DNA of 64,000 bases, from contig CAVYRO010000002.1 of NCBI GenBank assembly GCA_963771005.1, positions 1,550,299 through 1,614,298 on the forward strand, read 5' to 3'. The notes under the pieces were generated by a model, which was not told the DNA's origin, searched no databases, and worked only from the letters and a program-made list of their open reading frames with translations. Of this stretch, positions 1 to 64,000 are shown piece by piece. How positions within the stretch are numbered: position 1 is the stretch's first letter; each line of letters starts with the position of its first letter. This DNA is from an uncultured Bacteroidales bacterium. GTDB lineage: Bacteria > Bacteroidota > Bacteroidia > Bacteroidales > GCA-2748055. The translations under genes and the position numbers were made by a program.

Positions 1-2562
1 ACCCTTTCTTCGGATGTTTTGTTATCATACGACCGGTATATACGACCCGCCGGATACCAGATCGTTTTCGGAGAGGCAGAATTGGAAAATCATGCCCTTG
101 ATTGCGCCCTGTCTGTGGATGAAAAATGGCTGGTGGTCCAGGAGAGGTATAGTCTTGTATTTATAAATACCGCCACGAAAGAGGTTGCTTTCCGCTTTCC
201 TCTCAGCGATATTCCGGGATTGAAAAATGCGGAATTCACCTATTCGGGAGTAACCTGGCATAAGGAAGGTGAGGATATCACCGTATGGTGCAGTGCATCG
301 GGAGAAAACAACCGTTGTTTTCTTATTGAGACCACCTGGGACGGTGAAAAATGCAGGCTGAAAAAGTACTTTACCTACATGCCTGAACCACCCGCAGGAC
401 TAGCACTGCCCAATGAAATGCTGTTCAGGAAGGAACCGGATGGGGACCGGCTTTACCTGGTACTCAATGGGAATAACCAGCTACTTAAGCAGGATCCGGA
501 AACCGGAGATACAATATGGATCGCTCCCACCGGGGTCGCTCCGTATGGCATTACCATGGCAGCAGGCAGGTTGTATGTGACCAATTGGGGCGGCAGGGTC
601 CCCGGGAAAAACGAGAAAAATGTGGCGGGGGTGCCCTGGGGTCTTGCACGGGTCGACCCAAATACGGGTGCTGTAAGCGAAGGGAGCGTCTCCGTTTATG
701 ACCCGGACACCGGAAAGTTGCTCCGGGAGATCGTGACTGGTCTTCATCCAAACGAGATCATCTCGTCGTTCGACGGTAAGTATGTTTATCTTACAACATC
801 CAACAGTGATGAGGTTTGCGTCATCAATACCGGGACGGATACTATCACGGAGATTATACCGGTGCGCCTGCAGCGAGATATCAACAATTATTTCGGGGAT
901 TCTCCCAACGGGCTCGGACTCGCGCCAGGCGGTAAAGAATTATATGTGACCAATGGCATGGATAATGCAATTGCTGTGATCAGGCTCGGTAAATCCGCCG
1001 CGTCCCGGGGTCATGGCCGCAGAAGTGAAATCAGGGGATTCATTCCCACCGGGGCCTATCCTTCTTCGGTCGTATTTTCATCTGACCGGAAAATCTATGT
1101 GACCAATCTCGAAGGTGATGGAAAATACCTTCCCGTCCCCGCCGAAGTATCAGCAAATCTTGCATATAACAGTCATCATATGCTGACTTCCATTTCCATT
1201 ATCCCGACGCCCCGCAAGTCAGAGCTGAAGGAGCATACACGAACGGTGATCACGGTGAACCAGCTCTCAAGGATCGAACAGGCCGGGCTGCCACCCCGTC
1301 CGGATGCCAAACCGGTCCCCGTACCGGAAAGAACGGGTGAGCCCTCTGTTTTTAAACATGTACTCTATATTATAAAAGAAAACCGGACCTATGACCAGGT
1401 CCTCGGTGATATGCCGTCGGGTGACGGAGATTCCACACTCTGTGTTTTCGGGGAGAAGGTGACCCCGAATGCCCACAGCCTTTCCAAAAATTTCCTCCTG
1501 CTTGATTATTTTTCAGTCGCCGGTAAATGCTCGGCCGAGGGGCATCAATGGACGGATGCATCTATTGTAACGGATTACATTGAGAAAAATATGCGGGCCT
1601 GGTTCCGGAGTTATCCGCATGTCCAGACCGATGCGCTGGTTTATGCGCCTACGGGTTTCCTGTGGGACAATGCCGTAAAACACAATGTCAGTGTGAAGAT
1701 CTATGGTGAGGCGGCCATTCCCGAATTCGACAGGTCGCTAACCTGGAGCGATCTGTATGATAGGCATCTGAAAGGCCAGTCGTTCGAATTTACGAACAGA
1801 ACAACCATTGATCCGGTCCGGAAGATACTCAGCACGACCTTCCCTTCGTATGACAGCCACAGGATCCCGGATCAGCTTCGGGCAGACATTTTCATCCGCG
1901 AACTGGAAGAATATGAAAAAATGGAAGGTGACTCCCTTCCCCAACTCATGGTGATGGCTCTTCCTAATGATCACACTGCCGGGACTCAGCCGGGCCTCCC
2001 CACCCCAAGAGCAGCGGTTGCGGATAATGATCTGGCCCTGGGGCGCATCATCGAAGCATTGAGTCACAGCCGCTTTTGGAAAGAAACCGTCGTCTTGGTG
2101 ACGGAAGATGATTCTCAGAACGGATGGGATCATCTTTCCCCCTACAGGACGGTCGGCATCGTCGCAAGTCCGTATTCCGTCATGAATAAGACAGTCCATA
2201 CCATGTACAATCAGCAAGGGATGGTTCGAACCATTGAACTTATCCTGGGGCTGCCGCCTATGAATATTGAAGATGCCATTGCATCTCCGCTTTATGACTG
2301 TTTTCTTGACACCCCTTCGGATGCCACTTACACTGCCGTCCCTAACCAAATCCCTCTCGATGAGTTGAACCCCCCGCTTTCTGCGCTCAGGGGTCCTTCC
2401 CTTCATTTTGCCAGGCAGAGCCTTTTGCCCGAATTCGAGCATATCGATGGGGGCAACGATGACTTGCTGAACCGTATTCTCTGGTATTCACTGAAGGGAA
2501 ATGCACCGTATCCGGTGAAATATGCGGGTGACGGGAAGGAAGTTGCGGATGGCGATGAATGA
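1..2562 (+). CDS. beta-propeller (YVTN/YncE-like) fused to phosphoesterase-family (phospholipase C/acid phosphatase type) domain; 5' end probably outside the window
   Basis: Frame 1 is open from base 1 to the stop at 2562, and the first possible start (TTG at 19) has no signal peptide. Propeller-blade motifs are RLYVTNWGG, YVYLTTSNSDEVCVINT, ELYVTNGMDNAIAVI and KIYVTNLEGDG. C-terminal phosphoesterase motifs are HVLYIIKENRTYDQVLGD, ALPNDHTAG and VLVTEDDSQNGWDH. Confidence 0.7.
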   Translation, partial: TLSSDVLLSYDRYIRPAGYQIVFGEAELENHALDCALSVDEKWLVVQERYSLVFINTATKEVAFRFPLSDIPGLKNAEFTYSGVTWHKEGEDITVWCSASGENNRCFLIETTWDGEKCRLKKYFTYMPEPPAGLALPNEMLFRKEPDGDRLYLVLNGNNQLLKQDPETGDTIWIAPTGVAPYGITMAAGRLYVTNWGGRVPGKNEKNVAGVPWGLARVDPNTGAVSEGSVSVYDPDTGKLLREIVTGLHPNEIISSFDGKYVYLTTSNSDEVCVINTGTDTITEIIPVRLQRDINNYFGDSPNGLGLAPGGKELYVTNGMDNAIAVIRLGKSAASRGHGRRSEIRGFIPTGAYPSSVVFSSDRKIYVTNLEGDGKYLPVPAEVSANLAYNSHHMLTSISIIPTPRKSELKEHTRTVITVNQLSRIEQAGLPPRPDAKPVPVPERTGEPSVFKHVLYIIKENRTYDQVLGDMPSGDGDSTLCVFGEKVTPNAHSLSKNFLLLDYFSVAGKCSAEGHQWTDASIVTDYIEKNMRAWFRSYPHVQTDALVYAPTGFLWDNAVKHNVSVKIYGEAAIPEFDRSLTWSDLYDRHLKGQSFEFTNRTTIDPVRKILSTTFPSYDSHRIPDQLRADIFIRELEEYEKMEGDSLPQLMVMALPNDHTAGTQPGLPTPRAAVADNDLALGRIIEALSHSRFWKETVVLVTEDDSQNGWDHLSPYRTVGIVASPYSVMNKTVHTMYNQQGMVRTIELILGLPPMNIEDAIASPLYDCFLDTPSDATYTAVPNQIPLDELNPPLSALRGPSLHFARQSLLPEFEHIDGGNDDLLNRILWYSLKGNAPYPVKYAGDGKEVADGDE

Positions 2563-2670
2563 ATGAAGGCCGCACCCTCAAAGTACAACCAGACCGGGTT
2601 AAGTCCGGAAATATGAGGATGTTCAAAGAGGAAAGCGGCAGAATTCCCTTGTATAAAAAATTACCTGTTG

Positions 2671-3450
2671 CTATTTCTTCTTTTTAGCAGCGGCCAGCTT
2701 ATCCTTATGATATGCCTTTGCAGCGACGGCAGCTCCGATAATGCCGGCTTCGTTCAATAATTCGGCAGGTACGACCTTCGCCCTGGTTTTGAGAAAGCTG
2801 AAGAACAGATCGTCCTTTTTGCTGGCTCCTCCGCCTATGATGATCAGGTCCGGCCAGGTGAGATCCTCAAGCCTTCGCAGATATTCGCCAAAACGCTGTC
2901 CCCAGTCCTCCCAGCTCAGATCGTCGCTTTTGCGGGCCGCATCGGAAGCATATCTTTCGGCATCGTCTCCGTGAAGAATGATGTGTCCGAGCTCAAGGTT
3001 CGGCATCAGCCTTCCTCCTGTGAACATGACCGTCCCAAGCCCGGTTCCAACGGTAATCAGGGCAACAACCCCTTTAAATCCGGCACCCGCACCGAATTTC
3101 ATTTCCCCGTAACCGGCTGCATCCGCATCATTAAATACCCGTACCGGACAACCCGTAACCTCAGAAAACAAGGCATCAATATCCTTGTTGATCCATGACG
3201 GGTCGATATTCGCAGCAGTACGCGCGATGCCGTTCTGCACCACGCCCGGGTATCCGACTCCGATAGGACCTTCCCAATGAAAATGTTTGACGATCTTCTT
3301 TATGACCCGGGCCACCGATTCGGGTGTAGCCGGAAGTGGGGTGGGGATCCTGTAACGTTTCGTTTTCAGGCTACCCTTCTTTGTGTTGACAATCGCTCCT
3401 TTTATACCTGAACCTCCGATATCAATTCCCAGGACCTTTTTGTACTTCAT
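2671..3450 (-). CDS. ppgK: ROK-family (polyphosphate/ATP) glucokinase
   Basis: [21 protein letters not shown] is an N-terminal ATP-binding loop. GVGYPGVV and [10 protein letters not shown] are ROK-like motifs. The ATG at 3450 is preferred over the upstream alternative start at 3495. Confidence 0.7.
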
Positions 3451-3532
3451 CGTTCGTAAGGTTAATTTATCGATAGAGATGATAAAAATATTCAATTAAT
3501 TTAAATTAATCACCCAAAACCTGCGTTTAATT

Positions 3533-3780
3533 CGGTTGTTTGAAATGGTTTGAGATGGTTTGATATGGTTTCAGGGAGTTTAACCACAGATTACACAGAT
3601 TATCACAGAAAAAGCTGTTCCAGATTGTTTGAAATGGTTTGAGGTTGTTTGAAATGGTTTCAGGTGGTTTCAGGTGGTTTCAACTCCATTCAACAAATCA
3701 ACAAGTCAACAAATCAACAAATCAACAAATTCTTCCGTGTTCCTCTTCCTCTTCACCAAATCACCAAATCACCAAATTTG
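3533..3780. repeat. composite microsatellite block (10-bp GTTTGARATG units, CACAGATTA units, 8-bp TCAACAAA units, 8-bp CACCAAAT units); inverted copy of 49938-50171
   Basis: The tandem units were read directly. The reverse complement of 3533-3610 matches 50038-50100 (ctgtgataatctgtgtaatctgtggttaaac..cctgaaacca). The reverse complement of 3730-3780 matches 49938-50000 (tttggtga...gaagaggaagaggaacac). Confidence 0.8.
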
Positions 3781-3911
3781 AAATACTTCAGCGTGGTACG
3801 GTCGGGATTCTTTCATTTGGTGGATCCACTGGGGGCCGAATCTGTTTTTTGAAAAATATATATTAACGGGCATGCAAGGAATTATCAAAAATATTTCTAA
3901 ATTAGTTTTCT

Positions 3912-4364
3912 GTGTATCTGTTAGATAAATTTAATCCTTATGACAATTCTATTCTGATGAATGAAGATTATTTTGGGAAATACGAATGGAAAGGTAAAAC
4001 TATCCTGATCGTCGAGGATGATCTTTCAAGTTCTTTTTTTCTGAAGGAAATACTCCACGATACTGAAGCCGATCTGCTCTTTGCATCAGACGGCAGGCAG
4101 GCGATAGAAACAGTAGAAGCCAATCCCGCTATCGATATAGTCCTGATGGATATTCAGCTTCCTGTATTAAACGGCTATGATGCCACGAGGGAAATAAAGA
4201 AAAAACATCCTTTTCTGCCCGTAATCGCACAAACAGCCTATGCTTTTAAATCTGACAGGGAGAAATGCATGGCGGCAGGCTGTTCCGATTACATAGCAAA
4301 ACCCATCCAAGCCGGAGATTTACTCAATAAGATAAATGCCATTCTTTTTCCCGAAAAAGGATGA
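3912..4364 (+). CDS. stand-alone response-regulator receiver (CheY-like) protein
   Basis: KTILIVEDD, DIVLMDIQLPVLNG and YIAKP are receiver-domain hallmarks. The start is uncertain: GTG at 3912 or ATG at 3957. Confidence 0.8.
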   Translation: MYLLDKFNPYDNSILMNEDYFGKYEWKGKTILIVEDDLSSSFFLKEILHDTEADLLFASDGRQAIETVEANPAIDIVLMDIQLPVLNGYDATREIKKKHPFLPVIAQTAYAFKSDREKCMAAGCSDYIAKPIQAGDLLNKINAILFPEKG

Positions 4365-4399
4365 AACCGACCTTCTTCCTCATTAATTCACCCTATCAT

Positions 4400-6826
4400 C
4401 TATTCCTGTTCTCCCGCCTTTCCCGGAGGTATAAATTTCATGGTGAACTCTCTGTGTTCTTTCACCCCGCTATCCGAAAAATAATCTGTTTTGTATCCGT
4501 AAGCCAGGTATTTTTCCGTCTGGCTGCAATAGAAGGGACTAGCTGGTATCCCGGAGATCCCGGTCGGAAGAATGACCTGCGATCTGTCCCAGTCGCCCGC
4601 CACAAAAATATGCCGGTGCGATGAGCCAAAATCGGCTCTGAAGAGATCGGTTTTCGGATAGGAATACGGGCTGACAGTATGATAGCTTCCTCCCACAGGG
4701 AATGGACCCTTGTTCAGGCCGAAGATCCCGCTTAACAATTTCACTTTTCCCAGCGGGTGTTTAAGTGTAAGGGTATGCACCTCTCCCCATTCCCATTCCT
4801 GCATATCCTTTCCCAGTCGTTTCTGCAGTTTATATACGGTGCTGTCGATGGCAGTGATGGCTACATCACAAGCTGTTTCGGTCTTTCCGGGTGTACTAAC
4901 ATTGTCGAACCAGACTGACCGGCCAGTATGTCTTATTTTGTCGATAAGGTATTCAGCCAGGAGATCCTGATCCAAAAGGCTTTTATACAGTTCGTCACCC
5001 AGTTCATCATAAAACATGGCGTGCAGGAATTCAACATAAAACTGTTCAAATATTGTCGATGCCACGCTGGCTGTTCCCATGTCGTAGTCCCAGGTCCGAA
5101 GGATATGCATAGCTCTCTGGACTTCTTCAGGCTGACTACCGATACGGGCTGTCATCACCGAATCAAAGAATGGCACCAGTTTCCCTGCCCAAATTGAATT
5201 CTGGTTTGACTGTATATCCTTGAAATCCCTTACAGTGAGTTTTTCTTTTGAAGACAGGCCTTCAACAATACGTTCAAAGCGGTTGGGGAGGTCAAACCAG
5301 CGACTGATGTAATAGGGATAATCATCACCCACAGTCCTGTTGTTAGCCGAGGCCAGATAGCCCGATTCCGGGTTGTAACTGTAGGGCAGCCTCTCAAAGG
5401 GAACGATACCCTTCCAGTCATATTCTGTGGTATCACCCGGAACGATGAATATTCCCTTTCCGGATCGAACCGGAATTCCGGCAGCCGTTTGCAGGCCGAT
5501 ATTCCCTTCCCGGTCGGCATAAACGATATTCTGGCTGATCGCGATGAAGGAGGAAGCCGCCTTTCTGAAATCCTGCCAGTTCTTCATCCTGTTGAAGCCG
5601 TAGACAGATTCGATCTCATTGCTGTATTCATTCCCGATCCATCTCATAGAGATAACCTTGTCATCTATCCCCTTAAATTTTGAAATGACAGGCCCCCTGT
5701 GTGTGAACAGGTTGTATACGATGACGGAATCCCCGCCACTGACACGGATCACTTCTTTCTCAACCCTGAAATCTTTCCATTCACCATTGAGCCTGTATTT
5801 TGTAGTATCATCAGGGTTCACGGTTTCGAGATAAAAATCCATATCATCAAGCATCACATTGGTCATTCCCCAGGCCACATCTTCATTGTGACCGCAAATG
5901 ACAAAGGGTGCACCAGGCAACACCACACCTGCCACATCAACCTTTCCGGGTACTTTTTGCTGCATCTGGTACCAGATACCCGGTGCATTCAGCTCCAGGT
6001 GCATATCATTTGCCATGAGGGCATGGCCGTTAGCACTTCTCCCGGCTGAAACGGCCCAGTTATTAGAGCCAAGAAACACTCCCAGGCCCAAATCCCTGAT
6101 CTTCCTGTCGGCCGCTTCCAGTCCGGATATTGCTTCCAGGCCGTGTTTTTCCATGAATTGCGGAAAGATCACGGACTGCTGCATGGAAAGGTCTGGTACC
6201 AGCTCCGCAAAATGTGCATTATCCACACCCTGCCCTATTTTGTAAAGGTTGATCTCGGCACTCCATGCCATCGTCAGTCCCCAGGCCATATACCCTATGA
6301 GATTGGCGGAATGCTGGGGCTCCCATTTATCCGGCTTGTAACCCAGGATTGTGAATTCAGGCGGCAGGCTGCCGGAGTGATCGTCAATATACTGGTTAAT
6401 GCCTTCGGAAAAGGCTTGCAGACAGGCAAGAACCTCCTCATTCGTTGAGTCAAGAACCATAGCGGATTTCTGGCTGAAGTGAAGAGATCTGAACAGCTGA
6501 TCAACATTTACCAGGCTGGGACCAAACAACTCGGAAAGCCGGCCTTGCGTGAGTCTCCGCAGCAGATCCATCTGCCACAGACGGTCCTCTGCCATCAGGT
6601 ACCCTACAGTGCGGTAAAGATCATCCTCATTTTCTGCAAAAACATGGGGCATGGCAGTACTGTCCCGGAATACGGTCACTTCCCCGGAAAGACCGCCGAG
6701 CGTTATATTTTTATTATAATCCGGAAGCGCCCGGTGTGAGATCCTTTTCACAAGGATTATCCCGGCAATCGACGAGATGCCGGTAAGGATCGCAAGAGTG
6801 AGAAAAATTAATTTTACAGCTCTCAT
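4400..6826 (-). CDS. penicillin acylase family (Ntn-hydrolase, peptidase S45) protein
   Basis: 808 aa with a signal/anchor. GSNNWAVSAGRSANGHALMANDMHL contains the Ser-Asn-x-Trp nucleophile region typical of penicillin/AHL acylases. Confidence 0.8.
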   Translation of the reverse strand: MRAVKLIFLTLAILTGISSIAGIILVKRISHRALPDYNKNITLGGLSGEVTVFRDSTAMPHVFAENEDDLYRTVGYLMAEDRLWQMDLLRRLTQGRLSELFGPSLVNVDQLFRSLHFSQKSAMVLDSTNEEVLACLQAFSEGINQYIDDHSGSLPPEFTILGYKPDKWEPQHSANLIGYMAWGLTMAWSAEINLYKIGQGVDNAHFAELVPDLSMQQSVIFPQFMEKHGLEAISGLEAADRKIRDLGLGVFLGSNNWAVSAGRSANGHALMANDMHLELNAPGIWYQMQQKVPGKVDVAGVVLPGAPFVICGHNEDVAWGMTNVMLDDMDFYLETVNPDDTTKYRLNGEWKDFRVEKEVIRVSGGDSVIVYNLFTHRGPVISKFKGIDDKVISMRWIGNEYSNEIESVYGFNRMKNWQDFRKAASSFIAISQNIVYADREGNIGLQTAAGIPVRSGKGIFIVPGDTTEYDWKGIVPFERLPYSYNPESGYLASANNRTVGDDYPYYISRWFDLPNRFERIVEGLSSKEKLTVRDFKDIQSNQNSIWAGKLVPFFDSVMTARIGSQPEEVQRAMHILRTWDYDMGTASVASTIFEQFYVEFLHAMFYDELGDELYKSLLDQDLLAEYLIDKIRHTGRSVWFDNVSTPGKTETACDVAITAIDSTVYKLQKRLGKDMQEWEWGEVHTLTLKHPLGKVKLLSGIFGLNKGPFPVGGSYHTVSPYSYPKTDLFRADFGSSHRHIFVAGDWDRSQVILPTGISGIPASPFYCSQTEKYLAYGYKTDYFSDSGVKEHREFTMKFIPPGKAGEQE

Positions 6827-6836
6827 GGCATGAAAG

Positions 6837-7889
6837 TTATTTGGACAAAAGAATTTTCATAATAACCGGCTGATGATCTGATTCGGCAAAACCCCGGCTA
6901 AGTGTCCGGATATATTTCAGCTTTACATTGGGTGACAACAGGTAAAAATCGATCACGGTTGTGGGTGTTTCCCCCAATTTGTATGGTACAGCCACCCTCC
7001 GGTTGGAGGGTCTCGAAGGATCGTACGCCCAGATCCAGTCCTTGGGCAGAAAATCTTCCGGGATCAGCGAAAGGTCGCTGTCATCAAAAACATCTTTTTT
7101 AAAATCGGGCGAAAAACCGGGAGGCGACTGGTTCCAGTCCCCTCCGACAATGATATAATTTCCTTTCCGGTATTCATCCAGCAGAAAAAGCCGGAGATAT
7201 TTCATTTGCATTTTCCTCAATGAACCATCATCATAAGCGGAATTATGGGTGTTTATGACCAGGAGTTCCTTGTCATCTTTCATCCTGTAACGGTTTACAA
7301 GAAAACACCTGTCGAGCATGAAAAGATTCTTGGGCCATGCGTAATTGCCAGGGAAGCTCCATCTCACGGAAGACCCGGGTCTGAACCTGCTCAATATCTG
7401 GATACCTGAATTGACCTTCCCCATCGGATTGCTGAAAGGGACAGGAACGAAAAATACACTGTAATTCTTACCGTAAAATGACCAGTATCCCCTTACCGAA
7501 TTCCGGATGCTGTCATATTCATTAATATGATAACTTCTTTTGGAATTCCGGTCCACTTCCTGGAGAAGAATAAACTCAACAGTATCGTTGCTTTCGAGGA
7601 GGGAAAGCACTTCCGCAAGGCTCTTCTTCACATGGCTCTCCGGGGGCCTGACATGACTGCCGCCGTCATAAAAAAAATCCATGGTCGAATCCAGCCCGCA
7701 ATACCCGACATTCCAGGTCATAAGATCTATTTCCTGCCATTCCGGGACCATTTCCGGCTCTTCGGATGCATAGACTTCCGTTTTTTCGGGAGGTGTAAAG
7801 TTGCTGAGGGTGGCGGCAATGATCAATGCCGTAAAAAGAAGAGCAATTGCAATGACCACGTAAAGCAGGATCCTTACTATTTTTTTCAT
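6837..7889 (-). CDS. endonuclease/exonuclease/phosphatase (EEP) family protein, membrane-anchored
   Basis: It has an N-terminal TM helix. LMTWNVGY, LLQEVD, INTHNSAYD, GGDWNQ and SDHQPV are EEP catalytic motifs. Confidence 0.65.
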   Translation of the reverse strand: MKKIVRILLYVVIAIALLFTALIIAATLSNFTPPEKTEVYASEEPEMVPEWQEIDLMTWNVGYCGLDSTMDFFYDGGSHVRPPESHVKKSLAEVLSLLESNDTVEFILLQEVDRNSKRSYHINEYDSIRNSVRGYWSFYGKNYSVFFVPVPFSNPMGKVNSGIQILSRFRPGSSVRWSFPGNYAWPKNLFMLDRCFLVNRYRMKDDKELLVINTHNSAYDDGSLRKMQMKYLRLFLLDEYRKGNYIIVGGDWNQSPPGFSPDFKKDVFDDSDLSLIPEDFLPKDWIWAYDPSRPSNRRVAVPYKLGETPTTVIDFYLLSPNVKLKYIRTLSRGFAESDHQPVIMKILLSK

Positions 7890-7928
7890 GGGGTTCAGGC
7901 AGGTTAAGGTTATTTTGCATATAGCATG

Positions 7929-8633
7929 TCAGGCGGAATCTCCGTTTATGTCCTGGCGGAGACAGCCTGCCGCAATCAGGTATTGTGCGGCAACATATGT
8001 GACCATTATAAAGATCCGCGCAAAATCAATTTTTTCATAAAAATGGGTGATGGCGATCATGGTATCGGAAAAGACAAACACCAATGCACCGATGGCAACA
8101 AGCATATAACTCACCCCATTCACTTTACCATACCGGTTAAGCGCCGCCGTGAGCATGGTAAGGATGGCAATGCCGTAAATGATTACCGGAACCCTGAAAT
8201 TTCCCAGCCGGTTATATATCAACCAGATAATAAGAAATCCATAAGCTGCAACCAGGAATAACTGGTATATTCTTCTGCGGAATATTGTATTCTTTCCCTT
8301 TGGCAGGGTGAATGCGACTGTATAGAGAACCTGGGTGAGGAAATAGGCACCTATCCCCAGCAGGAACCAGCTTTCATTATCCAGGAACGGGGGTTCTTCC
8401 ATATTGGAGAACTGAAGGAGCAGATCACCCAACCATGAAAAAAACAATCCCGCTAATATAAGTTTCTGAAGAAGACCCGGATCTCCTAGGATCTTCGACC
8501 GGAAATACCACATCAGCGAAGGAATGATCAGCGCCTTTGCTATGAGGGCCGGAAGAAAGGAGTTGAATTGTTCGAGGATGATGAAGAGAATGCCAATGGA
8601 GAAATACCAGAGGGAAAAGGTGGACTGTTTCAT
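7929..8633 (-). CDS. YhhN-family (lysoplasmalogenase-like) membrane protein
   Basis: 234 aa and polytopic. LAGLFFSWLGDLLL and FVFSDTMIAI resemble YhhN/TMEM86 motifs. Confidence 0.6.
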   Translation of the reverse strand: MKQSTFSLWYFSIGILFIILEQFNSFLPALIAKALIIPSLMWYFRSKILGDPGLLQKLILAGLFFSWLGDLLLQFSNMEEPPFLDNESWFLLGIGAYFLTQVLYTVAFTLPKGKNTIFRRRIYQLFLVAAYGFLIIWLIYNRLGNFRVPVIIYGIAILTMLTAALNRYGKVNGVSYMLVAIGALVFVFSDTMIAITHFYEKIDFARIFIMVTYVAAQYLIAAGCLRQDINGDSA

Positions 8634-8959
8634 TCCGGGAGTAGTTTATAGCCTTGCCTGTTCAATTCGGTAATTATGTTGTCGAGGCAGTTTTTTATCC
8701 AATGGGCTTACCTGTTAAAAAATCGATGAAAAAAGCCGCGAAACAGCAACTATCTCCGATCAAACGTTTAAAATTAACACTTTTTTTCACTATAAGGCAA
8801 TAATTGAAGAAAATACAAGATCAGAAAAATATTCTTATATTGCTTTCATAAAAAGGGATATATGTTCCTGAAGCCTGTAGATCATTTTTTCAATTCCTGA
8901 GGAAACCCATTGAAGGTCAGTTGCCATAAATGGCGGACTTCCCAATAAAACTCTAGTAA

Positions 8960-10294
8960 ATGAAAAGCATCCTATCTCCTCTTCTATTCCTGGCTTTTCT
9001 GAGTTCCCCATCACTCCACGCACAGGATAATGAAAAAAATACATCAAGGACTAAAACAGGCTGGACCTTCGGTGCCGTCCCAGCCATTGCGTACGATTCG
9101 GATATCGGTTTCAGGTACGGAGGCCTTGTAAATTTTTACGATTACGGAAACGGTTCAATTTATCCTAAATACAGGCATTCTCTCTATCTCGAATGGTCCC
9201 GGACGACCAAAGGCAGCGGGACCAATCAGTTCACGTATGATTCGGAATACCTGATTCCCGGAGTCCGGACATCGGCGGAGGTCAGCTACCTGACAGAGCA
9301 GGCATTGGATTTTTACGGCTTTAACGGGTACAATGCCTACTACAATTCAGCTTTTGAGAACGATACCGATCCGCTGTACAAGTCCAGGATGTTCTACCGG
9401 ATGGACCGGAAACTGCTGAGAATAAAGTCCGATTTCATGGGCAGGATAGGTGATACCCATTTAAACTGGCTTGCTGGCTTTGCCCATTATGGGATAAAAG
9501 CGGATTCTGTTGATATTGAAAAGCTGAATAAGGGCAAATCAGCTGAGGAAAGGCTTCCTTACGTAAGTGGTGGACTTTTTGAAGATTATGTGAAATGGGG
9601 GCTCATCCCCGCAGAACAGGCCGATGGGGGAAACACAGAACTTCTTAAGCTGGGACTTGTGTACGATACCCGCGACAATGAACCCAATCCGATGAAAGGG
9701 TTATGGACGGAGGTCCAGTTTCTCTTTGCCCCGCGATTCCTGGGGAATGGGGACCTGAATTATTCGCGGATCGCCATAACCCACCGGCAGTACTTCACCA
9801 TTCTTCCCGAAGTCATGAACTTTGCCTACCGTCTGTCTTACCAGGCCAGGCTGGGCGGCGATATGCCTTATTATATGCTTCCTTTCGTTTTCAACAGCCC
9901 CCCGGGCCTTACCCGGGACGGTCTCGGGGGAGGAAAGACCGTCAGAGGCGTGCTCCGGAACCGGGTCGTGGGGGAGGATTTTTTCTACGGTAACCTTGAG
10001 CTTCGTTACAAGGTGATCCGGACCGTCGTATTGAATCAGAACATCTATATTGCCCTTGCAGGTTTCCTGGATGGAGGATTGGTCACAGGGAAGTATAAAC
10101 TTCCCTTTACCGATAACCCGGAAGCACGGGCATGGCTGTCACACGGAGAGGAGGAAAAAATGCACCTGGGATACGGGGCCGGATTGCATATCGCCCTCAA
10201 TGAGAATTTTATCGTCACAGCCGATTACGGAATGGCCGCCGATCCCAGGGATGGCGACCATGGATTGTATATCGTCCTGAATTTTTTATTCTGA
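8960..10294 (+). CDS. outer-membrane beta-barrel protein (Omp85/surface-antigen-like)
   Basis: It has a signal peptide (SLHAQ), alternating beta-strand pattern, a terminal aromatic (NFLF) and YDTRDNEPNPMKG, a motif typical of Omp85 barrels. Confidence 0.5.
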   Translation: MKSILSPLLFLAFLSSPSLHAQDNEKNTSRTKTGWTFGAVPAIAYDSDIGFRYGGLVNFYDYGNGSIYPKYRHSLYLEWSRTTKGSGTNQFTYDSEYLIPGVRTSAEVSYLTEQALDFYGFNGYNAYYNSAFENDTDPLYKSRMFYRMDRKLLRIKSDFMGRIGDTHLNWLAGFAHYGIKADSVDIEKLNKGKSAEERLPYVSGGLFEDYVKWGLIPAEQADGGNTELLKLGLVYDTRDNEPNPMKGLWTEVQFLFAPRFLGNGDLNYSRIAITHRQYFTILPEVMNFAYRLSYQARLGGDMPYYMLPFVFNSPPGLTRDGLGGGKTVRGVLRNRVVGEDFFYGNLELRYKVIRTVVLNQNIYIALAGFLDGGLVTGKYKLPFTDNPEARAWLSHGEEEKMHLGYGAGLHIALNENFIVTADYGMAADPRDGDHGLYIVLNFLF

Positions 10295-10347
10295 CCCGCA
10301 TGGCATTTGAAAGACAGCTGTTGAATTGACCCATACCCGTAATACGT

Positions 10348-11028
10348 ATGATAAAGAATACATTAATAATTTTTTTATGTCTGCAAACCCTTGCCGGTTT
10401 TCCCCAGGAGATCGTAAACCCTGATTTTACCTTTAAGTCCCATCCCACCCTTAAGATCATGAAGATCATCAGGAACGAAAAGGGAACCTACCTCTTAATG
10501 CGTATCACAAGCCAGAAACCTGAGGCGACCTTTTGTGTAGATCCGAATACGGTTATCCTGCTGGCAGACAACACAAAATTGCCTCTGGAGGAAACTGTGA
10601 ACATACCCCGTTGCCCTGAAGAACATACCTTTCACAAACCCGGCGAGGCGCTCCCCTTCGTTCTGAGGTTTCCTTCCCTTCCCGGAGGAACACTGTCCGT
10701 CGATGTTGTTGAAAATTGCGAACACGACTGTCTCTCGATCATTGGGCTTATCACCGACCCCGACTTAAATACCGTACTTCACACCGCTCATAATGCATGG
10801 GCAACAGGTGATCCCGAAAAGGCATTGCAATCCTATCAGGCTGTTCTGCAGAAAATAAAAGGGAAAAATCTCTCCCTGGAAACAGGTCTCTATTCCTATA
10901 TCATCCAAATATGGAATGAAGGGGGAAACAATTCCATGGTAAAAGAATGGATCCGGAAGTTGAAATCTGAGAAGCCACCCTATTACGAAAAACTCGTCGC
11001 CGATCTGGAGAAGGCGGGCATGAAATAG
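10348..11028 (+). CDS. secreted hypothetical protein with helical (TPR-like) C-terminus
   Basis: A signal peptide is present. I recognise no family. Confidence 0.35.
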   Translation: MIKNTLIIFLCLQTLAGFPQEIVNPDFTFKSHPTLKIMKIIRNEKGTYLLMRITSQKPEATFCVDPNTVILLADNTKLPLEETVNIPRCPEEHTFHKPGEALPFVLRFPSLPGGTLSVDVVENCEHDCLSIIGLITDPDLNTVLHTAHNAWATGDPEKALQSYQAVLQKIKGKNLSLETGLYSYIIQIWNEGGNNSMVKEWIRKLKSEKPPYYEKLVADLEKAGMK

Positions 11029-11057
11029 GAAAATTTTTCGTTCGAAATCACCCGTAA

Positions 11058-11133
11058 TGACAGGTCGCGACCTGTTATCCAACGTAGACAGGTCGCAACG
11101 TAAATTCGCCGGGTAACAGGTCGCGACCTGTCA
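11058..11133. repeat. REP-like palindromes (ACAGGTCGCGACCTGT), two full and one partial copy between convergent genes
   Basis: tgacaggtcgcgacctgtta, gacaggtcgcaacg and taacaggtcgcgacctgtca. The same palindrome recurs at 15071-15086 and 40431-40462. Confidence 0.8.
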
Positions 11134-11167
11134 GTACGGAGGGGGATCGAACGAAAAAATGATCCCT

Positions 11168-12778
11168 TTAAAAATTCAAATCCACGCCTACGCCGATAAA
11201 TATATTGTTTTTATAATATGTTTCCCGGGTCTGGTAGGTCGTTCCTCCAAATTCATGGGGCACCTTTTTTTCTCCATTCCTGTAAAAAGTATAACCCACT
11301 CCCAGGTTGATCCCAATCATATCATTGAGTGTATATTTAGCCCCTATGCCTGTAGTACTTGAGGAAAGGCTGTAGTTAAGATCGCTTTGGTAATTCGTAT
11401 TCACACCGGTATGTGCCAGCAGGTATCCTGCACTTACAAGGAGTTTCTGCGAGAGGCTGTATTCCAGTCCCCCTGCGAGTTCGTAATAGTTGTGATCGAT
11501 CACCTTTTCGTTAGCCACAATTTCTCCATCCATGGTTTTACCATAATTGGCCTTGAGGTCGAAATAATAATGTCCCCCAAGGGTTGCACGTAGTTTCTCA
11601 GACACTTTATAACTTAATCCGGCAGATAGCATGGCGGGCATGTCACTCCTCGTTTTCTGACCATCGGGAAACATGGTCACCTTTGTTCCTTCTGCGGTAA
11701 ACCCGGTTGTGAAATCCTTTGCCGTATTATTTGTCAATTCTATTTTAGTTGCAAACTCATATTTGATCCCGATATTCAGCCTGTCATTGGGCGAAATATC
11801 CACCCCGATTACCGGTGTGATACCCGTTCCGGTTTGCTCAACATCGGCCTCCTGGTCGCCAAGTAACTGTGCTTTGGCTGTGTATGTGGCCACAACCTGA
11901 TTAAAAGCTCCCTCTGCCTGAGCAATGGTGAATCCTGCCGGATTGACACCGAACTGCTGAAGTCCTGCCGTGAGGGCATCCCTTTGTTCCGCGGAAAGAT
12001 AACCAAAGCTGACTGCCTGATCAAAGGTAAGGCCGCCTCCGCCCGCAGTGACCAGCTGGCCTAACTGACCGGCAGGTACTGCAGCCAGGTTGGCTAATCC
12101 CTGCAAAACAGCGTCCGCCCTTGTCCATGTACCGCCCCCCATAAAATTGTTCACCTCAATATTTTTCAGATAACCGGAATAGGTATTCCTGGCTGTCACA
12201 TATCGGGCACCGCCAAAAACTGATATCATGTCGTTGATCTTGAATGATATACCCGCCTGGTACCCAAAGAAAACCGAAGTTCCTTCGAAATAAGTATCGA
12301 GCCGGTACCCGCTGACACCGGTTGATGCCAGTGAAGGTACCAGGTCAGACGGGCTCATCTCAAAAGAAGGAAGACCTTTATCAAATGTAGCGCCGCCGCC
12401 ACCGCCTATGGGATTGAATCCGAATGAGAAAGCCAGCCTGTCCATCTTATAAACAGCGTAAATCCCCGGGAACAGGGGAGCTGAAACTTTTCCCCGGTAC
12501 ATGGATTGATTCAATCCGTAAGCATCACCGGGTCCTGCATAATAATTTTCCACCTCTTTTTTCTGGGAGATGTATTGGTTTGAAACAGAGATGTGGAAAC
12601 CGTTGCTTAATTTCATCACACCGGCCGGATTGAAATATACAGCCTCGATGCCCGTTGAGGCATCCTGTGAAGGCATCCTGACCCAGGAAGCACTCTGGTT
12701 GGTGTTCGTCAGCAGCCCTCCTGCAAACATGGTGCTGCAGAAACCTACAGATAGTGCAAGAATTAGTAGTTTTTTCAT
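11168..12778 (-). CDS. outer-membrane transport protein (FadL/OmpP1/TodX-like)
   Basis: The signal peptide MKKLLILALSVGFCSTMFAGG starts at 12778. The protein is a Gly-rich beta-barrel ending in a C-terminal aromatic (DLNF). Confidence 0.55.
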   Translation of the reverse strand: MKKLLILALSVGFCSTMFAGGLLTNTNQSASWVRMPSQDASTGIEAVYFNPAGVMKLSNGFHISVSNQYISQKKEVENYYAGPGDAYGLNQSMYRGKVSAPLFPGIYAVYKMDRLAFSFGFNPIGGGGGATFDKGLPSFEMSPSDLVPSLASTGVSGYRLDTYFEGTSVFFGYQAGISFKINDMISVFGGARYVTARNTYSGYLKNIEVNNFMGGGTWTRADAVLQGLANLAAVPAGQLGQLVTAGGGGLTFDQAVSFGYLSAEQRDALTAGLQQFGVNPAGFTIAQAEGAFNQVVATYTAKAQLLGDQEADVEQTGTGITPVIGVDISPNDRLNIGIKYEFATKIELTNNTAKDFTTGFTAEGTKVTMFPDGQKTRSDMPAMLSAGLSYKVSEKLRATLGGHYYFDLKANYGKTMDGEIVANEKVIDHNYYELAGGLEYSLSQKLLVSAGYLLAHTGVNTNYQSDLNYSLSSSTTGIGAKYTLNDMIGINLGVGYTFYRNGEKKVPHEFGGTTYQTRETYYKNNIFIGVGVDLNF

Positions 12779-12897
12779 AGGTAATTGTTTTTTGGTATAT
12801 AAAGCTAATATAGAGGGATTCATAGAAATGACAAAAACTATTTTGTGAATGGCGACCTTTTTGATTTATTTGCAATGCAAACGAAAGTCCCTGAAAC

Positions 12898-13791
12898 ATG
12901 ATCAAATTGATAATACCTCTCTTCCTGATCTTCACATTCTCTGCATGCAGGCCCCGGCCTGATTTCGATCCTGCGGTTTATAAGAAAGATATGGAAGAAT
13001 GGAAGGCCAATCGCCTGCAAAGACTGAAAAGTCCCGAAGGATGGCTTAATCTGGCCGGGTTGTACTGGCTCCGTGAAGGGGTGAACACCCTGGGTTCCGA
13101 CTCTGCCATGGATATTGTATTTCCGCAGGGCGCACCCGCTGCCGCCGGCAAGATCATCTTGAAGGGGGATAATCTTTTCTATGTACCCTCGCGGGGAATT
13201 CCGGTGACGATCAATGATAAGCAGGCCGGGGATTCTGTGAAGCTCAGAACGGACGCCTCGGACAAACCGACAATCATGAAGGCGGGTTCATTTGCCTGGT
13301 TCATCATTCAGCGGGGGGACCGTTACGGGATCCGGCTACGGAATTACAAAAATGTGCGGATCACAGAACTTACGCAGATCCCCTCGTTTCCCGTATCTCC
13401 GGAATGGAGAATTCCAGCAGAATATGTTCGCTTTAAGAGGGATAGTATTTTTGAGGTTCCGACTATGATCGGCGGAACCGAAAAATACAAATGCCCGGGT
13501 AAGCTGGTGTTCACCATAGGATCTGTTAAAACGGAACTCTTTCCTTTCAGTGAGGGGAATGAATTTTTTATCATTTTCGGTGACCGTACCAGCGGCAGGG
13601 AGACCTACCCGGCCGGACGTTTTCTTTATACTCCGAAACCCGGAAGGCATGATCATGTTATCCTTGATTTTAACAAGGCATACAATCCTCCGTGTGCCTT
13701 CAGTCCCTATGCCACCTGTCCACTCCCCCCGCCGCAGAACCGGTTAAAAGTGGCTATAATGGCAGGTGAAAAAAATGTGCACACGGAGTGA
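12898..13791 (+). CDS. DUF1684 domain protein (lipoprotein)
   Basis: LDFNKAYNPPCAFSPYATCPLPPPQNRLKVAIMAGEK is the signature C-terminus of DUF1684. A lipobox-like FSAC is present. Confidence 0.7.
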   Translation: MIKLIIPLFLIFTFSACRPRPDFDPAVYKKDMEEWKANRLQRLKSPEGWLNLAGLYWLREGVNTLGSDSAMDIVFPQGAPAAAGKIILKGDNLFYVPSRGIPVTINDKQAGDSVKLRTDASDKPTIMKAGSFAWFIIQRGDRYGIRLRNYKNVRITELTQIPSFPVSPEWRIPAEYVRFKRDSIFEVPTMIGGTEKYKCPGKLVFTIGSVKTELFPFSEGNEFFIIFGDRTSGRETYPAGRFLYTPKPGRHDHVILDFNKAYNPPCAFSPYATCPLPPPQNRLKVAIMAGEKNVHTE

Positions 13792-13794
13792 AGA

Positions 13795-13950
13795 ATTTGG
13801 TGATTTGGTGATTTGGTGATTTGGTGAGGGAGAAGAATTCTCAGAATGGATTGATTGATTGATTTGGTGATTTGGTGATTTGGTGATTTGGTGATTGAGA
13901 AGAACTCTCAGAATAGATTGAATGGTTGGTTGATTTGTTGATTGAGAATA
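13795..13950. repeat. microsatellite block (ATTTGGTG x n, GATT x n), same family as 3533-3780
   Basis: tttggtgatttggtgatttggtgatttggtga occurs twice, each followed by ..agaa(t/c)tctcagaat(g/a)gattga. Confidence 0.75.
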
Positions 13951-14669
13951 TTGTACCGAAATTGTTCAATGTGAGCCGCAGACTTGCTATTGGTGACGTT
14001 CATGGGTGTTACCTCACCCTGAAGAACCTGCTCGAGAAAAGGATCAGGATCTCGTATGGTGATGATATTTACCTTTTGGGAGATTATATCGACCGCGGAC
14101 CGCGCGCAAGGCAGGTCATCGAGTACATCATTCAGCTGAAACGGCAGGGTTTCAGGATCTTTCCCCTGATGGGCAATCATGAAGATATGATGCTCAAAAC
14201 GATCTCAGATGAAAATTACCTTTATTTATGGCATAAAAACGGGGCCCTGGAAACCCTTAAAACTTTCGATGTGCCGGCGGATATACTTTACGATTATGAA
14301 GCACTGGCTTATATCCCGGAAAATATAATCCGTTTTGTCTCGGGGCTGCCGCTGTTTTACAGCCTGGATGATTACATCCTCGTCCATGCAGGTCTGAATT
14401 TCAGTAATAATGATCCTTTTACCGATAAGGAATCGATGCTATGGATCCGTGATATGCATTACGCGGGTGAAAAAGCTGAACATAAAACCATTATTCACGG
14501 ACATACGCCCATGCCGTATGTGAGTATTCAAAATTCCCTGCGGAAAAAAAATGAAAGGGTCCTCAATCTGGATGCCGGTTGTGTCTACACAGAATTGCCG
14601 GGATATGGTAAACTACTGGGCATGGATCTCGGTACACGTGAACTCTTTATGCAGGAAAATATCGACTAA
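13926..14669 (+). CDS. metallophosphoesterase (PPP-family Ser/Thr phosphatase / ApaH-like)
   Basis: GDVHG, GDYIDRG, GNHE and HGH motifs. The true start may be the GTG at 13971 (MSRRLAIGDVHG). Confidence 0.75.
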   Translation: MVDLLIENIVPKLFNVSRRLAIGDVHGCYLTLKNLLEKRIRISYGDDIYLLGDYIDRGPRARQVIEYIIQLKRQGFRIFPLMGNHEDMMLKTISDENYLYLWHKNGALETLKTFDVPADILYDYEALAYIPENIIRFVSGLPLFYSLDDYILVHAGLNFSNNDPFTDKESMLWIRDMHYAGEKAEHKTIIHGHTPMPYVSIQNSLRKKNERVLNLDAGCVYTELPGYGKLLGMDLGTRELFMQENID

Positions 14670-14754
14670 AGACCCCAAAAAATCACTTCCTTCAGCGGGA
14701 GGATTTATTTATCAACACTCACACGGTGAAGAAAATGTTAATAAAAATAATTAG

Positions 14755-14929
14755 CCCTATGCTGTAAGCATCACCGATCTCAGTGGCCGTGTGATTGAAA
14801 CGCTCAACAGCGCAGGCAGTGGTTATCCCCGTCAGGATCAGTACAGACCATCCTGCCAACGGGGTTTATTTCCTTCGCATTGAAACCGGTGATGGGATCA
14901 TAAACCGGAAATTCGTGATCAGGAAATAA
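14755..14929 (+). pseudogene. orphan remnant of a T9SS C-terminal sorting domain (frameshifted, no upstream protein)
   Basis: ITDLSGRVIETLNSAGSG lies in one frame. VIPVRISTDHPANGVYFLRIETGDGIINRKFVIRK* lies in the next frame. Together they give a typical Por/T9SS tail (..GVYFLRI....K.VI.K). A stop codon sits immediately upstream at 14752-14754. Confidence 0.55.
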
Positions 14930-14934
14930 TGTAT

Positions 14935-15060
14935 GGGGAATGACCATCATTGCAGGGGAATGACCATCTGGCAGGGGATTGACCATCGTGGCGGGGGAAT
15001 GACCATCGTGGCGGGGGAATGACAATCATTGCAGGGGATTGACAATCATTGCAGGGGATT
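14935..15060. repeat. tandem repeat, about 6 copies of a 20-bp unit (GGGGAATGACCATCATTGCA)
   Basis: The units were read directly and are slightly degenerate. There are no unique spacers. Confidence 0.85.
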
Positions 15061-15070
15061 GTGCGAATTA

Positions 15071-15086
15071 ACAGGTCGCGACCTGT
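15071..15086. repeat. ACAGGTCGCGACCTGT palindrome at a convergent gene junction (possible bidirectional terminator)
   Basis: A perfect 16-nt palindrome, 21 nt from the stop of the SDR gene. Confidence 0.6.
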
Positions 15087-15106
15087 CACTGCGGGTCTGT
15101 GAAATT

Positions 15107-16033
15107 CTATTTGATCTGGAATTCGATACCGGTTAATTTTTCACTTTCTTTCCAGAGGCGTGCAGCCACGCCCATATCGCCCCTGACCGGATCGATCTCT
15201 TCTCCAGCGGGATATCCGCGCATGCTGCCCATACCCGAAGGGCCGTAGTACCGGCCGGTTCTCACCTCATTGGCTGTTGCAGCATAAAGCAAAGGCAGGG
15301 ACCCATCCTCGGCAGACTGCGCAAACCACTCACTAACATGTTTTTGGATCCAGCCTTGTACTTTTTTGCCTTCCATTTCAGGACCTGCTTCCTGCAGATG
15401 CGTGGCTGCCCATCCCGGATGAGCCGCCACCGAAAGAATCCGTTTGCTGGCCAGCCTGATCCTCTTGTCCAGTTCCAGCATAAACAGCAGGTTCGCCAAC
15501 TTGCTTTGTGCATAAGCCTCCCGTTTGGAATAAATTTTCTCCCGGTTTAGATCATCAAAATTTATCTCTCCTTTTTTATGAAGCAAGCTTGATACAGTTA
15601 CTATCCTTGAGCCCGGTTTCTTCGCTATAAGATCGAAGAGCAGCGCCGTTAAAACAAAGTGACCCAGGTGATTTACACCGAAATGCAATTCAAATCCCTG
15701 GGCGGTGCGTTGTTCGGGCAGATGCATCACACCGGCATTGTTAATGAGAACGTCGATCTTCGTAAAGAATTTGTGTACCTCAGTCGAAAAATTCCGGATG
15801 GATTCAATGTCTGCGAGATTGAGCTGTACCAGTGCGAGCCTGGCATGGGGGAGGTCTCTGCGTATGCGGTCCGCCGCTTCATTTGCCTTCGTCATATTGC
15901 GGCAGGCCATAATCACTTCAGCATGATTTTTCGCGAGATGATAGGTTGTCCAGTACCCGATACCGCTGTTTGCCCCGGTAACAACGATAACTTTCCCGGC
16001 CTGTCCGGGAATATTTTCAAATGACCATTTCAT
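15107..16033 (-). CDS. short-chain dehydrogenase/reductase (SDR) family oxidoreductase
   Basis: VTGANSGIG is the Rossmann motif. NNAG and the YAQSK catalytic Tyr-x3-Lys are present. Confidence 0.85.
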   Translation of the reverse strand: MKWSFENIPGQAGKVIVVTGANSGIGYWTTYHLAKNHAEVIMACRNMTKANEAADRIRRDLPHARLALVQLNLADIESIRNFSTEVHKFFTKIDVLINNAGVMHLPEQRTAQGFELHFGVNHLGHFVLTALLFDLIAKKPGSRIVTVSSLLHKKGEINFDDLNREKIYSKREAYAQSKLANLLFMLELDKRIRLASKRILSVAAHPGWAATHLQEAGPEMEGKKVQGWIQKHVSEWFAQSAEDGSLPLLYAATANEVRTGRYYGPSGMGSMRGYPAGEEIDPVRGDMGVAARLWKESEKLTGIEFQIK

Positions 16034-16063
16034 GGTAAATCTTTTGAATCAAACAGCGGAAAA

Positions 16064-18193
16064 TCAGGATTGTTTGATCAGATGTGATACACTTACAGGA
16101 AGAGAAAAGAAAAAACTGGTTCCTTTGCCGGGGACGGAATGGAACCATATTTCGCCCTTGTTACGAAGAATGAATTCCCGGGAGAGAGTGATGCCCAGGC
16201 CGCTTCCCTTTTCATTTTTCGTGCCGGGCAATGAAACCAGAACGGAAGAGTTGAGTATCTTATCCTGGCAATCTTCCGGAATGCCCGTGCCCGTATCTGT
16301 GACCCTGATAACGACCACATCCTTATGCACTTCAGCATAGATACTTACAACACTGCTTTCAGGAGAATATTTAACTGCATTTGAGATGAGGTTTCGAAGG
16401 ACGCTTTCAATGGAATAGCTGTCACAGAAGGCATTCGTATTCCCGGGGATATGGTTTTCTATGATGATGCCTTTGGTCACTGCGTAATTATTTACCGGAT
16501 CGCATGCGGCAACTGAGATTTCGTAAAGATCATTATTTTGGAAATCCAGGTGAATATCATCCAGATTCAAACGGGACCATTCCAGCAGCTTCTCAATCAT
16601 TCCAAAACCTTCAAGCCCCGATTTTTTAATCCGGTCCGCATACAACGAGATTTTTTCAGGTGGCGAATTTCTTCCCTCCGTCAGCAGGGATGAGAATCCT
16701 ACAATGGCGTTCAACGGATTTTTAAGGTCATGTGCCACGATGGAGAACAGCCGGTTCTTTGTGGCATTTGCCTCGGCAAGCTCACTATTCTTGTTTTGCA
16801 CCAGCAATTTTGCGAGGTAAACTTTGCGGTAAAGGAAACTGATGAGCAGTAAGACAATTACGCCAAAACCGAGAACAACGAGAAGCAGGGTTTTCTGTAG
16901 CTGGTCCTTTTTAAATTTAAGTTCCAGTATCTGATGACTGCTGCGAAGGTGTGAGATCTCCGCTTCTTTCTTCTTGTTCCTGTATTTTGCCTCCATCTCG
17001 GTAATCCTTTCACGGGTTTTCTCATCATTGAGCGAATCATAGTATGCATGATATCTCTTGAAGTAAGCATACGCTTCCTTCCTGTCGCCCTTTAGCTCGC
17101 TGATATCAGCGCCCAGCTTGTTGAAAAGCATGAGGAGTTCCTTATTGTTCACCGATCGGGCCTCTTCCATACCGGTATTCATGTATATCCTTGCACTGTC
17201 GGTATTCCCCGTTTTCAGAAAAAGGCTGCCCATTTGAAGCATGATCATGGAACTCAGGTAAGGATTGTTCTCCTTTTTATTGAGATCATAGGCAATTTGA
17301 AAATATTTTTTCGCACTGCTTATATCTTCAAGTAACATCGCATCCTCACCCAGACTTTCCAGGATCTGTACCTGGTATCTGCTATTCCCGGTTTTCCGGG
17401 TCAGCCGGTATGCCCGGGTATCATACGTCAGAGCCCACCTGTAATTTCCGGATTTCCGGTTAATATCCCCAAGATTAACCAGGGATACAATGAGACTGGA
17501 AGTATCACCGAGGGAGGAGAAAAGTTTGCCGGATTTTTTGATATAACTCATTGCCGAATCATACCTTTCGAGTGAAATATACACAACGGCAATATTGTTA
17601 TATACATTGGCCATAAATGCCGAATCCCCGGATTTTTCAGAAAGTTCAAGACTACGGTGATTGAATTCCAGCGACTGGTCAAAATCACCTGACCTCAGGG
17701 ATATCCGGCCCAGTTTAAGCAAAGCATTGGCAATTCTGGCAGTGTCCTTCATGGTCACAGACCTGTCATAAAATTCCTGGTACCGGATTTCCGCCGAACT
17801 AAAATCACCCATGCCGAAATAAGCATCACCGAGTTCCACAAGATAAGTAAGCATCCGGCTGCCGGATATCTCGATTCCGGCAGAGTCGGCTATGTAACCC
17901 AATATTTCTGTCACCCGGGTATAATTTCCGGATTTAAGGTCTTTTGCGGAGAGTGAAAATGCCGAGGAAAGCAGGAGATCCTCATCTCCGTACAATTTGG
18001 CGAACTGGTAAAGCTCCAGTTCAGGATCTTCTTCGCCTTTAATTTCCGTAGCGGTCCCGCCGGCAGGAGGGGTATAACTGGCATTATGTACAGAAGCACC
18101 GGAAAGCGAATGCGAACTTGAGAACCCAAATGAAAAAGGCGCCTGCAACAGTAGAACGATTACAACTGCCAGGATTTCTATCCTTTTTTGCAT
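16064..18193 (-). CDS. TPR-repeat sensor histidine kinase
   Basis: The domain order is signal peptide, multiple TPR-like repeats, TM helix, HisKA (FSIVAHDLKNP) and HATPase_c (DTGTGIP, GSGLGI). Confidence 0.8.
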   Translation of the reverse strand: MQKRIEILAVVIVLLLQAPFSFGFSSSHSLSGASVHNASYTPPAGGTATEIKGEEDPELELYQFAKLYGDEDLLLSSAFSLSAKDLKSGNYTRVTEILGYIADSAGIEISGSRMLTYLVELGDAYFGMGDFSSAEIRYQEFYDRSVTMKDTARIANALLKLGRISLRSGDFDQSLEFNHRSLELSEKSGDSAFMANVYNNIAVVYISLERYDSAMSYIKKSGKLFSSLGDTSSLIVSLVNLGDINRKSGNYRWALTYDTRAYRLTRKTGNSRYQVQILESLGEDAMLLEDISSAKKYFQIAYDLNKKENNPYLSSMIMLQMGSLFLKTGNTDSARIYMNTGMEEARSVNNKELLMLFNKLGADISELKGDRKEAYAYFKRYHAYYDSLNDEKTRERITEMEAKYRNKKKEAEISHLRSSHQILELKFKKDQLQKTLLLVVLGFGVIVLLLISFLYRKVYLAKLLVQNKNSELAEANATKNRLFSIVAHDLKNPLNAIVGFSSLLTEGRNSPPEKISLYADRIKKSGLEGFGMIEKLLEWSRLNLDDIHLDFQNNDLYEISVAACDPVNNYAVTKGIIIENHIPGNTNAFCDSYSIESVLRNLISNAVKYSPESSVVSIYAEVHKDVVVIRVTDTGTGIPEDCQDKILNSSVLVSLPGTKNEKGSGLGITLSREFILRNKGEIWFHSVPGKGTSFFFSLPVSVSHLIKQS

Positions 18194-18308
18194 AAGATGG
18201 TATTAGAGCATAAGAATCAGGTTAATGTCATTAAATGCAAGGGAATGACATGTATTTGAAGTGAGAATCAAAACATTATACGAAACTCACCCCAGAAGGT
18301 TATACCCT

Positions 18309-18347
18309 GTAAAGACGTAAAAAGACGTTGTATACAACGTCTCCCTC
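18309..18347. repeat. REP-like palindrome family 2 (AGACGTTG-N-CAACGTCT)
   Basis: gtaaagacgtaaaaagacgttgtatacaacgtctccctc. It is related to the 31131-31250 array. Confidence 0.7.
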
Positions 18348-18399
18348 TCCTCCCCCCCAGCCCCCCCCAGCTACAGCCTTCATAGTACCCTTGCCTTTC

Positions 18400-18918
18400 T
18401 CATTCACCAAACCTCGCGGCTACCTCTTTAAGCGTATCACCGGTCAGACGGTTAATGAGCCATTCATTCATGATCCGGGCACCAAGAGATTTATAAAATT
18501 GAATAGATGGTTCATTCCAATCCAGCACAGCCCATTCCAAGCGTCCGCAATCCCTCTCTACAGCAAGCCGGGCCAGGTAAGTAAGCAACTTCTTGCCGAA
18601 GCCCCTTCCGCGGAATTCTTCCAGAACGAAAAGATCTTCCAGGTAGATGCCGGGCCTGGCAAGAAAAGTGGAAAAATTATGAAAAAAAAGTGCAAATCCG
18701 GCGGGTTGGTTCTCATAATAACCGATGACTACTTCGGCAACGGCTTCATCACTGAAAAGAAATCGTTCCAGGGCAGCTTCCGTGGCAACCACTTCATGCG
18801 AGAGTTTTTCATATTCCGCCAGTTTTTTGATCAAATGGAGTATCAGTGCCGTATCTTCCTTTTCACCCTTCTTTATTACGAATCCAGGTATGCTTGTTTT
18901 CTCCATGTCTTTCATCAT
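18400..18918 (-). CDS. GNAT-family N-acetyltransferase (diamine/spermidine acetyltransferase-like)
   Basis: VLEEFRGRGFGKKLL is the acetyl-CoA-binding motif A. The start was taken at MMKDMEK. Confidence 0.75.
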   Translation of the reverse strand: MMKDMEKTSIPGFVIKKGEKEDTALILHLIKKLAEYEKLSHEVVATEAALERFLFSDEAVAEVVIGYYENQPAGFALFFHNFSTFLARPGIYLEDLFVLEEFRGRGFGKKLLTYLARLAVERDCGRLEWAVLDWNEPSIQFYKSLGARIMNEWLINRLTGDTLKEVAARFGE

Positions 18919-19010
18919 ACAAAAATTTGAGTTTCTTCCGAAAGTAGTCAAAAAAATTTTATATTGAGAAAGGTTAATGTATTTTTACTTAACAACCTTC
19001 TCCTAGCAAA

Positions 19011-19769
19011 ATGAAAAAACTATTGCTGATGATACCGGTGATAGCCCTGACCCTGGTTTCGTGCGGCCGGAAAGAAAACCAGCCTTTGAGGGGGCTCCTC
19101 ATTACCGGGAATGACCATCCCGCCCATAAGTGGAAAGAAACCACCCCGGCAATTCGTGCCATCCTTGAAAAAGATTCACTCGCCGTTATTACCGTAAGTG
19201 AAGATCCGGGCATACTGAAAGATGTCTCCATAGACGATTACGATTTTATCGTTCTGAATTATTGCAATTGGGAGGATCCGGACGGCCTTTCCGAATACGC
19301 TAAAGCAGGCTTTGTTTCCTACCTCCGGGCTGGAGGAGGATTGATCGTTCTGCATTTTTCAAACGGAGCTTTTAACGCTTCCCTGCCGGGAGCCGGAGCT
19401 TCCGACTGGCCCGAATACCGGAATATCGTACGAAGGGTTTGGAATCATAACGGCTTAAGCGCACATGATCCCTTCGGACCCTTCCGGGTGGATATTACAA
19501 AGGAAAAACATTTTATTACCGTCGGGGCAGTGCCGTTTGATACAAAGGATGAACTATACTTTAACCAGGAAGGGGATATGAGTCTGAAACCACTGATAAC
19601 GGCCCGTTCAAAGATTACCGGTGCAGACGAGCCGCTGGCGTGGGCTTATATTTATGGAAAAGCACGGGTATTTCAGACGCTTCTCGGCCACGGCGCTGAA
19701 TCATATGAAGCTGAGGAATTCAGGGGCATTCTGCGTAATGCTGTGAAATGGGTGACAAAAAATGACTGA
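19011..19769 (+). CDS. ThuA-domain protein (lipoprotein)
   Basis: Lipobox LVSCG, and a class-I glutamine amidotransferase-like ThuA pattern (LLITG..HP.H, FQTLLGHG). Confidence 0.6.
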   Translation: MKKLLLMIPVIALTLVSCGRKENQPLRGLLITGNDHPAHKWKETTPAIRAILEKDSLAVITVSEDPGILKDVSIDDYDFIVLNYCNWEDPDGLSEYAKAGFVSYLRAGGGLIVLHFSNGAFNASLPGAGASDWPEYRNIVRRVWNHNGLSAHDPFGPFRVDITKEKHFITVGAVPFDTKDELYFNQEGDMSLKPLITARSKITGADEPLAWAYIYGKARVFQTLLGHGAESYEAEEFRGILRNAVKWVTKND

Positions 19770-19848
19770 GCGAAAGAGAGTATAATATGAACCTACATCC
19801 TTTATTTCAGAGGCCGGCATGGCCGGCGGATAATATTCTCATATCATA

Positions 19849-20979
19849 TCATATCATATCATACGCCGACATATATGCCGGTTTCCTGATGAATTCATCC
19901 CGGCTTTCATCGCTGAAGCCATAGAACCTGGCCCTGATCTCTGCATCTGTACGTGCCACCAGCCTGCCGAGAAGCCCTGAATTGACATTCCGGTCAAATG
20001 CCTTTAAGACGGGGCATTCGGTATCGAACCAGATCATGGCAACGTGGATCCGGTGAGTCGCGCAGGCTGTTTCCAACAAAGGCTCAAGAAACTTTTCCCC
20101 TCCTTCAGCATACCAGATCCCCTCAACTGCCAGGAAGCGGAAATGAGCCGGATTAAAAATAGTCTTTACGCCAGGGATCTTCGGCAGGATATTCAAAAGA
20201 AATTTTCCCGCTGCCCCTCCCCTTCCGGCAATCTTCCATGCATCGCTGTGAACCTGCAGCCCGGCGATCATCTTCCCGTTCTCCATATATATAAAGTAGT
20301 CGTTACCCATCAATATATTACCGGTATGAAATAATGTATGGCCCGAATAAAAATCAGCCAGGCGCCTTCTGATCTCACCGGACTGTGTGGGATCTGCCTT
20401 CGTAACCCGTGGATTGGCCTTTAACTTAAACCTGCTGAAAAGTACAGTTGTGAAATTACGGCAGCTCCGGAGACCCATATCGGAGCTGAAACGAAGGGAA
20501 CGGAAATTCGTTTTCTCGATGCAGGCATATAGAAGCGAAGGCTCTTTGTGCAGCCCGGCTTTTTTATCAAGCAGGGCCGGATTTTCAAAATAAGGCAGGG
20601 CCACGGATTTTAAGAAACCTGTACTCCGCGAAGCATCCTTATTCCCGGCCTCCGCGCTGTATTTTTTTGGCCGGAGAGGAGCCCGGATGGAAAAATAACG
20701 GACATACCATGATCTGAATTCACGTTCTCCCGCAAATGTTTTCCTGTCAGCCAGTCCGACTGACCCAAGCAGGTGTCCCGATTTTTTAAGGAGCATGAAA
20801 TATATATCACGGATATGTTCAATTTTTTTGCGGATGTTGGTATGCATGTATTGCATGCCGCCAGGAGTGCCGAGAATAGTATCCTGAAGATGATGATGAA
20901 GTTCTTCATCCAACTCCCTCACGATCTCGACATGAAGCCTGTGAAAATCAGCCAGCGGTGTCGCAGCTTTCTCTGTCAT
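19849..20979 (-). CDS. hypothetical protein
   Basis: A long clean ORF with an ATG at 20979. I recognise no motif. An (ATATC)n microsatellite lies at its 3' end (19838-19866). Confidence 0.35.
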   Translation of the reverse strand: MTEKAATPLADFHRLHVEIVRELDEELHHHLQDTILGTPGGMQYMHTNIRKKIEHIRDIYFMLLKKSGHLLGSVGLADRKTFAGEREFRSWYVRYFSIRAPLRPKKYSAEAGNKDASRSTGFLKSVALPYFENPALLDKKAGLHKEPSLLYACIEKTNFRSLRFSSDMGLRSCRNFTTVLFSRFKLKANPRVTKADPTQSGEIRRRLADFYSGHTLFHTGNILMGNDYFIYMENGKMIAGLQVHSDAWKIAGRGGAAGKFLLNILPKIPGVKTIFNPAHFRFLAVEGIWYAEGGEKFLEPLLETACATHRIHVAMIWFDTECPVLKAFDRNVNSGLLGRLVARTDAEIRARFYGFSDESRDEFIRKPAYMSAYDMI

Positions 20980-21074
20980 TTTTTTGAATTTGCTAAGCAA
21001 AGATAATGGGTTTGTCCGCTAATTTGAAAATTAGTATATGCACAACTTCAATTTCTTTCAGGCTACTGCACCGG

Positions 21075-23024
21075 TCAATATCCCTGTATCCTGAGTTTGA
21101 CGTTTTCAAGGCTGGCAGGTGAACCAACGAGAGTGACGATATCACCCAACCTCATTCTCGTATATCCATGGGAGATGATCATCTGGTCGCCCCGTGTCAC
21201 GGAAAGAATGATCACATCGGTGGGGAGCCGGAGATCGCGAAGTGTAAGGCCGTGAATATCGGGGTTGATGACTTCCACGTCGACGGTATCCTGGGTTTCG
21301 CCTTCTCCCATCAGGAGGGATACGGCAAGAGGCGAGCGTACGTAATGTTCAAGCAAAGAGACCATGGCTGTGGCGGGATCCATAACCTGCACACCTAATT
21401 CTCTGAATTTCTGATAATTACTTCGGTCTTGCAATCGTGCTATGATATTCCGGGTGCCGAAATGCTCATAGGCAAGTTCGCAAATCTCATAATTTTCTTC
21501 ATCCGACAGGAGGCAGACAATCGTATCGACATTCCATGCATTCAGTTCCCGCAGGGAATCAACATTGATCTCGTCATACTGGGTCACCCGGATTCCCTTC
21601 TCAACCTTAAAATTGTTTTCCACACTCTGGGAGGCAATGCTCACTCTCCAGTTGTGAACTTTTAGCTGCTTTGCCAGGGCGATAGACTGGCTTTCGAGTC
21701 CGAAGATCAGTATCCGCTGCCGGGATTCAGAAGAAGGATCGGCCTTCTCATGGGCTTCGCCGGCGATCTGAATGGCCCATTTAAAAAAGGGTGGCCCTAC
21801 AATCTGGTTTAGAACGATAACAGCTATGATCATGGTCGCAAATTCAGGGCCCCACCCGGGAAATTCGGTGGCAATGATAGTTGCCAGCCCCAGCCCCACC
21901 CCGGCCTGGGTTACATAAGGCATCCAGGCCAGCCTGTTCAGCCTGGCCGGATCACCTGCCAGGCCGCCTCCGACAAAACCGGCTACAATAAGCGACACAA
22001 TCCTTACGAAGAAAAGGATCAACGCCACAATCCATACCTTCGAGAGCACCCCTATTGCAAGCGAGGCACCCGTAAAAGTGAAGAAGATAACATATACATA
22101 AAGGCTCGTATTTTCAATAACTTTGATAAAATCGGGCCTGTACCTGGTGTAATTCGTAAGGATAAAACTGGCAATGATACAGGAAAGAAGAGGCTCGATA
22201 TATAATTCTTCCCCGATGATCCCGGCAGAGAGGTCCCGCAAGACAAAGGACACAAGAAAAACAGAGTAACCCGATGCCAGGACAAGAAAGCTTTTAAGAA
22301 CCATTTTTCCCGGGATGCTAAAGATCAGTTCCAGGATCTTCCAAAGGCCAAGACCCAGTAGGAGTGAAATGCCCAGCTCAGCGATAAGCAGGAGGATAAA
22401 TCCCGCTCCGGCTTCCTCCCCACGGATCAGGGAACCTGAAATGGTGAATACCACGGAAAAAAGGATGATGACGAGAAAATCCTTGAGAACGGTGACTCCA
22501 AGTGCTGTCTGCGTGTATGGTCCGTGAGCACGCATCTCATTGACGATAGCAATGGCTGAAGCTGGTGAGCGGGCAACAAAGATGGTGCCTGCGAACAGGG
22601 AAATTGCGGCGATATTCACCGCCGGAAGTCCTCTCATAAACGGAATGAGATCGGAAAGAAAATATACCGCTGCAAAGCCTGAAATGAAAGTTATTCCAAG
22701 CTGGGATATCGTCATCAATGTGATACTCCGGATCCTGCTCCTCAACTCTTTCATATATAGTTCCGCCCCAACGGCAAGCGCTATGAAGGCAAGTGATATA
22801 TCATTGATGAAACGAAGCCTGGGTATCGCTTCATGGTCGATCATACCGAGAACATCCGGCCCTGCCAAAATTCCAATGAGAAGCAAGCCCGTAATGAGTG
22901 GAAGCCGGATCTTCCGGAATAATTTGGCGATTTGTCCGGAAGCCACTGAAATCAGGGCAAAGGCAAAGAGATAGGCAATAAGCTTAAGGGCTTCGCCGTT
23001 TGCAATGAATTCTTTCATAATCAT
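21075..23024 (-). CDS. cation:proton antiporter (CPA2-like) with TrkA-N/TrkA-C (RCK) domains
   Basis: About 400 aa of polytopic membrane domain are followed by a Rossmann-like RILIFGLESQSIALAKQL and a C-terminal RCK_C segment (LRDLRLP..I..V.RG). Confidence 0.8.
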   Translation of the reverse strand: MIMKEFIANGEALKLIAYLFAFALISVASGQIAKLFRKIRLPLITGLLLIGILAGPDVLGMIDHEAIPRLRFINDISLAFIALAVGAELYMKELRSRIRSITLMTISQLGITFISGFAAVYFLSDLIPFMRGLPAVNIAAISLFAGTIFVARSPASAIAIVNEMRAHGPYTQTALGVTVLKDFLVIILFSVVFTISGSLIRGEEAGAGFILLLIAELGISLLLGLGLWKILELIFSIPGKMVLKSFLVLASGYSVFLVSFVLRDLSAGIIGEELYIEPLLSCIIASFILTNYTRYRPDFIKVIENTSLYVYVIFFTFTGASLAIGVLSKVWIVALILFFVRIVSLIVAGFVGGGLAGDPARLNRLAWMPYVTQAGVGLGLATIIATEFPGWGPEFATMIIAVIVLNQIVGPPFFKWAIQIAGEAHEKADPSSESRQRILIFGLESQSIALAKQLKVHNWRVSIASQSVENNFKVEKGIRVTQYDEINVDSLRELNAWNVDTIVCLLSDEENYEICELAYEHFGTRNIIARLQDRSNYQKFRELGVQVMDPATAMVSLLEHYVRSPLAVSLLMGEGETQDTVDVEVINPDIHGLTLRDLRLPTDVIILSVTRGDQMIISHGYTRMRLGDIVTLVGSPASLENVKLRIQGY

Positions 23025-23191
23025 AAATATGAATTCCGGATGTTCATTTCCGTAATATAAGCATTAATTTCATCTAATACCAAAACCCGCAACATCCCTT
23101 ATCCTAATGTTAAAGCTCTTACAGCTTTTGCTTCTGAAGTTTTATATAATTACCTTACGCCACCGGGTATATCGATTAAATTGAAGATAAG

Positions 23192-24397
23192 ATGAAAGGG
23201 ATAAAAAGTGTTTTCCTGGCATTGATCCCTGTCTGCCTTACAGCCGGGATAAGGGCGCAGGACAATCCTGCATTCAAAGAAATAAATATCGAGAAATCCT
23301 GCTCCCTTCACCCGGAAATCAGCGACATCGACCGGGACGGCATCAACGACATCGTACTGGTTACGGATTACGTCGATGACAAGGGAGATGACAGGGATAA
23401 CATTAAAAACCTGTGCTGGATCAAAAGTCCCGGCTTTGAAAAAATAAAGATTGCCTCCGTGGTTTACCGCTCTTGCGGAATGGCTGTGAGCGATATGGAT
23501 AATGATGGTTATCCCGATATCATCGGACTGGAAGATCTTGATGGTATCGATTCAAACGGGAACAGTACCCTCTTCATTTTTTACAACCCCGGAAGTAAAG
23601 GCCAGGAATGGAAAAGGAGTGATATCGGTAAAATCAGCTATGCCAAGGATATCAGTACCGGCGATCTGAACGGGGACGGTTTCCGGGATATCATAGCCAG
23701 GACCGACGACAGGAAAATCCATATCTATTCACGGGATCACGATGCATGGATGCATACACAAATCGAAGTCCCTCCTTTCGACGGCCTTGCCATCGGCGAT
23801 ATGGACCAGGACGGCGATGATGACCTTGTCATTAACGGTATGTGGCTGGAAAATGATGCCGGGAAATGGACTGCCCACGATTACGATAAAACCTGGTACA
23901 CCCAGAAAACCGGTGAAAAAGGACAGTGGAATGACAATAATACCCGGATAGCCGTAGGAGATATTGACGGAAACGGCAGGCCTGATATCGTCATCAGTGA
24001 GTCGGAGCAGTATGGCTATCCGCTCACCTGGTATGAGAATCCGGTTGATCCTGCAAACATGTCCGCCTGGAAAGGACACAAGATAAGTAATCTGGATCAT
24101 CTTCATTCTCTTCGTCTGGCTGATTTTAACAATGACGGGGAACTGGATATTATGACCGGAAGGCTGATCTTCGGCGGGGATAATGTGGAAGACCCGCATC
24201 CTGTACTCATTTATTACAATGAGAATAAAGGAAGCGGATGGCACCCGCAGGTGTTGAGTGAGGAGGGCTGCTATGGGGCGAATGCAGGTGATATCGACGG
24301 TGACGGTGATATCGATGTTGTTTTTCCCAGGAATTATGATCTCGGGCCGGTTTCCGTATACCTTAATCTGCTTAATGATAATATGAAAAAGAAGTAA
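23192..24397 (+). CDS. FG-GAP/VCBS repeat protein, secreted
   Basis: Repeated D-x-D-x-DG-x-x-D Ca-binding loops: DIDRDGINDIV, DMDNDGYPDII, DLNGDGFRDII, DMDQDGDDDLV, DIDGNGRPDIV, DFNNDGELDIM and DIDGDGDIDVV. Confidence 0.7.
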   Translation: MKGIKSVFLALIPVCLTAGIRAQDNPAFKEINIEKSCSLHPEISDIDRDGINDIVLVTDYVDDKGDDRDNIKNLCWIKSPGFEKIKIASVVYRSCGMAVSDMDNDGYPDIIGLEDLDGIDSNGNSTLFIFYNPGSKGQEWKRSDIGKISYAKDISTGDLNGDGFRDIIARTDDRKIHIYSRDHDAWMHTQIEVPPFDGLAIGDMDQDGDDDLVINGMWLENDAGKWTAHDYDKTWYTQKTGEKGQWNDNNTRIAVGDIDGNGRPDIVISESEQYGYPLTWYENPVDPANMSAWKGHKISNLDHLHSLRLADFNNDGELDIMTGRLIFGGDNVEDPHPVLIYYNENKGSGWHPQVLSEEGCYGANAGDIDGDGDIDVVFPRNYDLGPVSVYLNLLNDNMKKK

Positions 24398-24459
24398 TTC
24401 CCTACTGAACGGGGAGATCTTCCGGTAAGAATCGCAATATCAAATAAATTTAATGAGCT

Positions 24460-25914
24460 ATGAGTAAATTATATATGACCCTGTTTTCCTTCCTCCTCAT
24501 TTCGCTTTTATCTTGTAAGAAAGAGACTTCTCCACCCGCCCCGGTTCTACCTGTTCCCGATATGGATCAGCTGGCATGGCAGAAGATGGAAACCAATGCT
24601 TTCATACATTTTTCCATAAATACCTTCACGAATAAGGAATGGGGTTATGGCGATGAATCTCCGGAAGTTTTCGATCCTGTTGATCTCAATGCGGAACAGT
24701 GGATCACCACGCTTAAAGATGCAGGTTTCAAGGGAGTGATCCTGACCTGCAAACACCATGATGGTTTTTGTCTCTGGCCGACGGCCTATACGGATTTCTC
24801 AGTGAAGAACAGCCCCTGGAAGGACGGGAAGGGCAATGTGGTGAAGGAAGTGGCGGATGCCTGCCGGAAGTACGGGCTGAAGTTCGGCATATATCTCTCT
24901 CCCTGGGACAGGCACCAGGCAACATACGGTACACCGGCATATATTGAATATTACAGGAACCAACTGAAGGAGCTTTTTACCCGGTTTTCACCTATCTATG
25001 AAATGTGGTTCGACGGAGCGAACGGTGGGGACGGGTATTACGGTGGTGCCCGGGAAAAAAGAACAATCGATGGAAAAACATATTATCACTGGCCCGAGAC
25101 CCTCGAGATGATCACCAAACTCGACTCCGGTGTGCTTTTCTTCAGTGATGCCGGGCCTGATATCCGGTGGTGCGGAAATGAGAAGGGGTATGCCGGCACG
25201 ACCAACTGGAATACGATTTCCACGGACAGCCTTTATCCGGGGAAACCCGCCATCAATGATCTGTTAAATACCGGGTCGCCCGACGGAGATAAGTGGGTAC
25301 CTGCAGAAGTCGATGTGTCAATCCGGCCGGGATGGTTCTACCATCCCTCTGAAGACAGTCTCGTGAAAACACCTGAAGAACTATTCACTATTTATTTGAA
25401 TTCCGTCGGACACGGCTCCACTCTGCTTTTGAATGTGCCGCCGGATCCCTCCGGACGGATCCACCAGACGGATGTAGATGCCCTGTCGGGATGGAAAAAG
25501 CTTATGGATAAAACCTTTGCGACGGATCTTGCTTCGGGAATGCAGGTCGTAGCTTCTGAGATGAGAGGCGGGCCGAAGGAAGAAAGGTATGCGCCGAACA
25601 ATATAACCGACGGAAATTACGATACCTACTGGGCAACGGATGATGGCATCGATACCGGTCATTTTGATATCCATTTCCACCAGCCTCTTACAGTCAGATA
25701 TATCATCCTCCAGGAATATATTCCACTTGGTCAGCGGGTGAAAAGTTTTACTATCGAAGCATCCGCGGACGGGGAATGGAAAAAGATCGGGGAAGGTACA
25801 ACCATCGGGTACAAACGGATCATCAAAACTGATCCTGTAAATACAGATCAGTTAAGAGTTAATATCACCAGTAGCAAGGCATGCCCGGTGATCTCGAATA
25901 CTGAAGTGTATTGA
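24460..25914 (+). CDS. alpha-L-fucosidase (GH29) with C-terminal F5/8 type C (discoidin) domain
   Basis: FIHFSINTF, LTCKHHDGFCLWPT and WFDGANGG are GH29 motifs. The C-terminal roughly 130 aa have a discoidin-like pattern. Confidence 0.85.
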   Translation: MSKLYMTLFSFLLISLLSCKKETSPPAPVLPVPDMDQLAWQKMETNAFIHFSINTFTNKEWGYGDESPEVFDPVDLNAEQWITTLKDAGFKGVILTCKHHDGFCLWPTAYTDFSVKNSPWKDGKGNVVKEVADACRKYGLKFGIYLSPWDRHQATYGTPAYIEYYRNQLKELFTRFSPIYEMWFDGANGGDGYYGGAREKRTIDGKTYYHWPETLEMITKLDSGVLFFSDAGPDIRWCGNEKGYAGTTNWNTISTDSLYPGKPAINDLLNTGSPDGDKWVPAEVDVSIRPGWFYHPSEDSLVKTPEELFTIYLNSVGHGSTLLLNVPPDPSGRIHQTDVDALSGWKKLMDKTFATDLASGMQVVASEMRGGPKEERYAPNNITDGNYDTYWATDDGIDTGHFDIHFHQPLTVRYIILQEYIPLGQRVKSFTIEASADGEWKKIGEGTTIGYKRIIKTDPVNTDQLRVNITSSKACPVISNTEVY

Positions 25915-25925
25915 GGCTACGTGTT

Positions 25926-25958
25926 GTGAGAAAGAAAACTCGATGACCCTTCGGCTCC
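25926..25958. repeat. solo terminal fragment of the 250-bp hairpin element
   Basis: gaaagaaaactcgatgacccttcggctccg equals the reverse complement of the right end of the 48511-48760 element. Confidence 0.6.
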
Positions 25959-25961
25959 GGG

Positions 25962-27260
25962 TTATATCTGAACCGGTTTATGCATCTTAATATAACCGGG
26001 ATCGATAATTACCCCGAGTCCGGGTCCGGTTGGTACTTTGATCTTTCCATCCCGGTTTTGAAATGGTTCGCCCGAGCTTTCCAGGGGGATCGGAGTGCCA
26101 TTGGCATCCCGGGTCTCAAACATCTTAAACTCATGATATTCACCGGCATTAGTACAGGCAGAGGTAAGATGCAGCATATACAGGTATCCGAGGCCACCTC
26201 CCGACATATGCGGAACGATCTTTTTGCCTGTCGCGGCAGCCATCCGGGCTACCTTCATTGAGCGGATCATTCCGCCGAAATAGAACGTATCGGGCTGCAG
26301 GATCTCAAAGGCATTGTTGCCGGTCAGCCAGCGGAAGGCATGCATGCCGAATTCTTCTTCACCTCCGGCCATCGGGATCGTCAGTGCATCCGCGACCTGC
26401 TTCTGTTCTTCATACCAGTCCCAGGGCACCGGTTCTTCGTAAAAATAGTAGTTAAGTTCTTCCAGCAATTTTCCAATCCGGATGGCTTCCTTCGCAGAAT
26501 AAGTTCCATTGCCGTCGATCATAAGTACCATGGCATCGCCGAAACTCTTCCTCGCCATCCGGATCAGTTTTTCTGTCCTGCCGGGAGCGTTCTCATTGTT
26601 TCTGCCGAGATTGTCACCGCTGCCGCCCCTTAGTTTTACTGCCCTGGCCCCGGTTTCCGCAATATCCTTAGCAAGAAGTTCGAGCGATTGCTCCGGTTCA
26701 AGCGTGCGCTGTTCATTTATTTGCGTACCGAGGTATACGCTGATCCACGGATGATGAATATCGCCTATCAGCTCACCCACCGGTTTACCGGCGATATTGC
26801 CCAGCATATCAAGTATGGCAAATTCTATATTGGCGATCTGCACACAGAGCGGAACGCCCTGGCTCTTTATATTCATCTCCACCGATTCAAAGATCAGCTT
26901 ATCCAGGTCACGTGCATCCTTACCGGCAAAAAGATGATGAAGACTGTTCCGAAACATGGGATATCCCTGTTTCGCAATAAAGGGATGGCCAACAGCAATG
27001 CCTTCCGCTCCTTCTTTTGAACGGACCCTGCAAATGAAATTATCACGGTCCCGCAGTAATTCCAGCTTGTCAATGATCACGGGCCCTGTGAAAATGTCCT
27101 TCCTTAAAACGGGAGCTTGCAGGATCTCATCAAGTTGGGAATAATCCGGTAGATCCGGAACGGTAGCTGCGGTATTGCTGCATGAGACGAGAGAAGATAC
27201 CGAAGCCATGCCGCCTGCGGCCACGGTATTTTTTATAAAATTCCGGCGGGAGGTTTTCAT
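25962..27260 (-). CDS. enolase-superfamily enzyme (mandelate racemase/muconate lactonizing enzyme family) with Tat signal
   Basis: MKTSRRNFIKNTVAAGG is a twin-arginine leader. KLRGG, MIDGNG, EEP and GGEE match the metal-ligand pattern of the MR/MLE family. Confidence 0.75.
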   Translation of the reverse strand: MKTSRRNFIKNTVAAGGMASVSSLVSCSNTAATVPDLPDYSQLDEILQAPVLRKDIFTGPVIIDKLELLRDRDNFICRVRSKEGAEGIAVGHPFIAKQGYPMFRNSLHHLFAGKDARDLDKLIFESVEMNIKSQGVPLCVQIANIEFAILDMLGNIAGKPVGELIGDIHHPWISVYLGTQINEQRTLEPEQSLELLAKDIAETGARAVKLRGGSGDNLGRNNENAPGRTEKLIRMARKSFGDAMVLMIDGNGTYSAKEAIRIGKLLEELNYYFYEEPVPWDWYEEQKQVADALTIPMAGGEEEFGMHAFRWLTGNNAFEILQPDTFYFGGMIRSMKVARMAAATGKKIVPHMSGGGLGYLYMLHLTSACTNAGEYHEFKMFETRDANGTPIPLESSGEPFQNRDGKIKVPTGPGLGVIIDPGYIKMHKPVQI

Positions 27261-27451
27261 GGTCTTCCAGGATTAGATTTTGAAAAAAGGGTATGAGCAA
27301 GGTAATGAAAAATATGGCTTCGTAAAATAATTGATGAAAAAGCAGACCCGGCATGACCTGTTTAAAAGGCCGCAATATCCATAAAGCAGGATACCCCGGC
27401 AAGGCATGGCCAATGTTGATGAAACCCTGAACGTATTTCATATAGAAAATA

Positions 27452-27830
27452 CTATTGGGACGGATGTTCCCCTGAACCCCTCCCTTCCTTCTTCCGACCC
27501 ATTTTGTTCAGAACCAGACTCACTTCTTCCCTGGTGACAAGACAGCCGTACCTCACTTTTTCAAGAACAGGCATGATAACTTCAACGAACTTATCCATAT
27601 TTTCAGGTGTATCAGCAACCTCAACGATCATAGGAAGTTTTTCCGTGAGTTCCCAAAACTTGGAGGAATGGATCTCACTGCTCGAACCAAAACCCATGAC
27701 TCCCCTGACAACGGTAGCCCCTGCAATACCATATCGTTTTGCCATAAAAACAAGAACTTCATACAAGTGGGGAATACTTGAACTTATCGGTGGAACTGAT
27801 ATATATCCTGTAACCGGCTGAATGGTACAT
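27452..27830 (-). pseudogene. DUF190 (PII-like, fluoride-associated) protein, interrupted by one +1 frameshift near 27764
   Basis: [22 protein letters not shown] runs from the ATG at 27830. After one extra base it continues in another frame as YEVLVFMAKRYGIAGATVVRGVMGFG.... The joined length is about 125 aa. Confidence 0.65.
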
Positions 27831-27914
27831 CTGATTTCATAGTACTGAATATTTTATTTTCCGTGAATATCCTCGATGTGGCTATAGTTTCATTATTTAG
27901 TGAAATTAATGTAT

Positions 27915-28294
27915 TCAGATCACTTTTGACAGCAAAAGCCCAAGAAAAGTAAATACAAGTCCTGATCATAAGACTGGCACCAGTATACCTAAAAAAGAAA
28001 ACATACTGTCCGTCCCGTAATAGAGCGATATTCTCATAAGAAAATGTTGAAAACGTGGTAAACCCCCCACAAAATCCAGTGGTCAGAAACAACCGCCATG
28101 CAGGCGAAAGGTCAGAATATTTCATGAACAACCCATAAAACAGTCCGATCATAAAACATCCCGCAACATTTACCACGAAGGTCCCAAGGGAAAGGAGGAG
28201 CCGGCGACCAGACCTGGAAATATTTGGAAAGATAAAACCGGCCGACACTTCCGATGAATCCTCCTGTACCAACTGCAAGAATGACTTTAAGCAT
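27915..28294 (-). pseudogene. crcB: fluoride channel CrcB/Fluc, interrupted by two single-base frameshifts
   Basis: Three pieces lie in three frames. They are [77 protein letters not shown] and [16 protein letters not shown]. The shifts are near 28181-28197 and 27961-27970. The joined length is about 125 aa. Confidence 0.75.
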
Positions 28295-28321
28295 ATTCAG
28301 TATCAGATTAAATAACAAATT

Positions 28322-28376
28322 GTTTACAGGAGTCATCAGCCGTTACTGACGGTTAATGGCAGACCCCATTGCCGGT
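28322..28376 (-). promoter_or_regulatory. fluoride riboswitch (crcB RNA motif)
   Basis: The minus strand reads CCGGCAAUGGGGUCUGCCAUUAACCGUCAGUAACGGCUGAUGACUCCUGUAAAC. It has the P1 helix GGCA/UGCC, the P3 helix CCGU/ACGG, the conserved CUGAUG and a pseudoknot GGGGUC/GACUCC. It aligns position for position with the Thermotoga fluoride riboswitch as I recall it. It lies directly 5' of crcB. Confidence 0.8.
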
Positions 28377-28606
28377 TTGCAAAGATAGGAAAGATTTGGG
28401 AAATGGGGAGGTGAGGGGGGATTATGGATGGTTAGAGCCAAAACGAATTAGAGACGCATTTGAAAAAGTACCGATTTCAGGGAAATTGTTAAAGAATTTT
28501 TCAGGATTGTTCAGGCAAGACAGCATGGCCTGGAATTCGATAGAAGTCATAATTGTGTATAGCTTTAAAAGTCATATCTCTATAAGGCCATATATGCAAT
28601 TTTATT

Positions 28607-29821
28607 TCACAACCGGTTTCCAAACCGGTAGCCCATATTCCATTCAATATAATCTGAAATGTAATAATGATAGGCATGAAGATTTAGACCGGTGAAGAAA
28701 TTCTTAAAGATATGATACTTGATCCCGATACGCTGGTATGTCCATGGAGTAAGTCCCTCGTAGATTCTGACGATGGATATAAAATCCCGGTTGAAGAATA
28801 AGTGACAGCCTGTCGATGACCAACTCATACGATGGGAAAATACTGACTTCAAAACCCTCAGGAAAAGTAGCATCATGATCCTCAAGATTCCCGTTAAAAG
28901 ACTGATACTGGAATTAGCTGCTCCAAAATAATCGAACCCAATGCCAAAACCAATTTTCGACTTATAGCTGACCTGCCGGTTATAACCGAGTGAGATCCCG
29001 TAAACCGGATAATAAACCCCTTTAAACATGGCTGCTGAATCGGCTCCGGGACCATCGTATAAAACGTTCTTTGTGCCGGTAAAAATGGAGATCAGATATT
29101 CGTTCCCGGGCGTGTAAGGTGGGAGTGATGAACTACCTGGTGATATTGGTTGGTTAGCGAAGTCGTATCCCAGTTTAACACGGGGCCCGGCAATGTTAAT
29201 GCCATAATTAGGTTTCTTTAATGCCCCGTTCGAGAAATGGGTAAAGCTGCCTCCCATACCCAGCCAGAGTCCGTTGTGCAACCGATAATTCATCTCCAGG
29301 CCAAAATCAATGTAAACACTCTGCTCGGCTCCCAGGGCAATATTGTAGGTGTTTTGAGAAACTTCAAAGGACTCCCAGTTCATGGTAAAGCCAAATCCGA
29401 GGTTATAATCAAAACTGAGTCCGTTCCAGCGTTTAAAGGGAGCGGTAAAAAGACCGTAAACAGCAAAAGGCTTTCCAAGCTCTGGTGTTCCGGGAAAACG
29501 TACGACATATACTCCGGCTCCGAAAGAGGGATAATTATAAACCTTTTCCCAGGTTTTATCACCGTAAGTCTGTTTAAGCAAATGTACCGAGACTGCCCTG
29601 TAATCATCGATGGGATCGTTGACCAGATTTCTCCCTCTTACAAAATCATTGGTCTGTAATACGCGCCCCCATTGGTAGTATGAAAAGATGCGCGCATGGG
29701 TAAAATGCCGGGAGCTGTCGGCTGGTGATTGGTTATATGATCTGGCGTTCAGGTTTTGAAAACCGGACAGAATGGCTGATAAGAAAATAAGCAGAGAGAA
29801 ATTTCTGAATAGTATAGTCAT
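28607..29821 (-). CDS. outer-membrane acyloxyacyl hydrolase / lipid A deacylase (PagL)-like beta-barrel; possible compensating frameshift pair inside
   Basis: It has a signal peptide, FTHFSNGALKKPNYGIN, and the C-terminal ISDYIEWNMGYRF. See the finding for the 28741-28919 segment. Confidence 0.5.
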   Translation of the reverse strand: MTILFRNFSLLIFLSAILSGFQNLNARSYNQSPADSSRHFTHARIFSYYQWGRVLQTNDFVRGRNLVNDPIDDYRAVSVHLLKQTYGDKTWEKVYNYPSFGAGVYVVRFPGTPELGKPFAVYGLFTAPFKRWNGLSFDYNLGFGFTMNWESFEVSQNTYNIALGAEQSVYIDFGLEMNYRLHNGLWLGMGGSFTHFSNGALKKPNYGINIAGPRVKLGYDFANQPISPGSSSLPPYTPGNEYLISIFTGTKNVLYDGPGADSAAMFKGVYYPVYGISLGYNRQVSYKSKIGFGIGFDYFGAANSSISLLTGILRIMMLLFLRVLKSVFSHRMSWSSTGCHLFFNRDFISIVRIYEGLTPWTYQRIGIKYHIFKNFFTGLNLHAYHYYISDYIEWNMGYRFGNRL

Positions 29822-29954
29822 ACAACTATGTAAGCCCTGCCCGATCAGGATGAATTATCAGTTTAGAAAGTAACAAATTTACAATTCATTCCTGAATGGT
29901 ATTGCCGGGAAAATTTATTCATTAAATTATTTCTAATTATTGATGATAAGGTTA

Positions 29955-29986
29955 TCTGCACAACCCTTCGACTTCGCTCAGGGAAC
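29955..29986. repeat. solo terminal-repeat fragment of the hairpin element
   Basis: tctgcacaacccttcgacttcgctcagggaac matches the element terminus. It is followed by aatctgtg/aatccgtg-type microsatellite sequence to about 30060. Confidence 0.6.
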
Positions 29987-30094
29987 GCGGATGACAACGA
30001 TAGTACAGATAACCACGGATTTGAATCTGTGTGAATCCGCATAATCCGTGTTTGCGTTCTAATTTGAATTTAGTTTTGAGAGAAAACAAACCGA

Positions 30095-30958
30095 TTATCC
30101 ACGCACACTTGCCTCAGGATACCTCTTCTCAATATCCTTAAGCTGCTCATAACTTTCAATGCCGAGGGTGAAGGCATCGAGGAAATCATGCCCGGCCTGG
30201 AATTCAAGGCATTCGTCCTTTTTGTCGACAAGCCGTCCGGCGCCGTAAACCTTCATGCCGATGATGGCCTTGCCATTATCCTTCATTCTTTCCAGAACAG
30301 AGCGGACGGTCGCTACATCCGAATCCATATGTGCTGCACCCGGGTTGAACCTGGCAAGATCCACCTGCACCCAGGGTTCATCGGCAGCCGTTTTCAGGGC
30401 ACCGAGTGAATGGCATGAAATACCCTGGGCCCTGACGATTCCTTTTGCCCTGGCATCATCCAGTGCATCCATAGCGCCTTTCAGGTTCATATTCCAATCG
30501 GGATCGGTAATGGCATGAAGAAGGACGATATCCAGGTAATCAGTCCCAATCTCCTTCCTGAAACGATCGATGTCGGCATTCATTTCATCATAGGTTCTCG
30601 CATGCGATTTGGTAAGGATCACAACCTTGTCGCGAGGTACCATTTTAAGCGCTGCTTTCAGGTGGGGATGTGATCCGTACTGGTCCGCCGAATCCCAGAA
30701 ATTGATGCCCTGGTCATAAGCTGCATGCAGCATCTCCGACAGCCCTTTGATCCCGAGCCTGCGGGTCTGGTCCGAACTTCCTCCCGAACCATCTGTGCCT
30801 GTTCCCATGGCCATTCGTGACATTTCTATGCCCGTATTTCCCAGGGGGACAATATCGGAAACATACTTTTTCTTTGTGCCGGCGTACAGGTGGTACGGAA
30901 AGGAACTCAACAGGGCAGCTCCGGCCAGGCTGTATTTAAGAAAATGTCTTCTTTTCAT
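30095..30958 (-). CDS. aldo/keto reductase with Tat signal
   Basis: MKRRHFLKYSLAGAALL is a twin-arginine leader at 30958. AKR motifs are INFWDSADQYG and LTKSH. Confidence 0.8.
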   Translation of the reverse strand: MKRRHFLKYSLAGAALLSSFPYHLYAGTKKKYVSDIVPLGNTGIEMSRMAMGTGTDGSGGSSDQTRRLGIKGLSEMLHAAYDQGINFWDSADQYGSHPHLKAALKMVPRDKVVILTKSHARTYDEMNADIDRFRKEIGTDYLDIVLLHAITDPDWNMNLKGAMDALDDARAKGIVRAQGISCHSLGALKTAADEPWVQVDLARFNPGAAHMDSDVATVRSVLERMKDNGKAIIGMKVYGAGRLVDKKDECLEFQAGHDFLDAFTLGIESYEQLKDIEKRYPEASVRG

Positions 30959-31130
30959 GGCATTTGGTTTAAGTGTAGTGTAGTCTGGAAGTAACAAACA
31001 GGATCCCTCCTTTGTTAGACACAACTTATGTATTTAACAGATTTTAAACAACTTATAAGATCACTGCCCGCGACATACCCAGGACGTCCCGTAAATTTCC
31101 ATCTTTTTTTAATGGAATCCAAATGAAAAC

Positions 31131-31250
31131 GCATGCGACGTCTCCGCACGCGGTAAAGACGTTGCAATGCAACGTCTCTACATAAGGTAAAGACGTTGCA
31201 TGCAACGTCTCTACATACGGTAAAGACGTTGCATGCAACGTCTCTACATG
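31131..31250. repeat. tandem REP-like array, 3.5 copies of a 33-bp unit containing the palindrome GACGTTGCATGCAACGTC
   Basis: ggtaaagacgttgca(a)tgcaacgtctctaca occurs three times, plus a partial copy. The array overlaps the stop of the upstream minus-strand gene by a few bases and runs downstream of it. Confidence 0.85.
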
Positions 31251-31597
31251 GAACGTCCTAACTCATCCCCGAGGAACTTCTTTTGATCGGTATTCAGAGA
31301 CGATTTCATTTTCTGAAAGGTGGTATAAGCAGCAGTTTCCATGCTAACCCTTGCTGCCGAGCATGCCTCCAGCTGTTTTTTTATTTCGGCCGGAGAAGCA
31401 TCTTTATTCATCAGCGAACGCAGTTTAATCTGTGCTTTTGAAAGCTCAGCCTGGTAACCGGCCTGCTCCTTTTTAAAAGCCGCTTGCATATCAATGAGAT
31501 CCGACGCCTGGTCATCACTCAGCGAAAGCTCTTCGCGCATATCCGCCATCCGGTTGATCATCATCACGTACCGGTGCATGGGCATCATCCGGTCCAT
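31244..31597 (-). CDS. Spy/CpxP (LTXXQ)-family periplasmic chaperone / heavy-metal sensor-like domain (no signal peptide of its own)
   Basis: LSLSDDQASDLIDMQAAFKKEQ...LNTDQKKFL are LTXXQ-type helical repeats. This is probably the 3' part of one gene together with 31585-31884. Confidence 0.55.
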   Translation of the reverse strand: MDRMMPMHRYVMMINRMADMREELSLSDDQASDLIDMQAAFKKEQAGYQAELSKAQIKLRSLMNKDASPAEIKKQLEACSAARVSMETAAYTTFQKMKSSLNTDQKKFLGDELGRSM

Positions 31598-31884
31598 ACC
31601 GTGGCGGAATCCTTCATTCCTGCCATTCCTGTCATGTTCATGCCGTTGGAGATTAAATTTTTCCGGTTTTGTCCCATCATACCGGGAACACCATGCATCC
31701 CGGGTCTTCCTTTCATTTCAGCCATGCATGGGCAACCCGGCATCCCAGGACAGCTCATCATCTCACTGTTATCCATCATCGGGTGATGCCGGAGGGAATC
31801 CCGCATCATTCTTTGTTGCATCTGAGCGTTAACACCCTGGCCGGCAGCCAGGAACATGGCAAGCACTACCGTTGTAAGTTTCAT
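31585..31884 (-). CDS. secreted Met/His-rich protein (probable N-terminal part of the Spy/CpxP-like protein)
   Basis: Signal peptide MKLTTVVLAMFLAAGQGVNAQ, followed by an M/H/G/P-rich segment (HHPMMDNSEMMSCPGMPGCPCMAEMKGRPGMHGVPGMMG). Confidence 0.5.
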   Translation of the reverse strand: MKLTTVVLAMFLAAGQGVNAQMQQRMMRDSLRHHPMMDNSEMMSCPGMPGCPCMAEMKGRPGMHGVPGMMGQNRKNLISNGMNMTGMAGMKDSATVWTG

Positions 31885-32277
31885 TTTTTTACTCCTTTTT
31901 TGTTTTTTAGATCATAATTCCAAAGGATTGACGCTAAATGCGGGGGAAGGTTTAATAGGGGGCCGAAGATACGAGGGGACGACGATGGACAAAATGCTGA
32001 GTGAAGCCGGAACGGGGGGACTTCGTAAAGGCAAAAGTAAAAAGGCAAAAGTAAAAAGGCAAAAGTAAAAAGTGAAGAGGAGGAGGAGAAAGCTGATGGT
32101 TTTTTGACCTGAATCTGATCATAAATCCATTTTTTGGGTTAAAAAAGCATCAGAATCGGAAGATACCTCTTAAAAGTTATTTCCCAAATCCGAAATCCGT
32201 GTTGCGAATTCAACAATCCTTCAGCATCCGTCTAATCCGTGTCCATCCGTGTTCCTTCCCATCCTCAGCTCTCTTCA

Positions 32278-33198
32278 TTACTCGAACAGGATGGTACTGA
32301 AGTATCTTTCACCGGTATCCGGCAGCACAACAACGATAGTTTTACCAGCATTTTCCGGTTTTTCTGCCACGATAAGGGCTGCATGCATAGCCGCACCGCT
32401 GGAAATACCAACGAAAATACCCTCCTTCGTTGCAAGAGCCCTCGCAGTGGATATCGATTCCTCCTCATTTACCCGGATCACCTCGTCGTATGCTTTAGTA
32501 TTAAGCACATCGGGAATAAAACCTGCGCCGATGCCCTGGATCTTATGCGGCCCGGGATCACCACCCGAAAGAATTGGTGAGCCCGTAGGTTCAACTGCAT
32601 AGATCCTGATGCCGGGTTTCCTCTTTTTCAAAAGTTCAGATACACCGGTGATGGTACCACCCGTACCGATCCCGGCAACGAATATGTCCACTGCTCCATC
32701 TGTATCATTCCATATCTCCTCTGCCGTAGTCTCCTTGTGGATCCGGGGATTGGCCTCGTTCTTGAATTGCTGCGGTATAAAATGATCCCTATGCTGACCT
32801 GCCAGCTCGGTAGCTTTGGCTATGGACCCTTTCATTCCCTCGGAGGCGGGTGTAAGAACGATCTCGGCCCCGTACGCGGCCAGGATCTTGCGTCGCTCCA
32901 CACTCATGCTTTCGGGCATGGTCAGTATGAGCTTGTACCCTTTAGCAGCACTTACCATAGCCAGACCGATACCCGTATTGCCGCTTGTGGGTTCGATGAT
33001 CACCGTCCCGGGCTTGAGTTTTCCTGATTTTTCGGCCGCGACGATCATCGAGAGTGCGATCCTGTCTTTTACTGAGCCGGCCGGATTAAAGGATTCCAGT
33101 TTAGCAAGCACGGTTGCTGATCCGTTGCTGAGGTTGTTGATTTTTACAAGGGGTGTCCTCCCAATTGTTTCCGTAATATCCTTAAATATTTTTGACAT
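32278..33198 (-). CDS. cysK: cysteine synthase A (O-acetylserine sulfhydrylase)
   Basis: [11 protein letters not shown], the PLP-lysine motif [15 protein letters not shown] and [10 protein letters not shown]. Confidence 0.9.
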
Positions 33199-33242
33199 CT
33201 TTTTAAATTTTTATTTTCTATATAAATAATCTTTTCAGGAAT

Positions 33243-33273
33243 AAAAAAACCCCTCACGAAACGGTGAAGGGTT
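33243..33273 (-). terminator. Rho-independent terminator downstream of copA and the small Cys-rich ORF
   Basis: The minus strand reads cccttcaccgtttcgtgaggggttttttt, a GC stem followed by a T7 run. Confidence 0.6.
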
Positions 33274-33296
33274 GAATATATAAAATTCATTATTAA

Positions 33297-33386
33297 TCAG
33301 GATATTATATAATGATCACCCTTCCCGCCCGGAGAACAGTTACAGCAACACTTGCATTCCTTCGCTTTCCTTAAAAAAGTGATCAT
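33297..33386 (-). CDS. candidate 29-aa cysteine-rich micropeptide (MITFLRKAKECKCCCNCSPGGKGDHYIIS)
   Basis: It has an ATG and a stop, and lies between the copA stop (33515) and the terminator (33243-33273). Five Cys fall within seven residues. The only support is the ORF itself. Confidence 0.2.
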   Translation of the reverse strand: MITFLRKAKECKCCCNCSPGGKGDHYIIS

Positions 33387-33514
33387 GATAGTAAAACTAT
33401 TGTTCATAATTCAAAATATTCAAGAGTAATAACATATCAATCCTCTTTTAGTTTCCCTGGATGCAAAAAAAATAATTTAATTGCAACATTCCAGCGATGC
33501 AGTCCGTCTGACTC

Positions 33515-36419
33515 TTACTTTTTTCTCAGCCTCAGAGCATTCAGGATTACGGACACCGAACTGAAGCTCATTGCCGTGGCAGCGATAACCGGACTCAGCA
33601 AAAGTCCGAAAAACGGGTAAAGGATCCCTGCTGCAACAGGAACGCCGATGGAATTGTATATGAACGCGAAAAACAGGTTCTGCTTTATATTCTTCATCAC
33701 CTTAATGCTGAGATCTCTTGCCCGTACTATCCCGTTAAGATCTCCTTTAACGAGTGTGATCCCGGCGCTCTGCATGGCGATGTCGGACCCTGTTCCCATG
33801 GCAATGCCAATATTGGCCTGGGCAAGCGCCGGTGCATCATTGATCCCGTCTCCGGCCATGGCCACGATATGTCCCTGATCCTGCCATTCTTTAACCTTGT
33901 TGTATTTATCATCCGGCAGGCAGTCTGCTAGATACCCATCGAGGTTCAATTCAGTCGGCAACGGCTTTTGCAGTATACTCATTGTCACCGGTAAGCATAT
34001 AAACTTTCACGCCCATTTCCTGAAGCGCACTGATCGCCCCGGCTGAGGTCTTTTTGATGGTATCAGAAACGCTGACCATCCCTTCCACCCGTCTGCCGGC
34101 GACAAGAAACATCACCGTCTGGCCGGTCGATTGCCATTCTTCGGCAAGCTTTTCCTGGCTTTCGGAAAGAGAAGCCTTGAAATCATCGAGCAGGCGGAGA
34201 TTTCCAAGACCGATAGGCTCACCGTTGTACATGGCCTGCACGCCTTTGCCGGTAACTGATAAGAAATCCCGGACCTCGATAAGACCTGTTTTCTGTTCCT
34301 CTGCACCTTTTACGATGGCTTCCGCAACGGGATGATTGCTTTGCGCATCGATGGAAGCAGCGAGACGAAGAATGTCTTCATCCTGCAACTTCCCGAACGA
34401 TTTCCATGACTTCAATCGCGGTTTGCCTTCGGTAATCGTTCCGGTCTTATCGATGATCAGCAAATCCACCTTGTTCATCTCCTCGATGGTTCGGGCATCC
34501 TTCACCAGTATACCGGATTGTGCTCCCCGCCCTGTTCCTACCATTATCGACATAGGGGTAGCCAGTCCCAGTGCACAGGGACAGGCAATGATTAGTACAG
34601 ACACGGAATTGACAAACGCATAAACCAGGGCAGGCTCCGGCCCCCATATCGCCCATAGGGCAAAGGTTACTACAGCCACCGAAACCACGATTTGAACGAA
34701 ATATTTCGCCACCAGGTCGGCCAGTCTTTGGATAGGAGCCCTTGTCCGGCTGGCTTCATTCACCATTTCAATGATCCGTGCAAGCAGCGTATCACTGCCC
34801 ACTTTCCGGGCCTCCATTACGATGGAGGTATTCCCGTTGATGGTTCCCCCGGTTACGTCATCTCCTACCGATTTATCAGCCGGCACAGGCTCTCCTGTGA
34901 TCATACTTTCATCGACAGTAGCTTCACCCTCAAGGATCTTCCCGTCAACCGGGATCTTCTCACCGGGCCGGACTCTGAGACGGTCACCAACCACAACTTC
35001 TTCTAGAGGGATCTGTTCTTCATGGCCGTTACGAATGATCCGGGCCACCGGAGGTGCCAGGTTCAGAAGCGCCCGGATGGCTGAATTGGTTTTGCTGTGG
35101 GCTCGCAGCTCCATTACCTGGCCCATAAGAACCAGGGAAAGAATAACCGTCGACGCTTCAAAATACAAATGTACATTGCCGGCGGCATCCTTAAACTGCG
35201 CAGGAAACAAACCGGGAAAGATAAGGGCCAAAACGCTGAAAATAAATGCAGCACCTACACCGAGACTGATCAGGGTCCACATGTTTGGGGACCTTCTTCT
35301 GACAGAGCTGTAACCGCGTTTGAAAAACTGCCATCCCGAATAGAACACCACAGGGATGGACAAGAGAAATTCCAGCCAGCCCCATGCTCTTTCGGAAATA
35401 AAATTTTCGAGGTGAACTCCTTTGATCATACCAGACATAGCCACGAGAAAGACAGGTGCAGTAAAGATGAGAGCTACTTTGAATTTTCGCAGCATCTTTA
35501 TATAAGCCTTTTGTTCCTCATCGGTTTTCTGAACCTTTTCGGGAACCAGGTCCATACCGCATTTTGGGCAGGTACCGGGACCTTTTTGCCTGACCTCCGG
35601 ATGCATCGGACAGGTATAGATCAGGTTGCCGGCAGAACTCCTATTTTCCACTTTAAGGAGATCCATGCCGCATACCGGGCAGTCTCCCGGATGATCATAG
35701 GTTTTATCCCCTTCGCACCGCATCGGGCAATAATATTCTTCACCTGTCTGCCCGTTACCTGACTTTGCATGTTCTCCGTACCCCTGGCCATGCCCGTGAT
35801 GTTCCTGGTGATGAGAATGAGGATGTTCTTTATGACTATCCCGTTGCTCACCCTCCCTGACCAGGAACATGTTGCAAACCGGGCATCTCCCAGGTTCATC
35901 GTAGGTTTTGTCACCTTCACAATGCATAGGACAATAATACTTTTCACCGGAGTGTTCTATTTCCTTCTCTGGCTTTTCCACCTGATTGACATGCCCTTCC
36001 GTGTCAGCCGGATTATCCTCCGTTACTTTTACCAGGTGCATTCCACATACCGGACAATCACCGGGCTGGTCATAAATTTTGTCCCCTTCACAATGCATCG
36101 GGCAGATATACTCTCCGCCTGCTTGATGATCTTTCGTAAAGTCATGATTATCCTGCCGGGAAATGCTTTTCCCAATATGCTGTCCTTTGTGATCACCAGG
36201 ATCAAAACGGATGGAATAGCCGGTACGCTGAACGGCTGAAACCATACTTTTCCGGCTGACCTGATCCGGTTCATACCGGATCGAAGCGAGTTCACCGGTT
36301 AAGCTGACCGAAGCTTCCGCCACGCCTTCTATCGACAGAAGGGTTTCCTGTATTTTACGGGCGCAGGACTGACAACCCATGCCTTCCACAATGGCATTTT
36401 CAGAGATGTATTTTTTCAT
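33515..36419 (-). pseudogene. copA: copper-translocating P-type ATPase (P1B) with HMA plus four CPMH..PG.CP.CGM metal-binding repeats; one frameshift near 33963
   Basis: It has an N-terminal HMA domain ([11 protein letters not shown]) and four repeats (Y[IYT]CPM[HR](C/P)EGDK.YD.PG.CPVC[GN]M). P-type motifs are CPC ([12 protein letters not shown]), DKTGT and TGDN in the first ORF, and GDGINDAP in the second ORF. ..TAKAVAD* and [13 protein letters not shown].. join if one T is removed. Confidence 0.85.
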
Positions 36420-36513
36420 AATTCAATTTATGAACCAAAGATAGGGTGTAATTCCGCCTCCGGCTTTACAGAATCATTCCAAAGATGTTCGATTTTTACC
36501 GGAAAAAGGTAGC

Positions 36514-36858
36514 TTATTGATTCAGATATTCGAGGAGAGCAGTGGCATTGTTGTGGTTTTCATCCTTTGCAGCATATAGCAAAACGACCCTGCCGCGGGT
36601 AATCTCAAGTTCCCTGAGTTTACCTGTAAGTTCCGGTTTATCCTTAAGTTCCGAAAAATATCTTTTACGGAATGCATCCCATTTATGCGGATCATGTGCA
36701 AACCATTTGCGCAATTCCTCCGACGGGGCGATCTCTTTCATCCACTCGTCCAGCCCGGCAACCTTCTTTGAGATACCCCGGGGCCATATCCTGTCGACAA
36801 GGATCCGATAACTTCCCTTTTCAGGATGCGAGCTATATATTCTTTCTATGGTAAACAT
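36514..36858 (-). CDS. DUF488 domain protein
   Basis: RILVDRIWPRGISK...W.KEIAPS.ELRKWF.HDP.KW..F..RY is the DUF488 signature. Confidence 0.75.
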   Translation of the reverse strand: MFTIERIYSSHPEKGSYRILVDRIWPRGISKKVAGLDEWMKEIAPSEELRKWFAHDPHKWDAFRKRYFSELKDKPELTGKLRELEITRGRVVLLYAAKDENHNNATALLEYLNQ

Positions 36859-36948
36859 GCATTCTTCCCGTTAAATAAATAAATCTCATTCTGAAGTGGG
36901 GCTGTCCCAAAATTCGTTAACGGACTATTCGTGCTATCAAATTGTACG

Positions 36949-37194
36949 TAGTATCAGAAAGAACCCTTCGACTTCGCTCAGGGACCGGCGACTTCATTCA
37001 AGAGGGTGAACTTTTCGGATGGTGGTAAGGCAGGCCAAAGGCCCTTATGTATAAATCTGAAATTCAATGGTTTTCTTATGAAGGGCCTATTGCCTGCCTT
37101 ACCACCATCCGAAAAGTTCTTCGTTCATCGAATTGACCGGTCCCTGAGCGAAGTCGAAGGGTTGTCGGGTTTTCTTGCAAACACTAAGTATTAG
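36949..37194. mobile_element. MITE-like hairpin element, copy 1 (about 245 bp, long terminal inverted repeats plus an internal inverted repeat)
   Basis: The TIR cccttcgacttcgctcagggaccgg pairs with ccggtccctgagcgaagtcgaaggg. The internal IR cttttcggatggtggtaaggcaggc pairs with gcctgccttaccaccatccgaaaag. It is near-identical to 48511-48760. Confidence 0.65.
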
Positions 37195-37225
37195 TTTTTA
37201 TAACAAACTTTCGAGACAGCCTCTT

Positions 37226-39640
37226 TTATTTTGCTTCAGAATACATCTTCGTTCTGAATTTCACCTTACCGCCATAGGGATCATCCTTCAATGAATAAGT
37301 GTTCCCTTTTTTATCCAGGGTAAGCTGATGTAGTACATTGTCGGAAGGAAGGCAAACCAGACCGCCGGCATCCGGGGTCCCGCTGGAATATACCACCAGG
37401 TCGAGCGCAGACCAATCCATGTCCTGGGTGGATTGTGCGAGTTTGATCTCCGGGATAACGGTACCGTCTTTTATCAGGATGATTGCCTCGATCTCTCCGG
37501 GTTTCATAGAATGCCAGCCTCCTGAATAGGTTTTTCCCGACTGGAAATCGATCCATTTTCCTTCCGGGAGGTAAACATTCCGTTCCGTGGTCTTCTCGAA
37601 CATGGGCGCCACCAGGATCCCGGAACCAAACATGTATTCATTGTCGATCAGCCAGGCACCCGCGTCTCCGGGGAACTCAATGAAAAGAGCTCTGACCATG
37701 GGAAGTCCCTTCTCGGTACATTCTTTGGCCTGTGCATATATATAAGGCATCAGCTTGTATTTCATATTCGTAACGTTCCGGAAATAATCATTGAAATCCT
37801 GCCCGTACTCCCAGGGTTCTTTCGGGGGTGCACCGTGACAGCGGCTATGGGATGAAAGCATCCCGAAAGGCAGCCACCGCCGGTAAATATCTTCGGGTGT
37901 CCTGTTTACGAAGCCCCCGATATCATGGCTCCAGAAGGAGAAACCGCTCAGCCCGAAGGAAAGGCCTCCCCGGAGTTCAGCCTGCATGGCATCATCGGAG
38001 TTGGCTGCGTCGCCGCCCCAGTGCAGCGGGTAACGCTGGCTGCCCGCCCAGGCGCTGCGGGCCCATATGATGCTTTCTCCGTTCACTTCGCGGGTGATAT
38101 CCGCCACGGCTTTGTTGTACCGGAGTGGATAAAGATTATGCTCATAAAATCCGGTGCGTCCCGAAGCATAGATCCCGGTGGCGGGGGCGGCTTCTCCAAA
38201 ATCGACCTTGATAGCCCCGACGCCCATTTTCAGGAGGCTGCCGATCTTGTCCTGGTACCAGGCCACTGTATTGGGATTTGAAAAATCAAGTGTGGCATCT
38301 TCATACGGTGTATTTCCTTTGGCATCCTTGACATACAGCCCTTTTTCAATGATCTCATTGTAAAGGCTGTTTTTGGGTACGAAATAGGGAAGCTGCCACA
38401 GGCAGATATGGAATCCCTGTTTTTTCAGGTCGGCGATCATTTTTTCAGGATCGTCGAAACGGGATTTTGAAAATTTGTAATCACATCGCCAGTCAGTCTC
38501 GAACCAGCCGGTGTCAAAATGAAGGACATCGGAAGGAATTTTATTTTCCCGCAGTTTTGCAGCCACCTCCCGGCCTTCCTTCTCTGAAAAATAGGAAATC
38601 CGGCTCATCCAAAGGCCAAAAGACCACAACGGGGGCATGGAAGGCTTACCGGTAATATCGGTGTAAGCATCCAGTATATCGGCGGGTTTACCAAGGAATA
38701 TAAAAAGGTCCAGGTTATCATCACCAATCATGAGGGAACTCACGGCATTGAAATATTTTCCAAAATCGCAGGTGACAGGTGTTGACGTATGCATAAAGAT
38801 CCCGTAACCGCGGCTGCTCATGAAGAACGGAATGGGTTTGTACATGGCTTCGTTCTGAATTCCGTTGGCATCATCGGCCCAAAGGACTACTTTTTGTCCC
38901 CGTTTGTTGAGCTGGGTGAAGGACTCGCCGCAGCCGAAGATCTTTTCATCGGGCGAAAGGGTGAATACCGCACTGAAACTCCTTGAATAGTCGGAGGTAC
39001 GCCGTACGAAGGAAAACGGTAAAACGGGGGTGTAGGTCGAATTGCTGAAATCAACATGATTCACAGTCGATGTCAGTAATTTTCCATCCGTGTCATAAAT
39101 TTTTATTTTGAAAGGTGACGATTCGATCACTACCTTTCCATACTGACTTGTAAACTGGTATCCGCCGGCATTCTTTGTACCCTTCCACGAGGTCTTGTCG
39201 ACGGGCGCTTCTCCATTAACCAGCATCAGGGATTTTTGATCCTCTTTCATAAGGGATCCCGACTTTGCCCTTATCCGGATCGTCCTCGGGGATGAAAAAT
39301 CCAGTTTAAATTCAAGGGAAGGTGAAGCCGCATATTCATTCGATGGGAATTCATTGGCCGGTACCCGCTTCAGGGTACCCAGCGTATTGTCGAATGCAAG
39401 CCGGGTGAAAAACTCGTACCTGTGATAAACTAGGCTGCCAACCCCTGTTGCCGGGTCGAAGCCGGCCAGGCTGTCGGCCAGGTAATAGGTATTTGTGAAA
39501 TCATGAAAATCCCCGCTGATATCAATGGGTTCATTCATTAAATATTGCGGATGTCCGGGCTGATCCGGAATCTGGGCATTAAGCTTACATACCGGGCAAA
39601 TCAGTGCCACGGCAACAAGGATTGTCAAAGATCTTGTCAT
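37226..39640 (-). CDS. glycoside hydrolase family 31 (alpha-xylosidase/alpha-glucosidase-like)
   Basis: It has a signal peptide, KVDFGE around the nucleophile region, WGGD, and HSRCHG in the region of the GH31 acid/base motif. Confidence 0.85.
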   Translation of the reverse strand: MTRSLTILVAVALICPVCKLNAQIPDQPGHPQYLMNEPIDISGDFHDFTNTYYLADSLAGFDPATGVGSLVYHRYEFFTRLAFDNTLGTLKRVPANEFPSNEYAASPSLEFKLDFSSPRTIRIRAKSGSLMKEDQKSLMLVNGEAPVDKTSWKGTKNAGGYQFTSQYGKVVIESSPFKIKIYDTDGKLLTSTVNHVDFSNSTYTPVLPFSFVRRTSDYSRSFSAVFTLSPDEKIFGCGESFTQLNKRGQKVVLWADDANGIQNEAMYKPIPFFMSSRGYGIFMHTSTPVTCDFGKYFNAVSSLMIGDDNLDLFIFLGKPADILDAYTDITGKPSMPPLWSFGLWMSRISYFSEKEGREVAAKLRENKIPSDVLHFDTGWFETDWRCDYKFSKSRFDDPEKMIADLKKQGFHICLWQLPYFVPKNSLYNEIIEKGLYVKDAKGNTPYEDATLDFSNPNTVAWYQDKIGSLLKMGVGAIKVDFGEAAPATGIYASGRTGFYEHNLYPLRYNKAVADITREVNGESIIWARSAWAGSQRYPLHWGGDAANSDDAMQAELRGGLSFGLSGFSFWSHDIGGFVNRTPEDIYRRWLPFGMLSSHSRCHGAPPKEPWEYGQDFNDYFRNVTNMKYKLMPYIYAQAKECTEKGLPMVRALFIEFPGDAGAWLIDNEYMFGSGILVAPMFEKTTERNVYLPEGKWIDFQSGKTYSGGWHSMKPGEIEAIILIKDGTVIPEIKLAQSTQDMDWSALDLVVYSSGTPDAGGLVCLPSDNVLHQLTLDKKGNTYSLKDDPYGGKVKFRTKMYSEAK

Positions 39641-40013
39641 GGTTCGGATAATTAGTTTTAGATGCGTAGTTGGTTCCCTGGCTGGCTAATGTAGGAAGGT
39701 TTTTTCAAAAAACGAAACAGGATGAGATCAATTCCGGAAATCCGGATCCTGCTTTTTCTCTTCCCTGTGAGTAAACCGGCAGTAAAAAATAGTAAGTGTG
39801 TCCATCTTTCTTACTGTACAAAAAATCCGGTAAATTTTCAAAACAAAATTTATCCTGCCTTGTTTCCATAACACATCCGCAAAGGAAAAATCGTCTTGTT
39901 CTCCTGCCGCGGATCAGACCAACCCTGGCTCCTTCCCCATCATAAAAGCTTCAAAGTCCGCTTTTACGGGCAATTTTCAAATTTTATCATTAACTAAAAG
40001 AAAGGATTCAGTC

Positions 40014-40397
40014 ATGTTGGAAAAAAAGAAAGTTTTCGGTAGCTTTTCTGTTGACGATCTGCAGAGGGCGAAGACCTTTTATAACCAGACACTGGGCCTG
40101 GATGTAGAAGATCACATGAACGAAGGATGGTTGTACCTGAATACTTCAGGGGATAATCACATCATGGTTTATTCCAAACCCGATCATGCACCTGCAAAAT
40201 TCACAGTCCTTAATCTCCCTTGCGACAATATCGATACCACAGTCGATGAACTCCGGGGAAAAGGCATATCCTTCGAGCACTATGAAGGAGATATCAAGAC
40301 TGACGAAAGGGGTGTTCACCATTGGGACAACGGACCTGATATGGCCTGGTTCAAGGATCCTGCCGGGAATATCATCTCCGTCGGTACAGAAATGTAA
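40014..40397 (+). CDS. VOC (glyoxalase/bleomycin-resistance fold) family protein
   Basis: 127 aa. The F.V.D...A..FY...LG and F.DP.GN pattern is present. Confidence 0.7.
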   Translation: MLEKKKVFGSFSVDDLQRAKTFYNQTLGLDVEDHMNEGWLYLNTSGDNHIMVYSKPDHAPAKFTVLNLPCDNIDTTVDELRGKGISFEHYEGDIKTDERGVHHWDNGPDMAWFKDPAGNIISVGTEM

Positions 40398-40430
40398 TCC
40401 CGGACCCTTAAAGAATTCCTGATGGGCCGC

Positions 40431-40462
40431 CCTTATGGACAGGTCGCGACCTGTCCATAAGG
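40431..40462. repeat. perfect 32-nt palindrome containing ACAGGTCGCGACCTGT, at a convergent gene junction
   Basis: ccttatggacaggtcg|cgacctgtccataagg. Confidence 0.8.
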
Positions 40463-40488
40463 GACCCTTTGTTGACAATAGTACATCT

Positions 40489-40794
40489 TTATATTTCCAA
40501 CGATAATTTCAAATGTCCACCTAGTCCTTCGTTTATTATTCTCATCAACGTTGATAATCGAATATCACTTGCATTGTTTTCGATGCGCGAAATATAATTT
40601 TTTGTCGTACCAACTTTCTCCGCAAGTTGTTTTTGAGTCATGTGTTGTTTTTTTCTAGCTTCCTGAATCAGTACCCCGATTTTAAAAGCTTCAAATTCCT
40701 GCTCGTATTTCTTACGTGTTTGTGTCCCTGGATTGCCATATTTATTATCAAGATGGTCATCCCATGAAGTCAAATTGTTATTTAGTTTTTCCAT
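40489..40794 (-). CDS. higA: XRE-family HTH antitoxin (HigA-like)
   Basis: MTQKQLAEKVGTTKNYISRIENN is an HTH_3 motif. It overlaps the upstream toxin gene by 17 nt. Confidence 0.7.
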   Translation of the reverse strand: MEKLNNNLTSWDDHLDNKYGNPGTQTRKKYEQEFEAFKIGVLIQEARKKQHMTQKQLAEKVGTTKNYISRIENNASDIRLSTLMRIINEGLGGHLKLSLEI

Positions 40795-41125
40795 CGAAGT
40801 ATTCTTTTTTTAACCGTTCTGCCTTATCAATCTCTTTTTTAGGTGTCTTTTGTGTCTTTTTTTGAAAGCCACTCAGAAGAATTACGAGGTGTCCTTCGTC
40901 AAAGCAACAAAATACCCTGTAAATATTACTCCCAACCTGAGTCCTTATTTCCCAAATTCCATCCGTGTTGGTCAGATGATCAAAATAAATTTTTGGTACA
41001 ATCCTTAAGGAACGAACCAAACCAATGGTCCAATCAATTCTATCTTGAACCTTTTTTGGCTGTGCATAATAAAAGTCCCAAAAGTGATTTTTATAAACGC
41101 TAATCGTCCGTTTAAAATCCTCCAA
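40778..41125 (-). CDS. higB: RelE/ParE-superfamily toxin (HigB / Gp49-like)
   Basis: WEIRTQVGSNIYRVFCCFDEGHLVILLSGFQKKTQKTPKKEIDKAERL is typical of the Gp49/HigB family. The gene order is toxin first. Confidence 0.7.
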   Translation of the reverse strand: MEDFKRTISVYKNHFWDFYYAQPKKVQDRIDWTIGLVRSLRIVPKIYFDHLTNTDGIWEIRTQVGSNIYRVFCCFDEGHLVILLSGFQKKTQKTPKKEIDKAERLKKEYFDGKTK

Positions 41126-41257
41126 GTCCTGGTTAGTTACAAATTAAGTCATCAAAGTTACCTAATCAGACAACTGCATCCAAATCAATTTGATATTTTT
41201 TCAACTTTATGGTAGTCATTTTTGCCTTATTGCCAACGTGTGGACATAACCACCTAT

Positions 41258-42319
41258 CTACCGTCTGCCTGCTTCCCTCAACACAGCATTGAAATACATG
41301 GCAAATGACCGGTACAGGAAGTGGGTCCATTTTCCGAAGGGGACAATGATCAGTGCCCATTGGGCAAGGATAACCAGGTGTAGTATGTAAATCCAGGCAT
41401 GGTTGTTCAAAAGAGAAAAATCGATAAAAATCCTGACCACGACAGCCGATAGCCCCATCAACATCAGCCAGATCACGAAAAACCAGTCCGAAGGCCGGGA
41501 ATACCTGTTTACCTCCCTGTTTTTTCTTATCCTTGAAATGATAAAGTCCAAAGTGACCACGGAAACAATGATGCCTTCGGCATAACCCAATCTTATTATA
41601 AACCTGCTGCCCGTACCAAACCAATCCAGGGCCACGGTTGTAAAGAGCAGGGAAAGGTATCCGGCTACCAGCACCAGGTGTTTAAACCATCTGAAGGTGT
41701 TTTTTTCACAATCCAGGCTTCGTTTCTGCGTGAACATGTGCAGGAAAAGATCGCCTGCTCCTTTCAGGTAAGCTTTAAAAGGTATTTTAAATCCGGGTTT
41801 ACGCAACGTGAGATACCACATCCGGAAAAGATTGGGAAGAAGAACAAGTACAAATACTCCGGCTATTGCAAAAGCCTCGAATAGATGCCCATAGTGCAGG
41901 AGGCTTTCGATACGGAATTCCTGCAGGTAGCCAAAAAGCACCACCATGAATGCCACCAGGAGAAAGGCTGCAATCTGAAATGGTAATGAGCGGTACATCC
42001 AACCGGATAAACCCGTCCAATCGTACTTTGCGGTCAGCCATCTCCGGAGGGACATCATAAGTTCGCCCGGGTTGGCAGATTTCGGACATTGCTGGCTGCA
42101 TTCACCGCAATAATAGCAAAGCCAGGGCTTCAATGAGGAAGTGATTCCGTTCTCCAGGCCGAGTACACTGAAACGCACCATCTCTCGGGGAAACGAATCA
42201 TCCTCTGTGGACAAGGAGCAAACTGCAGTACAGTTACCGCAATTGTAACAGGCATTGAAATCGAATGCTCCGTATCTTCTCAGGTCTTTTGAAAAGCCAG
42301 GATTTATCTTCGTCATCAC
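41258..42319 (-). CDS. QmoC/HdrC-HdrE-like membrane subunit: two [4Fe-4S] motifs plus six TM helices with conserved His
   Basis: CYNCGNCTAVCS and CYYCGECSQQCP are CxxCxxCxxxC motifs. Six hydrophobic helices follow, containing His residues (HYGHLFEAF, FKHLVLV, ILHLVIL, WTHFLY). Confidence 0.6.
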   Translation of the reverse strand: MMTKINPGFSKDLRRYGAFDFNACYNCGNCTAVCSLSTEDDSFPREMVRFSVLGLENGITSSLKPWLCYYCGECSQQCPKSANPGELMMSLRRWLTAKYDWTGLSGWMYRSLPFQIAAFLLVAFMVVLFGYLQEFRIESLLHYGHLFEAFAIAGVFVLVLLPNLFRMWYLTLRKPGFKIPFKAYLKGAGDLFLHMFTQKRSLDCEKNTFRWFKHLVLVAGYLSLLFTTVALDWFGTGSRFIIRLGYAEGIIVSVVTLDFIISRIRKNREVNRYSRPSDWFFVIWLMLMGLSAVVVRIFIDFSLLNNHAWIYILHLVILAQWALIIVPFGKWTHFLYRSFAMYFNAVLREAGRR

Positions 42320-42594
42320 GCTTTGATTTTGTAGTAAAAATATTCGTCATCATCATCAATTTCTGCTGGTTCGACAAAACCGTATTTAAGCAATGACATC
42401 AGGTAAAACATCACATCGTAAGCGGGCATATCCAGTTTTTCAGCCAGTTGCGGAATGGTCATCTCCCCTTCTTTCATGGCATTCATAATGGATTTTTTAA
42501 TCCGGGTAAAAGTCTTAAGATTCTCCTTTACCCCAGGTGACACCTCACGCTTTTCTCTCAGATATTTTGCTGTTTTTCCTTTTTCGGCTTCCAT
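42316..42594 (-). CDS. small winged-helix-like protein with acidic tail
   Basis: 92 aa. MTIPQLAEKLDMPAYDVMFYLMSLLKYGFV is wHTH-like. Its start and stop overlap the neighbouring genes. Confidence 0.35.
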   Translation of the reverse strand: MEAEKGKTAKYLREKREVSPGVKENLKTFTRIKKSIMNAMKEGEMTIPQLAEKLDMPAYDVMFYLMSLLKYGFVEPAEIDDDDEYFYYKIKA

Positions 42595-42651
42595 AATATT
42601 TTAATATAGTTGTTCAGGTTCTGCAGGCTGTCTTCATACTGCCGGCAACGC

Positions 42652-44584
42652 TCAGTTTTTTGCCATCATATCAATCATGTTTTCAATCTCAGGATTTGAA
42701 TATGACGCGAGATTAATGGCATCTTCGGGACAAACAGGGAGGCACATTCCACAGCCTTTACAAACGGATGTGTTGATCATTGCTATATTCTTACCTTCAT
42801 CCTTTAGCTTGGAAATCACACCAAACGGACAGGCACCTGTACAGGCATCGCACCATGTACATTTATCTCTATCCACTTTGGCAACCACAGGTTCCATTTC
42901 CAACTGCCCTTTGCTGATGTACGACCATGATTTGGCGGCTGCAGAGAGCGCCGAGTTAACAGATTCCATCACATTTTTGGGCCCCTGGCAGGTTCCGGCG
43001 ATAGTGATCCCGTCGATAACTGTCTCCACCGGGCGGAGTTTCATGTGTATCTCATTGAAAAATTTATCGCGGCCCCTGGGAATTTTAAAAACCGAACCCA
43101 CTGAATTACCGGATCTCGGTACCATGCCGGTAACCAAGACGACCAGGTCAGCCGTCACCTCTATCTCTTTATGTCCTGTGAGAATATCGTTAACCCTTAC
43201 GATGGTTTCATCCCCTTCCCTGCTAACACGCGGAAGGTGCGTCTTCGTACGACTGCAGGTAAATATCCCCATTCCGGGAAGATTCCGTGTACAGAACCTC
43301 CTGTTTACCGTATGTCCTTATTCCGCGGTTAAAATGATAATTCTGAATATCACCGAACTTCTTCCTGGCATGAATTGCGGCATGGATGGTGGATGTGCAG
43401 CAATACCTGGAACAGTACTTATTTTCACCTTCCGGCTGACGGCTTCCGACACAATATATATAGACTATATTTTTTATATTTTTTCCCTGCCATACCAGAT
43501 TCTTATCATTTAATGCCACGAGACGCTTAAATTCAGGCAGGGTAAGAACATTGCCGATCTGCCGGTATCCAAACTCCCCTTCTTCCGGAGTATAGGGATC
43601 ATAACCGGTGGCAACGAGTACCGAACCGACATTGAGATGCATGGTTTCTTCCTTTTGAGACAGGTCAATATTTTCACAAACCTTCTCACATTCAGCGCAG
43701 CGGGTGCAATTCTCAATGTCGATAACCGGCAGGTGAGGAGATTCGCCAGGGTAATTATAGTAAATGGCTTTACGGGTGGTTCTATTAAAATTGAAGCTGT
43801 CTTTGACCTCAACAGGGCATCGTTCAATGGCTTTTTGCAGATCATCAGGATCACAATTTTCTTTAATATACCTGGGCCTTATGCTGACGGTCAGGTCAAA
43901 ATTTCCGATACTGCCGGACGTATTGACTACTTCGGCATTTGTGAGTATCTTAACGTTTTCACGTTGACTAAGCGTTTGGTACAAACGGGTAGCGAGGCTT
44001 TTTCCAGACTCATCGGAGATGAACAATACGTCCCACTGTGCGATCCTTCCACCGGTGAATGGTTCCCGTTCTACCAGGTAAACCTGGCAATTCATATTTG
44101 ACAGTTCAATGGCGGCACGCATGCCTGCCACCCCTCCGCCGATGACGGCAACAGCTTTTTTGGATGGGATTATTATGGGTTCAAGGGATTCGGCCAGCCT
44201 GACCCGGGCGATTGCGGCTTTGACTGTTTTGATGGCCTTTTCGGTTGCTCCCTCCTTATTGTCTGAATGCGCCCACGACACCTGCTCACGAATATTGGCA
44301 TGCACATAATTATACTTGTTCAACCCCCCTCTTTCAGTCACTGCCCTGAATGTCAAAAGATGAAGTTTGGGAGAACAGGATGCGACGATAATCCCGTCAA
44401 GGCCCTTTGTCCTGATATCTTCAACCATCTCCTTCTGATTGGAGTCGGCACAGGCAAACATGGTTGTTTTCGCAAGTTCGATATCCTCTTCTGAAGCAAC
44501 CGCTTCGCGCACCTTCTCCACATCCACATAATCAGATATATTGCCACCGCAATGACAGATATATACGCCTATCTTCTTTTTCAT
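42652..44584 (-). pseudogene. HdrA/QmoB-like FAD and FeS flavoprotein with C-terminal 2x[4Fe-4S] ferredoxin domain; frameshift in a G4/C4 run at 43267-43270
   Basis: The N-terminus is IGVYICHCGGNISDYVD and the FAD loop is VAVIGGGVAGMRAAIEL. ..ESSRNG|DIYLQ..* is continued in the next frame as GIFTCSRTKTHLPRVSREGDETIVRVNDILTG..ADLVVLVTGMVP. The end carries CTWCDACTGACP and CKGCGMCLPVCP. Confidence 0.7.
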
Positions 44585-45882
44585 GATCTCCGTGTTAGAT
44601 AACTTATCGTTTCAGAGGAAGCAGCTCCTGCGGAAAGTATTGAATCGGGAATATCCATTGGTCCTGATGCGGTTCCTGCCACGAAGACGCCCTGTATGCT
44701 TGTTTTTGCAGGGCTTCCGAGGATGTCTTCCTGTTGTATGAAATGCCAGGGATCCATTTTCATCACCTGACCGGGGAACATGGCTGCGGGTTCCTTGTTT
44801 GCCAACACACCTACAGACAGGATGACCATGTCATGTTCGGCTTCCTGTACTTTACCCTTATTGATATCCTCGTATCTCAATACCAGGTTTCCGTTTACCT
44901 TCCCGGTGATCTTCCCGATTTTCCCTTTCACAAATTCGACACCCATCCCTTTGGCTTGTTCATAAAATTCTTCGAAACCTTTGCCAAAGGATCTGATATT
45001 TAAGTAATAAATGGTTACATCAGCCATGGGGAGGGCGCCCATGATAAGCTGAGCCTGCTTAATGGAGTACATGCAGCAGATCTGGGAGCATACGGGGTTG
45101 CCAATTGTATCATCCCTGGAACCCGTGCACAATACATAAGCAATATTGTCAGGCATTTTACCGTCTCCGGGCCTCAGGATGGTGTTAAACGGCCTTGTTG
45201 GTGCCAGTTGCCGTTCCATCTGCATGGATGTGATGACGTTTTTGTAAAGGCCAAAACCATACCGGGGCATAAGCAAGGGGTCGAATAATTTAAACCCGGT
45301 AGCAATGACAACCGATTTCACTTTGACAAGATATTCCTCCGTTTCCTGGGTGAAATCGATACATCCCGCGGGGCAGGCTTTTTCGCAGGCTCCGCATAGT
45401 GTGCAGTTATCAATGTCGATGGCGGCCACCCGCGGGCTGGCTATACTGAAAGGAATATATGCCGCTTTCCGGCCTGTGAGCCCAAACTGGTACTGATCGG
45501 ATACACTAACCGGACAGGCTTCTTCGCAAAGCTGACATCCTGTACAATCTTCAACGACAACATACCTTGGCTGCCTGATTACGCTTGCTTCAAAATCATT
45601 CTCCCCAAGTTTTGCGACCTGTCCGACCTGGCTTCCGGTGAAAATAGTGATAGCCGGGTGCCTTGACATTTCAGAAACTTTGGGTGTGGTGATGCAAGCT
45701 GCGCAGTCAAGCGTAGGAAAAACCTTGCTTAACAGTATCATTTTACCGCCAACAGACAATTCCTTCTCAACTATAAGCACAGTATACCCGTTATTGGCCA
45801 GGTTTAAAGCAGCCTCACCACCGGCAATGCCTCCGCCAACGACCAGAACATCGAAAGAAGCATTCTTTATCTGTCCCTGCAT
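44581..45882 (-). CDS. HdrA/QmoA-like FAD-dependent oxidoreductase with ferredoxin insert
   Basis: VLVVGGGIAGGEAAL, FPTLDCAACITTPK, CTGCQLCEEACP, CTLCGACEKACP and FVAGTASGP. Confidence 0.7.
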   Translation of the reverse strand: MQGQIKNASFDVLVVGGGIAGGEAALNLANNGYTVLIVEKELSVGGKMILLSKVFPTLDCAACITTPKVSEMSRHPAITIFTGSQVGQVAKLGENDFEASVIRQPRYVVVEDCTGCQLCEEACPVSVSDQYQFGLTGRKAAYIPFSIASPRVAAIDIDNCTLCGACEKACPAGCIDFTQETEEYLVKVKSVVIATGFKLFDPLLMPRYGFGLYKNVITSMQMERQLAPTRPFNTILRPGDGKMPDNIAYVLCTGSRDDTIGNPVCSQICCMYSIKQAQLIMGALPMADVTIYYLNIRSFGKGFEEFYEQAKGMGVEFVKGKIGKITGKVNGNLVLRYEDINKGKVQEAEHDMVILSVGVLANKEPAAMFPGQVMKMDPWHFIQQEDILGSPAKTSIQGVFVAGTASGPMDIPDSILSAGAASSETISYLTRRS

Positions 45883-45884
45883 AA

Positions 45885-46286
45885 TTATGTAATTGAATTA
45901 GTAACCAAATATTCATTAAACGATCTAACATGTCTTACAAACGCTTCGCTGCATACCGAACATAAAGCAGCCATCTTCAGCCGGGCGGGATCGAGGTTCT
46001 TTTCTTTCATCATCTCCTGGGTACGCCTGACAAGTTCCCCGGTCTTTGCCGTGCAGCTCTCGCCGTAGGGACAATCACTTCCGTCGGCGGCGATAAACAC
46101 TCCGTCGAAACCCTGCTCGTATGCATGCAGGATCCACCGGGGCTTCACTCCGCTTGAGCAGGGAACGGTAATCGTGTATACTGTCGGAGGATAATGCAAT
46201 TTGAGTAATCCCGCCATGTCGATGGCGGGATCAGAGATCTTCTCAGTGGAAAAGACAAGTATCCTGGCACTCTTTTTTGCTTCCAA
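45885..46286 (-). CDS. MvhD/FlpD-like (methyl-viologen-reducing hydrogenase delta subunit family) protein
   Basis: ILVFSTE......TVPCSSGVKPRWILHAYEQGFDGVFIAADGSDCPY is the hallmark MvhD pattern. Confidence 0.7.
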   Translation of the reverse strand: MEAKKSARILVFSTEKISDPAIDMAGLLKLHYPPTVYTITVPCSSGVKPRWILHAYEQGFDGVFIAADGSDCPYGESCTAKTGELVRRTQEMMKEKNLDPARLKMAALCSVCSEAFVRHVRSFNEYLVTNSIT

Positions 46287-46294
46287 AGTCCTGT

Positions 46295-46543
46295 TTATTT
46301 TTTCATCATAACCTTGAAATAGCCGCTCTCTTCAATCGTGCCAAGGTATTCGTAACCCTTCTTGTTGCACCATTTCGGGATATCCACTTTGGTACCTTCA
46401 TCGGCTGACAGGACCTCCATAATTTCTCCTGTATTGATTGTGCCGATAGCTTTCTTTGCTTCCAAAAGCGGTCCGGGACATGCTGTGCCCCTGGCGTCGA
46501 CACTTTTGGTAATGGTTAGATTTTTTAATTCTTCCGTTGTCAT
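46295..46543 (-). CDS. tusA: TusA/SirA-family sulfur carrier
   Basis: DARGTACPGPLLEAKKAI is the CPxP active-site motif. The protein is 82 aa. Confidence 0.8.
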   Translation of the reverse strand: MTTEELKNLTITKSVDARGTACPGPLLEAKKAIGTINTGEIMEVLSADEGTKVDIPKWCNKKGYEYLGTIEESGYFKVMMKK

Positions 46544-46586
46544 AACTTTAAATTTTTATGATTTGTACTTACTTTATGCGGGCCGG

Positions 46587-47165
46587 TCAAATAAATAACT
46601 GGGCTCTGCTTTCCCCGGCATCAATTACAAAAGTCGCGGCTCCGGCAAACCGCAGATGAGGATAATCGATCAGTTCCTCCTTTTTGAAGCCCATCAGGTT
46701 CATCGACATCTCACATACCGTGATCTCGATACCCAGCCCGGCGGCCTGTGTGAACATCTCGTCAAGGCAGAGCACACCTTGTTTTTTCATTAAGGATTTG
46801 ATCATAACCGGGCCCATTCCTGCCATGTTGAGCTTTGAAAGTTTCAACTTGTTCCTTCCGTTGGGCAGCATCATACCGAACATCTTCGACATAATATTTT
46901 TCCCTCCGGCTTTCTTAACCGGATCGCGCAATGCTGAAAGCGACCAGAAAGAAAAGAACAATTTAACTTCCGTATCCATAGCGGCTGCAGCCAGGGCGAT
47001 GATCATGGCGGCAAGGATCCTGTCCATATCGCCTGAAACGATTGCAATCGATAACTGATCTTTATTCCGGTTTTCCAGTCCGGCCATACGGCTTTTCAGT
47101 TGATCGACCTGTGCCTCCAACTGCTCTACCTGTTTTTCCAAAGCCAGTTCGAAAATATTTTCCAC
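46587..47165 (-). CDS. DsrE/DsrF/DrsH-like family protein with N-terminal coiled coil
   Basis: LSIAIVSGDMDRILAAMIIALAAAAMDTEVKLFFSFWSL...ITVCEMSMNLMG matches the DsrE2/DrsE_2-type pattern I recall. Confidence 0.6.
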   Translation of the reverse strand: MENIFELALEKQVEQLEAQVDQLKSRMAGLENRNKDQLSIAIVSGDMDRILAAMIIALAAAAMDTEVKLFFSFWSLSALRDPVKKAGGKNIMSKMFGMMLPNGRNKLKLSKLNMAGMGPVMIKSLMKKQGVLCLDEMFTQAAGLGIEITVCEMSMNLMGFKKEELIDYPHLRFAGAATFVIDAGESRAQLFI

Positions 47166-47214
47166 TTTGATTGAGGTTTTGAAGCCAGGGCAAATCGCCG
47201 GCTGGCTATAAATA

Positions 47215-47583
47215 CTAATAATTGACTACGTTGGTGGCGGACAGAACTTCTGTCACAACGGTACCGGCAGCAATAAGCTGGGAGCCTTCCACGAGCTGTT
47301 CATTCCCAATATTCCTTTCCTTAATACAGGGGGAACAAAGAAGCAGTTTGCCCCCAAGTTCCACATAGGTATTGAGTAACTCTTTCAATGGTAGAAGACC
47401 CTTGGCTTTCACGTTTTCTGCCTCACCTTTTTTTGCGATCAGTACGGCATCGGACTGAAGGATCATTACTACTTCAACATCCATTGACTGGGCAGCAGTT
47501 GCCAGCACGAAAGGAAGAGTGGCTTTTTCCGGGCTGTCAGGGCCCACTGTACTGATGATTACAATTTTTTCATTTGTTTCCAT
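47215..47583 (-). CDS. DsrE-family sulfur-relay protein
   Basis: 122 aa. IVIISTVGPDSPEKATLPFVLA...LLLCSPCIKERNI. Confidence 0.65.
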   Translation of the reverse strand: METNEKIVIISTVGPDSPEKATLPFVLATAAQSMDVEVVMILQSDAVLIAKKGEAENVKAKGLLPLKELLNTYVELGGKLLLCSPCIKERNIGNEQLVEGSQLIAAGTVVTEVLSATNVVNY

Positions 47584-47591
47584 AGCGGTTA

Positions 47592-47609
47592 TTGTTAAAT
47601 TTTTAACAA
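47592..47609. promoter_or_regulatory. palindromic operator candidate TTGTTAAA-TT-TTTAACAA, 9 nt upstream of the DsrE start
   Basis: Perfect 8-bp arms were read directly. Confidence 0.4.
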
Positions 47610-47668
47610 AGTTGAGGAAAAGGAATAAGAAGAGTTATGAAATCAATGCGACATTAATTGGTTACTTT

Positions 47669-47684
47669 TGTGATATATATCACA
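47669..47684. promoter_or_regulatory. perfect CRP/FNR-type box TGTGA-N6-TCACA in the divergent intergenic region
   Basis: tgtgatatatatcaca lies 14 nt upstream of the Crp/Fnr gene ATG and about 86-100 nt upstream of the DsrE operon start. Confidence 0.55.
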
Positions 47685-47697
47685 TAAAAATACGGGC

Positions 47698-48375
47698 ATG
47701 AATAATATATGTATCGATTGTGATTTCAAGTCGAAAGCAACAATTAATCTGGATGAGAATGAGAAGGAATTGTTATCCTGCAACCATGTTATGCTGAGTT
47801 TCCGGAAAGGAGAAACGGTGATCAGACAGGGGCATTTTTCATCCAATATTACCTATTTAAGAAAAGGATTGGCCAAGATCCACATGAAAGGTCCATATTA
47901 CGAACAGATCATAAAGATTGTCAAAGCACCACGATATCTTGGATTGCCTACCACTTTCGGCGACAAGGTCAACCAATATTCCGTAACCGTAATCGAGGAT
48001 GCAGAAATATGTTTTATCGATAATTCAACTTTCCGCGAATTATTGAGTAGCAATATTAATTTCACCCATGAGATCATTTTCAATCTTTGCCGTTACGAAC
48101 TTGATTCATTCCACAAGTGTGCCAACCGGACGCAGAAACAGACGCGCGGTAACATCGCGGATGTCCTGATTGATTTTGCCGATAATTTTTATAATTCGGA
48201 TGTATTTAATCTTCCTCTTAACAGGGACGAGATCGGCAACCTTGTCGACACCAGCCGGGAGAGTGTGAGCCGCGTGTTAACCGAGTTTAATATAGACGGC
48301 ATCATTCGTCTCACCGGTAAAAAAGTTGAGATCCTGAACAAAAGGTCCCTGCAATTGATAAGCGCCAACGGCTAG
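47698..48375 (+). CDS. Crp/Fnr-family transcriptional regulator with N-terminal Cys cluster
   Basis: A cNMP-binding-like beta-roll is followed by the C-terminal HTH (RDEIGNLVDTSRESVSRVLTEF). N-terminal Cys residues lie in CIDCDF...SC. Confidence 0.8.
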   Translation: MNNICIDCDFKSKATINLDENEKELLSCNHVMLSFRKGETVIRQGHFSSNITYLRKGLAKIHMKGPYYEQIIKIVKAPRYLGLPTTFGDKVNQYSVTVIEDAEICFIDNSTFRELLSSNINFTHEIIFNLCRYELDSFHKCANRTQKQTRGNIADVLIDFADNFYNSDVFNLPLNRDEIGNLVDTSRESVSRVLTEFNIDGIIRLTGKKVEILNKRSLQLISANG

Positions 48376-48390
48376 GCCGCATTTTTTCTT

Positions 48391-48415
48391 CCCTTCGACT
48401 GCGTTAAGGAACCGG
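48391..48415. repeat. degenerate solo terminal repeat of the hairpin element
   Basis: cccttcgactgcgttaaggaaccgg compared with cccttcgacttcgctcagggaccgg. Confidence 0.45.
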
Positions 48416-48510
48416 AATCCTCAAACCTGAAGCAAACTTATTTCTATCTGTGTTGATCTGTGTAAATCCATGGTGAAACTCTAACCGGATATCTTCCTCA
48501 CTTAATTAGT

Positions 48511-48760
48511 GTCTGCAAGAAAACTCGACAACCCTTCGACTTCGCTCAGGGACCGGCGACTTCATTCAAGAGGGTGAACTTTTCGGATGGTGGTAAGGCA
48601 GGCAAAAGGCCCCTATGTATAAATTTAAAATTCAGTGACTTGCGCAAGAAGGGCCTTTTGCCTGCCTTACCACCATCCGAAAAGTTCTTCGTTCATCGAA
48701 TTGACCGGTCCCTGAGCGGAGCCGAAGGGTCATCGAGTTTTCTTTCTGATACTAATTAAG
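48511..48760. mobile_element. MITE-like hairpin element, copy 2 (250 bp, about 55-bp TIRs)
   Basis: The left end is cttaattagtgtctgcaagaaaactcgacaacccttcgacttcgctcagggaccgg. The reverse complement of the right end is cttaattagtatcagaaagaaaactcgatgacccttcggctccgctcagggaccgg. The internal sequence is collinear with copy 1. Confidence 0.7.
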
Positions 48761-48832
48761 ACTTTTTTAACATCCTCCCCTCCGCTTTCCCCTTAACTTA
48801 CAGAGATATGTATTGTTTATGAATAAAAAAGT

Positions 48833-49315
48833 ATGCGGAAAATCCTTTTTACATTTCTTTTCCTTATCACTGGAAGTATTTTTCTTTCGGCCCAGGAGAT
48901 TGAAAGAATTGACGCCGCACAGCTTCAGAAACTGACTGAGGTCAAAGATAACAGGCTGCACGTCGTGAATTTCTGGGCCACCTGGTGCAGTCCTTGCGTA
49001 AAGGAAATTCCGGGATTTAAAAAAGCATCGGAAGCATACCCGGCCGACAAGGTTGATTTTCTTTTTGTCAGTCTGGATTTTCCTTCCACTGCCGAAAAGA
49101 ACCTGGTTCCTTTCATAAAGGATCATAATTTGAATTCACGCGTAGTGCTCATGACCGGTCAGAATGCAGATTCCTGGATCCGGATGATCGACAGGGACTG
49201 GCAGGGAGATATACCGGCTACTCTGATTTACCGCACCTCGGACGACCTAAGGGTTTTCCATGCCGGGGAACTCAACTATGATGAGCTGAAAAACATGATC
49301 AATAATCATTTATAA
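48833..49315 (+). CDS. TlpA-family thiol:disulfide oxidoreductase (thioredoxin fold)
   Basis: Signal peptide, then VVNFWATWCSPCVKEIP (the WCxxC motif). Confidence 0.8.
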   Translation: MRKILFTFLFLITGSIFLSAQEIERIDAAQLQKLTEVKDNRLHVVNFWATWCSPCVKEIPGFKKASEAYPADKVDFLFVSLDFPSTAEKNLVPFIKDHNLNSRVVLMTGQNADSWIRMIDRDWQGDIPATLIYRTSDDLRVFHAGELNYDELKNMINNHL

Positions 49316-49328
49316 AAACCACAATACC

Positions 49329-49925
49329 ATGAAAAAGTTACCGATTCTTATTATGCTGGCACTCATCGCAGTGTCACTGAATGCGCAGTATTCTGTTGGT
49401 GATAAGGTCCGCGATTTCAATCTCAAAGGCACCGACGGCAAAATGCATTCCATGAGTGAATTTAAGGACGCCAGGGGGTACATTATTACCTTCACCTGTA
49501 ACACATGTCCCTATGCAAAAAAATACGAAGACCGGATCATTTCCCTCAACAAGGATTTCGCCCCCATTGGATTCCCTGTTATTGCGATCAATTCCAATGA
49601 TGTAGCCCAGCAGCCCATGAATTCCATGAGCGAGATGAAGAAAAGGGCAAAGGACAAAGGTTATGAATTTCCGTACCTCCGCGATGACGACCAGTCTGTC
49701 GCGAAACAGTTCGGCGCTGTCCGCACCCCGGAGATCTATCTCGTCCTGAAAAAAGGAAATGATTTTTATGTAGCCTATACCGGAGCTATTGACGATAATG
49801 TCGATATGCCTGAGCAGGCAGACAAACATTTCGTTTCGCTGGCCATTCAGGATGTTGAGAAGGGAAAGAAGGTGGAAATTCCTGAGACCCGTGCTGTGGG
49901 ATGCTCGATTAAATGGAAGGAATAA
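49329..49925 (+). CDS. thioredoxin-fold (redoxin/AhpC-TSA-like) protein
   Basis: Signal peptide, then ITFTCNTCPYAKKYEDR (a CxxC motif) and VRTPEIYLV. Confidence 0.65.
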   Translation: MKKLPILIMLALIAVSLNAQYSVGDKVRDFNLKGTDGKMHSMSEFKDARGYIITFTCNTCPYAKKYEDRIISLNKDFAPIGFPVIAINSNDVAQQPMNSMSEMKKRAKDKGYEFPYLRDDDQSVAKQFGAVRTPEIYLVLKKGNDFYVAYTGAIDDNVDMPEQADKHFVSLAIQDVEKGKKVEIPETRAVGCSIKWKE

Positions 49926-49937
49926 GAGAATCGGAAG

Positions 49938-50171
49938 AATTTGGTGATATGGTGATATGGTGATATGGTGATTTGGTGAAGTGGAAGAGGAAGAGGAACA
50001 CAGATTTGACGGATTTGTGCGGATAATCACGGAGCTAATCTGTGATAATCTGTGTAATCTGTGGTTAAACTTCCTGAAACCACTTCAAACCATTTCAAAC
50101 CACTTCAAACCATCTCAAACTATCTCAAACCACTTCAAACCATTTCAAACCACTTCAAACCATCTCAAACC
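49938..50171. repeat. composite microsatellite block, inverted copy of 3533-3780
   Basis: (TGGTGATA/T)n, gaagaggaagaggaacac, aatctgtg units and (AAACCAYYTC)n, in the mirror order of the 3.5-kb copy. Confidence 0.8.
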
Positions 50172-50184
50172 TTCCCCCGAAAAA

Positions 50185-51408
50185 TTACCTGCTTGCAAGC
50201 TCCCCCTCCACAACCTCATCCGTAGCATTATGATCCCTGTAATCGAAATACAGGTTAAGGAATGCCGGCACACTCACTGAAGCAGCTTTGCAGGGAGAAT
50301 TGGTCAGAAAAACGATGCCTACGTTTTCATCCTGGCAGAGGGCAATCTCCGACTTGTACCCGTCCACATATCCTGCATGATAGGCGACATTGCGTCCCTT
50401 ATAGCCGATGATCCGCCAACCGATAGCGTACTGTTTGGAATCGACATGATCCCAGTAACGCAGGTATGTCCAGGGAAGGGGTGTCCTGATCTGTGGCATA
50501 AGTACCGAATCGAGAACATCATGAAAGGTAACTTTATCAAGAATGGCACAAAGGAAATGAGCCATATCAGAAATACTTGCATTTACGCCGGCAGCAGGAA
50601 GGCAATTATAGTACCTGTCATTCAGCGGAAGGGATTTGTATCCTCCTCCTGACAAGTAATGCGGATAGGCTTTATCCGGGTTGTCTCTGAAGGATATGAA
50701 ACCTGTGGAAGCATTGACCATACCGAAAGGCTGAAATACCTTTTCACTGATCAGGGTTCCAAAATCTTCGGAAGTTTCAATTGAGCTGATGGTATCGAAG
50801 AGGCTGAACATGACATTCTGGTAGCTGTAAATCTCGCCCGGAGGAGCTGACAGTGTAACCCGGGAGAGGCTGTCCATGATCACATTAAAAGGAATATGTT
50901 CCTCAACCAGGTTGTCATAGGCATGAGGAACAAGTCCGGAGGTATGGCTGAGAAGATTCCGTATGGTCAGATGATTTGTATTTACTGAATCTTTAAGTCT
51001 GAACCCGGGCAGGACATCCTTGACACCCTTATTCAGATCGAGGATTCCCTGGCTTGAGAGGATCCCGGCAAGTACTCCGGTCACAGTTTTTGAAACCGAA
51101 CCCAGTCTGAAAATCGTACTGGCGTCAACCGGATCATTTTCGCCTTCTTTTCTCACTCCGTAGCATCTGAGGAACGCGATCTGGCCCTTATAAATGACGG
51201 CAACGGCAGCACCTACCGTTCCGGAAAGCTCTATTTCGCGAGTTATCAGGCTGTCGTATTGCAAAAGCACAGGCCGGATCTCAGCCAGGATCTTTGCAGG
51301 CATCACCATATCCGCAACCTTCATTTCTTTGGAGTATGGCTGAAGTTTCAGCGCTACAGATGCCAATCCCGTGAATATCAACAGGAAAAAAAAGTATCTT
51401 CGTTTCAT
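50185..51408 (-). CDS. serine hydrolase (beta-lactamase/PBP4*-like, class C fold)
   Basis: FRLGSVSKTVTG is the SxxK motif and YSYQN is the YxN motif. The signal peptide starts at MKRRYFFFLL. Confidence 0.8.
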   Translation of the reverse strand: MKRRYFFFLLIFTGLASVALKLQPYSKEMKVADMVMPAKILAEIRPVLLQYDSLITREIELSGTVGAAVAVIYKGQIAFLRCYGVRKEGENDPVDASTIFRLGSVSKTVTGVLAGILSSQGILDLNKGVKDVLPGFRLKDSVNTNHLTIRNLLSHTSGLVPHAYDNLVEEHIPFNVIMDSLSRVTLSAPPGEIYSYQNVMFSLFDTISSIETSEDFGTLISEKVFQPFGMVNASTGFISFRDNPDKAYPHYLSGGGYKSLPLNDRYYNCLPAAGVNASISDMAHFLCAILDKVTFHDVLDSVLMPQIRTPLPWTYLRYWDHVDSKQYAIGWRIIGYKGRNVAYHAGYVDGYKSEIALCQDENVGIVFLTNSPCKAASVSVPAFLNLYFDYRDHNATDEVVEGELASR

Positions 51409-51583
51409 CAATCTTTCACCATTAATCTGTTTGAACAATGAAAACGGTCATTCATGTCCGTATTTCCTTGTTTTGTCACAAAAATAGAAATAAATGCAGA
51501 TAAATAACAGTTCTCACACTATTTACATCTTATTCATATTATAATTAAATACCATCGCAGAACCTGCCGGCATTTCATATCCG

Positions 51584-52570
51584 TCATTCATAAAAATCCT
51601 TTAATATGCCCTCCACAACCCGGTTTGTCCTTGAAGCTGCAATGGCGTCGGATGCGGATCTGCCCTTCCCCCTCAGCTCCTCTATGATGGATTCAATGAA
51701 GGGCTGCTGAATATTTTCCGGAAGGACATACGGATGCTCGCTCACTCCTGCCGGTGTACGAACTGTGACGGGCATATAACTGAAGCATGAAAGACAGATA
51801 GAACCCTCAGTCCCTTCGATCCGGATCAGGTCTGTGCTTCCTGGCCCGCTAACCGTGAAACACCATTGGCCGGAACCCACAATGCCATTCTCAAATTCAA
51901 ACAAGGCGGAAACATAATCTTCTGCAGGATAACGTCCTGCAAGATTACGGACCAATGCCCTTGTTTGTTTCACCGGACCGAACCAAAAATCGAGGATATC
52001 CCATTGATGAGGCGACATATCGGCAAAATAACCACCGCCCCCGATTTCCGGTATGAGATGCCACGACCGGCTTGTTTCGCTGAAATCATTCTCCCGCGGG
52101 GGAAGGAAAAGTTGTACCGATACGAACTTTACTTCCCCGATCACCTTTTTATCCAGGAGCTCCTTTACCAGCATGAACTGCGGAAGTTTTCTCCGGTAAA
52201 AAGCCACGAAGAGCGGTTGACCCGTTTCCTCTGAAACACGGATCATATCCAGGCACTGGGTATAATTCAGGGCCATCGGCTTTTCACAATAAACGGGCTT
52301 GCCTGCTTTGAGTGCACGTATGGTAAATTCAGCATGCGAATCGGGAGGTGTGGCCACATAGACGGCATTCACGCCAGGGTCGTTAATAAGGGCATCTGCA
52401 TCCGTGTACGAAACAGGTACGCCGTGCCTCCGGGCATAATCCTCCGCCTTACCCCGGTCACGCCGCATAACAGCCGCCAGACGTGAACCGGCTATTTTCT
52501 GAAATGCAGGTCCGCTTTTTACCTCGGTCACGTCACCGCAACCTATTATTCCCCAGGAAATGGTTTTCAT
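51584..52570 (-). CDS. Gfo/Idh/MocA-family oxidoreductase
   Basis: ISWGIIGCGDV is the Rossmann motif, and PVYCEKP is the EKP motif. Confidence 0.85.
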   Translation of the reverse strand: MKTISWGIIGCGDVTEVKSGPAFQKIAGSRLAAVMRRDRGKAEDYARRHGVPVSYTDADALINDPGVNAVYVATPPDSHAEFTIRALKAGKPVYCEKPMALNYTQCLDMIRVSEETGQPLFVAFYRRKLPQFMLVKELLDKKVIGEVKFVSVQLFLPPRENDFSETSRSWHLIPEIGGGGYFADMSPHQWDILDFWFGPVKQTRALVRNLAGRYPAEDYVSALFEFENGIVGSGQWCFTVSGPGSTDLIRIEGTEGSICLSCFSYMPVTVRTPAGVSEHPYVLPENIQQPFIESIIEELRGKGRSASDAIAASRTNRVVEGILKDFYE

Positions 52571-52687
52571 GTGTAATTATATTTTTGGTTAACAAAATAT
52601 TCGATGCGAAGTTTCACAAGCGGTACTTTCAAGAGGTTTACATCGACCGGTTCAACGTCCGAAGCAGATCCGCTCCAGTGCAATTAC

Positions 52688-52924
52688 CTGGTGGCTGAAA
52701 AATTACAACCTGAGGCAGGTGCAGTATAAGGCGATGACCGTTTTTTGAGACTGATGCATGCAGTAGTTACCGCCTACGAAAGCGATGAAGAAGACTATAC
52801 TCTTCCGGGTGCTCCCCTGGATGTGGAAAATTATAAGACCAGGATACGCAAAGCCCGGGAAAGGGTAAAAGCCGGTTATTATACTATACAGGAGGATCTG
52901 GAAAAGGAGATGGAGCAATGGTAA
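52688..52924 (+). pseudogene. decayed antitoxin gene (paralog of 58646-58909) with an in-frame TAA at 52727
   Basis: ..AEKLQPEAGAV*GDDRFLRLMHAVVTAYESDEEDYTLPG...AGYYTIQEDLEKEMEQW aligns in register with ..ALKKELHSYIEKADERFLKMVHALAKSYEDEEDIVGY...SGNYITQEDLEKEIKNW. Confidence 0.45.
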
Positions 52925-53240
52925 AGAAAAATTACAAGGTCATCTGGGAAGATGACGCCAAAGCTTCATTACGCAGGATCTACAATTATATTAAAAAGAA
53001 AGAATCTGTTGATCAGGCGATAAAAGTACGAATGAAATACGCGATCTGGCCAAAAGTCTTGGATTTATGCCCCACAAATATATCAAAGATCCTTTCTTAA
53101 AAGATGAGCTTGGGGATATCCGTTTTAAAGTGATCTGGAGTTACAAAATCGTTTATGAAATCACATCTGATGCCGTCATTATCCTTGATATTTTCCACAC
53201 CAGTCGAGATCCAGGTAACCTGAAGCAAATAAAAAAATAA
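52918..53240 (+). pseudogene. RelE/ParE-family toxin, frameshifted near 53041 (paralog of 58903-59220)
   Basis: MVKKNYKVIWEDDAKASLRRIYNYIKKKESVDQAIKV is followed, in the next frame, by NEIRDLAKSLGFMPHKYIKDPFLKDELGDIRFKVIWSYKIVYEITSDAVIILDIFHTSRDP. It shares the same ATGGTAA overlap with the antitoxin as the intact copy. Confidence 0.6.
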
Positions 53241-53341
53241 GTCCAGTAACACTCCCCTCCTCCAACCCTGCTGCAGTAGTTTTTTGTCATGCCTTTGGCA
53301 GTTGCCTGTTTGCGCCGCCCGGCAGCCGGGACCCCGAATCA

Positions 53342-56300
53342 TTGAACGAACAGATTCAGTATTTTGAAATGGGTCGTTTAAGGCAGGTGGTTCGTGTTAA
53401 GGGCAGCCCTACAGGTGATGATATGATCATGCCGGTGGAATATGATGTATTTGGAAGACAAAGCAAAAACTATTTACCTGTTTCGTATACCTATATTAAC
53501 CCGGGAAGTTATCTGAATAATTATACTGCCGCTCTGGATAACCTTTACAATGGAGGATTCAATATACCGGATGCGGAGGGTTACTACTATAGTGAAACTC
53601 AGTTTGACGGATCTCCCCTGAACCGGGTTGTCGCCCAGTCATCCCCCGGGGCCTCCTGGTCAATGTCAACGGGACACACCGTCGAATATTCGTATTCCAC
53701 GAACCAGGCAAGCACGATCCGTTTATGGTCCATGGACGGGAGTACGGCTACTAGTAACGGATGTTACACCGAAGGTGAATTATACGTAAACACGGTTACC
53801 GACGAGAATGGGAACCCGTCCCGGGTCTATATTGATAAAAAAGGAAGATTGATCGCTAAAGATGACACTCTCTCTGTCAACTATAGAACCTATTACGTCT
53901 ACGACTATTACGGAAGCCTGCGTTATATATTCCCCCCAAAAATGGCAAAGGATTTTGGTACCAGCGGGACCCTCCAATATACTCCTTCCACAACGCTGGT
54001 GGTTGGACTGGCTTTCTACTATCAGTACGACGATATGGGACGGGTTGTAATCGCCCAGGAACCTGGAGCCGGACAGAAATACCTGGTTTATGACCACAGG
54101 GACCGGCTTGTGGCCACTCAAAACGAAGAGGAGAGAAATGACTCAAAATGGTATTGCATAAAGTATGATGCATTGAACCGGCCGGTGATCGAGGGAACTA
54201 TAAATTCCAGTTATAGCCGTGAATCTTTACAGGCTACAGTCGATGCATATAATTTCAGTGAAGATTTTGAGACACTGAATCCTTCACAGGTTAATACATC
54301 GCCAGACTACGGCTACAATGATATTTCCTTTCCCATGGAAATAGAGCCATTAAAGATCTACTATTATGATGATTATTATGATTTTGGAACAAATTACAAT
54401 TACAAGACCAATGAGATGGCCGCTAGCGGCGATAAGTCGTACAAGCTAAAAAATGCGTTGACTGCCACCCGAACAAAAGTTCTTGACGGATCTCTTCCGG
54501 TAACCTGGCTGATCTCGGTTTCTTACTTTGATAATTATGGACGGTTGATTCAAAATATCTCCAACAATCACCTGGGGGGGTATGATATTGTCACCTCGGA
54601 ATACAAGAACACCATCAATAATAACATCACCAGGATCAAGCAGGAACATGGGATAAGCGGAACCACGGTGGATCATACCCTCATGTACCGCTACACGTAT
54701 GATCACACCGGGGGCCGGTTACTGGAATCCTATCTGACCTTTGACCAGGAGGATGAGATCATGCTCTCGGCCTTAAAATACAACAAACTGGGTCAGGTTG
54801 ACGAGAAATACCTGCATGGAGACCTGTCCACCAACAAGGCCATCCAGAAACTCGATTATATTTACAACATACGGGGTTGGCTGAAAAAGATCAATGATGC
54901 CTCGCTGAGCACTCCTGGAGATGTTTTTGGTATGGAACTGCTCTATGATGATTATATCTCAACGCTCGGTTCAAGTGGTGACAAGCAGTACAACGGGAAT
55001 ATTACCGCCATGAAATGGAACACCACTTTGCAAGGCGCCGGACTGGAAGGGTATGAATTCCGGTACGATGGTCTGAACCGGCTAACTTCGGCTAATTACG
55101 GTTACGGGACAAGTTTATCAAATTCCGGCAACCGGTACGGAGTATGGGGTATCACTTATGATGAAAACGGAAATATCCTTACCCTGAAACGAAACTCTGC
55201 AGGATCGCTTATGGATGATCTCACCTATCAGTACGACTCCAGCCTGCCAAACCGTCTTAAATCCGTTGAAGACGACGGGGATGTTAATACGGGATTCAAA
55301 AACCTTTACTCGTCGACAACGGAATATACTTACGACGAAAATGGAAGTATGATACGTGACTATAATAAAGTCAGTGGTTCATCCTATGCCTTGATCTCCT
55401 ATAACCATCACTTTAACCTTCCGGTAAGCGTAACGGTGGACACTAAAACGTTGAGTTATTCCTACGATGCCGGTGGCAAAAAACTAAGATTTAACAACGG
55501 GGATAGTCAGAATGTCGATTATATGAATAACTTTGTTTATGAAGATGGTTCTTTGTCATATATATTAACTTCTGAAGGCAGGATCGTCTATAACTCCGGC
55601 TCGCTCTCCTGGCAGTATTTTCTGAAAGATCACCTGGGCAATGTCAGGGTGGTAATCAATGAAAACCAGGATATCGTTCAGGTGACCGATTATTACCCCT
55701 TTGGTCTTTCCCGGCCGGTTATCGGTGATGGCACCCAGAAATACCTCTACAACGGGAAAGAAATTCAGGAATATGCCGATTGGTACGACTATGGTGCCAG
55801 GATGTATGACCCGGCGCTGGGGAGGTGGCATGTTGCAGATCCGTTGGCGATTAATAGACATAACCTTTCATCTTATAATTATTGTCGCAACAATCCAATT
55901 TTATTTATTGATCCTTTTGGGCTTTCAGACACCACTTATTCACAAGGAGATATAACTAAAAAAAATTATAATTTGCCTGGAGTCGTTCATAAATATGAAT
56001 ATGCATGGCTTAATCGATTTCATGGTGCTGGTGGTCAAGGAAATCCATTTGATGAGGAATTCTGGAGACATTTAGAAGAAGAATGGAGAAGAAATGGACA
56101 AAAAGCTGGTAAAAAAGCGGACAGGGAAAGAGAAGCTGCCATACTTATGCAGAACTGGCAAGATTATAAACACAATTATAATCAGCTTTGGGATATGATC
56201 AATCAAATTCAGAACAATACTGCAAATGTTGCCACAAACGGAGGGGGTGGATATACAATTGATATGCAAAGAATAGCCGAATCACCTGATGGAACTGTAA

Positions 56301-56695
56301 GTTCATTTACAGCATATGGCCCGACTCCTTTACAACCTGTTAGTGGTTATATATTAGAGCCTGGTGGGCCATCAACAACAACTAGAGGTCAAGACAAGAG
56401 AATTCCTGCTGGGACTTACAATGTAGACCCTCTTAGTAGCACAAGTCATCCTAATGTTTACAGAGTTTCAAATGGGCAAGTACCTGCTGACAGGTATATT
56501 TTAATACATACGGGAAATTATCCTTCAAATACTTTAGGTTGTCTTTTACCGGGAAGCTCGTACAGTATGGTAAATGGTAATTATGCAGTATGGAATAGTG
56601 GAACGACCCTTAATTCCTTGCGTTCTTTACTTGGTGGTAATAGTGCAACATTAAATATTTCTGACATTCCGATTTTTAATTTTAATAACTGGTAA
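53342..56695 (+). CDS. Rhs/YD-repeat toxin (DUF6443-type) lacking its normal N-terminus; C-terminal YkuD/L,D-transpeptidase-like (DUF5675-like) domain
   Basis: IQYFEMGRLRQV...PVEYDVFGRQSKNYLP is a DUF6443-type start motif. Many YD repeats follow (YxYDxxGRL/I). The RHS core end is YYPFGL...[22 protein letters not shown]...NNPILFIDPFGL at 55910-55924. The 256-aa CT contains IPAGTYNV...RYILIHTGNYPSNTLGCLLPG. An in-frame stop lies 21 codons upstream of the TTG at 53342. Confidence 0.85.
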   Translation: MNEQIQYFEMGRLRQVVRVKGSPTGDDMIMPVEYDVFGRQSKNYLPVSYTYINPGSYLNNYTAALDNLYNGGFNIPDAEGYYYSETQFDGSPLNRVVAQSSPGASWSMSTGHTVEYSYSTNQASTIRLWSMDGSTATSNGCYTEGELYVNTVTDENGNPSRVYIDKKGRLIAKDDTLSVNYRTYYVYDYYGSLRYIFPPKMAKDFGTSGTLQYTPSTTLVVGLAFYYQYDDMGRVVIAQEPGAGQKYLVYDHRDRLVATQNEEERNDSKWYCIKYDALNRPVIEGTINSSYSRESLQATVDAYNFSEDFETLNPSQVNTSPDYGYNDISFPMEIEPLKIYYYDDYYDFGTNYNYKTNEMAASGDKSYKLKNALTATRTKVLDGSLPVTWLISVSYFDNYGRLIQNISNNHLGGYDIVTSEYKNTINNNITRIKQEHGISGTTVDHTLMYRYTYDHTGGRLLESYLTFDQEDEIMLSALKYNKLGQVDEKYLHGDLSTNKAIQKLDYIYNIRGWLKKINDASLSTPGDVFGMELLYDDYISTLGSSGDKQYNGNITAMKWNTTLQGAGLEGYEFRYDGLNRLTSANYGYGTSLSNSGNRYGVWGITYDENGNILTLKRNSAGSLMDDLTYQYDSSLPNRLKSVEDDGDVNTGFKNLYSSTTEYTYDENGSMIRDYNKVSGSSYALISYNHHFNLPVSVTVDTKTLSYSYDAGGKKLRFNNGDSQNVDYMNNFVYEDGSLSYILTSEGRIVYNSGSLSWQYFLKDHLGNVRVVINENQDIVQVTDYYPFGLSRPVIGDGTQKYLYNGKEIQEYADWYDYGARMYDPALGRWHVADPLAINRHNLSSYNYCRNNPILFIDPFGLSDTTYSQGDITKKNYNLPGVVHKYEYAWLNRFHGAGGQGNPFDEEFWRHLEEEWRRNGQKAGKKADREREAAILMQNWQDYKHNYNQLWDMINQIQNNTANVATNGGGGYTIDMQRIAESPDGTVSSFTAYGPTPLQPVSGYILEPGGPSTTTRGQDKRIPAGTYNVDPLSSTSHPNVYRVSNGQVPADRYILIHTGNYPSNTLGCLLPGSSYSMVNGNYAVWNSGTTLNSLRSLLGGNSATLNISDIPIFNFNNW

Positions 56696-56706
56696 ACTGA
56701 ATTAAA

Positions 56707-57497
56707 ATGAAAAAAATATTATTTATAAGTTTAGTTTCAATATCATTTATACTAAACGGACAAAACTTATAGAAGAGAGTCTCTCAAAAGCAGATGGCGA
56801 AAAAGTTGAATTATCTGAGTTTAATAAAACAAATTACAATAAGGTTTGGATGAAAAATCAAGATGATGTTATAGGTTATATAGGAGATAATTATCAACGA
56901 ATATATATTCACTTAATATCTGTGATTAAAAATCAATTAGTAGATAATGAATACTTTGTATATGGGAAATCAAAGGTTAAAAGCAATGTATGTGATTTTC
57001 AAGGAAAGTTTACAATTACAGATGTGCGTGAATTTAACAAAACAGAGAGGGAAGCTTTATACAAAGAAGCATTAAAACATGGTGACCAAGAAGCTGCCAA
57101 TAAATTAGGGAAAGCACGAGGTTTTGTCTTAGCAGAATACTTTTTATTGGAAAATCCAGAACAAAAAGGGAGTGGCCTTTTTAAAGGAGTTGTAAAATCT
57201 TACTTCTATGTTGATGAAAAAGGCGAATTGTTTTTTGATGACCTAGATTTGGGTTCTAGTGATACTTATTGCAATAATCAATTTGTTGGTGTTTGGCAGA
57301 GTTATTATACTAGGGCGCAAAAACCATGTAATTGGGGGGCATATAGGATACCCAACTCAGGAGATTTAGATATTGGAGCCGGTGAGTTTTCTCCAAACAC
57401 GAAATACTTGGAGAAAGGATGGGATACTTATTATCTGGCATATAATAAATCGGAAAGTGAAGCCCGAAAAGAAGAAAAACTTGAATGGTGGAAATGA
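56707..57497 (+). pseudogene. candidate immunity protein for Rhs-CT1, exported (signal peptide), split by a 1-nt deletion in the A-run at 56761-56766
   Basis: MKKILFISLVSISFILNGQN* is followed in the -1 frame by KLIEESLSKADGEKVELSEFNKTNYNKVWMKNQDD.... It lies immediately downstream of the toxin stop. Confidence 0.45.
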
Positions 57498-57501
57498 TAC
57501 A

Positions 57502-57528
57502 GAAAAGCCCGAGCAATCGGGCTTTTTC
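57502..57528. terminator. bidirectional Rho-independent terminator
   Basis: gaaaagcccgagcaatcgggcttttt has a 6-bp GC stem flanked by an A-run and a T-run. It sits between convergent genes. Confidence 0.6.
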
Positions 57529-57529
57529 T

Positions 57530-57800
57530 TTATCTATTCTTCCATAACTCAGGGTCTCGGTTTGTATGCCATACGGCTGAAACAATTATGGTTTTATTTT
57601 TTTCGTCAATTGTAAAGTGAACCATAAATGGGAACAGGTTTAAAACAGCAGTTCTCACGCTGTTGTAACGGACATTTGAAGCTTTTGGGTTTAGCCTGAT
57701 AAAATGGACTTTTTCATGGACTTCTGCAGTAAATCTTTTACCAAGTCCTTTTTGTTGTTTGTTATACCACAGGGCAGCTTCCCGAATATCTTCTTTTACA
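57530..57800 (-). pseudogene. ParE/RelE-like toxin gene, 5' end displaced by the IS66 remnant; no cognate antitoxin
   Basis: ..TVKEDIREAALWYNKQQKGLGKRFTAEVHEKVHFIRLNPKASNVRYNSVRTAVLNLFPFMVHFTIDEKNKTIIVSAVWHTNRDP is a ParE pattern. Codons upstream of T41 are encoded by IS sequence. Confidence 0.5.
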
Positions 57801-57872
57801 GTAAGCCTTCGGCCATCTGCATCTTGATTTGATTTGTAATACCGTTTAGCTTTGCCCCCAAAGCATGAATTT

Positions 57873-58169
57873 ATGAAAAAGGAGCAAAGAGAACAACAGC
57901 GGGAGAAGATGTTTTCTCTCATTGAAAAATGGCAGCAAAGCGATCAACCCCAGAAAGACTTTTGCCAGGAACATGGAATTAAGCTTGCCACATTTTACTA
58001 TTGGCAGAAAAAACTCCGAAATCGTAACCATGAAAATCACTCGGGTTTTATACCCATGGAAATATCCTCGTCTGATTCCAGAATAGTCGAGATCCGATAC
58101 CCTAACGGAGTGATCGTTCAGTTGCCAGGACTTGACCTTAGACTCCTGAAGCAACTGGTCCATCTTTAA
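57873..58169 (+). CDS. IS66-family accessory protein TnpA (orf1)-like
   Basis: MKKEQREQQREKMFSLIEKWQQSDQPQKDFCQEHGIKLATFYYWQKKLR is typical of IS66 orf1. Confidence 0.6.
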   Translation: MKKEQREQQREKMFSLIEKWQQSDQPQKDFCQEHGIKLATFYYWQKKLRNRNHENHSGFIPMEISSSDSRIVEIRYPNGVIVQLPGLDLRLLKQLVHL

Positions 58170-58184
58170 ATGTAGCTTTTTCGT

Positions 58185-58457
58185 ATGTTTACCCTTACCT
58201 CATCCTACCGGTATTATTTTTATGCCTGTGCGACGGATATGCGAAAAGGCTTTGACGGATTATGTGGGCTGGTGCACCTAGAGCTGGGGCGCAGACCTGT
58301 AACCGGTGAAGTATTCGTCTTTGTAAACCGTCAGCGTGATAAGATCACCAATGTAGAGCCTTTTGCCTGGTTAAAAAAGGTTCTTACCCTGATCCCTGAT
58401 TACTCAATACAGAAACTGGAGGATCTGCTTCCGGGAAACCTCATTCTATCTGAATAG
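58185..58457 (+). pseudogene. IS66 TnpB (orf2) N-terminus fused to the C-terminal tail of the IS66 transposase (internal deletion)
   Basis: YRYYFYACATDMRKGFDGLCGLV...GEVFVFVNRQRDKI is TnpB-like. It is followed directly by TNVEPFAWLKKVLTLIPDYSIQKLEDLLPGN, a transposase C-terminus. Confidence 0.6.
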
Positions 58458-58645
58458 GAAATCTTATCTTTGGGGGGTGCAGTTGGCCGAAGGCTTACCG
58501 TAAAAATTGGGATGGTGAGCAACTCTCGCGCTATCTGTGCGCTGGAGATCCCCAAGGTTTTAGCCAGTTACTATTGCGTAATGAATAAGGATCATTCACT
58601 CAGTTGAACTAAAAGTGAATATTAATCGTTAAATTTACGGAAACA

Positions 58646-58909
58646 ATGTTACAGGAAATCATGAACACAGCAGCATTAAAAAAAGAGCTTCACAGCTATA
58701 TTGAGAAAGCGGATGAAAGGTTCCTGAAAATGGTTCATGCATTAGCTAAGAGTTATGAGGATGAAGAAGATATTGTTGGTTATGAAGCCGATGGTAGCCC
58801 AATAACAAAGGAAGCCCTTATAAAAGAAGCAAGAGAAGCTTCTGCACAAGTTAAGTCCGGGAATTACATCACCCAGGAAGACCTGGAAAAAGAGATAAAA
58901 AATTGGTAA
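58646..58909 (+). CDS. antitoxin of the RelE/ParE module (intact copy)
   Basis: 87 aa and acidic. It overlaps the toxin start (ATGGTAA-type overlap) and is a paralog of 52688-52924. Confidence 0.55.
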   Translation: MLQEIMNTAALKKELHSYIEKADERFLKMVHALAKSYEDEEDIVGYEADGSPITKEALIKEAREASAQVKSGNYITQEDLEKEIKNW

Positions 58910-59220
58910 GGAAAAAACTTCCCGTTCGATGGTCCCCAAAAGCTAAGCAGAGGCTTGATAATATCTACGACTATATTGCTAAAGACTCAGTAAGTGCGGC
59001 CAGATATGTTAAAAAGTCTCTGGTTCAATTAGGAGGAAGTCTGGGACACTTCCCGGAAAAATACTCCAGAGAAGAATACCTGGCTGATGAACCGAAAAAC
59101 TACCGGTCGGTATCCAAGTGGCGATACAAGATTATTTATGAGGTAACTGACGAGTATGTGAATATCATTACCCTCTTTAATACCAGTCAACATCCTTCCA
59201 AAATAAAAAGAGACAAATAA
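58903..59220 (+). CDS. RelE/ParE-family toxin (intact copy)
   Basis: WSPKAKQRLDNIYDYIAKDS...YRSVSKWRYKIIYEVTDEYVNIITLFNTSQHP is a ParE/RelE pattern. Confidence 0.7.
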   Translation: MVRKKLPVRWSPKAKQRLDNIYDYIAKDSVSAARYVKKSLVQLGGSLGHFPEKYSREEYLADEPKNYRSVSKWRYKIIYEVTDEYVNIITLFNTSQHPSKIKRDK

Positions 59221-59254
59221 ACAATCCCCAGGCCTCCCCACCTCCAACCCTTCT

Positions 59255-59331
59255 GCAGCAGTTTTTTGTCCTGCCTTTTGCAGTTGCCGATTGCGCCGCG
59301 CATGGCAAAAGGCACGCCAAAAAACTGCTGC
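59255..59331. other. long imperfect hairpin conserved after both TA modules (only the left arm is present at 53256-53318)
   Basis: gcagcagttttttg pairs with ccaaaaaactgctgc. Inside it, tgccttttgc pairs with gcaaaaggca. Confidence 0.55.
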
Positions 59332-59696
59332 CCCGGGCAACGGCACATAATGTGTCCGTATATGCAACCCTCCGCTAAAAATAAGCTCCTACTTCCAACC
59401 GATATTTTTTCTTTTAACTGAAAACCCTCCCTGTAACGATGGGGCTGCACATACGGGAACATTATGTACCATTGCCACACCCGCCCCCACGCACGCCGAC
59501 CCTGCGCAGGCGGCACATTGCCAGGCCCCGCAAGGCCATACCCGCAGGGACCTAGAGCCTGTCAAAGAGCCGCCTGCCGGCCGGAAGACCCGCAAGCAGC
59601 ACCGGCAAAAGCAAGCCATCGCGCTAATGCCCTCCCCGGATTGCTTTTACCGGAGCTGCCGCGGAGAAATTACCTTCGAACCTGGATTAATCGCTT

Positions 59697-59909
59697 CATT
59701 TTAACCACTTAGAGCAAAGGTAAAGCCACCGGCCATACCCGCGCAAGGTCAAGCCCGTTGGGTTTTGGAGAAAAAATTTTATGTCGGTTTAACCGGGGAT
59801 AATCCAGGAAACGAAGATCCCTGATGCTAACGAAACCTGTAAAAATTTTTTCACCAAAAACCTTGCCTGCCCCCGCTGGCTTTGGAGGTTGCCTAAGTGG
59901 TTAAAAATG
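59697..59909. promoter_or_regulatory. inverted-repeat-flanked 180-bp segment (candidate invertible promoter or closing helix of a structured RNA)
   Basis: The left IR is cattttaaccacttagagcaa (59697-59717). The right IR, reverse-complemented, is catttttaaccacttaggcaa (59889-59909). The core 12-mer is perfect. A TACCTTTG (TAnnTTTG) box lies on the minus strand at 59715-59722, just inside the left IR. Confidence 0.3.
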
Positions 59910-60046
59910 CAGTGTTCTGTTCAAATAATCCGGGAAAGGAACGGAAGTTTTTTCTTTTAATTGAGATAACTGAAAACGGAAAACTTTTTCAGCTAAAGAC
60001 TTCAATTAAAAGAAAAAATCGCTACTTTCGAGTAATAATAAACTTT

Positions 60047-61047
60047 ATGGGTTGCCTGAAACTTGCACGTAACGAAAAAAATGAACCTGTTTTGAGGTGC
60101 GTCTGGAAATCTTCCGGATGTTCAAAAATGGGCGTAAATTGGTATGATTACGGGGCCCGGATGTATGACCCGGCGCTGGGGAGGTGGCATGTCGCGGATC
60201 CATTGGCATTAAATGGTCATAGCCTGTCACCTTATAATTATTGCTTTAACAATCCGATCAATATGATTGATCTCTTGGACTGTGGCCTGGAGGTGGGAAT
60301 AACCGCCGTCATCCAACACTGGGATATAGGGGCTGTCATGGTGGCAAAAGTCGGCTTGGTGTCTTAGTTGATGGCGTTGGTGATTTTTTTAGTAAAGTGG
60401 GTAATACCATCAGTAGTAGTTTAGGTGGAGAAACGGATGGTGAATTTGGTTGGGGCAATATGGGATCTGAATTAATTGGTGGAGGATGGGCAGAACAACA
60501 ATTAGATCAAGCACTTTTATCAGCCCATTCGGAAGGGGAGAAAGAGGGTATAGCTGAAGATGCTCGAAGAACGGTTGAAACTCTAACTCGCAATGTGGGA
60601 GTTTATTATTATAAAAGGGATGAATTAAATAATCTGTTTCAGGGAATTGAAGATAATGCCAGTTCGGGAGGGGCTGGAGGAGACTTATCAAGTATGGGAG
60701 ATAATCCGCCAGACCACCCAGAATATAAAACGCCTAAAGGTGGAGATAGAAAAGTTAGAAATCCAAATGGAAAGGGGTCTGGTTGGATTGATAATAAAGG
60801 ACGAGTTTGGGTGCCAACTGACCACAAAGGAACACATGCTCCACATTGGGATAGGGAACTACCTGGCGGAGGGCACGAAAATGTATATCCATATATGAAT
60901 CCAGGTTTTAGTATTACTCCTGAGGATGTCTTAAGAGGATTAGTGATCGTAGGAGGTGCAGCAATAATTATTTTTGATATAGTAACGATACCCTCTGGGG
61001 AAGGTATGATTGGCGTTGAAATGATAAGAAGAGCTGTTGCTCCTTAA
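60047..61047 (+). pseudogene. orphan Rhs C-terminal cassette 2: core-end remnant plus toxin domain with G-W-x-D..W-x-P..H-x-P-H-W-D motif; 1-nt deletion near 60272
   Basis: MGCLKL...[45 protein letters not shown] is followed in the next frame by (P)LGLWPGGG...KGSGWIDNKGRVWVPTDHKGTHAPHWDRELPGGGHENVYP. A 30-nt run is identical to the main rhs gene (ggatgtatgacccggcgctggggaggtggcatgt). Confidence 0.6.
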
Positions 61048-61057
61048 ATTATGTGAT

Positions 61058-61633
61058 ATGATGAAATTTATAGAAAATTTTGAAGAATTGCTCCCCTATA
61101 ATAGGGAGCATTATATTGATTTTCTAGATGATGATTTTGATGCAGAGACAAAATGGTGTGCTGTTTCGCTTCAAATAAACAGTGAGAATGGAGAAACTAG
61201 TTTGTCCAAGTTTGTTGATGTTTTTGGATTGATTTTTAAGAATGTAGTATTAAAGCTTGACAACGGAGTTTCTTGGATTATAAACCATGATGATAAAGAC
61301 ATGAACTGGTTTCTTAATGACAAGGATAATTTAGAAGCTTTAAGAACCGTATTTAAAATAAATAATGTTCAAGATACTTTTAAGGGCTCGTTGATTCTTG
61401 AGAAAGAAAATCTATTAGAATTAGCACAGGATTTAATTTCATACCCATATGTTTTATCCTATAAGAATTTAGATATTTCACATAGTAAATTACAGTTTAT
61501 AATAAAAATAACCAGTCATTTGACTATTGATTTGTTGAGTACGGATAAAGAAGTTCTAAGAAAAATTGTTAAAGAAAACAGTTCTAGCAAAATCATAATA
61601 AAAGAATACAGAGGTACTTCACTTTGGACTTAG
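61058..61633 (+). CDS. candidate cytoplasmic immunity protein for cassette 2
   Basis: It begins 11 nt after the toxin stop, has no signal peptide and is acidic. A terminator follows it. Confidence 0.45.
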   Translation: MMKFIENFEELLPYNREHYIDFLDDDFDAETKWCAVSLQINSENGETSLSKFVDVFGLIFKNVVLKLDNGVSWIINHDDKDMNWFLNDKDNLEALRTVFKINNVQDTFKGSLILEKENLLELAQDLISYPYVLSYKNLDISHSKLQFIIKITSHLTIDLLSTDKEVLRKIVKENSSSKIIIKEYRGTSLWT

Positions 61634-61660
61634 ACTTAATTATTAAAGTGCGATATAACA

Positions 61661-61688
61661 GAAAAGCCCGATTGCTCGGGCTTTTTTT
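61661..61688. terminator. Rho-independent terminator (the same hairpin as 57502-57528 with the stem-loop flipped)
   Basis: gaaaagcccgattgctcgggcttttttt. Confidence 0.6.
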
Positions 61689-61694
61689 CATTCT

Positions 61695-61796
61695 TTAAAA
61701 TTTAGCTTTCCCATCCAATAAGTCTTTCATCCTTTTTTTAGTCAGCATAGAATTAATAATCTTAATCAGTGCATTTTTCTCATCTTCATCGAGTTG
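61695..61796 (-). pseudogene. 3' remnant of a minus-strand gene (..LDEDEKNALIKIINSMLTKKRMKDLLDGKAKF*), cut by cassette 3
   Basis: The reading frame is open only up to the breakpoint at about 61797. The tail resembles C-termini of XRE-type regulators. Confidence 0.3.
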
Positions 61797-62891
61797 GATA
61801 ATAAGGTCAGCGGCTCATCCTATGCTTCGATCTCCTATAATCCTCATTTTAACCTTCCGGTAAGCGTAACGGTGGATACCAAAACGTTGAGTTATTCCTA
61901 CGATGCCGGTGGGAAAAAGCTAAGATTTAACAACGGGGATAGTCAGAATGTCGATTATATTAATAACTTTGTTTATGAAGATGGTTCTTTGTCATATATA
62001 TTAACTTCTGAAGGCAGGATCGTCTATAACTCCGGATCGCTCTCCTGGCAATATTTTCTGAAAGACCACCTGGGCAATGTCAGGGTAGTAATCAATGAAA
62101 ACCAGGATATCGTTCAGGTGACGGATTATTATCCCTTTGGTCTTTCCCGGCCGGTTATCGGTGATGGCACCCAGAAATATCTTTATAACGGGAAGGAAGT
62201 GCAGGAGTATGCGGACTGGTATGATTATGGGAAGAGGTTTTATGATCCCAGTTTGGGCAGATGGCACGTGGTTGATCCGCTGAGTGAAAAATCCAGAAGA
62301 TGGTCGACTTACCAATATAGCTATAATAATCCTATTCGGTTTATTGATCCAGATGGTATGCTGCCTGGTGATCCAAATGATCCAATTACTTCATTATTTT
62401 ACTCAATTGTTGATTATTTTCATTTAAAACACGATCAAAATGAAGGAAATATTAGATCAGTTGGACAAACTGTCATGAATATGAAACCTACTGCAAACGA
62501 TTCAAAGGGAGAGGACATTGTTTCAATTAAAGTAGGAGGCAGTACAGGTAATAAAAATATCGTTCAAACAGGAGCTCAAGTAAAAGTTGCATTAAATGAG
62601 GATAAAGGTATAGTCACAACTGGTGAGATTCATGTTATTGCAGCAAGAACTTATGGAGCCTCTGCTGAAGCTTCGGTTTATGAGGAAAATGATGCTACAA
62701 CTCCTACCATTGAAACGGAAGTTGATGCTGGACCTACTACATCACCTTCCACACCTGAATTACCTGTTAAAGTTAATCCTAAAGCTCTTTTAAGAACTAT
62801 TAATGGAGCTATTGAAACTTTACAAAACTATTTTAATCAAAAAACAGATGAAATCACACATCCAGAGAAATATATTCAGAAAGAATGGTAA
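61794..62891 (+). CDS. orphan Rhs C-terminal cassette 3: about 380 nt near-identical to the main rhs core, plus a distinct CT toxin of unknown type
   Basis: 61800-62180 is near-identical to 55366-55745 (NKVSGSSYA.ISYN.HFNLPVSVTVDTKTLSYSYDAGGKKLRFNNGDSQNVDY...). The sequences then diverge: WYDYGKRFYDPSLGRWHVVDPL...NNPIRFIDPDGM plus 170 novel residues. Confidence 0.65.
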   Translation: MDNKVSGSSYASISYNPHFNLPVSVTVDTKTLSYSYDAGGKKLRFNNGDSQNVDYINNFVYEDGSLSYILTSEGRIVYNSGSLSWQYFLKDHLGNVRVVINENQDIVQVTDYYPFGLSRPVIGDGTQKYLYNGKEVQEYADWYDYGKRFYDPSLGRWHVVDPLSEKSRRWSTYQYSYNNPIRFIDPDGMLPGDPNDPITSLFYSIVDYFHLKHDQNEGNIRSVGQTVMNMKPTANDSKGEDIVSIKVGGSTGNKNIVQTGAQVKVALNEDKGIVTTGEIHVIAARTYGASAEASVYEENDATTPTIETEVDAGPTTSPSTPELPVKVNPKALLRTINGAIETLQNYFNQKTDEITHPEKYIQKEW

Positions 62892-62940
62892 TTACTTTTA
62901 TTACTTTATTCAAATAATATACTGGTATACCTTTGTTATA

Positions 62941-63393
62941 TTGGGAATTGTAATTATTTCTGATATAATAAGTTTTATTAACATGTTCAGTAAGAGTGAT
63001 TTTATTACATATTTATTTTTTCTCTTATTAATTTTAGCTGAAATCGTATTTATAATTGCAACAATTTGGCTAATTAATTATCAATTTTCCAAATATGCTT
63101 TCTATATAATATTAATTTTTTGGACTGCTCAAATCTTATTTTTTGGAATTAGGGGGAACGTATATAGTTTTACATCGGGAATTGAATTAGCTTTATATAT
63201 TAGATTTAATCCGCACTTTGATTTAGGTACTTTCTTTAATTTTTGGAGCAAAGAATTTAGAATTGAGCTTAATGCCAAAAGTCAGCGAGAATACTTTGGA
63301 ATAAATATTTTACCCTTAATACTGTCCATATCATTAGTATTTTTAAGAAAGAAATTAAAGAAGGAGTACTATTTACCTAATAAACAGCTTTAA
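62941..63393 (+). CDS. candidate polytopic membrane immunity protein for cassette 3
   Basis: It has four to five hydrophobic helices (ILGIVIISDIISFI, YLFFLLLILAEIVFIIATIWLI, AFYIILIFWTAQILFFGI, INILPLILSISLVFL). The start is uncertain: TTG at 62941, ATG at 62983, or the upstream ORF limit at 62803. Confidence 0.45.
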   Translation: MGIVIISDIISFINMFSKSDFITYLFFLLLILAEIVFIIATIWLINYQFSKYAFYIILIFWTAQILFFGIRGNVYSFTSGIELALYIRFNPHFDLGTFFNFWSKEFRIELNAKSQREYFGINILPLILSISLVFLRKKLKKEYYLPNKQL

Positions 63394-63398
63394 TTCAA

Positions 63399-64000
63399 TA
63401 TGCTTGAACTAGAGGCAAACTGGTACGATTACGGGAATAGATTCTACGATCCTGCTTTAGCCCGTTGGCATACACAAGATTTAATGGCTGAATTCTCTTA
63501 TGATCGACCACCATACAATTATGTTTCTAATAATCCAATTATTGCCTTCGATCCGGATGGGAACTTTGAAACTAAACTAGGAGCCTGGCTGTATAAAGTA
63601 TTTCACGGAGGTGTGGCAATTCGTCAAGATGAAGGAGGTGAATACTACGTTTACGAGCAAACTGAAAATGAAGAAGGCGCTGATATTACATTAAAGAAAA
63701 CATTTGACAGAAAAGGTAGAAGTGAAGGAAGAGATTTAAAACAAGAAGCTGCAGTAGAAGCCTATGAAACCCAATATAATTGGTCAATGGCTTTGGATGA
63801 GATGGGCGTCGAGTATTCATATACAAATGATCTAAGCGAAGCTAGGCAAAGTACAATTCAGGTAGCAGCTAATGTGTTATTACCAAATGCTTTAAAGACA
63901 ACAACGGCCGTTACAAATACAGCGAAAACTAGTATTAAAAGTGTAGACGATTTGCTCAGAGCTGCAGGGAAACTTGAAAAAGTAAGAGGTGCTGAGCAAG
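63399..64000 (+). CDS. orphan Rhs C-terminal cassette 4 (partial, runs off the window)
   Basis: MLELEANWYDYGNRFYDPALARWHTQDLMAEFSYDRPPYNYVSNNPIIAFDPDGN is followed by a novel CT. It is absent from the ORF track because no stop occurs before 64000. Confidence 0.6.

Follow-up and report, generated by a model that had tools for sequence, protein, structure and literature searches.

A membrane-anchored HdrA-type redox complex encoded with TusA and DsrE sulfur carriers in an uncultured Bacteroidales bacterium

In an uncultured Bacteroidales bacterium, genes resembling those of the Qmo complex stand in one operon with genes for sulfur carriers, which raises the question of what such a complex would exchange electrons with. 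The operon lies on the minus strand of the 64-kb stretch of DNA that was analysed (the window), and a regulator gene diverges from it. The features are:

47698-48375, plus strand: divergent Crp/Fnr-family regulator, 225 aa (Pfam cNMP_binding, HTH_Crp_2 and Crp)
47669-47684, divergent intergenic region: perfect CRP-type palindrome TGTGATATATATCACA (inverted repeat, TGTGA-N6-TCACA)
47593-47608, 10-25 nt before the start codon of dsrE: second, degenerate palindrome TGTTAAATTTTTAACA, read from the sequence
47215-47583, minus strand: DsrE (DsrE3-like), 122 aa (PF02635, E 3e-16)
46587-47165, minus strand: DsrE2-like (DsrE2B-like) protein, 192 aa (PF13686, E 2e-43)
46295-46543, minus strand: TusA, 82 aa (PF01206, E 3e-22, 78.9 bits against a cut-off of 28.6)
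45885-46286, minus strand: MvhD/FlpD-like [2Fe-2S] adaptor, 133 aa (PF02662, E 1e-26)
44581-45882, minus strand: HdrA1 (QmoA-like), 433 aa (NCBIfam HdrA2 model, PDB HdrA chains, Fer4 motifs)
42652-44584, minus strand: HdrA2 (QmoB-like), 643 aa when repaired, split into ORFs at 43223-44584 and 42652-43272 (tblastn)
42316-42594, minus strand: winged-helix protein, 92 aa (weak HTH_5/TrmB matches, AF2 fold)
41258-42319, minus strand: QmoC-like membrane subunit, 352-353 aa (NCBIfam qmoC, PDB HdrC chains)

The genes of the operon specify an HdrA-type redox complex anchored in the membrane, made up of MvhD, the HdrA1/HdrA2 flavoprotein pair, a probable winged-helix subunit and a QmoC-like FeS and predicted haem-b subunit, together with the sulfur carriers TusA, DsrE2B-like and DsrE3-like proteins. 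An earlier note had named eight minus-strand genes in this order at 41258-47583, and all of its calls were correct, with Pfam, NCBIfam or PDB matches for each gene and a match to every family that it had put forward for profile searches (PF02662, PF01206, PF02635 and PF13686). The genes are packed tightly or overlap (gaps of 49, 43, 8, 2, -4, 57 and -4 nt from DsrE to the QmoC-like gene), the winged-helix stop overlapping the QmoC-like start.

HdrA2 is divided into two ORFs by one extra base at ~43237. With an intact 645-aa orthologue (L001) as tblastn query, residues 1-449 aligned in one frame (77% identity) and residues 438-641 in the next (74%), and the repaired protein, with its C-terminal 2x[4Fe-4S] domain, is close to the length of about 650 aa that had been estimated from the reading frames. 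Should the inserted base be genuine, this strain's operon could be inactive. The base does not fall in a long homopolymer, and the operon might then be a decaying pseudogene cluster with a truly frameshifted HdrA2, currently functionless. We consider this quite improbable, given that both halves are so similar to the intact orthologue and free of further lesions, and that the remaining operon genes are all intact. In addition, a P-type ATPase 7 kb away carries a similar one-base split, which suggests assembly indels in this 1.9-Mb metagenomic contig.

The MvhD protein matches the C-terminal MvhD part of the NCBIfam HdrA2 and VhuD models, and at least 90% of sequences retain its Cys43 and Cys72. 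HdrA1 covers positions 138-561 of the NCBIfam HdrA2 model (E 9e-136, below the cut-off), and its residues 11-423 align with 153-566 of PDB HdrA chains (E 1e-103). It combines a thioredoxin-reductase-type core, predicted to bind FAD, with a complete inserted 2x[4Fe-4S] ferredoxin domain (Fer4 motifs at 110-175), and lacks the N-terminal and C-terminal HdrA domains. Long HdrA1 variants carry Fer4_20 and Pyr_redox_2, that is, a GltD-like NAD(P)H module. Repaired HdrA2 is colinear with methanogen HdrA (8rvu and 5odc; residues 3-637, E 1e-127 to 1e-130) and comprises an N-terminal Cys domain, a predicted FAD core, a half-degenerate ferredoxin insert and the C-terminal clusters; its DCxxC motif is replaced and its first ferredoxin motif is degenerate.

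As the earlier note had described, the membrane subunit joins two CxxCxxCxxxC motifs, here in an HdrC-like 2x[4Fe-4S] domain (PDB HdrC chains, E 2e-12), to six predicted hydrophobic, His-bearing helices of a NarI/HdrE-like domain. Among 54 diverse relatives the eight Cys and His214 are invariant, and His314 and His333 reach 96% conservation or more; haem binding is predicted. The AF2 model of the membrane domain has a pLDDT of 80-95, and the six best Foldseek matches in the PDB were all NarI chains, at E values (0.14 or above) that are not statistically significant.

The alignment with the NCBIfam qmoC model runs end to end (positions 5-360 of 360, E 8e-39), several orthologues have been named QmoC by JGI, and two HdrA-like genes stand ahead of the membrane subunit, as in qmoABC. 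The cluster could thus be an ordinary QmoABC whose partner is an APS reductase with its genes (aprBA-sat) at another site in the genome, acting to reduce sulfate or oxidise sulfite, with TusA and DsrE as mere neighbours. However, its 134 bits are far under the qmoC equivalog cut-off of 300, on which membership in canonical QmoABC was rejected, and it differs in its separate MvhD gene and winged-helix subunit. In 80 loci, the 10 kb around each showed no recurring Apr, Sat or Dsr family, and when the flanking ORFs and the other large ones of the window were scanned with Pfam, no gene of the apr, sat, dsr, CCG-domain or lipoate-binding kind turned up. Most hosts are labelled Bacteroidales or Anaerolineales, which to our knowledge are not known as sulfate reducers. 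We therefore give an APS reductase partnership only the slightest probability.

The association with sulfur carriers, in turn, is widely conserved. Among 55 related genome loci with sufficient upstream DNA, 47 have the order TusA-MvhD-HdrA-HdrA-(wHTH)-QmoC; TusA adjoins MvhD in all 47, and DsrE2 or DsrE is also present in 43 of them. This neighbourhood, for which the earlier note had suggested a survey, is found in six phyla (Bacteroidota, Chloroflexota (Anaerolineales), Planctomycetota, Verrucomicrobiota, Acidobacteriota and Krumholzibacteriota), that is, in many Bacteroidota that are anaerobic and in no fewer than five further phyla, and since the identical gene order recurs in dozens of species it is more than chance. 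Such a cluster had been thought unexpected in Bacteroidota; on the contrary, it is widespread there, with more than 4300 QmoC-like homologues, the best 120 of which are at least 62% identical and belong to Bacteroidota wherever the source organism is named.

The wider neighbourhoods also point to sulfur. In Anaerolineales the genes after QmoC are DsrE-TusA-YeeE/YedE (PF04143, E 9e-76). Two Bacteroidales loci (L014 and L031, Pfam-confirmed in the latter) have a PsrABC-like reductase there, along with two half YedE proteins and a rhodanese, and three loci have double rhodaneses upstream. A sister variant, HdrA-QmoC-HdrA-MvhD-MvhG-MvhA, lacks TusA/DsrE and has an Mvh-type [NiFe] hydrogenase. Given that the hydrogenase replaces TusA/DsrE there, the sulfur carriers appear to occupy the position of a substrate module.

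The carriers themselves retain their active-site residues. The TusA Cys22 sits in C-P-G-P (CPxP), and at least 90% of 44 cluster-linked sequences share D16, C22, P23 and P25. Cys83 of DsrE, in a C-S-P-C motif, is invariant in 18 cluster-linked DsrE sequences; among solved structures 3mc3 (DsrE3A of S. solfataricus) is its best relative (E 2e-7), and a DsrE3-like gene is present in only 14 of the 47 TusA-type loci. The DsrE2-like protein scores 62 bits against the NCBIfam DsrE2 cut-off of 210, has 3pnx and 2qs7 as solved relatives, and conserves Cys151 in at least 90% of 40 sequences. Its coiled-coil N-terminus, pointed out earlier, is a heptad-like helix of ~30 aa that is kept across the long DsrE2 subtype.

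DsrE3A and TusA deliver thiosulfonate or persulfide sulfur to sHdr, and a DsrE3-like/DsrE2B-like/TusA trio is the carrier set that accompanies shdr genes in Sulfolobales and in bacteria (PMC11094781; PDB relatives 3mc3 and 2qs7). In addition, HdrC-like and HdrB-like (CCG) genes adjoin the cluster in five loci. The operon could in this case perform sHdr-like sulfur oxidation, with sulfane sulfur on TusA/DsrE converted to sulfite and electrons passed to menaquinone via the Qmo-like module. We regard this as very unlikely, given that the operon and the window lack HdrB/CCG, a second HdrC and a lipoate-binding protein, that in the two loci examined for it (L083 and L084) the Bacteroidales HdrCB pair sits in a separate island with a CoA-disulfide/persulfide-reductase-like gene, and that many source MAG or sample names suggest anoxic or sulfidic habitats. 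A tblastn search of the window with HdrB, HdrC, Psr, YeeE, rhodanese and Mvh matched only the cluster's own ferredoxin motifs; with the Pfam scans, this bears out the earlier statement that aprAB, sat, dsrAB/C, hdrB/C and lipoate-binding genes are absent from the window.

The earlier note had proposed that the Qmo-like complex exchanges electrons between quinone and a persulfide or polysulfide on TusA/DsrE. The tie to TusA/DsrE rather than to APS reductase stands and is considerably strengthened by the gene counts and sulfur-related neighbours above; a simple quinol:persulfide wire is less likely, since the subunits imply one more redox partner (ferredoxin, or NAD(P)H where HdrA1 has the GltD-like insert), so that the junction may be bifurcating or confurcating. 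The complex probably connects the quinone pool to protein-bound sulfur, and we lean slightly towards an HdrA-type junction of menaquinone, ferredoxin and TusA/DsrE-bound sulfane sulfur.

By homology to solved Mvh-Hdr complexes, the wiring may be as follows. The flavin would be joined to the membrane haems and the menaquinone pool through QmoC's HdrC-like clusters together with HdrA2's C-terminal ferredoxin domain, the membrane domain standing in for HdrB; HdrA2 retains the N-terminal Cys domain and C-terminal 2x[4Fe-4S] domain for this path to the membrane. The HdrA1 ferredoxin insert would be the port of the low-potential carrier, which would be ferredoxin in the present operon and NAD(P)H in variants whose insert has given way to a GltD/NfnB-like module. 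MvhD and the HdrA2 N-terminal domain would form the third-partner port, used by the hydrogenase in the sister variant and by the TusA/DsrE gene products here. The three-way junction would thus link menaquinone/menaquinol, ferredoxin and sulfane sulfur held as a Cys-persulfide (or thiosulfonate) on TusA/DsrE. Neither the operon nor the window has a CCG/HdrB-type domain or other recognised site of S-S/persulfide chemistry, and TusA and DsrE have no redox cofactor; for these reasons we infer the electron-to-sulfur step from gene adjacency only.

We favour the reductive direction, in which menaquinol and reduced ferredoxin would supply electrons to turn sulfane sulfur, drawn from polysulfide, S0 or thiosulfate, into H2S, and which could serve as an anoxic electron sink, in respiration or detoxification. 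The S0/HS- couple (~-270 mV) is near the mean of menaquinone (-74 mV) and ferredoxin (~-450 mV). Menaquinol alone is unable to reduce persulfide, and thus the proposal needs confurcation; on thermodynamic grounds the reverse, in which sulfide would drive bifurcation to menaquinone and ferredoxin, is about as feasible.

Because a catalytic site for sulfur chemistry is absent, it is also worth considering a general menaquinone:ferredoxin (or NAD(P)H) oxidoreductase that balances redox carriers like Rnf or EtfABCX, with TusA/DsrE used for Fe-S maturation or repair or as modulating redox/persulfide sensors. HdrA modules are known hubs of electron bifurcation, and the GltD-like NAD(P)H variants already have two soluble or membrane partners, making sulfur unneeded. 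Yet a bifurcating HdrA junction requires three partners, and TusA/DsrE are missing exactly where hydrogenase is the third. Furthermore, up to three different carriers with conserved active-site Cys, clustered with YeeE importers, Psr and rhodaneses, seem excessive for cofactor maturation. This role is unlikely in our judgement, and the sulfur-linked junction remains our preferred reading.

The winged-helix protein has no Cys, and its AF2 model (pLDDT 90) has an ArsR/SmtB-like fold. In most TusA-type loci it has a gene of its own between HdrA2 and QmoC, and in eight loci it is joined to the C-terminus of HdrA2 (hmmsearch E 1e-22 to 1e-27); on account of these fusions, it is most probably a subunit or domain of the complex and probably not a regulator. 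Control of the operon may instead lie with the divergent Crp/Fnr-type protein, which appears to be dedicated to it. This regulator matches NCBIfam CRP, FnrL and Fnr weakly and has four conserved Cys (C5, C8, ~C28 and C105) among 17 orthologues. In 27 of the 55 loci the cluster has a Crp-family gene upstream, and 17 of 22 orthologous intergenic regions between Crp and cluster contain a TGTGA-N6-TCACA box with at most one mismatch. The degenerate palindrome may have a function too; half-degenerate TGTGAA/TTAACA boxes similar to it are found in five related intergenic regions.

With regard to known systems, canonical QmoB has an MvhD-like C-terminal domain fused on, whereas its counterpart here is MvhD and HdrA2 together, with MvhD as a separate gene. 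'Type II' Qmo proteins are found in organisms without Dsr/Apr, and their function is unknown (PMC10504309). In the literature searched we found no paper describing this cluster, in keeping with the earlier note, to which it was not known as a characterised system. Overall, the complex is equally near to the methanogen Mvh/Hdr complexes and to Qmo.

The eight-gene Qmo-like operon with TusA and DsrE proteins that was proposed in the earlier note is confirmed on the minus strand at 41258-47583, and each gene assignment is backed by Pfam and NCBIfam profile matches. The genes form a compact array, with intergenic gaps of 49, 43, 8, 2, -4, 57 and -4 nt from DsrE to the membrane subunit.

Genes of the operon (window coordinates, strand, product and profile support)
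47215-47583, minus: DsrE, 122 aa (PF02635, E 3e-16)
46587-47165, minus: DsrE2-like protein, 192 aa (PF13686, E 2e-43)
46295-46543, minus: TusA, 82 aa (PF01206, E 3e-22)
45885-46286, minus: MvhD, 133 aa (PF02662, E 1e-26)
44581-45882, minus: HdrA1, 433 aa (HdrA models)
43223-44584 and 42652-43272, minus: HdrA2, two open reading frames, 643 aa once repaired (HdrA models)
42316-42594, minus: winged-helix protein, 92 aa
41258-42319, minus: membrane subunit (QmoC-like), 353 aa (qmoC model)

We call this array an operon on the basis of gene spacing and synteny. A promoter and terminator scan was uninformative, with 18 promoter-like sites (14.7 expected) and 6 terminator-like sites (8.6 expected). 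The absence of apr, sat, dsr, hdrB (CCG-domain) and lipoate-binding genes claimed earlier is borne out within the 64-kb window, where genes for Psr, YeeE, rhodanese and hydrogenase proteins were not found either. Neither the operon nor the window encodes an HdrB with CCG domains (PF02754), sHdrB1, sHdrB2, sHdrC1, sHdrC2 or the lipoate-binding protein LbpA.

Several other genes lie close to the cluster. Directly downstream of the QmoC-like gene, the gene for a Gp49/DUF891 (HigB-like) toxin overlaps that for an HTH_3 antitoxin (40489-41125, minus strand), a pair that is not conserved in related loci. Two consecutive thioredoxin-fold proteins (AhpC-TSA/Redoxin; 48833-49925, plus strand) are encoded just past the divergent Crp/Fnr gene; by eye, their hydrophobic N-termini suggest secretion, and they do not occur beside the cluster elsewhere. 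About 8 kb from the cluster is a 306-aa PALP-family enzyme (32278-33198, minus strand), whose Pfam family includes cysteine synthases. The region 53342-63393 (plus strand), where GC content falls to 35-37% in parts, encodes an 1117-aa DUF6443/DUF5675 protein followed by small ORFs, including one with an Ntox37 toxin domain, and looks like a polymorphic-toxin and immunity cassette.

The membrane subunit aligns with positions 5-360 of the 360 in the NCBIfam qmoC model (E 8e-39), at 134.1 bits, below the equivalog cut-off of 300 bits. It has the QmoC architecture, an HdrC-like head joined to a multi-helix predicted haem-b domain: its soluble part is similar to HdrC chains of known structure (E 2e-12), and six hydrophobic transmembrane helices are predicted. 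The eight cysteines of its two CxxCxxCxxxC motifs and His214 are invariant in 54 QmoC-like relatives, at identities down to 22%; His314 and His333 are kept in at least 96% of these and His145 in 61%. Within the Bacteroidota family, His145, His194, His214 and His333 are all invariant. The AF2 model of the membrane domain has a pLDDT of 80-95, and its best PDB matches, all NarI, are not significant. By its sequence, this protein is an HdrC-like 2x[4Fe-4S] domain fused to a six-helix, His-bearing membrane domain of the haem-b type, with haem binding predicted.

Two distant QmoC-like proteins, P0124 and P0142, are fused at their C-terminus to an HdrD-like module, which consists of CCG domains and a further HdrC-like domain, so some members of the wider family have a disulfide-reductase site on the same chain. 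In a set of related genome loci (L054, L056, L058, L063, L068-L070 and L072; one with a Krumholzibacteriia label), QmoC is only 37-41% identical to that of the window, and the soluble subunits are 57-78% identical. This suggests that the membrane subunit may have been swapped between otherwise similar clusters.

The two adjacent HdrA-related genes upstream of the qmoC-like gene both encode proteins that contain a GxGxxG FAD motif and are recognised by HdrA models (E 1e-136 for HdrA1 and 1e-117 for HdrA2), both under the equivalog cut-offs. Residues 3-637 of HdrA2 are colinear with methanogen HdrA (8rvu, 5odc) over 635 residues (E 1e-130). HdrA2 still has the Cys domain at its N-terminus, the 2x[4Fe-4S] domain at its C-terminus and the YCSRxCC motif; DCxxC has been lost, and so has the first of the two motifs in its inserted ferredoxin domain. 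HdrA1 consists of the FAD core and a complete inserted 2x[4Fe-4S] domain and nothing else. The HdrA domain set (FAD core, inserted and C-terminal ferredoxin domains, N-terminal Cys domain) is spread over these two paralogues, which together resemble an HdrA homodimer made asymmetric. MvhD matches PF02662 at 93.5 bits (cut-off 22.3), as expected of a [2Fe-2S] adaptor, and is encoded by its own gene upstream of HdrA2, whose C-terminal 2x[4Fe-4S] domain has no MvhD fused to it. Given that canonical QmoB has an MvhD-like domain fused at its C-terminus, MvhD and HdrA2 together would be its counterpart.

HdrA2 is split by a single extra base: against an intact 645-aa orthologue (locus L001), residues 1-449 align in one frame and 438-641 in the next, with the junction near 43237. 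Programmed frameshifting was considered and rejected, because there is no slippery site, the orthologues are all in frame and another gene close by has a one-base split of its own. That second split affects a heavy-metal P-type ATPase gene 7 kb away (33515-36419, minus strand), which is divided into ORFs 33951-36419 and 33515-33988, the latter with the GDGINDAP motif, apparently by a one-base insertion near 33957. Since the two genes have the same type of lesion, assembly indels in this 1.9-Mb metagenomic contig are the likeliest cause of both.

The three sulfur carriers have their active-site cysteines (TusA Cys22, DsrE2 Cys151 and DsrE Cys83) conserved among cluster-linked homologues. TusA matches PF01206 at 78.9 bits (cut-off 28.6), and its C22-P-G-P (CPxP) motif is kept in at least 90% of 44 sequences. 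Among solved structures, DsrE is closest to the DsrE3A protein 3mc3, and the DsrE2-like protein (PF13686, 148 bits) is closest to the soluble DsrE2B-type 3pnx and 2qs7. The DsrE2-like protein scores 61.8 bits against the NCBIfam DsrE2 equivalog for the membrane DsrE2A type (cut-off 210), and the two N-terminal transmembrane helices of that type are missing; its N-terminus is instead an amphipathic heptad helix. This heptad-like helix of about 30 aa is conserved in DsrE2, and there is also a short DsrE2 subtype without it. A selenium link raised by a match to the YedF model was rejected at 35.7 bits against a cut-off of 110.

The winged-helix protein has a confidently predicted ArsR/SmtB-like fold and no cysteines. 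Its Foldseek matches are generic ArsR/SmtB and MarR proteins, and a DsrD- or DsrC-like identity was rejected because no match was specific to either. In eight related loci HdrA2 carries the winged helix as a C-terminal fusion (hmmsearch E 1e-22 to 1e-27), and in the window the stop codon of its gene overlaps the start of QmoC. Given this fusion and overlap, we read it as a probable subunit or docking domain rather than a free regulator.

A regulator that qualifies as Crp/Fnr by its Pfam domains (a cNMP-binding-like domain and a C-terminal Crp HTH) is encoded divergently at 47698-48375 on the plus strand. The 114-bp intergenic region contains a perfect TGTGATATATATCACA box at 47669-47684 and a degenerate TGTTAAATTTTTAACA box at 47593-47608; the former, of the TGTGA/TCACA type, is kept in 17 of 22 orthologous regions. 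The four conserved cysteines of the regulator (C5, C8, about C28 and C105) resemble those of FNR-type Fe-S sensors, and by analogy it may respond to O2.

The earlier note considered the cluster unexpected in a Bacteroidota-like background, a view that does not hold: it is common in Bacteroidota. More than 4300 QmoC-like homologues were found, the best 120 of them at least 62% identical, and the few that are named among these 120 are Bacteroidota (Lentimicrobium, Prolixibacteraceae, Mangrovibacterium and Rikenellaceae). For the gene-neighbourhood survey that the note had recommended, one genome from each GTDB species was scanned for the pattern, which gave at least about 600 matching stretches, and 80 loci were taken; their ORFs were called and labelled by the window proteins, and all 1533 ORFs were clustered. 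Core genes were counted in the 55 loci having at least 5.5 kb upstream of QmoC. TusA is present in 47 of these 55, always with MvhD (47/47) and mostly with DsrE2 or DsrE (43/47); two HdrA genes occur in 49 of the 55 loci and the divergent Crp/Fnr gene in 27. The TusA-MvhD-HdrA-HdrA-(winged helix)-QmoC core is found in Bacteroidota and, with QmoC at about 40% identity, in Anaerolineales (L057, L060, L062, L065 and L073-L075), Planctomycetota (L071, L080), Verrucomicrobiota (L077), Acidobacteriota (L082) and Krumholzibacteriota (L063). Synteny thus strengthens the proposed tie between a Qmo-like complex and TusA/DsrE, which is plausible; the accompanying mechanism, electron exchange between the quinone pool and a carrier-bound persulfide, is a prediction from gene content.

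Across the 80 loci, members of the Apr, Sat and Dsr families do not recur within 10 kb of the cluster, and its recurrent or notable neighbours are sulfur-related. Most Anaerolineales loci have DsrE-TusA-YeeE/YedE (PF04143, E 9e-76) and LysR genes after the cluster, and four (L057, L073-L075) have an ArsR-type gene ahead of it. In L014 and L031, QmoC is followed by a PsrABC-like reductase, two half-YedE proteins and a rhodanese, and a double rhodanese lies upstream of the cluster in L035, L056 and L069. The source names of many cluster-bearing genomes and samples point to anoxic or sulfidic habitats. An HdrB-like gene adjoins the cluster in only five related loci. The Bacteroidales HdrCB pair was rejected as part of the system, as it sits in a separate island in both loci examined (L083 and L084).

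The HdrCB pair (HdrC-like and CCG-type HdrB-like) has more than 2700 homologues; the best 120 share at least 79% identity with the query, and none of these 120 comes from the window's own 1,904,557-bp contig. The island that holds the pair in L084 (2034-11845) includes DUF134, NifX-like and MinD-type Fe-S ATPase proteins, a metallo-beta-lactamase-fold protein and a flavoprotein similar to CoA-disulfide/persulfide reductases that bears a rhodanese domain; only part of this gene set is visible in L083 (5682-11873). The DUF134, NifX-like and MinD-type families each occur no more than 10 kb from the Qmo-like cluster in 9-11 loci.

The cluster also occurs in variant forms. Some Bacteroidales loci (L040, L045-L047 and L051) have the order HdrA-QmoC-HdrA-MvhD, followed by MvhG, MvhA and a maturation protease (L047 ends after MvhA, with no protease in view), and L050 combines the core with the protease family common to this variant. 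TusA and DsrE are absent from these hydrogenase-variant loci (L040, L045-L047, L050 and L051), and a Rex repressor gene lies near the cluster in L040, L043, L046, L050 and L051. This putative H2:menaquinone/ferredoxin complex may itself be undescribed. In L022, L033-L036, L038, L079 and L082, HdrA1 has about 920 aa and contains an inserted Fer4_20 and Pyr_redox_2 module, predicted to be a GltD/NfnB-like NAD(P)H module. Both the partner genes (hydrogenase or TusA/DsrE) and the HdrA1 insert (ferredoxin-type or NAD(P)H-type) are therefore exchangeable as modules.

By analogy with solved Mvh-Hdr complexes, the wiring could have three branches. Electrons would pass from the flavin through the C-terminal ferredoxin domain of HdrA2 to the [4Fe-4S] clusters of QmoC, the membrane haems and menaquinone; another branch would lead via the HdrA1 insert to ferredoxin; and a third would connect the N-terminal cluster of HdrA2 and MvhD to the partner, here TusA/DsrE. 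The S0/HS- couple (about -270 mV) is near the mean of the menaquinone (-74 mV) and ferredoxin (about -450 mV) potentials, so confurcation and bifurcation would both be near equilibrium. In confurcation, menaquinol and reduced ferredoxin would reduce a persulfide to H2S; in bifurcation, sulfide would reduce both menaquinone and ferredoxin. As a precedent, and a lead only, [2Fe-2S] ferredoxins act as reductants of protein persulfides when Fe-S clusters are assembled. The substrate could alternatively be a thiosulfonate derived from tetrathionate or thiosulfate, as with DsrE3A/TusA of Metallosphaera (PMC11094781). We have a weak preference for the reductive direction, as an electron sink or for detoxification, given the anoxic or sulfidic source names, the FNR-like regulator and the Psr and YeeE neighbours.

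A tentative reading, which we consider possible and rather doubtful, is that the cluster represents a new class of membrane-bound, HdrA-based bifurcating or confurcating enzyme, in which sulfane sulfur or sulfide on TusA/DsrE is the mid-potential substrate, coupled to menaquinone and ferredoxin (or NAD(P)H), with persulfide chemistry at an Fe-S site and no HdrB or CCG domain. If so, it would amount to a new way of respiring sulfur or of using sulfide to drive the reduction of ferredoxin, one spread widely among anaerobic Bacteroidota, Anaerolineales, Planctomycetota, Acidobacteriota and others. Many of the abundant anaerobic fermenters in sediments, digesters and sulfidic springs would then have a dedicated, energy-linked route for sulfane sulfur inside the cell that the standard markers (dsr, apr, psr, sqr and sox) miss, and metagenome-based inference of sulfur cycling and H2S would be altered. 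The HdrA bifurcation scaffold would extend to two further kinds of partner, a membrane quinone and a protein persulfide, which poses the question of how an S-S bond is reduced or formed without a CCG domain. Annotations of "QmoC" or "Qmo" in such genomes are not evidence of sulfate reduction. The hypothesis can be put to the test in Ancylomarina longa T3-2 (L017), the one cultured carrier among the loci.

A full-text literature search, with many subscription papers outside its coverage, found no description of the TusA/DsrE-linked cluster, which has features in common with several known systems. It resembles the YeeE/YeeD (TsuAB) thiosulfate-uptake system and the YTD (YedE-TusA-DsrE) clusters of sulfur disproportionators in that TusA, DsrE and a YeeE/YedE-family transporter directly adjoin the Qmo-like genes in Anaerolineales loci. 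However, the window lacks a YeeE/YedE gene, and YTD clusters lack an HdrA or QmoC module. In sHdr sulfur oxidation, a TusA, DsrE3 and DsrE2 sulfur-transferase cascade (Dahl laboratory; PMC11094781) stands beside an Hdr-type redox complex, as does the corresponding carrier set here (CPxP-type TusA, DsrE3-like and DsrE2B-like, with conserved active-site cysteines). The present cluster differs in having no sHdrB1/B2/C1/C2 or lipoate-binding protein and in its membrane-bound, Qmo-like redox module, and its hosts are mostly metagenome-assembled genomes from anoxic or sulfidic samples rather than known sulfur-oxidising lithotrophs.

With the MvhADG-HdrABC complex of methanogens (5odc, 8rvu), the cluster has in common MvhD, an HdrA2 colinear with HdrA, an HdrA1 equivalent to the FAD core and inserted ferredoxin domain, the HdrC-like N-terminal domain of QmoC and, in the sister variant, MvhG and MvhA. 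In contrast to that complex, it has no catalytic HdrB (CCG) subunit, its HdrC is fused to a membrane quinone-interacting domain, and its HdrA is present as two unequal paralogues, each without some clusters; sulfur carriers take the position of the hydrogenase, which the operon lacks. Given the absence of HdrB and LbpA, the cluster is neither Hdr nor sHdr.

QmoABC of sulfate reducers and green sulfur bacteria likewise has two HdrA-like flavoproteins, an HdrC-like/six-helix membrane subunit and an MvhD-type module, which is the C-terminal domain of QmoB there and a separate gene here. Unlike QmoABC, the cluster has an extra winged-helix subunit (the eight fused loci join this domain, not MvhD, to HdrA2), is not linked to aprBA/sat in the 64-kb window or, recurrently, within 10 kb in the 80 loci, and is linked instead to TusA, DsrE2, DsrE and a dedicated Crp/Fnr regulator. 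The sub-cut-off qmoC score, unfused MvhD, winged-helix subunit and missing apr linkage place it outside canonical QmoABC, although it would function along the lines of Qmo and Mvh/Hdr. It could be a member of the "type II Qmo" group, which occurs in organisms with or without Dsr/Apr and whose function was left open (Neukirchen et al. 2023, PMC10504309).

Follow-up and report, generated by a model that had tools for sequence, protein, structure and literature searches.

A probably decaying array of Rhs-type toxin cassettes with putative mobile-element parts in an uncultured Bacteroidales bacterium

The final 11 kb of the window, that is, of the 64,000-nucleotide stretch of DNA analysed here, are filled with toxin/antidote pairs of the Rhs type, most of which are broken (Table 1). 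Four Rhs core ends match TIGR03696 (E 1e-11 to 1e-18) and lead into four distinct C-terminal regions (CT1 to CT4), each followed by a small ORF, which agrees with an earlier reading of this DNA (the sequence-only reading) that described every cassette as a core end, an unrelated tip and a small ORF. CT1 belongs to DUF5675 and CT2 to Ntox37, and no family was matched by CT3 and CT4 among the Pfam and NCBIfam profiles. The cassettes all point in one direction and have a low GC content (0.30-0.37), and the nearest Rhs relatives of the array occur in Marinilabiliales, at ~41% identity. The core ends, the unrelated tips and the immunity candidates 3' of the tips support the assignment of the region as a polymorphic-toxin island. 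The sequence-only reading had correctly placed the four core ends, as well as the three modules of ParE type and an IS66 element with an internal deletion.

Table 1 Features of the island, with coordinates in the window
Feature	Position	Strand	Basis
intB remnant, 31 aa, C-terminal region of XerC/D-like tyrosine recombinase	52641-52733	+	tblastn, phmmer
TA1, decayed ParDE-like pair	52745-53240	+	Pfam ParE_toxin on 3' fragment; alignment to TA2 and L005 antitoxin
TA1 antitoxin	52745-52924	+	
TA1 ParE, two frames	52918-53100; 53067-53240	+	
Post-ParE repeat, copy 1	53252-53318	+	90% identical to 59234-59299
Headless Rhs gene, 1117-aa ORF, TTG start	53342-56695	+	Pfam and NCBIfam matches, upstream stop
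Partial DUF6443 domain	53345-53701	+	Pfam
Core end of large gene, ...NNPILFIDPFGL	55691-55924	+	TIGR03696
CT1, DUF5675 domain	56267-56629	+	Pfam
Imm1 pseudogene	56708-57497	+	Comparison with 270-aa homologues
Imm1 signal-peptide stub, MKKILFISLVSISFILNGQNL then stop	56708-56772	+	ATG 56708, TAG 56770
Imm1 body ORF, 215 aa	56850-57497	+	ORF
Terminator-like GC-rich hairpin and T run, after Imm1	57499-57527		Repeat search
5'-truncated ParE, cut by IS66 derivative	57530-57793 (ORF 57530-57790)	-	Pfam ParE_toxin E 2.5e-6
Internally deleted IS66-family element	57794-58505	+	NCBIfam IS66 TnpA/TnpB; Pfam TnpB_IS66, DDE_Tnp_IS66_C
IS66 TnpA	57852-58169	+	NCBIfam
TnpB N-fragment fused to transposase C-terminal motif	58185-58457	+	NCBIfam, Pfam
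TA2, intact ParDE-like pair	58646-59220	+	Pfam ParE_toxin E 1.6e-12
TA2 antitoxin; ParE	58646-58909; 58903-59220	+	ORFs
Post-ParE repeat, copy 2	59234-59331	+	Repeat search
27-bp hairpin of copy 2	59255-59281/59305-59331	+	Repeat search
CE, 200-nt conserved structured non-coding element in GC-rich segment	59703-59902	+	Covariation, fold
CE nested helices: P1; P2; P3; P5	59703-59717/59889-59902; 59722-27/59878-83; 59743-49/59860-66; 59763-80/59842-59	+	Alignment
17-nt inverted repeat with TAnnTTTG-like box	59948-60030	+	Conserved block upstream of leader
Inverted repeat arms; third copy	59948-59964/60002-60018; 59405-59421	+	Repeat in sequence
TAnnTTTG-like putative -7 box, 16 nt 5' of cassette 2 ATG	60023-60030	+	Bacteroidetes -7 consensus
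Cassette 2, short leader-type toxin	60047-61047	+	Frame analysis, Pfam Ntox37
Imm2 candidate, 190 aa	61061-61633	+	ORF; gene call of source assembly
Near-identical terminator-like hairpin, 3' of Imm2	61658-61686		
Cassette 3, 5'-truncated Rhs fragment with core end and CT3	61794-62891	+	Repeat search, blastn, TIGR03696
Imm3 candidate, 181 aa from ATG	62848-63393	+	ORF translation; gene call
Cassette 4, runs past window end	63397-64000	+	Translation; TIGR03696 E 3e-11
ORFs or fragments holding the four core ends	53342-56695; 60047-60367; 61794-62891; 63397-window end	+	TIGR03696

The left edge of the island is the recombinase stub, which adjoins an oxidoreductase gene (51584-52570, minus strand) and shows 68-78% identity to intB of the related loci L005 and L006 (tblastn E 4e-9 and 1e-8; phmmer E 4e-6). 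This stub had been overlooked in the sequence-only reading. Further upstream lie 47 ORFs that reach 150 aa or more, and 30 of them were scanned; all 30 are metabolic or housekeeping genes and none is a secretion gene, in line with the earlier statement that the window holds no delivery genes.

The large Rhs gene comprises a partial DUF6443 domain, a YD-repeat shell, the core end and CT1. The DUF6443 match begins only at profile position 23, an in-frame stop lies 5' of the ORF, and the sole available start is TTG; the full-length homologues, for their part, carry a signal peptide and ~50 to 130 extra N-terminal residues. Judged from these sequences, the proposed main gene is headless: its 5' end is gone, and the signal peptide with it. 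The best PDB match of the CT1 AlphaFold model (pLDDT 85) is Pgp2, an LD-carboxypeptidase (probability 0.90), in a weak match to solved structures (Foldseek E 0.047, TM 0.40). Phage DUF5675 proteins, including one that bears the name L,D-carboxypeptidase/transpeptidase, also match CT1 (E 1e-6 to 1e-9), and the residues H106, G116 and C117 of a conserved His...Gly-Cys arrangement are invariant. CT1 is predicted to be an L,D-carboxypeptidase/transpeptidase-like cell-wall toxin acting in the periplasm, and such a target would fit with its immunity family, which is exported. Pgp2 of Campylobacter and Tlde1 of Salmonella are L,D-transpeptidase-fold peptidoglycan enzymes to which CT1 is likened by its His...Gly-Cys residues; unlike them, it is a DUF5675 domain of predicted activity with a sequence match to neither and, in contrast to a stand-alone T6SS effector, it would be carried, if delivered, on an Rhs protein.

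The gene following CT1 had been taken for an exported immunity candidate and is broken: relative to its 270-aa homologues, a ~22-nt deletion parts the signal-peptide stub from the body, the signal peptide being continuous in the homologues at 90% identity or more. An intact copy stands beside CT1 at L115 (94% nucleotide identity), and an independent Logan assembly (L001) is 100% identical to the window over 55804-57528, including the deletion.

Cassette 2 consists of an MGCLKL leader, a core end and Ntox37, and starts at its own ATG. A 1-nt deletion between IDP and LGLW (~60272), within the DPxGL motif, divides it into ORFs 60047-60367 and 60274/60397-61047; this frameshift lies outside any homopolymer and, as it comes from one assembly only, might reflect an error in sequencing. 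The leader is shared by many clusters of short proteins: among the 150 best representative hits, ~80 are short proteins that align with it from their own residue 1. Most of these measure 230-330 aa and some are shorter fragments; the short toxins lack both a signal peptide and an Rhs shell. Purifying selection on the leader is weak overall (dN 0.42, dS 0.68 over 31 codons). Upstream of cassette 2 we observe a 17-nt inverted repeat and a box which we take to be a -7 element by the Bacteroidetes consensus. This promoter-like block, possibly a promoter of the Bacteroidetes type, recurs 30-50 nt 5' of the start codon in L004, L005, L006 (twice), L007, L009 (twice), L010 and L061. Its own ATG, the shared leader and this block argue against cassette 2 being a random silent truncation. 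A 34-nt tract is identical between cassette 2 and the large Rhs gene. The Imm2 candidate shows neither signal peptide nor family match.

Cassette 3 begins directly 3' of the second terminator-like hairpin and has no ATG, no plausible start and no promoter; its positions 61798-62282 are homologous to 55362-55846 of the large gene (485 bp at 90%, 300 bp of it at 94%). Neither homologues nor a PDB match were detected for CT3. The Imm3 candidate is hydrophobic and, judged by eye, resembles a membrane protein with several passes. At 90% identity, no relatives of Imm2 or Imm3 were detected in other samples, each forming a cluster of one. The ATG of cassette 4 lies 3 nt 3' of the Imm3 stop and opens with MLELEAN, directly followed by WYDYGNRFYDP...NNPIIAFDPDG and CT4, for which a PDB search gave no match.

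Between and beside the cassettes lie the ParDE-like pairs. The TA1 antitoxin lacks ~28 N-terminal residues and its ParE is split by a frameshift, whereas TA2 is intact. The minus-strand ParE is cut by the IS66 derivative, which is bounded by 28-nt terminal inverted repeats (93% complementary), and joining the flanks of this element restores no start codon. The decayed left pair, the truncated ParE with its intact paralog and the IS66 remnant are thus as first described. Repeat copies stand 3' of both ParE stop codons of TA1 and TA2; copy 2 contains the whole hairpin, whereas copy 1 breaks off within the hairpin loop, where it abuts the truncated Rhs gene. The repeat and its hairpin are conserved in L005 and L061, in L005 also 3' of ParE (81% over 88 nt), and L005 and L090 carry the same ParDE pair as TA2 between intB and a spacer.

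The GC-rich segment, previously described as ORF-free, contains a hairpin element (CE) supported by covariation. When 20 CE sequences are aligned, 91.6% of the cells are paired, compared with 36-62% in slid controls, and the covariation score is 0.232, compared with 0.06-0.10. Helix P5 shows compensatory changes in 12 of 17 pairs, the DNA fold z-score is -5.1, and an Rfam search gave no match. A pattern search in metagenomes yielded 22 true loci; intB lies 0.65-1.6 kb upstream at 12 of the 13 loci with sufficient upstream DNA, and a primase within 6 kb at four of the five with sufficient downstream DNA.

These loci belong to a small element of other Bacteroidota that we did not find described in the literature. 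When intact it spans ~7.7 kb and carries, in this order, CE, a promoter, a short toxin (start codon, short leader, Rhs core end, variable tip) with its immunity gene, a DnaG-like primase and a pair of XerC/D-like tyrosine recombinases; a ParDE addiction pair is present in some cases. The order primase-intA-intB is constant in L005, L006, L009, L018, L032 and L033, and the intB stub immediately 5' of TA1 in the window follows the order of L005. The recombinase stub, the ParDE pairs, the CE segment, the promoter-like block and the MGCLKL leader belong to one module, which in other Bacteroidota comes after the primase and both recombinases. Rather than being unrelated debris, TA modules and this GC-rich segment recur in the same order beside two tyrosine recombinases and a primase in other genomes, which suggests that the element delivers cassettes, over and above what the classical orphan model describes. 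Copies of the element occur in tandem directly 3' of full-length Rhs genes, and two units of L006 are 99.9% identical as far as the WYDYG codons and unrelated beyond. The ends of contig L111 are identical over 123 nt and close it as a 7.7-kb circle, although such a contig could also stem from tandem copies. Neither an att site nor an empty site or excision junction was identified, and it is gene content, tandem arrays and the one contig with matching ends that indicate mobility. Synonymous sites of the core-end DNA are not conserved between genomes, so this DNA is unlikely to be a universal target for site-specific recombination, and the element and the Rhs genes could be linked by plain adjacency.

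Rhs orphan-cassette arrays are known in Enterobacteria, namely E. coli, Salmonella Typhimurium and Serratia (PMC3967940, PMC10539506). The window shares with them a TIGR03696 core end (...DPxGL) followed by unrelated tips with cognate immunity genes, and downstream fragments that retain a variable length of core able to recombine with the larger gene. It differs in having no intact main gene and no VgrG, PAAR or T6SS context, in a shell whose type (Bacteroidota DUF6443) has a Sec signal peptide, and in one cassette that forms a short gene of its own, with a conserved leader and a promoter; related genomes have a primase and two recombinases interspersed among the cassettes. AID and rAID-1 are acquired interbacterial defence clusters of gut Bacteroidales, the latter combining an XerD-like recombinase with arrays in which orphan immunity genes of low GC content share one orientation and are separated by repeated intergenic motifs (bioRxiv 10.1101/471110; PMC12247911). 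Likened by description, both rAID-1 and the window link an XerD-like tyrosine recombinase with co-oriented low-GC arrays related to interbacterial toxins, and both show conserved non-coding sequence between genes and signs of gene acquisition. Nevertheless, rAID-1 has a single recombinase at the 5' end of immunity-gene arrays, whereas each unit of the window's relatives has a primase, two recombinases, the 200-nt structured element and a complete toxin gene with promoter, and in the window the recombinase is reduced to a 31-aa stub. The NBU-type integrative mobilizable elements of Bacteroides (~8-10 kb) are similar to the present element in being small and combining a tyrosine integrase with a primase and cargo. 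An NBU element carries a single integrase as well as a relaxase with oriT, and its target is a tRNA, in contrast to the present element with two Xer-like recombinases, no relaxase seen and a neighbourhood of Rhs genes.

We consider it probable that the region is a fossil or decaying array of Rhs-type cassettes on a Bacteroidota chromosome, built by cassette-carrying mobile elements and by homologous recombination at the core ends. A classical working orphan array, in which silent cassettes swap by homologous recombination into an expressed Rhs gene with CT1 and immunity, would account for four core ends that lead into unrelated tips, each with an ORF downstream, and the homologies of cassettes 2 and 3 to the large gene make the proposed recombination plausible. 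Nevertheless, the large gene lacks its signal peptide and DUF6443 N-terminus and its immunity gene is disrupted, so that the orphans lack an intact, expressed main gene into which they could recombine, contrary to the sequence-only reading; cassette 2 is no silent truncation, and delivery genes are absent among the scanned ORFs, which makes a working array unlikely.

The region might instead be kept as an immunity island, in which Imm2, Imm3 and possibly others downstream guard against neighbours' toxins while the toxins decay. This would be consistent with the intact Imm2 and Imm3 ORFs beside damaged toxin parts, the recombinase stub at the 5' edge, the co-directional low-GC cassettes and the likeness to rAID-1 as described (bioRxiv 10.1101/471110; PMC12247911), but Imm1 is broken, Imm2 and Imm3 lack close relatives in other samples, and the related loci, unlike rAID-1, retain full toxin genes with promoters and the complete machinery in each unit, which leaves this explanation doubtful, if possible. 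Repeats such as core ends misassemble easily, and it is the source assembly alone that shows the frameshift of cassette 2 and the truncated 5' end of the large gene; these might be errors, and the cassettes misjoined pieces of separate full-length genes. For 55804-57528, however, misassembly is contradicted by the identical independent assembly, the source contig measures 1.9 Mb, the frameshift is not in a homopolymer, and similar arrays with truncated cassettes occur in many unrelated assemblies (L083, L085, L116, L006, L009), so that an artefact appears highly improbable.

If the array was indeed built by such elements, remnants of at least two copies would interleave with the cassettes in the window. 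The element would carry fresh toxin/immunity pairs to the side of a resident Rhs gene, where the immunity gene would be expressed from the element's own promoter; homologous recombination in the common core-end sequence might then graft the new tip onto the Rhs shell and displace the old tip downstream. The element's machinery in the window is reduced to the recombinase stub, and only TA2, Imm2 and Imm3 still look intact. The window cassettes could still serve an intact Rhs gene, should the genome have one elsewhere. If the array has a function at present, it most likely lies in the protection that the surviving immunity genes afford and not in the delivery of toxins.

The gene content switches at about 52.6 kb. 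A scan of the window places metabolic and housekeeping genes on the 5' side (an oxidoreductase, a beta-lactamase-fold protein, peroxiredoxins, Fe-S and flavin oxidoreductases, a P-type ATPase, glycosidases, and others), and GC content is 0.30-0.37 over the cassettes and 0.47-0.48 around 59.0-60.5 kb. TIGR03696 matches four Rhs core ends (E 1.6e-18, 9e-15, 6e-18, and 3e-11), each followed by a different C-terminal region (CT) and then a small ORF. By family profile searches, CT1 is DUF5675 and CT2 is Ntox37; the same searches gave no family match for CT3 and CT4. This inventory bears out the sequence-only reading, which had listed four core ends with distinct tips and small ORFs, and repeat and domain searches recovered the decayed toxin-antitoxin (TA) pair, truncated ParE, IS66 remnant, and intact TA paralog that it had also named. 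Its observations were thus largely correct; its interpretation was partly so, since the orphan-like parts are present but a working head gene is not.

Features of the toxin island and of related loci, with their positions
Feature	Sequence	Position	Remarks
Tandem repeats	window	50077-50171, 49942-49979, 50036-50063	between peroxiredoxin-like and beta-lactamase-fold genes
Remnant of recombinase intB	window	52641-52733	31 aa, directly 5' of TA1
TA1, left ParDE-like pair	window		defective
Post-ParE repeat, copy 1	window	53252-53318
Large Rhs gene	window	53342-56695	1117-aa ORF ending in CT1
Rhs shell segment matching cassette 3	window	55362-55846	485 bp, 90% identical; 300 bp at 94%
Imm1 pseudogene	window	56850-57497	body ORF
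Terminator-like hairpin	window	57499-57527	after Imm1
Truncated ParE copy	window		minus strand; defective
IS66 remnant	window		internally deleted
TA2, right ParDE pair	window		with antitoxin overlapping ParE by 7 nt; ParE_toxin E 1.6e-12
Segment in the order of L005	window	58646-61633
Post-ParE repeat, copy 2	window	59234-59299
17-mer	window	59405-59421, 59948-59964, 60002-60018	two direct, one inverted
Structured element CE	window	59703-59902	conserved stretch 59696-59906
Cassette 2	window	60047	ATG
Terminator-like hairpin	window	61658-61686	after Imm2
Cassette 3	window	61794	TTG only
Cassette 4	window	63397	cut by window end
CT1 and Imm1 stubs	L083	2121-2821	IS-cut
Array with three orphans	L116	1-13505
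Short toxins with another leader	L018	9905-10858, 18331-19335	Chitinophagales-like MAG
Full-length DUF6443-type Rhs genes	L002	1-23405	Marinifilum fragile
Full-length DUF6443-type Rhs genes	L059	4198-19339	Plebeiibacterium sediminum
Full-length DUF6443-type Rhs genes	L003	4081-13426

TA2 has the make-up of a ParDE type II toxin-antitoxin system, namely a ParE_toxin domain and a small overlapping upstream antitoxin gene, whose product had no family match in profile searches. In a complete IS66 element, terminal inverted repeats enclose genes for TnpA, TnpB, and a DDE transposase. The copy in the window keeps TnpA (E 2e-23) and 28-nt inverted repeats, but of TnpB only a truncated form is left, fused to a 31-aa C-terminal motif of the transposase, and profile searches found no DDE domain. 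It is a non-autonomous, internally deleted remnant. The tandem repeats 5' of the island, one of which has a 10-nt unit in 9.5 copies with 85% match and 8-nt and 9-nt arrays close by, are unrelated to the toxin island.

The YD-repeat shell of the large Rhs gene is homologous to full-length Rhs proteins (1427 matches at E <=1e-10), and its best homologues, 41% identical over 77-80% of the query, all carry PF20041; the Pfam RHS_repeat match, taken alone, is under its cut-off. The core end (residues 784-861, ...NNPILFIDPFGL) matches TIGR03696 with E 1.6e-18 and ends in the DPxGL cleavage motif. This gene, previously regarded as the main Rhs gene, is headless: it opens with a TTG right behind an in-frame stop, its DUF6443 match covers profile positions 23-137 only, and it lacks a full N-terminus of signal peptide and whole DUF6443. 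Full-length relatives from Marinifilum, Labilibaculum, Plebeiibacterium, and Reichenbachiella (1134-1227 aa) have a signal peptide and a further N-terminal stretch, and one homologue that seemingly starts level with the window gene has, in its own DNA, an in-frame signal peptide and about 130 residues upstream. On the 5' side of the large gene we find only TA1, a recombinase stub, and the oxidoreductase gene.

The exported immunity candidate that had been assigned to CT1 is broken as well. Homologues of Imm1 with at least 90% identity have 270 aa and the N-terminus MKKILFISLVSISFILNGQNLPTSSTKFIEESLSK..., whereas the window reads MKKILFISLVSISFILNGQNL, then TAG, with the remainder in another frame, owing to a deletion of about 22 nt. 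The deletion is real, because over this stretch a Logan contig assembled from a different run shows 100% identity. The large gene and its immunity gene are therefore both defective. A related contig of 94% identity (L115) retains CT1 together with a 270-aa immunity gene that is intact. In two other assemblies, decayed copies of the CT1/Imm1 cassette are part of long arrays of co-directional genes: in L083, CT1 is a stub of 157 aa and the signal-peptide stub of Imm1 is cut by an IS, and L116 has three near-identical orphans that start mid-core (MNGRLYDPAVGAF...).

The three downstream cassettes differ in how they begin. Cassette 2 starts with an ATG (MGCLKL...) and loses its frame at IDP|LGLW, where a one-base insertion restores it through into Ntox37. 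Cassette 3 begins within the Rhs shell, with a segment highly similar to the large gene, and sits right behind a terminator-like hairpin. The ATG of cassette 4 lies 3 nt past the stop of Imm3, the candidate immunity ORF of the preceding cassette, and seven residues ahead of WYDYG. The hairpins after Imm1 and Imm2 are near-identical, with 24 nt identical as reverse complement, and may represent a shared cassette 3' boundary.

We searched the first 75 residues of cassette 2 against 1.84 billion representative proteins. Among the best 150 matches, about 80 are short proteins whose own part of the alignment begins at residue 1, 3, or thereabouts; they mostly have 230-330 aa, with some shorter fragments, whereas full-length Rhs proteins align to the query only from residue 26-31 on. 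M1, G2, C3, and W20 of this leader are invariant, and K5, L16, R17, C18, and K27 nearly so; no Pfam or NCBIfam model covers it. The conserved residues differ synonymously between genomes, and selection looks weak over all 31 codons (dN 0.42, dS 0.68). Judging from these alignments, cassette 2 belongs to a defined gene class, the leader-type short toxins. For annotation, this means that many short "RHS repeat-associated core domain" proteins form a defined gene class with a conserved leader rather than random fragments. Short toxins with another leader, MAGISSRAMGRLDNK(Y/F)EYNGKEKQ..., occur in L018, which shares the primase, two recombinases, and spacer unit described below; at the DNA level this leader shares 79-86% identity with the 3' core of the Rhs gene that lies upstream. 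Short toxins of different lineages thus have different N-termini, as the L018 leader derives from the Rhs core.

In related genome and metagenome loci, leader-type toxin/immunity pairs are preceded in fixed order by a DnaG-like primase, two tyrosine recombinases (intA and intB), and a non-coding spacer of 0.7-2 kb. The primase has about 900 aa, with a CHC2 zinc ribbon, Toprim domains, and a TIGR01391 match over the first 360 residues; intA and intB are XerC/D-like, with scores under the XerC/XerD equivalog cut-offs. Units occur in tandem (two in L006, three in L009) and stand behind full-length or long Rhs genes in L009, L018, L032, and L059, from different orders of Bacteroidota. The two ends of a JGI contig (L111, Ga0164315_10008957, 7831 bp) are identical over 123 nt, so that the unit itself measures 7,708 bp, with the order CE (the structured element discussed below), toxin, immunity, primase, intA, intB; it is either circular or one copy of a tandem.

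The window retains traces of such a unit. L005 shows intA, intB, antitoxin, ParE, spacer, leader toxin, and immunity, in the order seen from TA2 rightwards in the window, and an intB remnant (68% identity, E 4e-9) lies next to TA1. The sequence after the ParE stop is present in two copies in the window and is also conserved in L005; copy 1 stops in a hairpin loop and is there joined to the headless Rhs gene, in what looks like a deletion junction. From this arrangement, we read the TA modules, GC-rich segment, and recombinase stub as one module.

Like L111, two further loci show signs of mobility at the core-end codons. Two units of L006 are 99.9% identical over 2,076 bp as far as the WYDYG codons, exactly where they break and are unrelated beyond; a 24-nt identical tract in these codons is common to the Rhs gene and the next cassette of L009. 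The window has an identical tract of 34 nt. From one genome to another, however, the core-end codons differ freely at synonymous positions, the third positions being unconstrained across 126 core ends; a site-specific att site was therefore rejected as a universal feature, and we claim none. No empty site or junction was found for the units.

The GC-rich segment, described earlier as ORF-free, is not featureless, as it holds CE, a structured non-coding element conserved in L004 and L085. A pattern derived from the conserved stretch found 27 metagenome loci, 22 of them true copies; its sole match in viral contigs was due to chance. intB lies 0.65-1.6 kb upstream in 12 of the 13 loci with at least 1.6 kb of upstream sequence, and of the 5 whose downstream sequence reaches 4.5 kb or more, 4 have a primase within 6 kb. 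In most of the loci CE is followed by a promoter block and then by diverse core-end toxins and small ORFs. Four nested helices are supported by 20 sequences: 91.6% of alignment cells pair, compared to 36-62% with slid partners, the covariation score is 0.232 vs 0.06-0.10, and the inner helix has compensatory changes in 12 of 17 pairs, with helices P2 and P3 invariable. Folded as DNA, the window copy has a z of -5.1. Only 2 of 855 cells are of G-U type, which is as compatible with a DNA hairpin or palindrome as with an RNA, if not more so. A comparison with Rfam yielded no credible match at E <=1 for 52000-64000, and none of five related loci reached a gathering score. Because a primase and recombinases lie alongside, CE may plausibly be a replication origin or a recombination site.

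Ten copies of a block TTCAATTAAAAGAAAAAA with a TAnnTTTG-like box, which we take to be the Bacteroidetes -7 element, lie 30-50 nt upstream of the leader ATG in eight loci, and an inverted copy of the block's 17-mer is found further upstream. This 17-mer, TTTTTTCTTTTAA(T/C)TGA, occurs three times in the window spacer and recurs in related spacers in both orientations; it is a candidate operator, recombinase site, or promoter part. An invertible promoter between 17-nt inverted repeats was rejected: no locus shows the opposite orientation, the right arm always being toward the ATG.

The window is alike in parts to enterobacterial Rhs orphan arrays, and the orphan-cassette array proposed by the sequence-only reading holds for the downstream fragments, as cassettes 2-4 have core homology, distinct CTs, and immunity ORFs. 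It fails at the head, where such arrays have an intact, expressible rhs gene and the window has a 5'-truncated one. Taking an orphan as having no start or promoter of its own, cassette 3 conforms, whereas cassette 2 departs from this with its ATG, promoter-like block, and conserved leader, and cassette 4 has an ATG. In rAID-1, an XerD-like recombinase is tied to toxin-related arrays (10.1101/471110), a linkage that recalls the loci described here. That system is defined by a 5' recombinase of XerD type whose identity to BF9343_RS08045 is 44% or more, where the window keeps only a 31-aa stub, and by two or more downstream genes that share one orientation, have a GC of at most 41%, and encode orphan immunity proteins. 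The window genes are co-oriented and their GC lies below this limit, but the toxin parts are there in full and the profile searches matched no immunity family. The related units differ in that each combines CE and a primase with two recombinases and a complete toxin driven by its own promoter. On this difference in architecture we rejected rAID-1 membership.

Integrons consist of an IntI integrase with attI and of cassettes bounded by attC hairpins. This possibility was also rejected: the window has no integrase, the recombinases of related loci recur in each unit and score below integron-integrase cut-offs, and CE is upstream of the promoter, not at cassette 3' ends. The reading that we retain is a disabled Rhs cassette array preserving the footprint of a cassette-carrying element family.

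Relatives of CT1, mostly short toxins with partial core ends, have invariant H106, G116, and C117 in an ...ILIH.GN....T.GCLLPG motif. The AlphaFold model of CT1 (pLDDT 85) has as its best solved-structure match the LD-carboxypeptidase Pgp2, a weak one (E 0.047, probability 0.90, TM 0.40), whereas its matches to phage DUF5675 proteins are strong (E 1e-6 to 1e-9); one of these is named L,D-carboxypeptidase/transpeptidase and others are part of large tail proteins. The model matches, together with the exported immunity family, point to the periplasmic cell wall as the probable target. Imm2 has no signal peptide, which would fit an Ntox37 toxin acting in the cytoplasm, and Imm3 resembles a multi-pass membrane protein. 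Searched by sequence, the solved structures gave no match for CT1, CT3, or CT4, and CT3 had no relatives among 5.8 billion proteins.

To our knowledge, the delivery route of DUF6443-type Rhs proteins in Bacteroidota is uncharacterised. Ahead of each full-length gene of this type in L002, L059, and L003 lies a gene for a large secreted partner protein (about 1000-1300 aa), and in two of these genomes type II secretion or type IV pilus-like genes adjoin (T2SSE ATPase, T2SSF, prepilin-like proteins), which may provide Rhs proteins of this class with an export route of their own. The window has neither the partner-protein nor the T2SS/pilus-like genes.

Whatever function the window may have is an ordinary one; the lead of interest is the element family with its CE. 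Tentatively, and with somewhat less than even confidence, we propose that the island is the fossil of a family of mobile elements of about 7.7 kb, made up of a DnaG-like primase, an XerC/D-like recombinase pair, a 200-nt strictly Watson-Crick hairpin as candidate origin or recombination site, and often ParDE. Such elements would carry Rhs-tip toxin/immunity cassettes, ready for expression, from one member of the Bacteroidota to another and deposit them in tandem downstream of Rhs genes already in place, where core-end homology would let the host swap tips; the MGCLKL leader would then be a native N-terminus, not a truncation scar. We found no description of the leader, DUF6443, or the element in the literature searched, whose coverage was incomplete, so that the undescribed status of the element is not certain. 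For this genome, the locus is the opposite of a weapon and, being largely disabled, should not be counted as an active toxin system. New Rhs tips and orphan cassettes are usually credited to unspecified horizontal transfer and homologous recombination. If our proposal is true, a dedicated vehicle with its own replication and recombination genes, conserved promoter, and structured DNA or RNA element would make tip acquisition testable in Bacteroidota.

Follow-up and report, generated by a model that had tools for sequence, protein, structure and literature searches.

What can an Rhs toxin gene still do when it begins inside the first domain of its family, and what would its C-terminal tip attack? 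Such a gene lies in a 64-kb window from an uncultured Bacteroidales bacterium, the window being the whole stretch of 64,000 nucleotides that we analysed (Table 1). We read it as the main gene, now beheaded and probably silent, of a polymorphic-toxin locus of the Rhs type, with a DUF5675 tip that is probably directed at the cell wall, and give this reading a probability of about 0.7.

Table 1. Coordinates of the features in and around the Rhs locus, as positions in the window
Feature	Position	Strand	Evidence
Antitoxin-like ORF of the module immediately upstream of the Rhs gene	52745..52924	+	ORF list
ParE-like toxin gene, frameshifted into 52918-53100 and 53067-53240	52918..53240	+	Pfam ParE_toxin on second half
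67-nt repeat after the ParE stop codon	53252..53318	.	second copy at 59234-59299 behind the other ParE gene; blastn, 90% identity
N-terminally truncated DUF6443-type Rhs gene	53342..56695	+	1117 aa, TTG start (ORF list)
Partial DUF6443 domain, residues 2-120	53345..53701	+	profile positions 23-137 of 137 (Pfam, E 8e-30)
Rhs-associated core TIGR03696, residues 784-861	55691..55924	+	profile positions 1-76 of 76 (NCBIfam, E 1.6e-18)
Helical linker or pre-toxin segment, residues 862-961	55925..56224	+	AF2 helices 19-33, 44-60 and 64-100, pLDDT 52-75
DUF5675 toxin domain, residues 962-1117	56225..56692	+	Pfam; AF2 pLDDT 91.5, pTM 0.86
Signal-peptide piece cut off from the immunity gene, MKKILFISLVSISFILNGQNL followed by a stop	56707..56772	+	three-frame translation
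Immunity gene body in a different frame, first ATG 56850	56766..57497	+	protein and DNA alignments
GC-rich hairpin and T-run, terminator-like, after the immunity gene	57492..57533	.	inverted-repeat pair I8
Orphan Rhs C-terminal cassette 1, core remnant and Ntox37 toxin	60134..61047	+	tblastn with L008 Rhs; Ntox37, E 8e-11
Putative immunity gene of orphan cassette 1	61037..61633	+	position only; no Pfam match
Orphan Rhs C-terminal cassette 2	61794..62891	+	TIGR03696, E 6e-18; repeat family D2
Putative immunity gene of orphan cassette 2, hydrophobic, membrane-protein-like	62803..63393	+	translation; no Pfam match
Orphan Rhs C-terminal cassette 3, exceeding the window end	63397..64000	+	tblastn; WYDYGNRFYDPALARWH...NNPIIAFDPDG

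The gene lacks the N-terminus of its family

Most of the protein is in place. The frame is open over all 1117 residues, the shell of YD repeats is complete, and the core, the helical linker and the DUF5675 tip are retained. A complete RHS-associated core with an end of the PxxxxDPxGL type, followed by a variable tip, makes it an Rhs/YD-repeat toxin. The core ends with DPFGL (residues 857-861, 55910-55924), the expected self-cleavage site, leaving the tip of 256 residues (862-1117) that a preliminary description of the locus had delimited.

What is missing is the front. The motif IQYFEMGR already occupies residues 5-12. For comparison we used 69 homologues from metagenomes, all of which have their ORF start inside the contig. 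All 69 extend at least 45 residues beyond residue 1 of the window protein (median 103), 61 carry a hydrophobic, signal-peptide-like N-terminus, and none starts at the IQYF motif. Because the Pfam match begins at position 23, the first 22 positions of the DUF6443 profile are absent. A complete DUF6443 domain behind a signal peptide characterises the type, and this protein has neither. Judged by these comparisons, the gene is missing its signal peptide together with the beginning of DUF6443, as had been suspected from the sequence alone. The in-frame stop that had been placed 21 codons upstream is in fact 42 codons away (TAA, 53216-53218); the claim that no ATG lies upstream holds, and between this stop and the TTG start there is no GTG or TTG either.

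A second component is missing as well. In 52 of 57 related loci a gene of about 1000 aa (a homologue of L008:2675-5704) lies upstream, and no homologue of it occurs anywhere in the window. We treat this partner, a signal-peptide protein encoded on the same strand directly upstream, as an empirical feature of the compared loci and not as part of a published definition. The intact state can be seen in locus L008, where a signal peptide, DUF6443, Rhs and DUF5675 form one protein (1422-aa ORF) that is accompanied by an immunity gene. Intact DUF6443-Rhs-DUF5675 proteins in public data are those of L008, P0196, P0225 and P0254.

In place of the usual 5' end we find sequence from behind a ParE toxin-antitoxin module. 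Its antitoxin-like ORF is shorter than a paralogue at 58646-58909 (87 aa), the two translations being alike at the C-terminus. Three-frame translation places a frame change near 53040 in the ParE-like gene, and an intact paralogue is present at 58903-59220. The repeat behind the ParE stop codon has a 26-nt core that occurs twice, against 0 expected in shuffled sequences, and its similarity extends more weakly to about 53340, the start of the Rhs reading frame. No Bacteroidota-type promoter motif belonging to the Rhs gene itself was found. A TAnnTTTG motif is present at 52580, upstream of the toxin-antitoxin module, and read-through from this promoter region could still transcribe the Rhs gene. 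A rearrangement swapped the Rhs 5' end (45 to about 100 codons) for sequence trailing the ParE module. With it went the Sec signal peptide as well as the first stretch of DUF6443, and the partner of about 1000 aa is likewise missing from the window.

The tip is a DUF5675 domain

Pfam DUF5675 (PF18925) matches residues 976-1096 with E values of 5e-19 to 1e-20 and scores of 68.7-74 bits, well above the gathering cut-off of 26.7, so the tip belongs to this family. The motif IPAGTYNV spans residues 1021-1028 and RYILIHTGNYPSNTLGCLLPG spans residues 1051-1071 of the Rhs ORF; the candidate catalytic residues are His1056 (56507-56509) and Cys1067 (56540-56542). Across 52 DUF5675 sequences R, T, E, Y, H, G, C and G are invariant. 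The context of the His and the Cys, [YF]-[IL]-L-I-H-x-G...G-C-L, is colinear with the motifs of DpaA and Tlde1, and in the predicted model the His follows strand 92-94 and the Cys precedes strand 107-110 (model numbering), which may correspond to the YkuD arrangement of a His at the end of one strand and Gly-Cys where the next begins. Family match and invariant residues support the His...Gly-Cys, DUF5675-like arrangement described earlier.

The linker in front of the domain is not common to the closest DUF5675 relatives: DNA similarity with L001 and L002 begins only at 56227. From its 95% relative L001 the toxin domain differs by 14 synonymous and 7 non-synonymous codons. Given these differences and the fully open frame, either the truncation happened recently or the gene still has a use.

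DUF5675 is a little-studied toxin tip. At the C-terminus of long proteins it is common: among the best 150 representative clusters, about 20 are longer than 900 aa, and these include DUF6443-Rhs, classical Rhs and DUF4280 types (P0290 is a DUF4280 carrier; we take DUF4280 to be a PAAR-like domain). The family is also found in phages. Our search of the searchable literature found no biochemical work on any DUF5675 protein.

Is the tip an L,D-peptidase?

The tip had been called YkuD- or L,D-transpeptidase-like, with Foldseek and profile comparisons suggested as a check. These gave a divided answer. The top PDB match of the predicted domain in Foldseek is Pgp2 (6xj6; probability 0.80-0.89, TM 0.48, E 0.07-0.17), and Bd1075 (7o21) is also among the matches; alignments of the two with the tip have 9-15% identity, TM 0.38-0.48 and an rmsd of 5.9-8.4 Å. 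Both Pgp2 (C. jejuni) and Bd1075 (Bdellovibrio) are YkuD-fold L,D-carboxypeptidases that trim peptidoglycan tetrapeptides. The best 50 PDB matches contain no further YkuD structure, and one BFVD match is named L,D-carboxypeptidase/transpeptidase. The profile comparisons came back blank. A HMMER family profile had no match in the PDB, and hhalign gave probabilities of 0.4% or less against six E. coli proteins (LdtA-E and DpaA) and of 1.4% or less against one Tlde1 domain. Pfam found no YkuD match in the 52 DUF5675 members at E values up to 10. Tlde1_dom (PF10908) matched neither the window tip nor any of the 52 relatives; the Rhs tip of locus L032, our positive control, was found with E 5e-11.

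By sequence or profile match the tip shows no link to the YkuD family (MEROPS C82). What speaks for the earlier assignment is the fold match to Pgp2, the invariant His and Cys, and the Tlde1-domain Rhs protein that the same immunity family follows in L032. The modelled fold link is weak, given TM 0.48 and E 0.07-0.17, and neither HMMER nor hhalign detects it. The L,D-peptidase hypothesis is moderately supported. We predict, as the best reading, that the tip acts in the periplasm and on peptidoglycan, because of the match to Pgp2, the exported immunity family and the pairing of that family with a Tlde1-domain Rhs toxin. The peptidoglycan target proposed at the outset thus gains support.

The immunity gene is broken

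The signal-peptide piece behind the toxin matches the N-termini of homologues P0059-P0065, and the body has 373 homologues of about 270 aa. DNA alignment with L004, L005, L006 and L008 reveals a 22-nt deletion directly after GACAAAAC, between 56766 and 56767. Because of the deletion, signal peptide and body are no longer read in one frame, and the antidote gene is broken. Hence the adjacent immunity candidate does have its signal peptide, as claimed, but split from the rest. Since the gene is disrupted, the signal peptide tells us about the family rather than about a working gene at this locus.

In 108 of 116 immunity homologues the N-terminus is hydrophobic, and we regard the family as exported. 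Besides the window, at least 8 loci have DUF5675 directly upstream of an immunity homologue: L003/L004 (one and the same Sunxiuqinia MAG contig), L005, L006, L007, L008, L029, L031 and L123. Several bacterial phyla possess the pair, among them Bacteroidota and Campylobacterota. In L032 the same immunity family follows the Rhs gene with the Tlde1_dom tip. Distant homologues adjoin GH19 genes (L125/L126, L014 and L020; housekeeping contexts) or stand alone, so the immunity pairing by itself does not fix the chemistry of the toxin. The immunity protein matches no Pfam family and has no detectable relative among PDB sequences. A hairpin similar to the one behind the immunity gene follows the next immunity gene, at 61655-61696.

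Orphan cassettes and local decay

Downstream lies a typical array of orphan Rhs tip and immunity cassettes headed by the main gene, with ParE modules and an IS66 remnant interspersed. The core of the main gene is tied to the orphan cassettes by stretches of 300 nt at 94% and 135 nt at 80% identity; the longer one joins the first 300 nt of cassette 2 to 55362-55661. Cassette 1 changes frame near 60290 by three-frame translation. What is left of the IS66 element arose by internal deletion. A housekeeping P-type ATPase in the window is also split, so some frameshifts may be sequencing errors. Sequencing error cannot explain the 22-nt deletion and the missing N-terminus.

Relation to known systems

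The preliminary description knew of no such effector on a Bacteroidota Rhs scaffold, and this has to be corrected. Zhang et al. 2012 (PMC3482391) list a 'Tox-LD-peptidase' with RHS repeats and give Bacteroidetes among its phyla; its delivery is by T2SS (Sec), T6SS or a TcdB/TcaC-type system. L,D-peptidase tips on Rhs proteins have thus been known since the 2012 catalogue and intact DUF6443-Rhs-DUF5675 proteins are public, which leaves a modest novelty. That class, too, has a C-terminal L,D-peptidase toxin on RHS-repeat proteins with linked immunity genes (PMC3482391). Its definition builds on the classical YkuD fold (PDB 1ZAT; H, S, C) and its immunity families are Imm16 and Imm57, whereas the window has DUF5675 and an immunity protein outside the Pfam families.

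Tlde1/Tlde1a of Salmonella is an antibacterial T6SS effector with an altered L,D-transpeptidase fold and a catalytic Cys; its targets are peptidoglycan stems in the periplasm (PMC9638812). It resembles our system in being neutralised by a periplasmic immunity protein, in the colinear motifs (I/L)PxGxY ... (F/I)LIHxGxY...GC, and in the window-type immunity homologue behind the Tlde1_dom-tipped Rhs of L032. However, the window tip has no PF10908 match at any threshold, and Tlde1 is a small stand-alone T6SS cargo, whereas the window domain sits at the C-terminal end of a DUF6443 Rhs protein of the Sec type and its activity is predicted. In the PDB, Pgp2 and Bd1075 come closest in fold to the predicted tip, and no other match is sensible. 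They are not toxins, however: both serve cell shape as housekeeping enzymes and have an additional C-terminal domain. Phage DUF5675 proteins such as LysPd160 belong to the same Pfam family and are predicted to fold alike (Foldseek against BFVD, E 1e-9 to 1e-6); they are stand-alone proteins of about 145 aa or parts of large virion proteins and lack an immunity gene. The accessible part of a preprint classes LysPd160/DUF5675 as a 'C82-like' peptidoglycan peptidase by structure comparison and reports no activity data (bioRxiv 10.64898/2026.04.11.717860).

The layout recalls the rhs loci of Enterobacteria, in which a main gene is followed by orphan core-fragment, toxin and immunity cassettes that share core sequence for recombination. 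In contrast to these, the main gene of the window has lost its 5' end, and toxin-antitoxin modules and the IS66 remnant are interspersed. The scaffold also differs, being the DUF6443 type of Bacteroidota, which carries a signal peptide, instead of the PAAR/VgrG-linked type.

Alternative explanations

Could the gene be functional as it is, with translation from the TTG or from a non-canonical start in the open codons before it, and delivery without a Sec signal, for example through another secretion machine or lysis? The intact 1117-aa ORF with its complete core and toxin, differences from L001 that look like purifying selection, 42 open codons upstream and the possible promoter motif before the toxin-antitoxin module all speak for it. 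We consider it quite unlikely, since none of the 69 homologues has this architecture, the start of the DUF6443 profile and the conserved partner gene are missing, and an immunity protein uncoupled from its signal peptide would be dangerous if toxin entered the producer's periplasm. Moreover, the open codons upstream consist of repeat sequence, and its copy at 59234-59299 has no Rhs gene behind it. Less likely still is that the truncation and the frame disruptions are artefacts, caused by a mis-join at the repeat or by indel errors in long-read metagenomes. Several frame changes do fall within 8 kb, another affects the housekeeping ATPase, a repeat marks the junction, and the nearest relatives are metagenome-assembled genomes. 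But the repeat, being merely 67 nt long, 90% identical and outside the Rhs coding sequence, cannot alone join a toxin-antitoxin module to Rhs codon ~60. The immunity gene has cleanly lost 22 nt, which is no homopolymer slip, the IS66 remnant is a deletion product, and the partner gene is absent from the entire window.

The target of the tip leaves more room. A Cys/His enzyme with a different target in the periplasm or envelope (lipoprotein-peptidoglycan links, for instance, as with DpaA), or a non-enzymatic binder, would fit the missing sequence-level link to YkuD and Tlde1, the borderline fold match and the distant immunity homologues that stand beside GH19 genes or alone. This seems rather unlikely to us, because the sole meaningful PDB matches are peptidoglycan L,D-carboxypeptidases, the sequence around the invariant His and Cys is colinear with the DpaA and Tlde1 motifs, members of the immunity family are exported, and phage homologues have been proposed as lysins.

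A beheaded, probably cell-wall-directed toxin

On the preferred reading, the beheaded gene descends from a working weapon. An intact relative would be exported by its signal peptide with the tip enclosed in the shell; the tip would then be cleaved off after DPFGL and delivered into the periplasm of a neighbouring cell. There DUF5675, as a Cys/His enzyme with a remote YkuD/L,D-peptidase-like fold, would cut or remodel peptidoglycan stem peptides, akin to Tlde1 or the L,D-carboxypeptidase Pgp2. The producer would be guarded by the exported immunity protein of about 270 aa encoded just downstream. In the window this system is most likely silent and decaying: the Rhs gene lacks a signal peptide and a partner, the TTG is preceded by no canonical start, no promoter motif belongs to the gene itself, and the immunity protein is uncoupled from its signal peptide. 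An intact paralogue or partner genes could be elsewhere in the genome, our view being 64 kb. Along with the three downstream orphan cassettes, the remnant may still be a source of sequence for recombination.

For the family as a whole, we tentatively suggest that DUF5675 and the exported family of about 270 aa form a widespread, uncharacterised cell-wall toxin/immunity pair, whose immunity protein is possibly a broad inhibitor of peptidoglycan enzymes. If this is true, one immunity fold would neutralise at least two sequence-unrelated families of L,D-peptidase-like enzymes.

A headless Rhs gene without its partner

The main Rhs gene encodes a protein of 1117 aa with TTG as its start codon. Its domain order can be read directly from the profile matches. 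Pfam DUF6443 occupies residues 2-120 (E 8e-30) and is matched only at profile positions 23-137 of 137, the Rhs-associated core (NCBIfam TIGR03696) is complete at residues 784-861, and Pfam DUF5675 covers residues 976-1096 (E 5e-19). The core ends in the DPFGL motif (857-861), hence the tip comprises residues 862-1117, the 256 aa given in the preliminary description. The tip motifs quoted there are present as well: IPAGTYNV at 1021-1028 and the His...Gly-Cys arrangement within RYILIHTGNYPSNTLGCLLPG at 1051-1071, which includes His1056 and Cys1067.

The N-terminus was suspected to be missing, and comparison with full-length homologues bears this out. In five database homologues, retrieved with the first 300 residues, the N-terminus is 50-75 residues longer and includes a signal peptide. 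A wider scan covered 80 metagenomic DUF6443-Rhs loci, 69 of which have an ORF start that is not truncated at a contig edge. All 69 homologues have at least 45 further residues (median 103) ahead of the position that corresponds to window residue 1, 61 have a hydrophobic, signal-peptide-like start, and none starts at the IQYF motif. No close relative or intact allele of the Rhs protein was found in GTDB genomes or JGI metagenomes.

A Saccharicrinis MAG locus (L008) contains the full-length form: signal peptide, DUF6443, Rhs shell and DUF5675 (L008:5634-9902), followed by an immunity gene. It is preceded by a gene for a signal-peptide protein of ~1010 aa, the partner gene (L008:2675-5704). Of the 57 DUF6443-Rhs loci with enough upstream sequence, 52 have a partner homologue upstream and in the same orientation; within the 64-kb window there is none. 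The partner protein (~1000 aa) has no Pfam or PDB relative except for a weak RHS_repeat match at its C-terminal end, and it may resemble TcB/SpvB N-termini. Partner and DUF6443-Rhs protein may form a split shell or a dedicated delivery operon. This two-gene arrangement appears to be undescribed, as the literature searched contains no mention of DUF6443. Further upstream (L040-L119 regions), 22 of the 57 loci encode a 472-aa protein, and 8 of the 57 encode a small T2SS-F-like protein.

Junction, lesions and orphan cassettes

The main Rhs ORF is preceded by an antitoxin-like ORF, a ParE-like gene with a frameshift, and a 67-nt repeat. The second copy of this repeat (90% identical) follows a second, intact ParE gene. 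Weaker similarity extends beyond the repeat and reaches as far as the TTG. The Rhs frame therefore starts where the similarity to the sequence behind the toxin-antitoxin genes ends. This point looks like the junction of a rearrangement. None of the fetched loci contains the repeat, and an Rfam scan of 52-64 kb gave no match above threshold. Behind the second copy, a 600-nt non-coding stretch is GC-rich (57%) and likewise free of Rfam matches. Nearby, a Bacteroidota-type -7 promoter motif (TAnnTTTG) occurs only once, at 52580, in front of the toxin-antitoxin module.

Could the gene obtain a leader in another way? The nearest in-frame stop is the TAA at 53216-53218, 42 codons upstream of the start and not 21 as initially counted; between the two there is no ATG, as had been noted, and no GTG or TTG either. 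The idea that the 42 open codons serve as a cryptic leader was rejected, since the same sequence recurs at 59234 with no Rhs gene behind it. A shufflon, in which the Rhs N-terminus would reside elsewhere in the window, was rejected too: tblastn with five full-length N-termini detected no other DUF6443 N-terminus within the window, and no suitable inverted repeats were detected.

Sequencing error is a further possible explanation for some of the broken frames. Besides the frameshift in ParE, the frame changes within orphan cassette 1. A housekeeping gene, that for the heavy-metal P-type ATPase, is likewise broken into two ORFs that overlap and divide its hydrolase domain, either by a frameshift or by a sequencing error, and thus some of the frame changes that involve a single base could be errors of sequencing. 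The lesion in the immunity gene is no homopolymer slip. Aligned with four homologous loci, the DNA lacks one clean block of 22 nt between 56766 and 56767, a deletion which places the signal-peptide piece (MKKILFISLVSISFILNGQNL, followed by a stop) out of frame with the immunity body. The adjacent immunity candidate is therefore not the intact signal-peptide protein that it was initially taken for. Nearby, an IS66 element is internally deleted, with the N-terminal end of TnpB joined to the C-terminal end of TnpC.

Coordinates of features in the window
Feature	Position	Strand	Remark
10-nt and 8-nt repeat arrays	3526-3700, 50047-50186, 13786-13919, 49938-50004		intergenic
P-type ATPase	33515-36419	-	split
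~240-nt repeat	36962-37199, 48530-48767		89% identical
Inverted arms at ~240-nt repeat	48501-48563, 48698-48760		
67-nt repeat	53252-53318, 59234-59299		
Main Rhs ORF	53342-56695	+	
Signal-peptide piece	56707-56772		
Immunity body	56766-57497		
Third ParE-like gene	57530-57922	-	
Third ParE-like gene and IS66 remnant	57530-58457		
GC-rich non-coding stretch	59300-59900		
Orphan cassette 1	60134-61047		Ntox37 toxin
Orphan cassette 2	61794-62891		
Orphan cassette 3	63397 to window end		

The IS66 remnant consists of the TnpB N-terminus and the last ~30 transposase residues, and adjoins a third ParE-like gene. Elsewhere in the window there are tandem arrays of a 10-nt unit (AAACCAYTTC and its complement), inverted and 46 kb apart, and 8-nt GATTTGGT arrays. 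A ~240-nt repeat with inverted arms looks like a miniature mobile element.

Downstream of the main gene, three orphan Rhs C-terminal cassettes come with putative immunity genes. Stretches of their core sequence match that of the main gene, one of 300 nt with 94% identity and another of 135 nt with 80%. The layout is the classical one of a main gene plus orphan cassettes, but its main gene lacks the head. Two metagenome contigs match the window over 56227-56745 only (95% identity), and a Sunxiuqinia MAG matches it over 56235-57499 (79% identity). By these partial matches, the toxin domain behaves as a mobile module.

Fold and chemistry of the tip

An alignment of 52 DUF5675 sequences contains invariant R, T, E, Y, H, G, C and G, with the His and Cys in the context ILIHxGN...GCLLPG. 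AlphaFold modeled residues 962-1117 with a pLDDT of 91.5 and a pTM of 0.86, and the first 100 tip residues as helices at lower confidence. In Foldseek searches against the PDB, the top match of both runs was C. jejuni Pgp2 (probability 0.80 and 0.89, TM 0.48), with E-values that are not significant; Bdellovibrio Bd1075 was also listed, and the other matches were noise. Pgp2 and Bd1075 are YkuD-fold L,D-carboxypeptidases. In a comparison with viral models, the tip domain matched DUF5675 proteins of phages (E 1e-9) and a single protein with the name L,D-carboxypeptidase/transpeptidase.

Searches at the sequence level gave no such match. Only noise was returned by phmmer with the tip against PDB sequences, and nothing by the DUF5675 family profile against the PDB. 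No significant signal emerged when DUF5675 alignments (48 and 177 sequences) were compared by hhalign with six E. coli Ldt/DpaA proteins and one Tlde1 domain, and Pfam searches of 52 DUF5675 members up to E 10 contained no weak YkuD or Tlde1 match. The hhalign register with the Tlde1 domain does align (I/L)PxGxY and (F/I)LIHxGxY...GC, within an overall signal that is not significant. On balance, we consider an L,D-peptidase-like chemistry of the tip fairly probable. A 2026 preprint independently terms DUF5675 'C82-like' (bioRxiv 10.64898/2026.04.11.717860).

An exported immunity family

The immunity protein has 373 homologues (E <=1e-3), each ~270 aa long and without a Pfam domain; its nearest relatives are in Sunxiuqinia and Saccharicrinis MAGs. 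The family is exported, with a hydrophobic N-terminus in 108 of the 116 Met-starting homologues retrieved. DUF5675 is encoded directly upstream of an immunity homologue in at least eight other loci, two of them in Campylobacter concisus. In the C. concisus loci (L029:9253-10564, L031:9154-10564), the DUF5675 protein has 210-243 aa and no Rhs repeats. Related DUF5675 genes are also present in phages of Campylobacter, Helicobacter and Vibrio.

In an Ignavibacteriota MAG (L032, 6689-10573), an immunity homologue (30% identity, E 3e-25) directly follows an Rhs gene whose tip is the Pfam Tlde1_dom (E 5e-11, exceeding the Pfam cut-off). An immunity family common to both toxins is an independent hint that DUF5675 may act on peptidoglycan stems. 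Distant family members are solitary or follow GH19 genes. Together, the Tlde1-tipped Rhs and the GH19 neighbors hint at a broader role of the family as an inhibitor of cell-wall enzymes. The GH19 arrangement, with the family member directly behind the GH19 gene in a housekeeping context, is found in several Bacteroidota (L125:4895-6777, L126:936-2818, L014:3716-5549, L020:8885-10666).

Discussion

DUF5675 comprises 1041 representative clusters; of the best 150, ~20 are longer than 900 aa. Eight such long proteins were compared with Pfam; among them are three full-length DUF6443 proteins, one classical Rhs and one protein with DUF4280, a PAAR-like domain. Proteins of the Rhs, DUF6443-Rhs and DUF4280 types often carry DUF5675 as their C-terminal tip. 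A 2012 catalogue already includes RHS proteins with L,D-peptidase toxin domains and lists Bacteroidetes as one of the phyla (PMC3482391). Hence, the Rhs-DUF5675 fusion is neither unique nor unprecedented, contrary to the preliminary description, which knew of no Bacteroidota Rhs precedent; the intact gene in L008 is one. The window gene is a degenerate instance of this fusion. For the effector Tlde1a, which has an altered L,D-transpeptidase fold, L,D-carboxypeptidase/transpeptidase activity has been shown experimentally (PMC9638812).

In intact relatives, the Rhs protein would be exported by Sec, its YD shell would enclose the tip, and self-cleavage after DPxGL would free the tip for delivery into the periplasm of a target cell. 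As a Cys/His enzyme, the tip would then trim peptidoglycan stems or remodel them, unless blocked by the exported immunity protein. We propose that the locus in the window is a silent remnant whose tip can still be donated by recombination (probability about 0.7). It is an ordinary decaying Rhs toxin island of a kind common in Bacteroidota genomes.

The value of the locus is that of a pointer to a DUF5675 toxin module and its dedicated exported immunity family, which has no Pfam model. A role of DUF5675 as a toxin between bacteria, paired with an immunity family of its own, appears to be unpublished; in the literature searched, just three papers name DUF5675, and none treats it as such a toxin. 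The comparison also uncovered the possible delivery architecture of DUF6443-Rhs protein and ~1000-aa partner. The link to Tlde1 through the common immunity family provides a testable hint as to the target of DUF5675.
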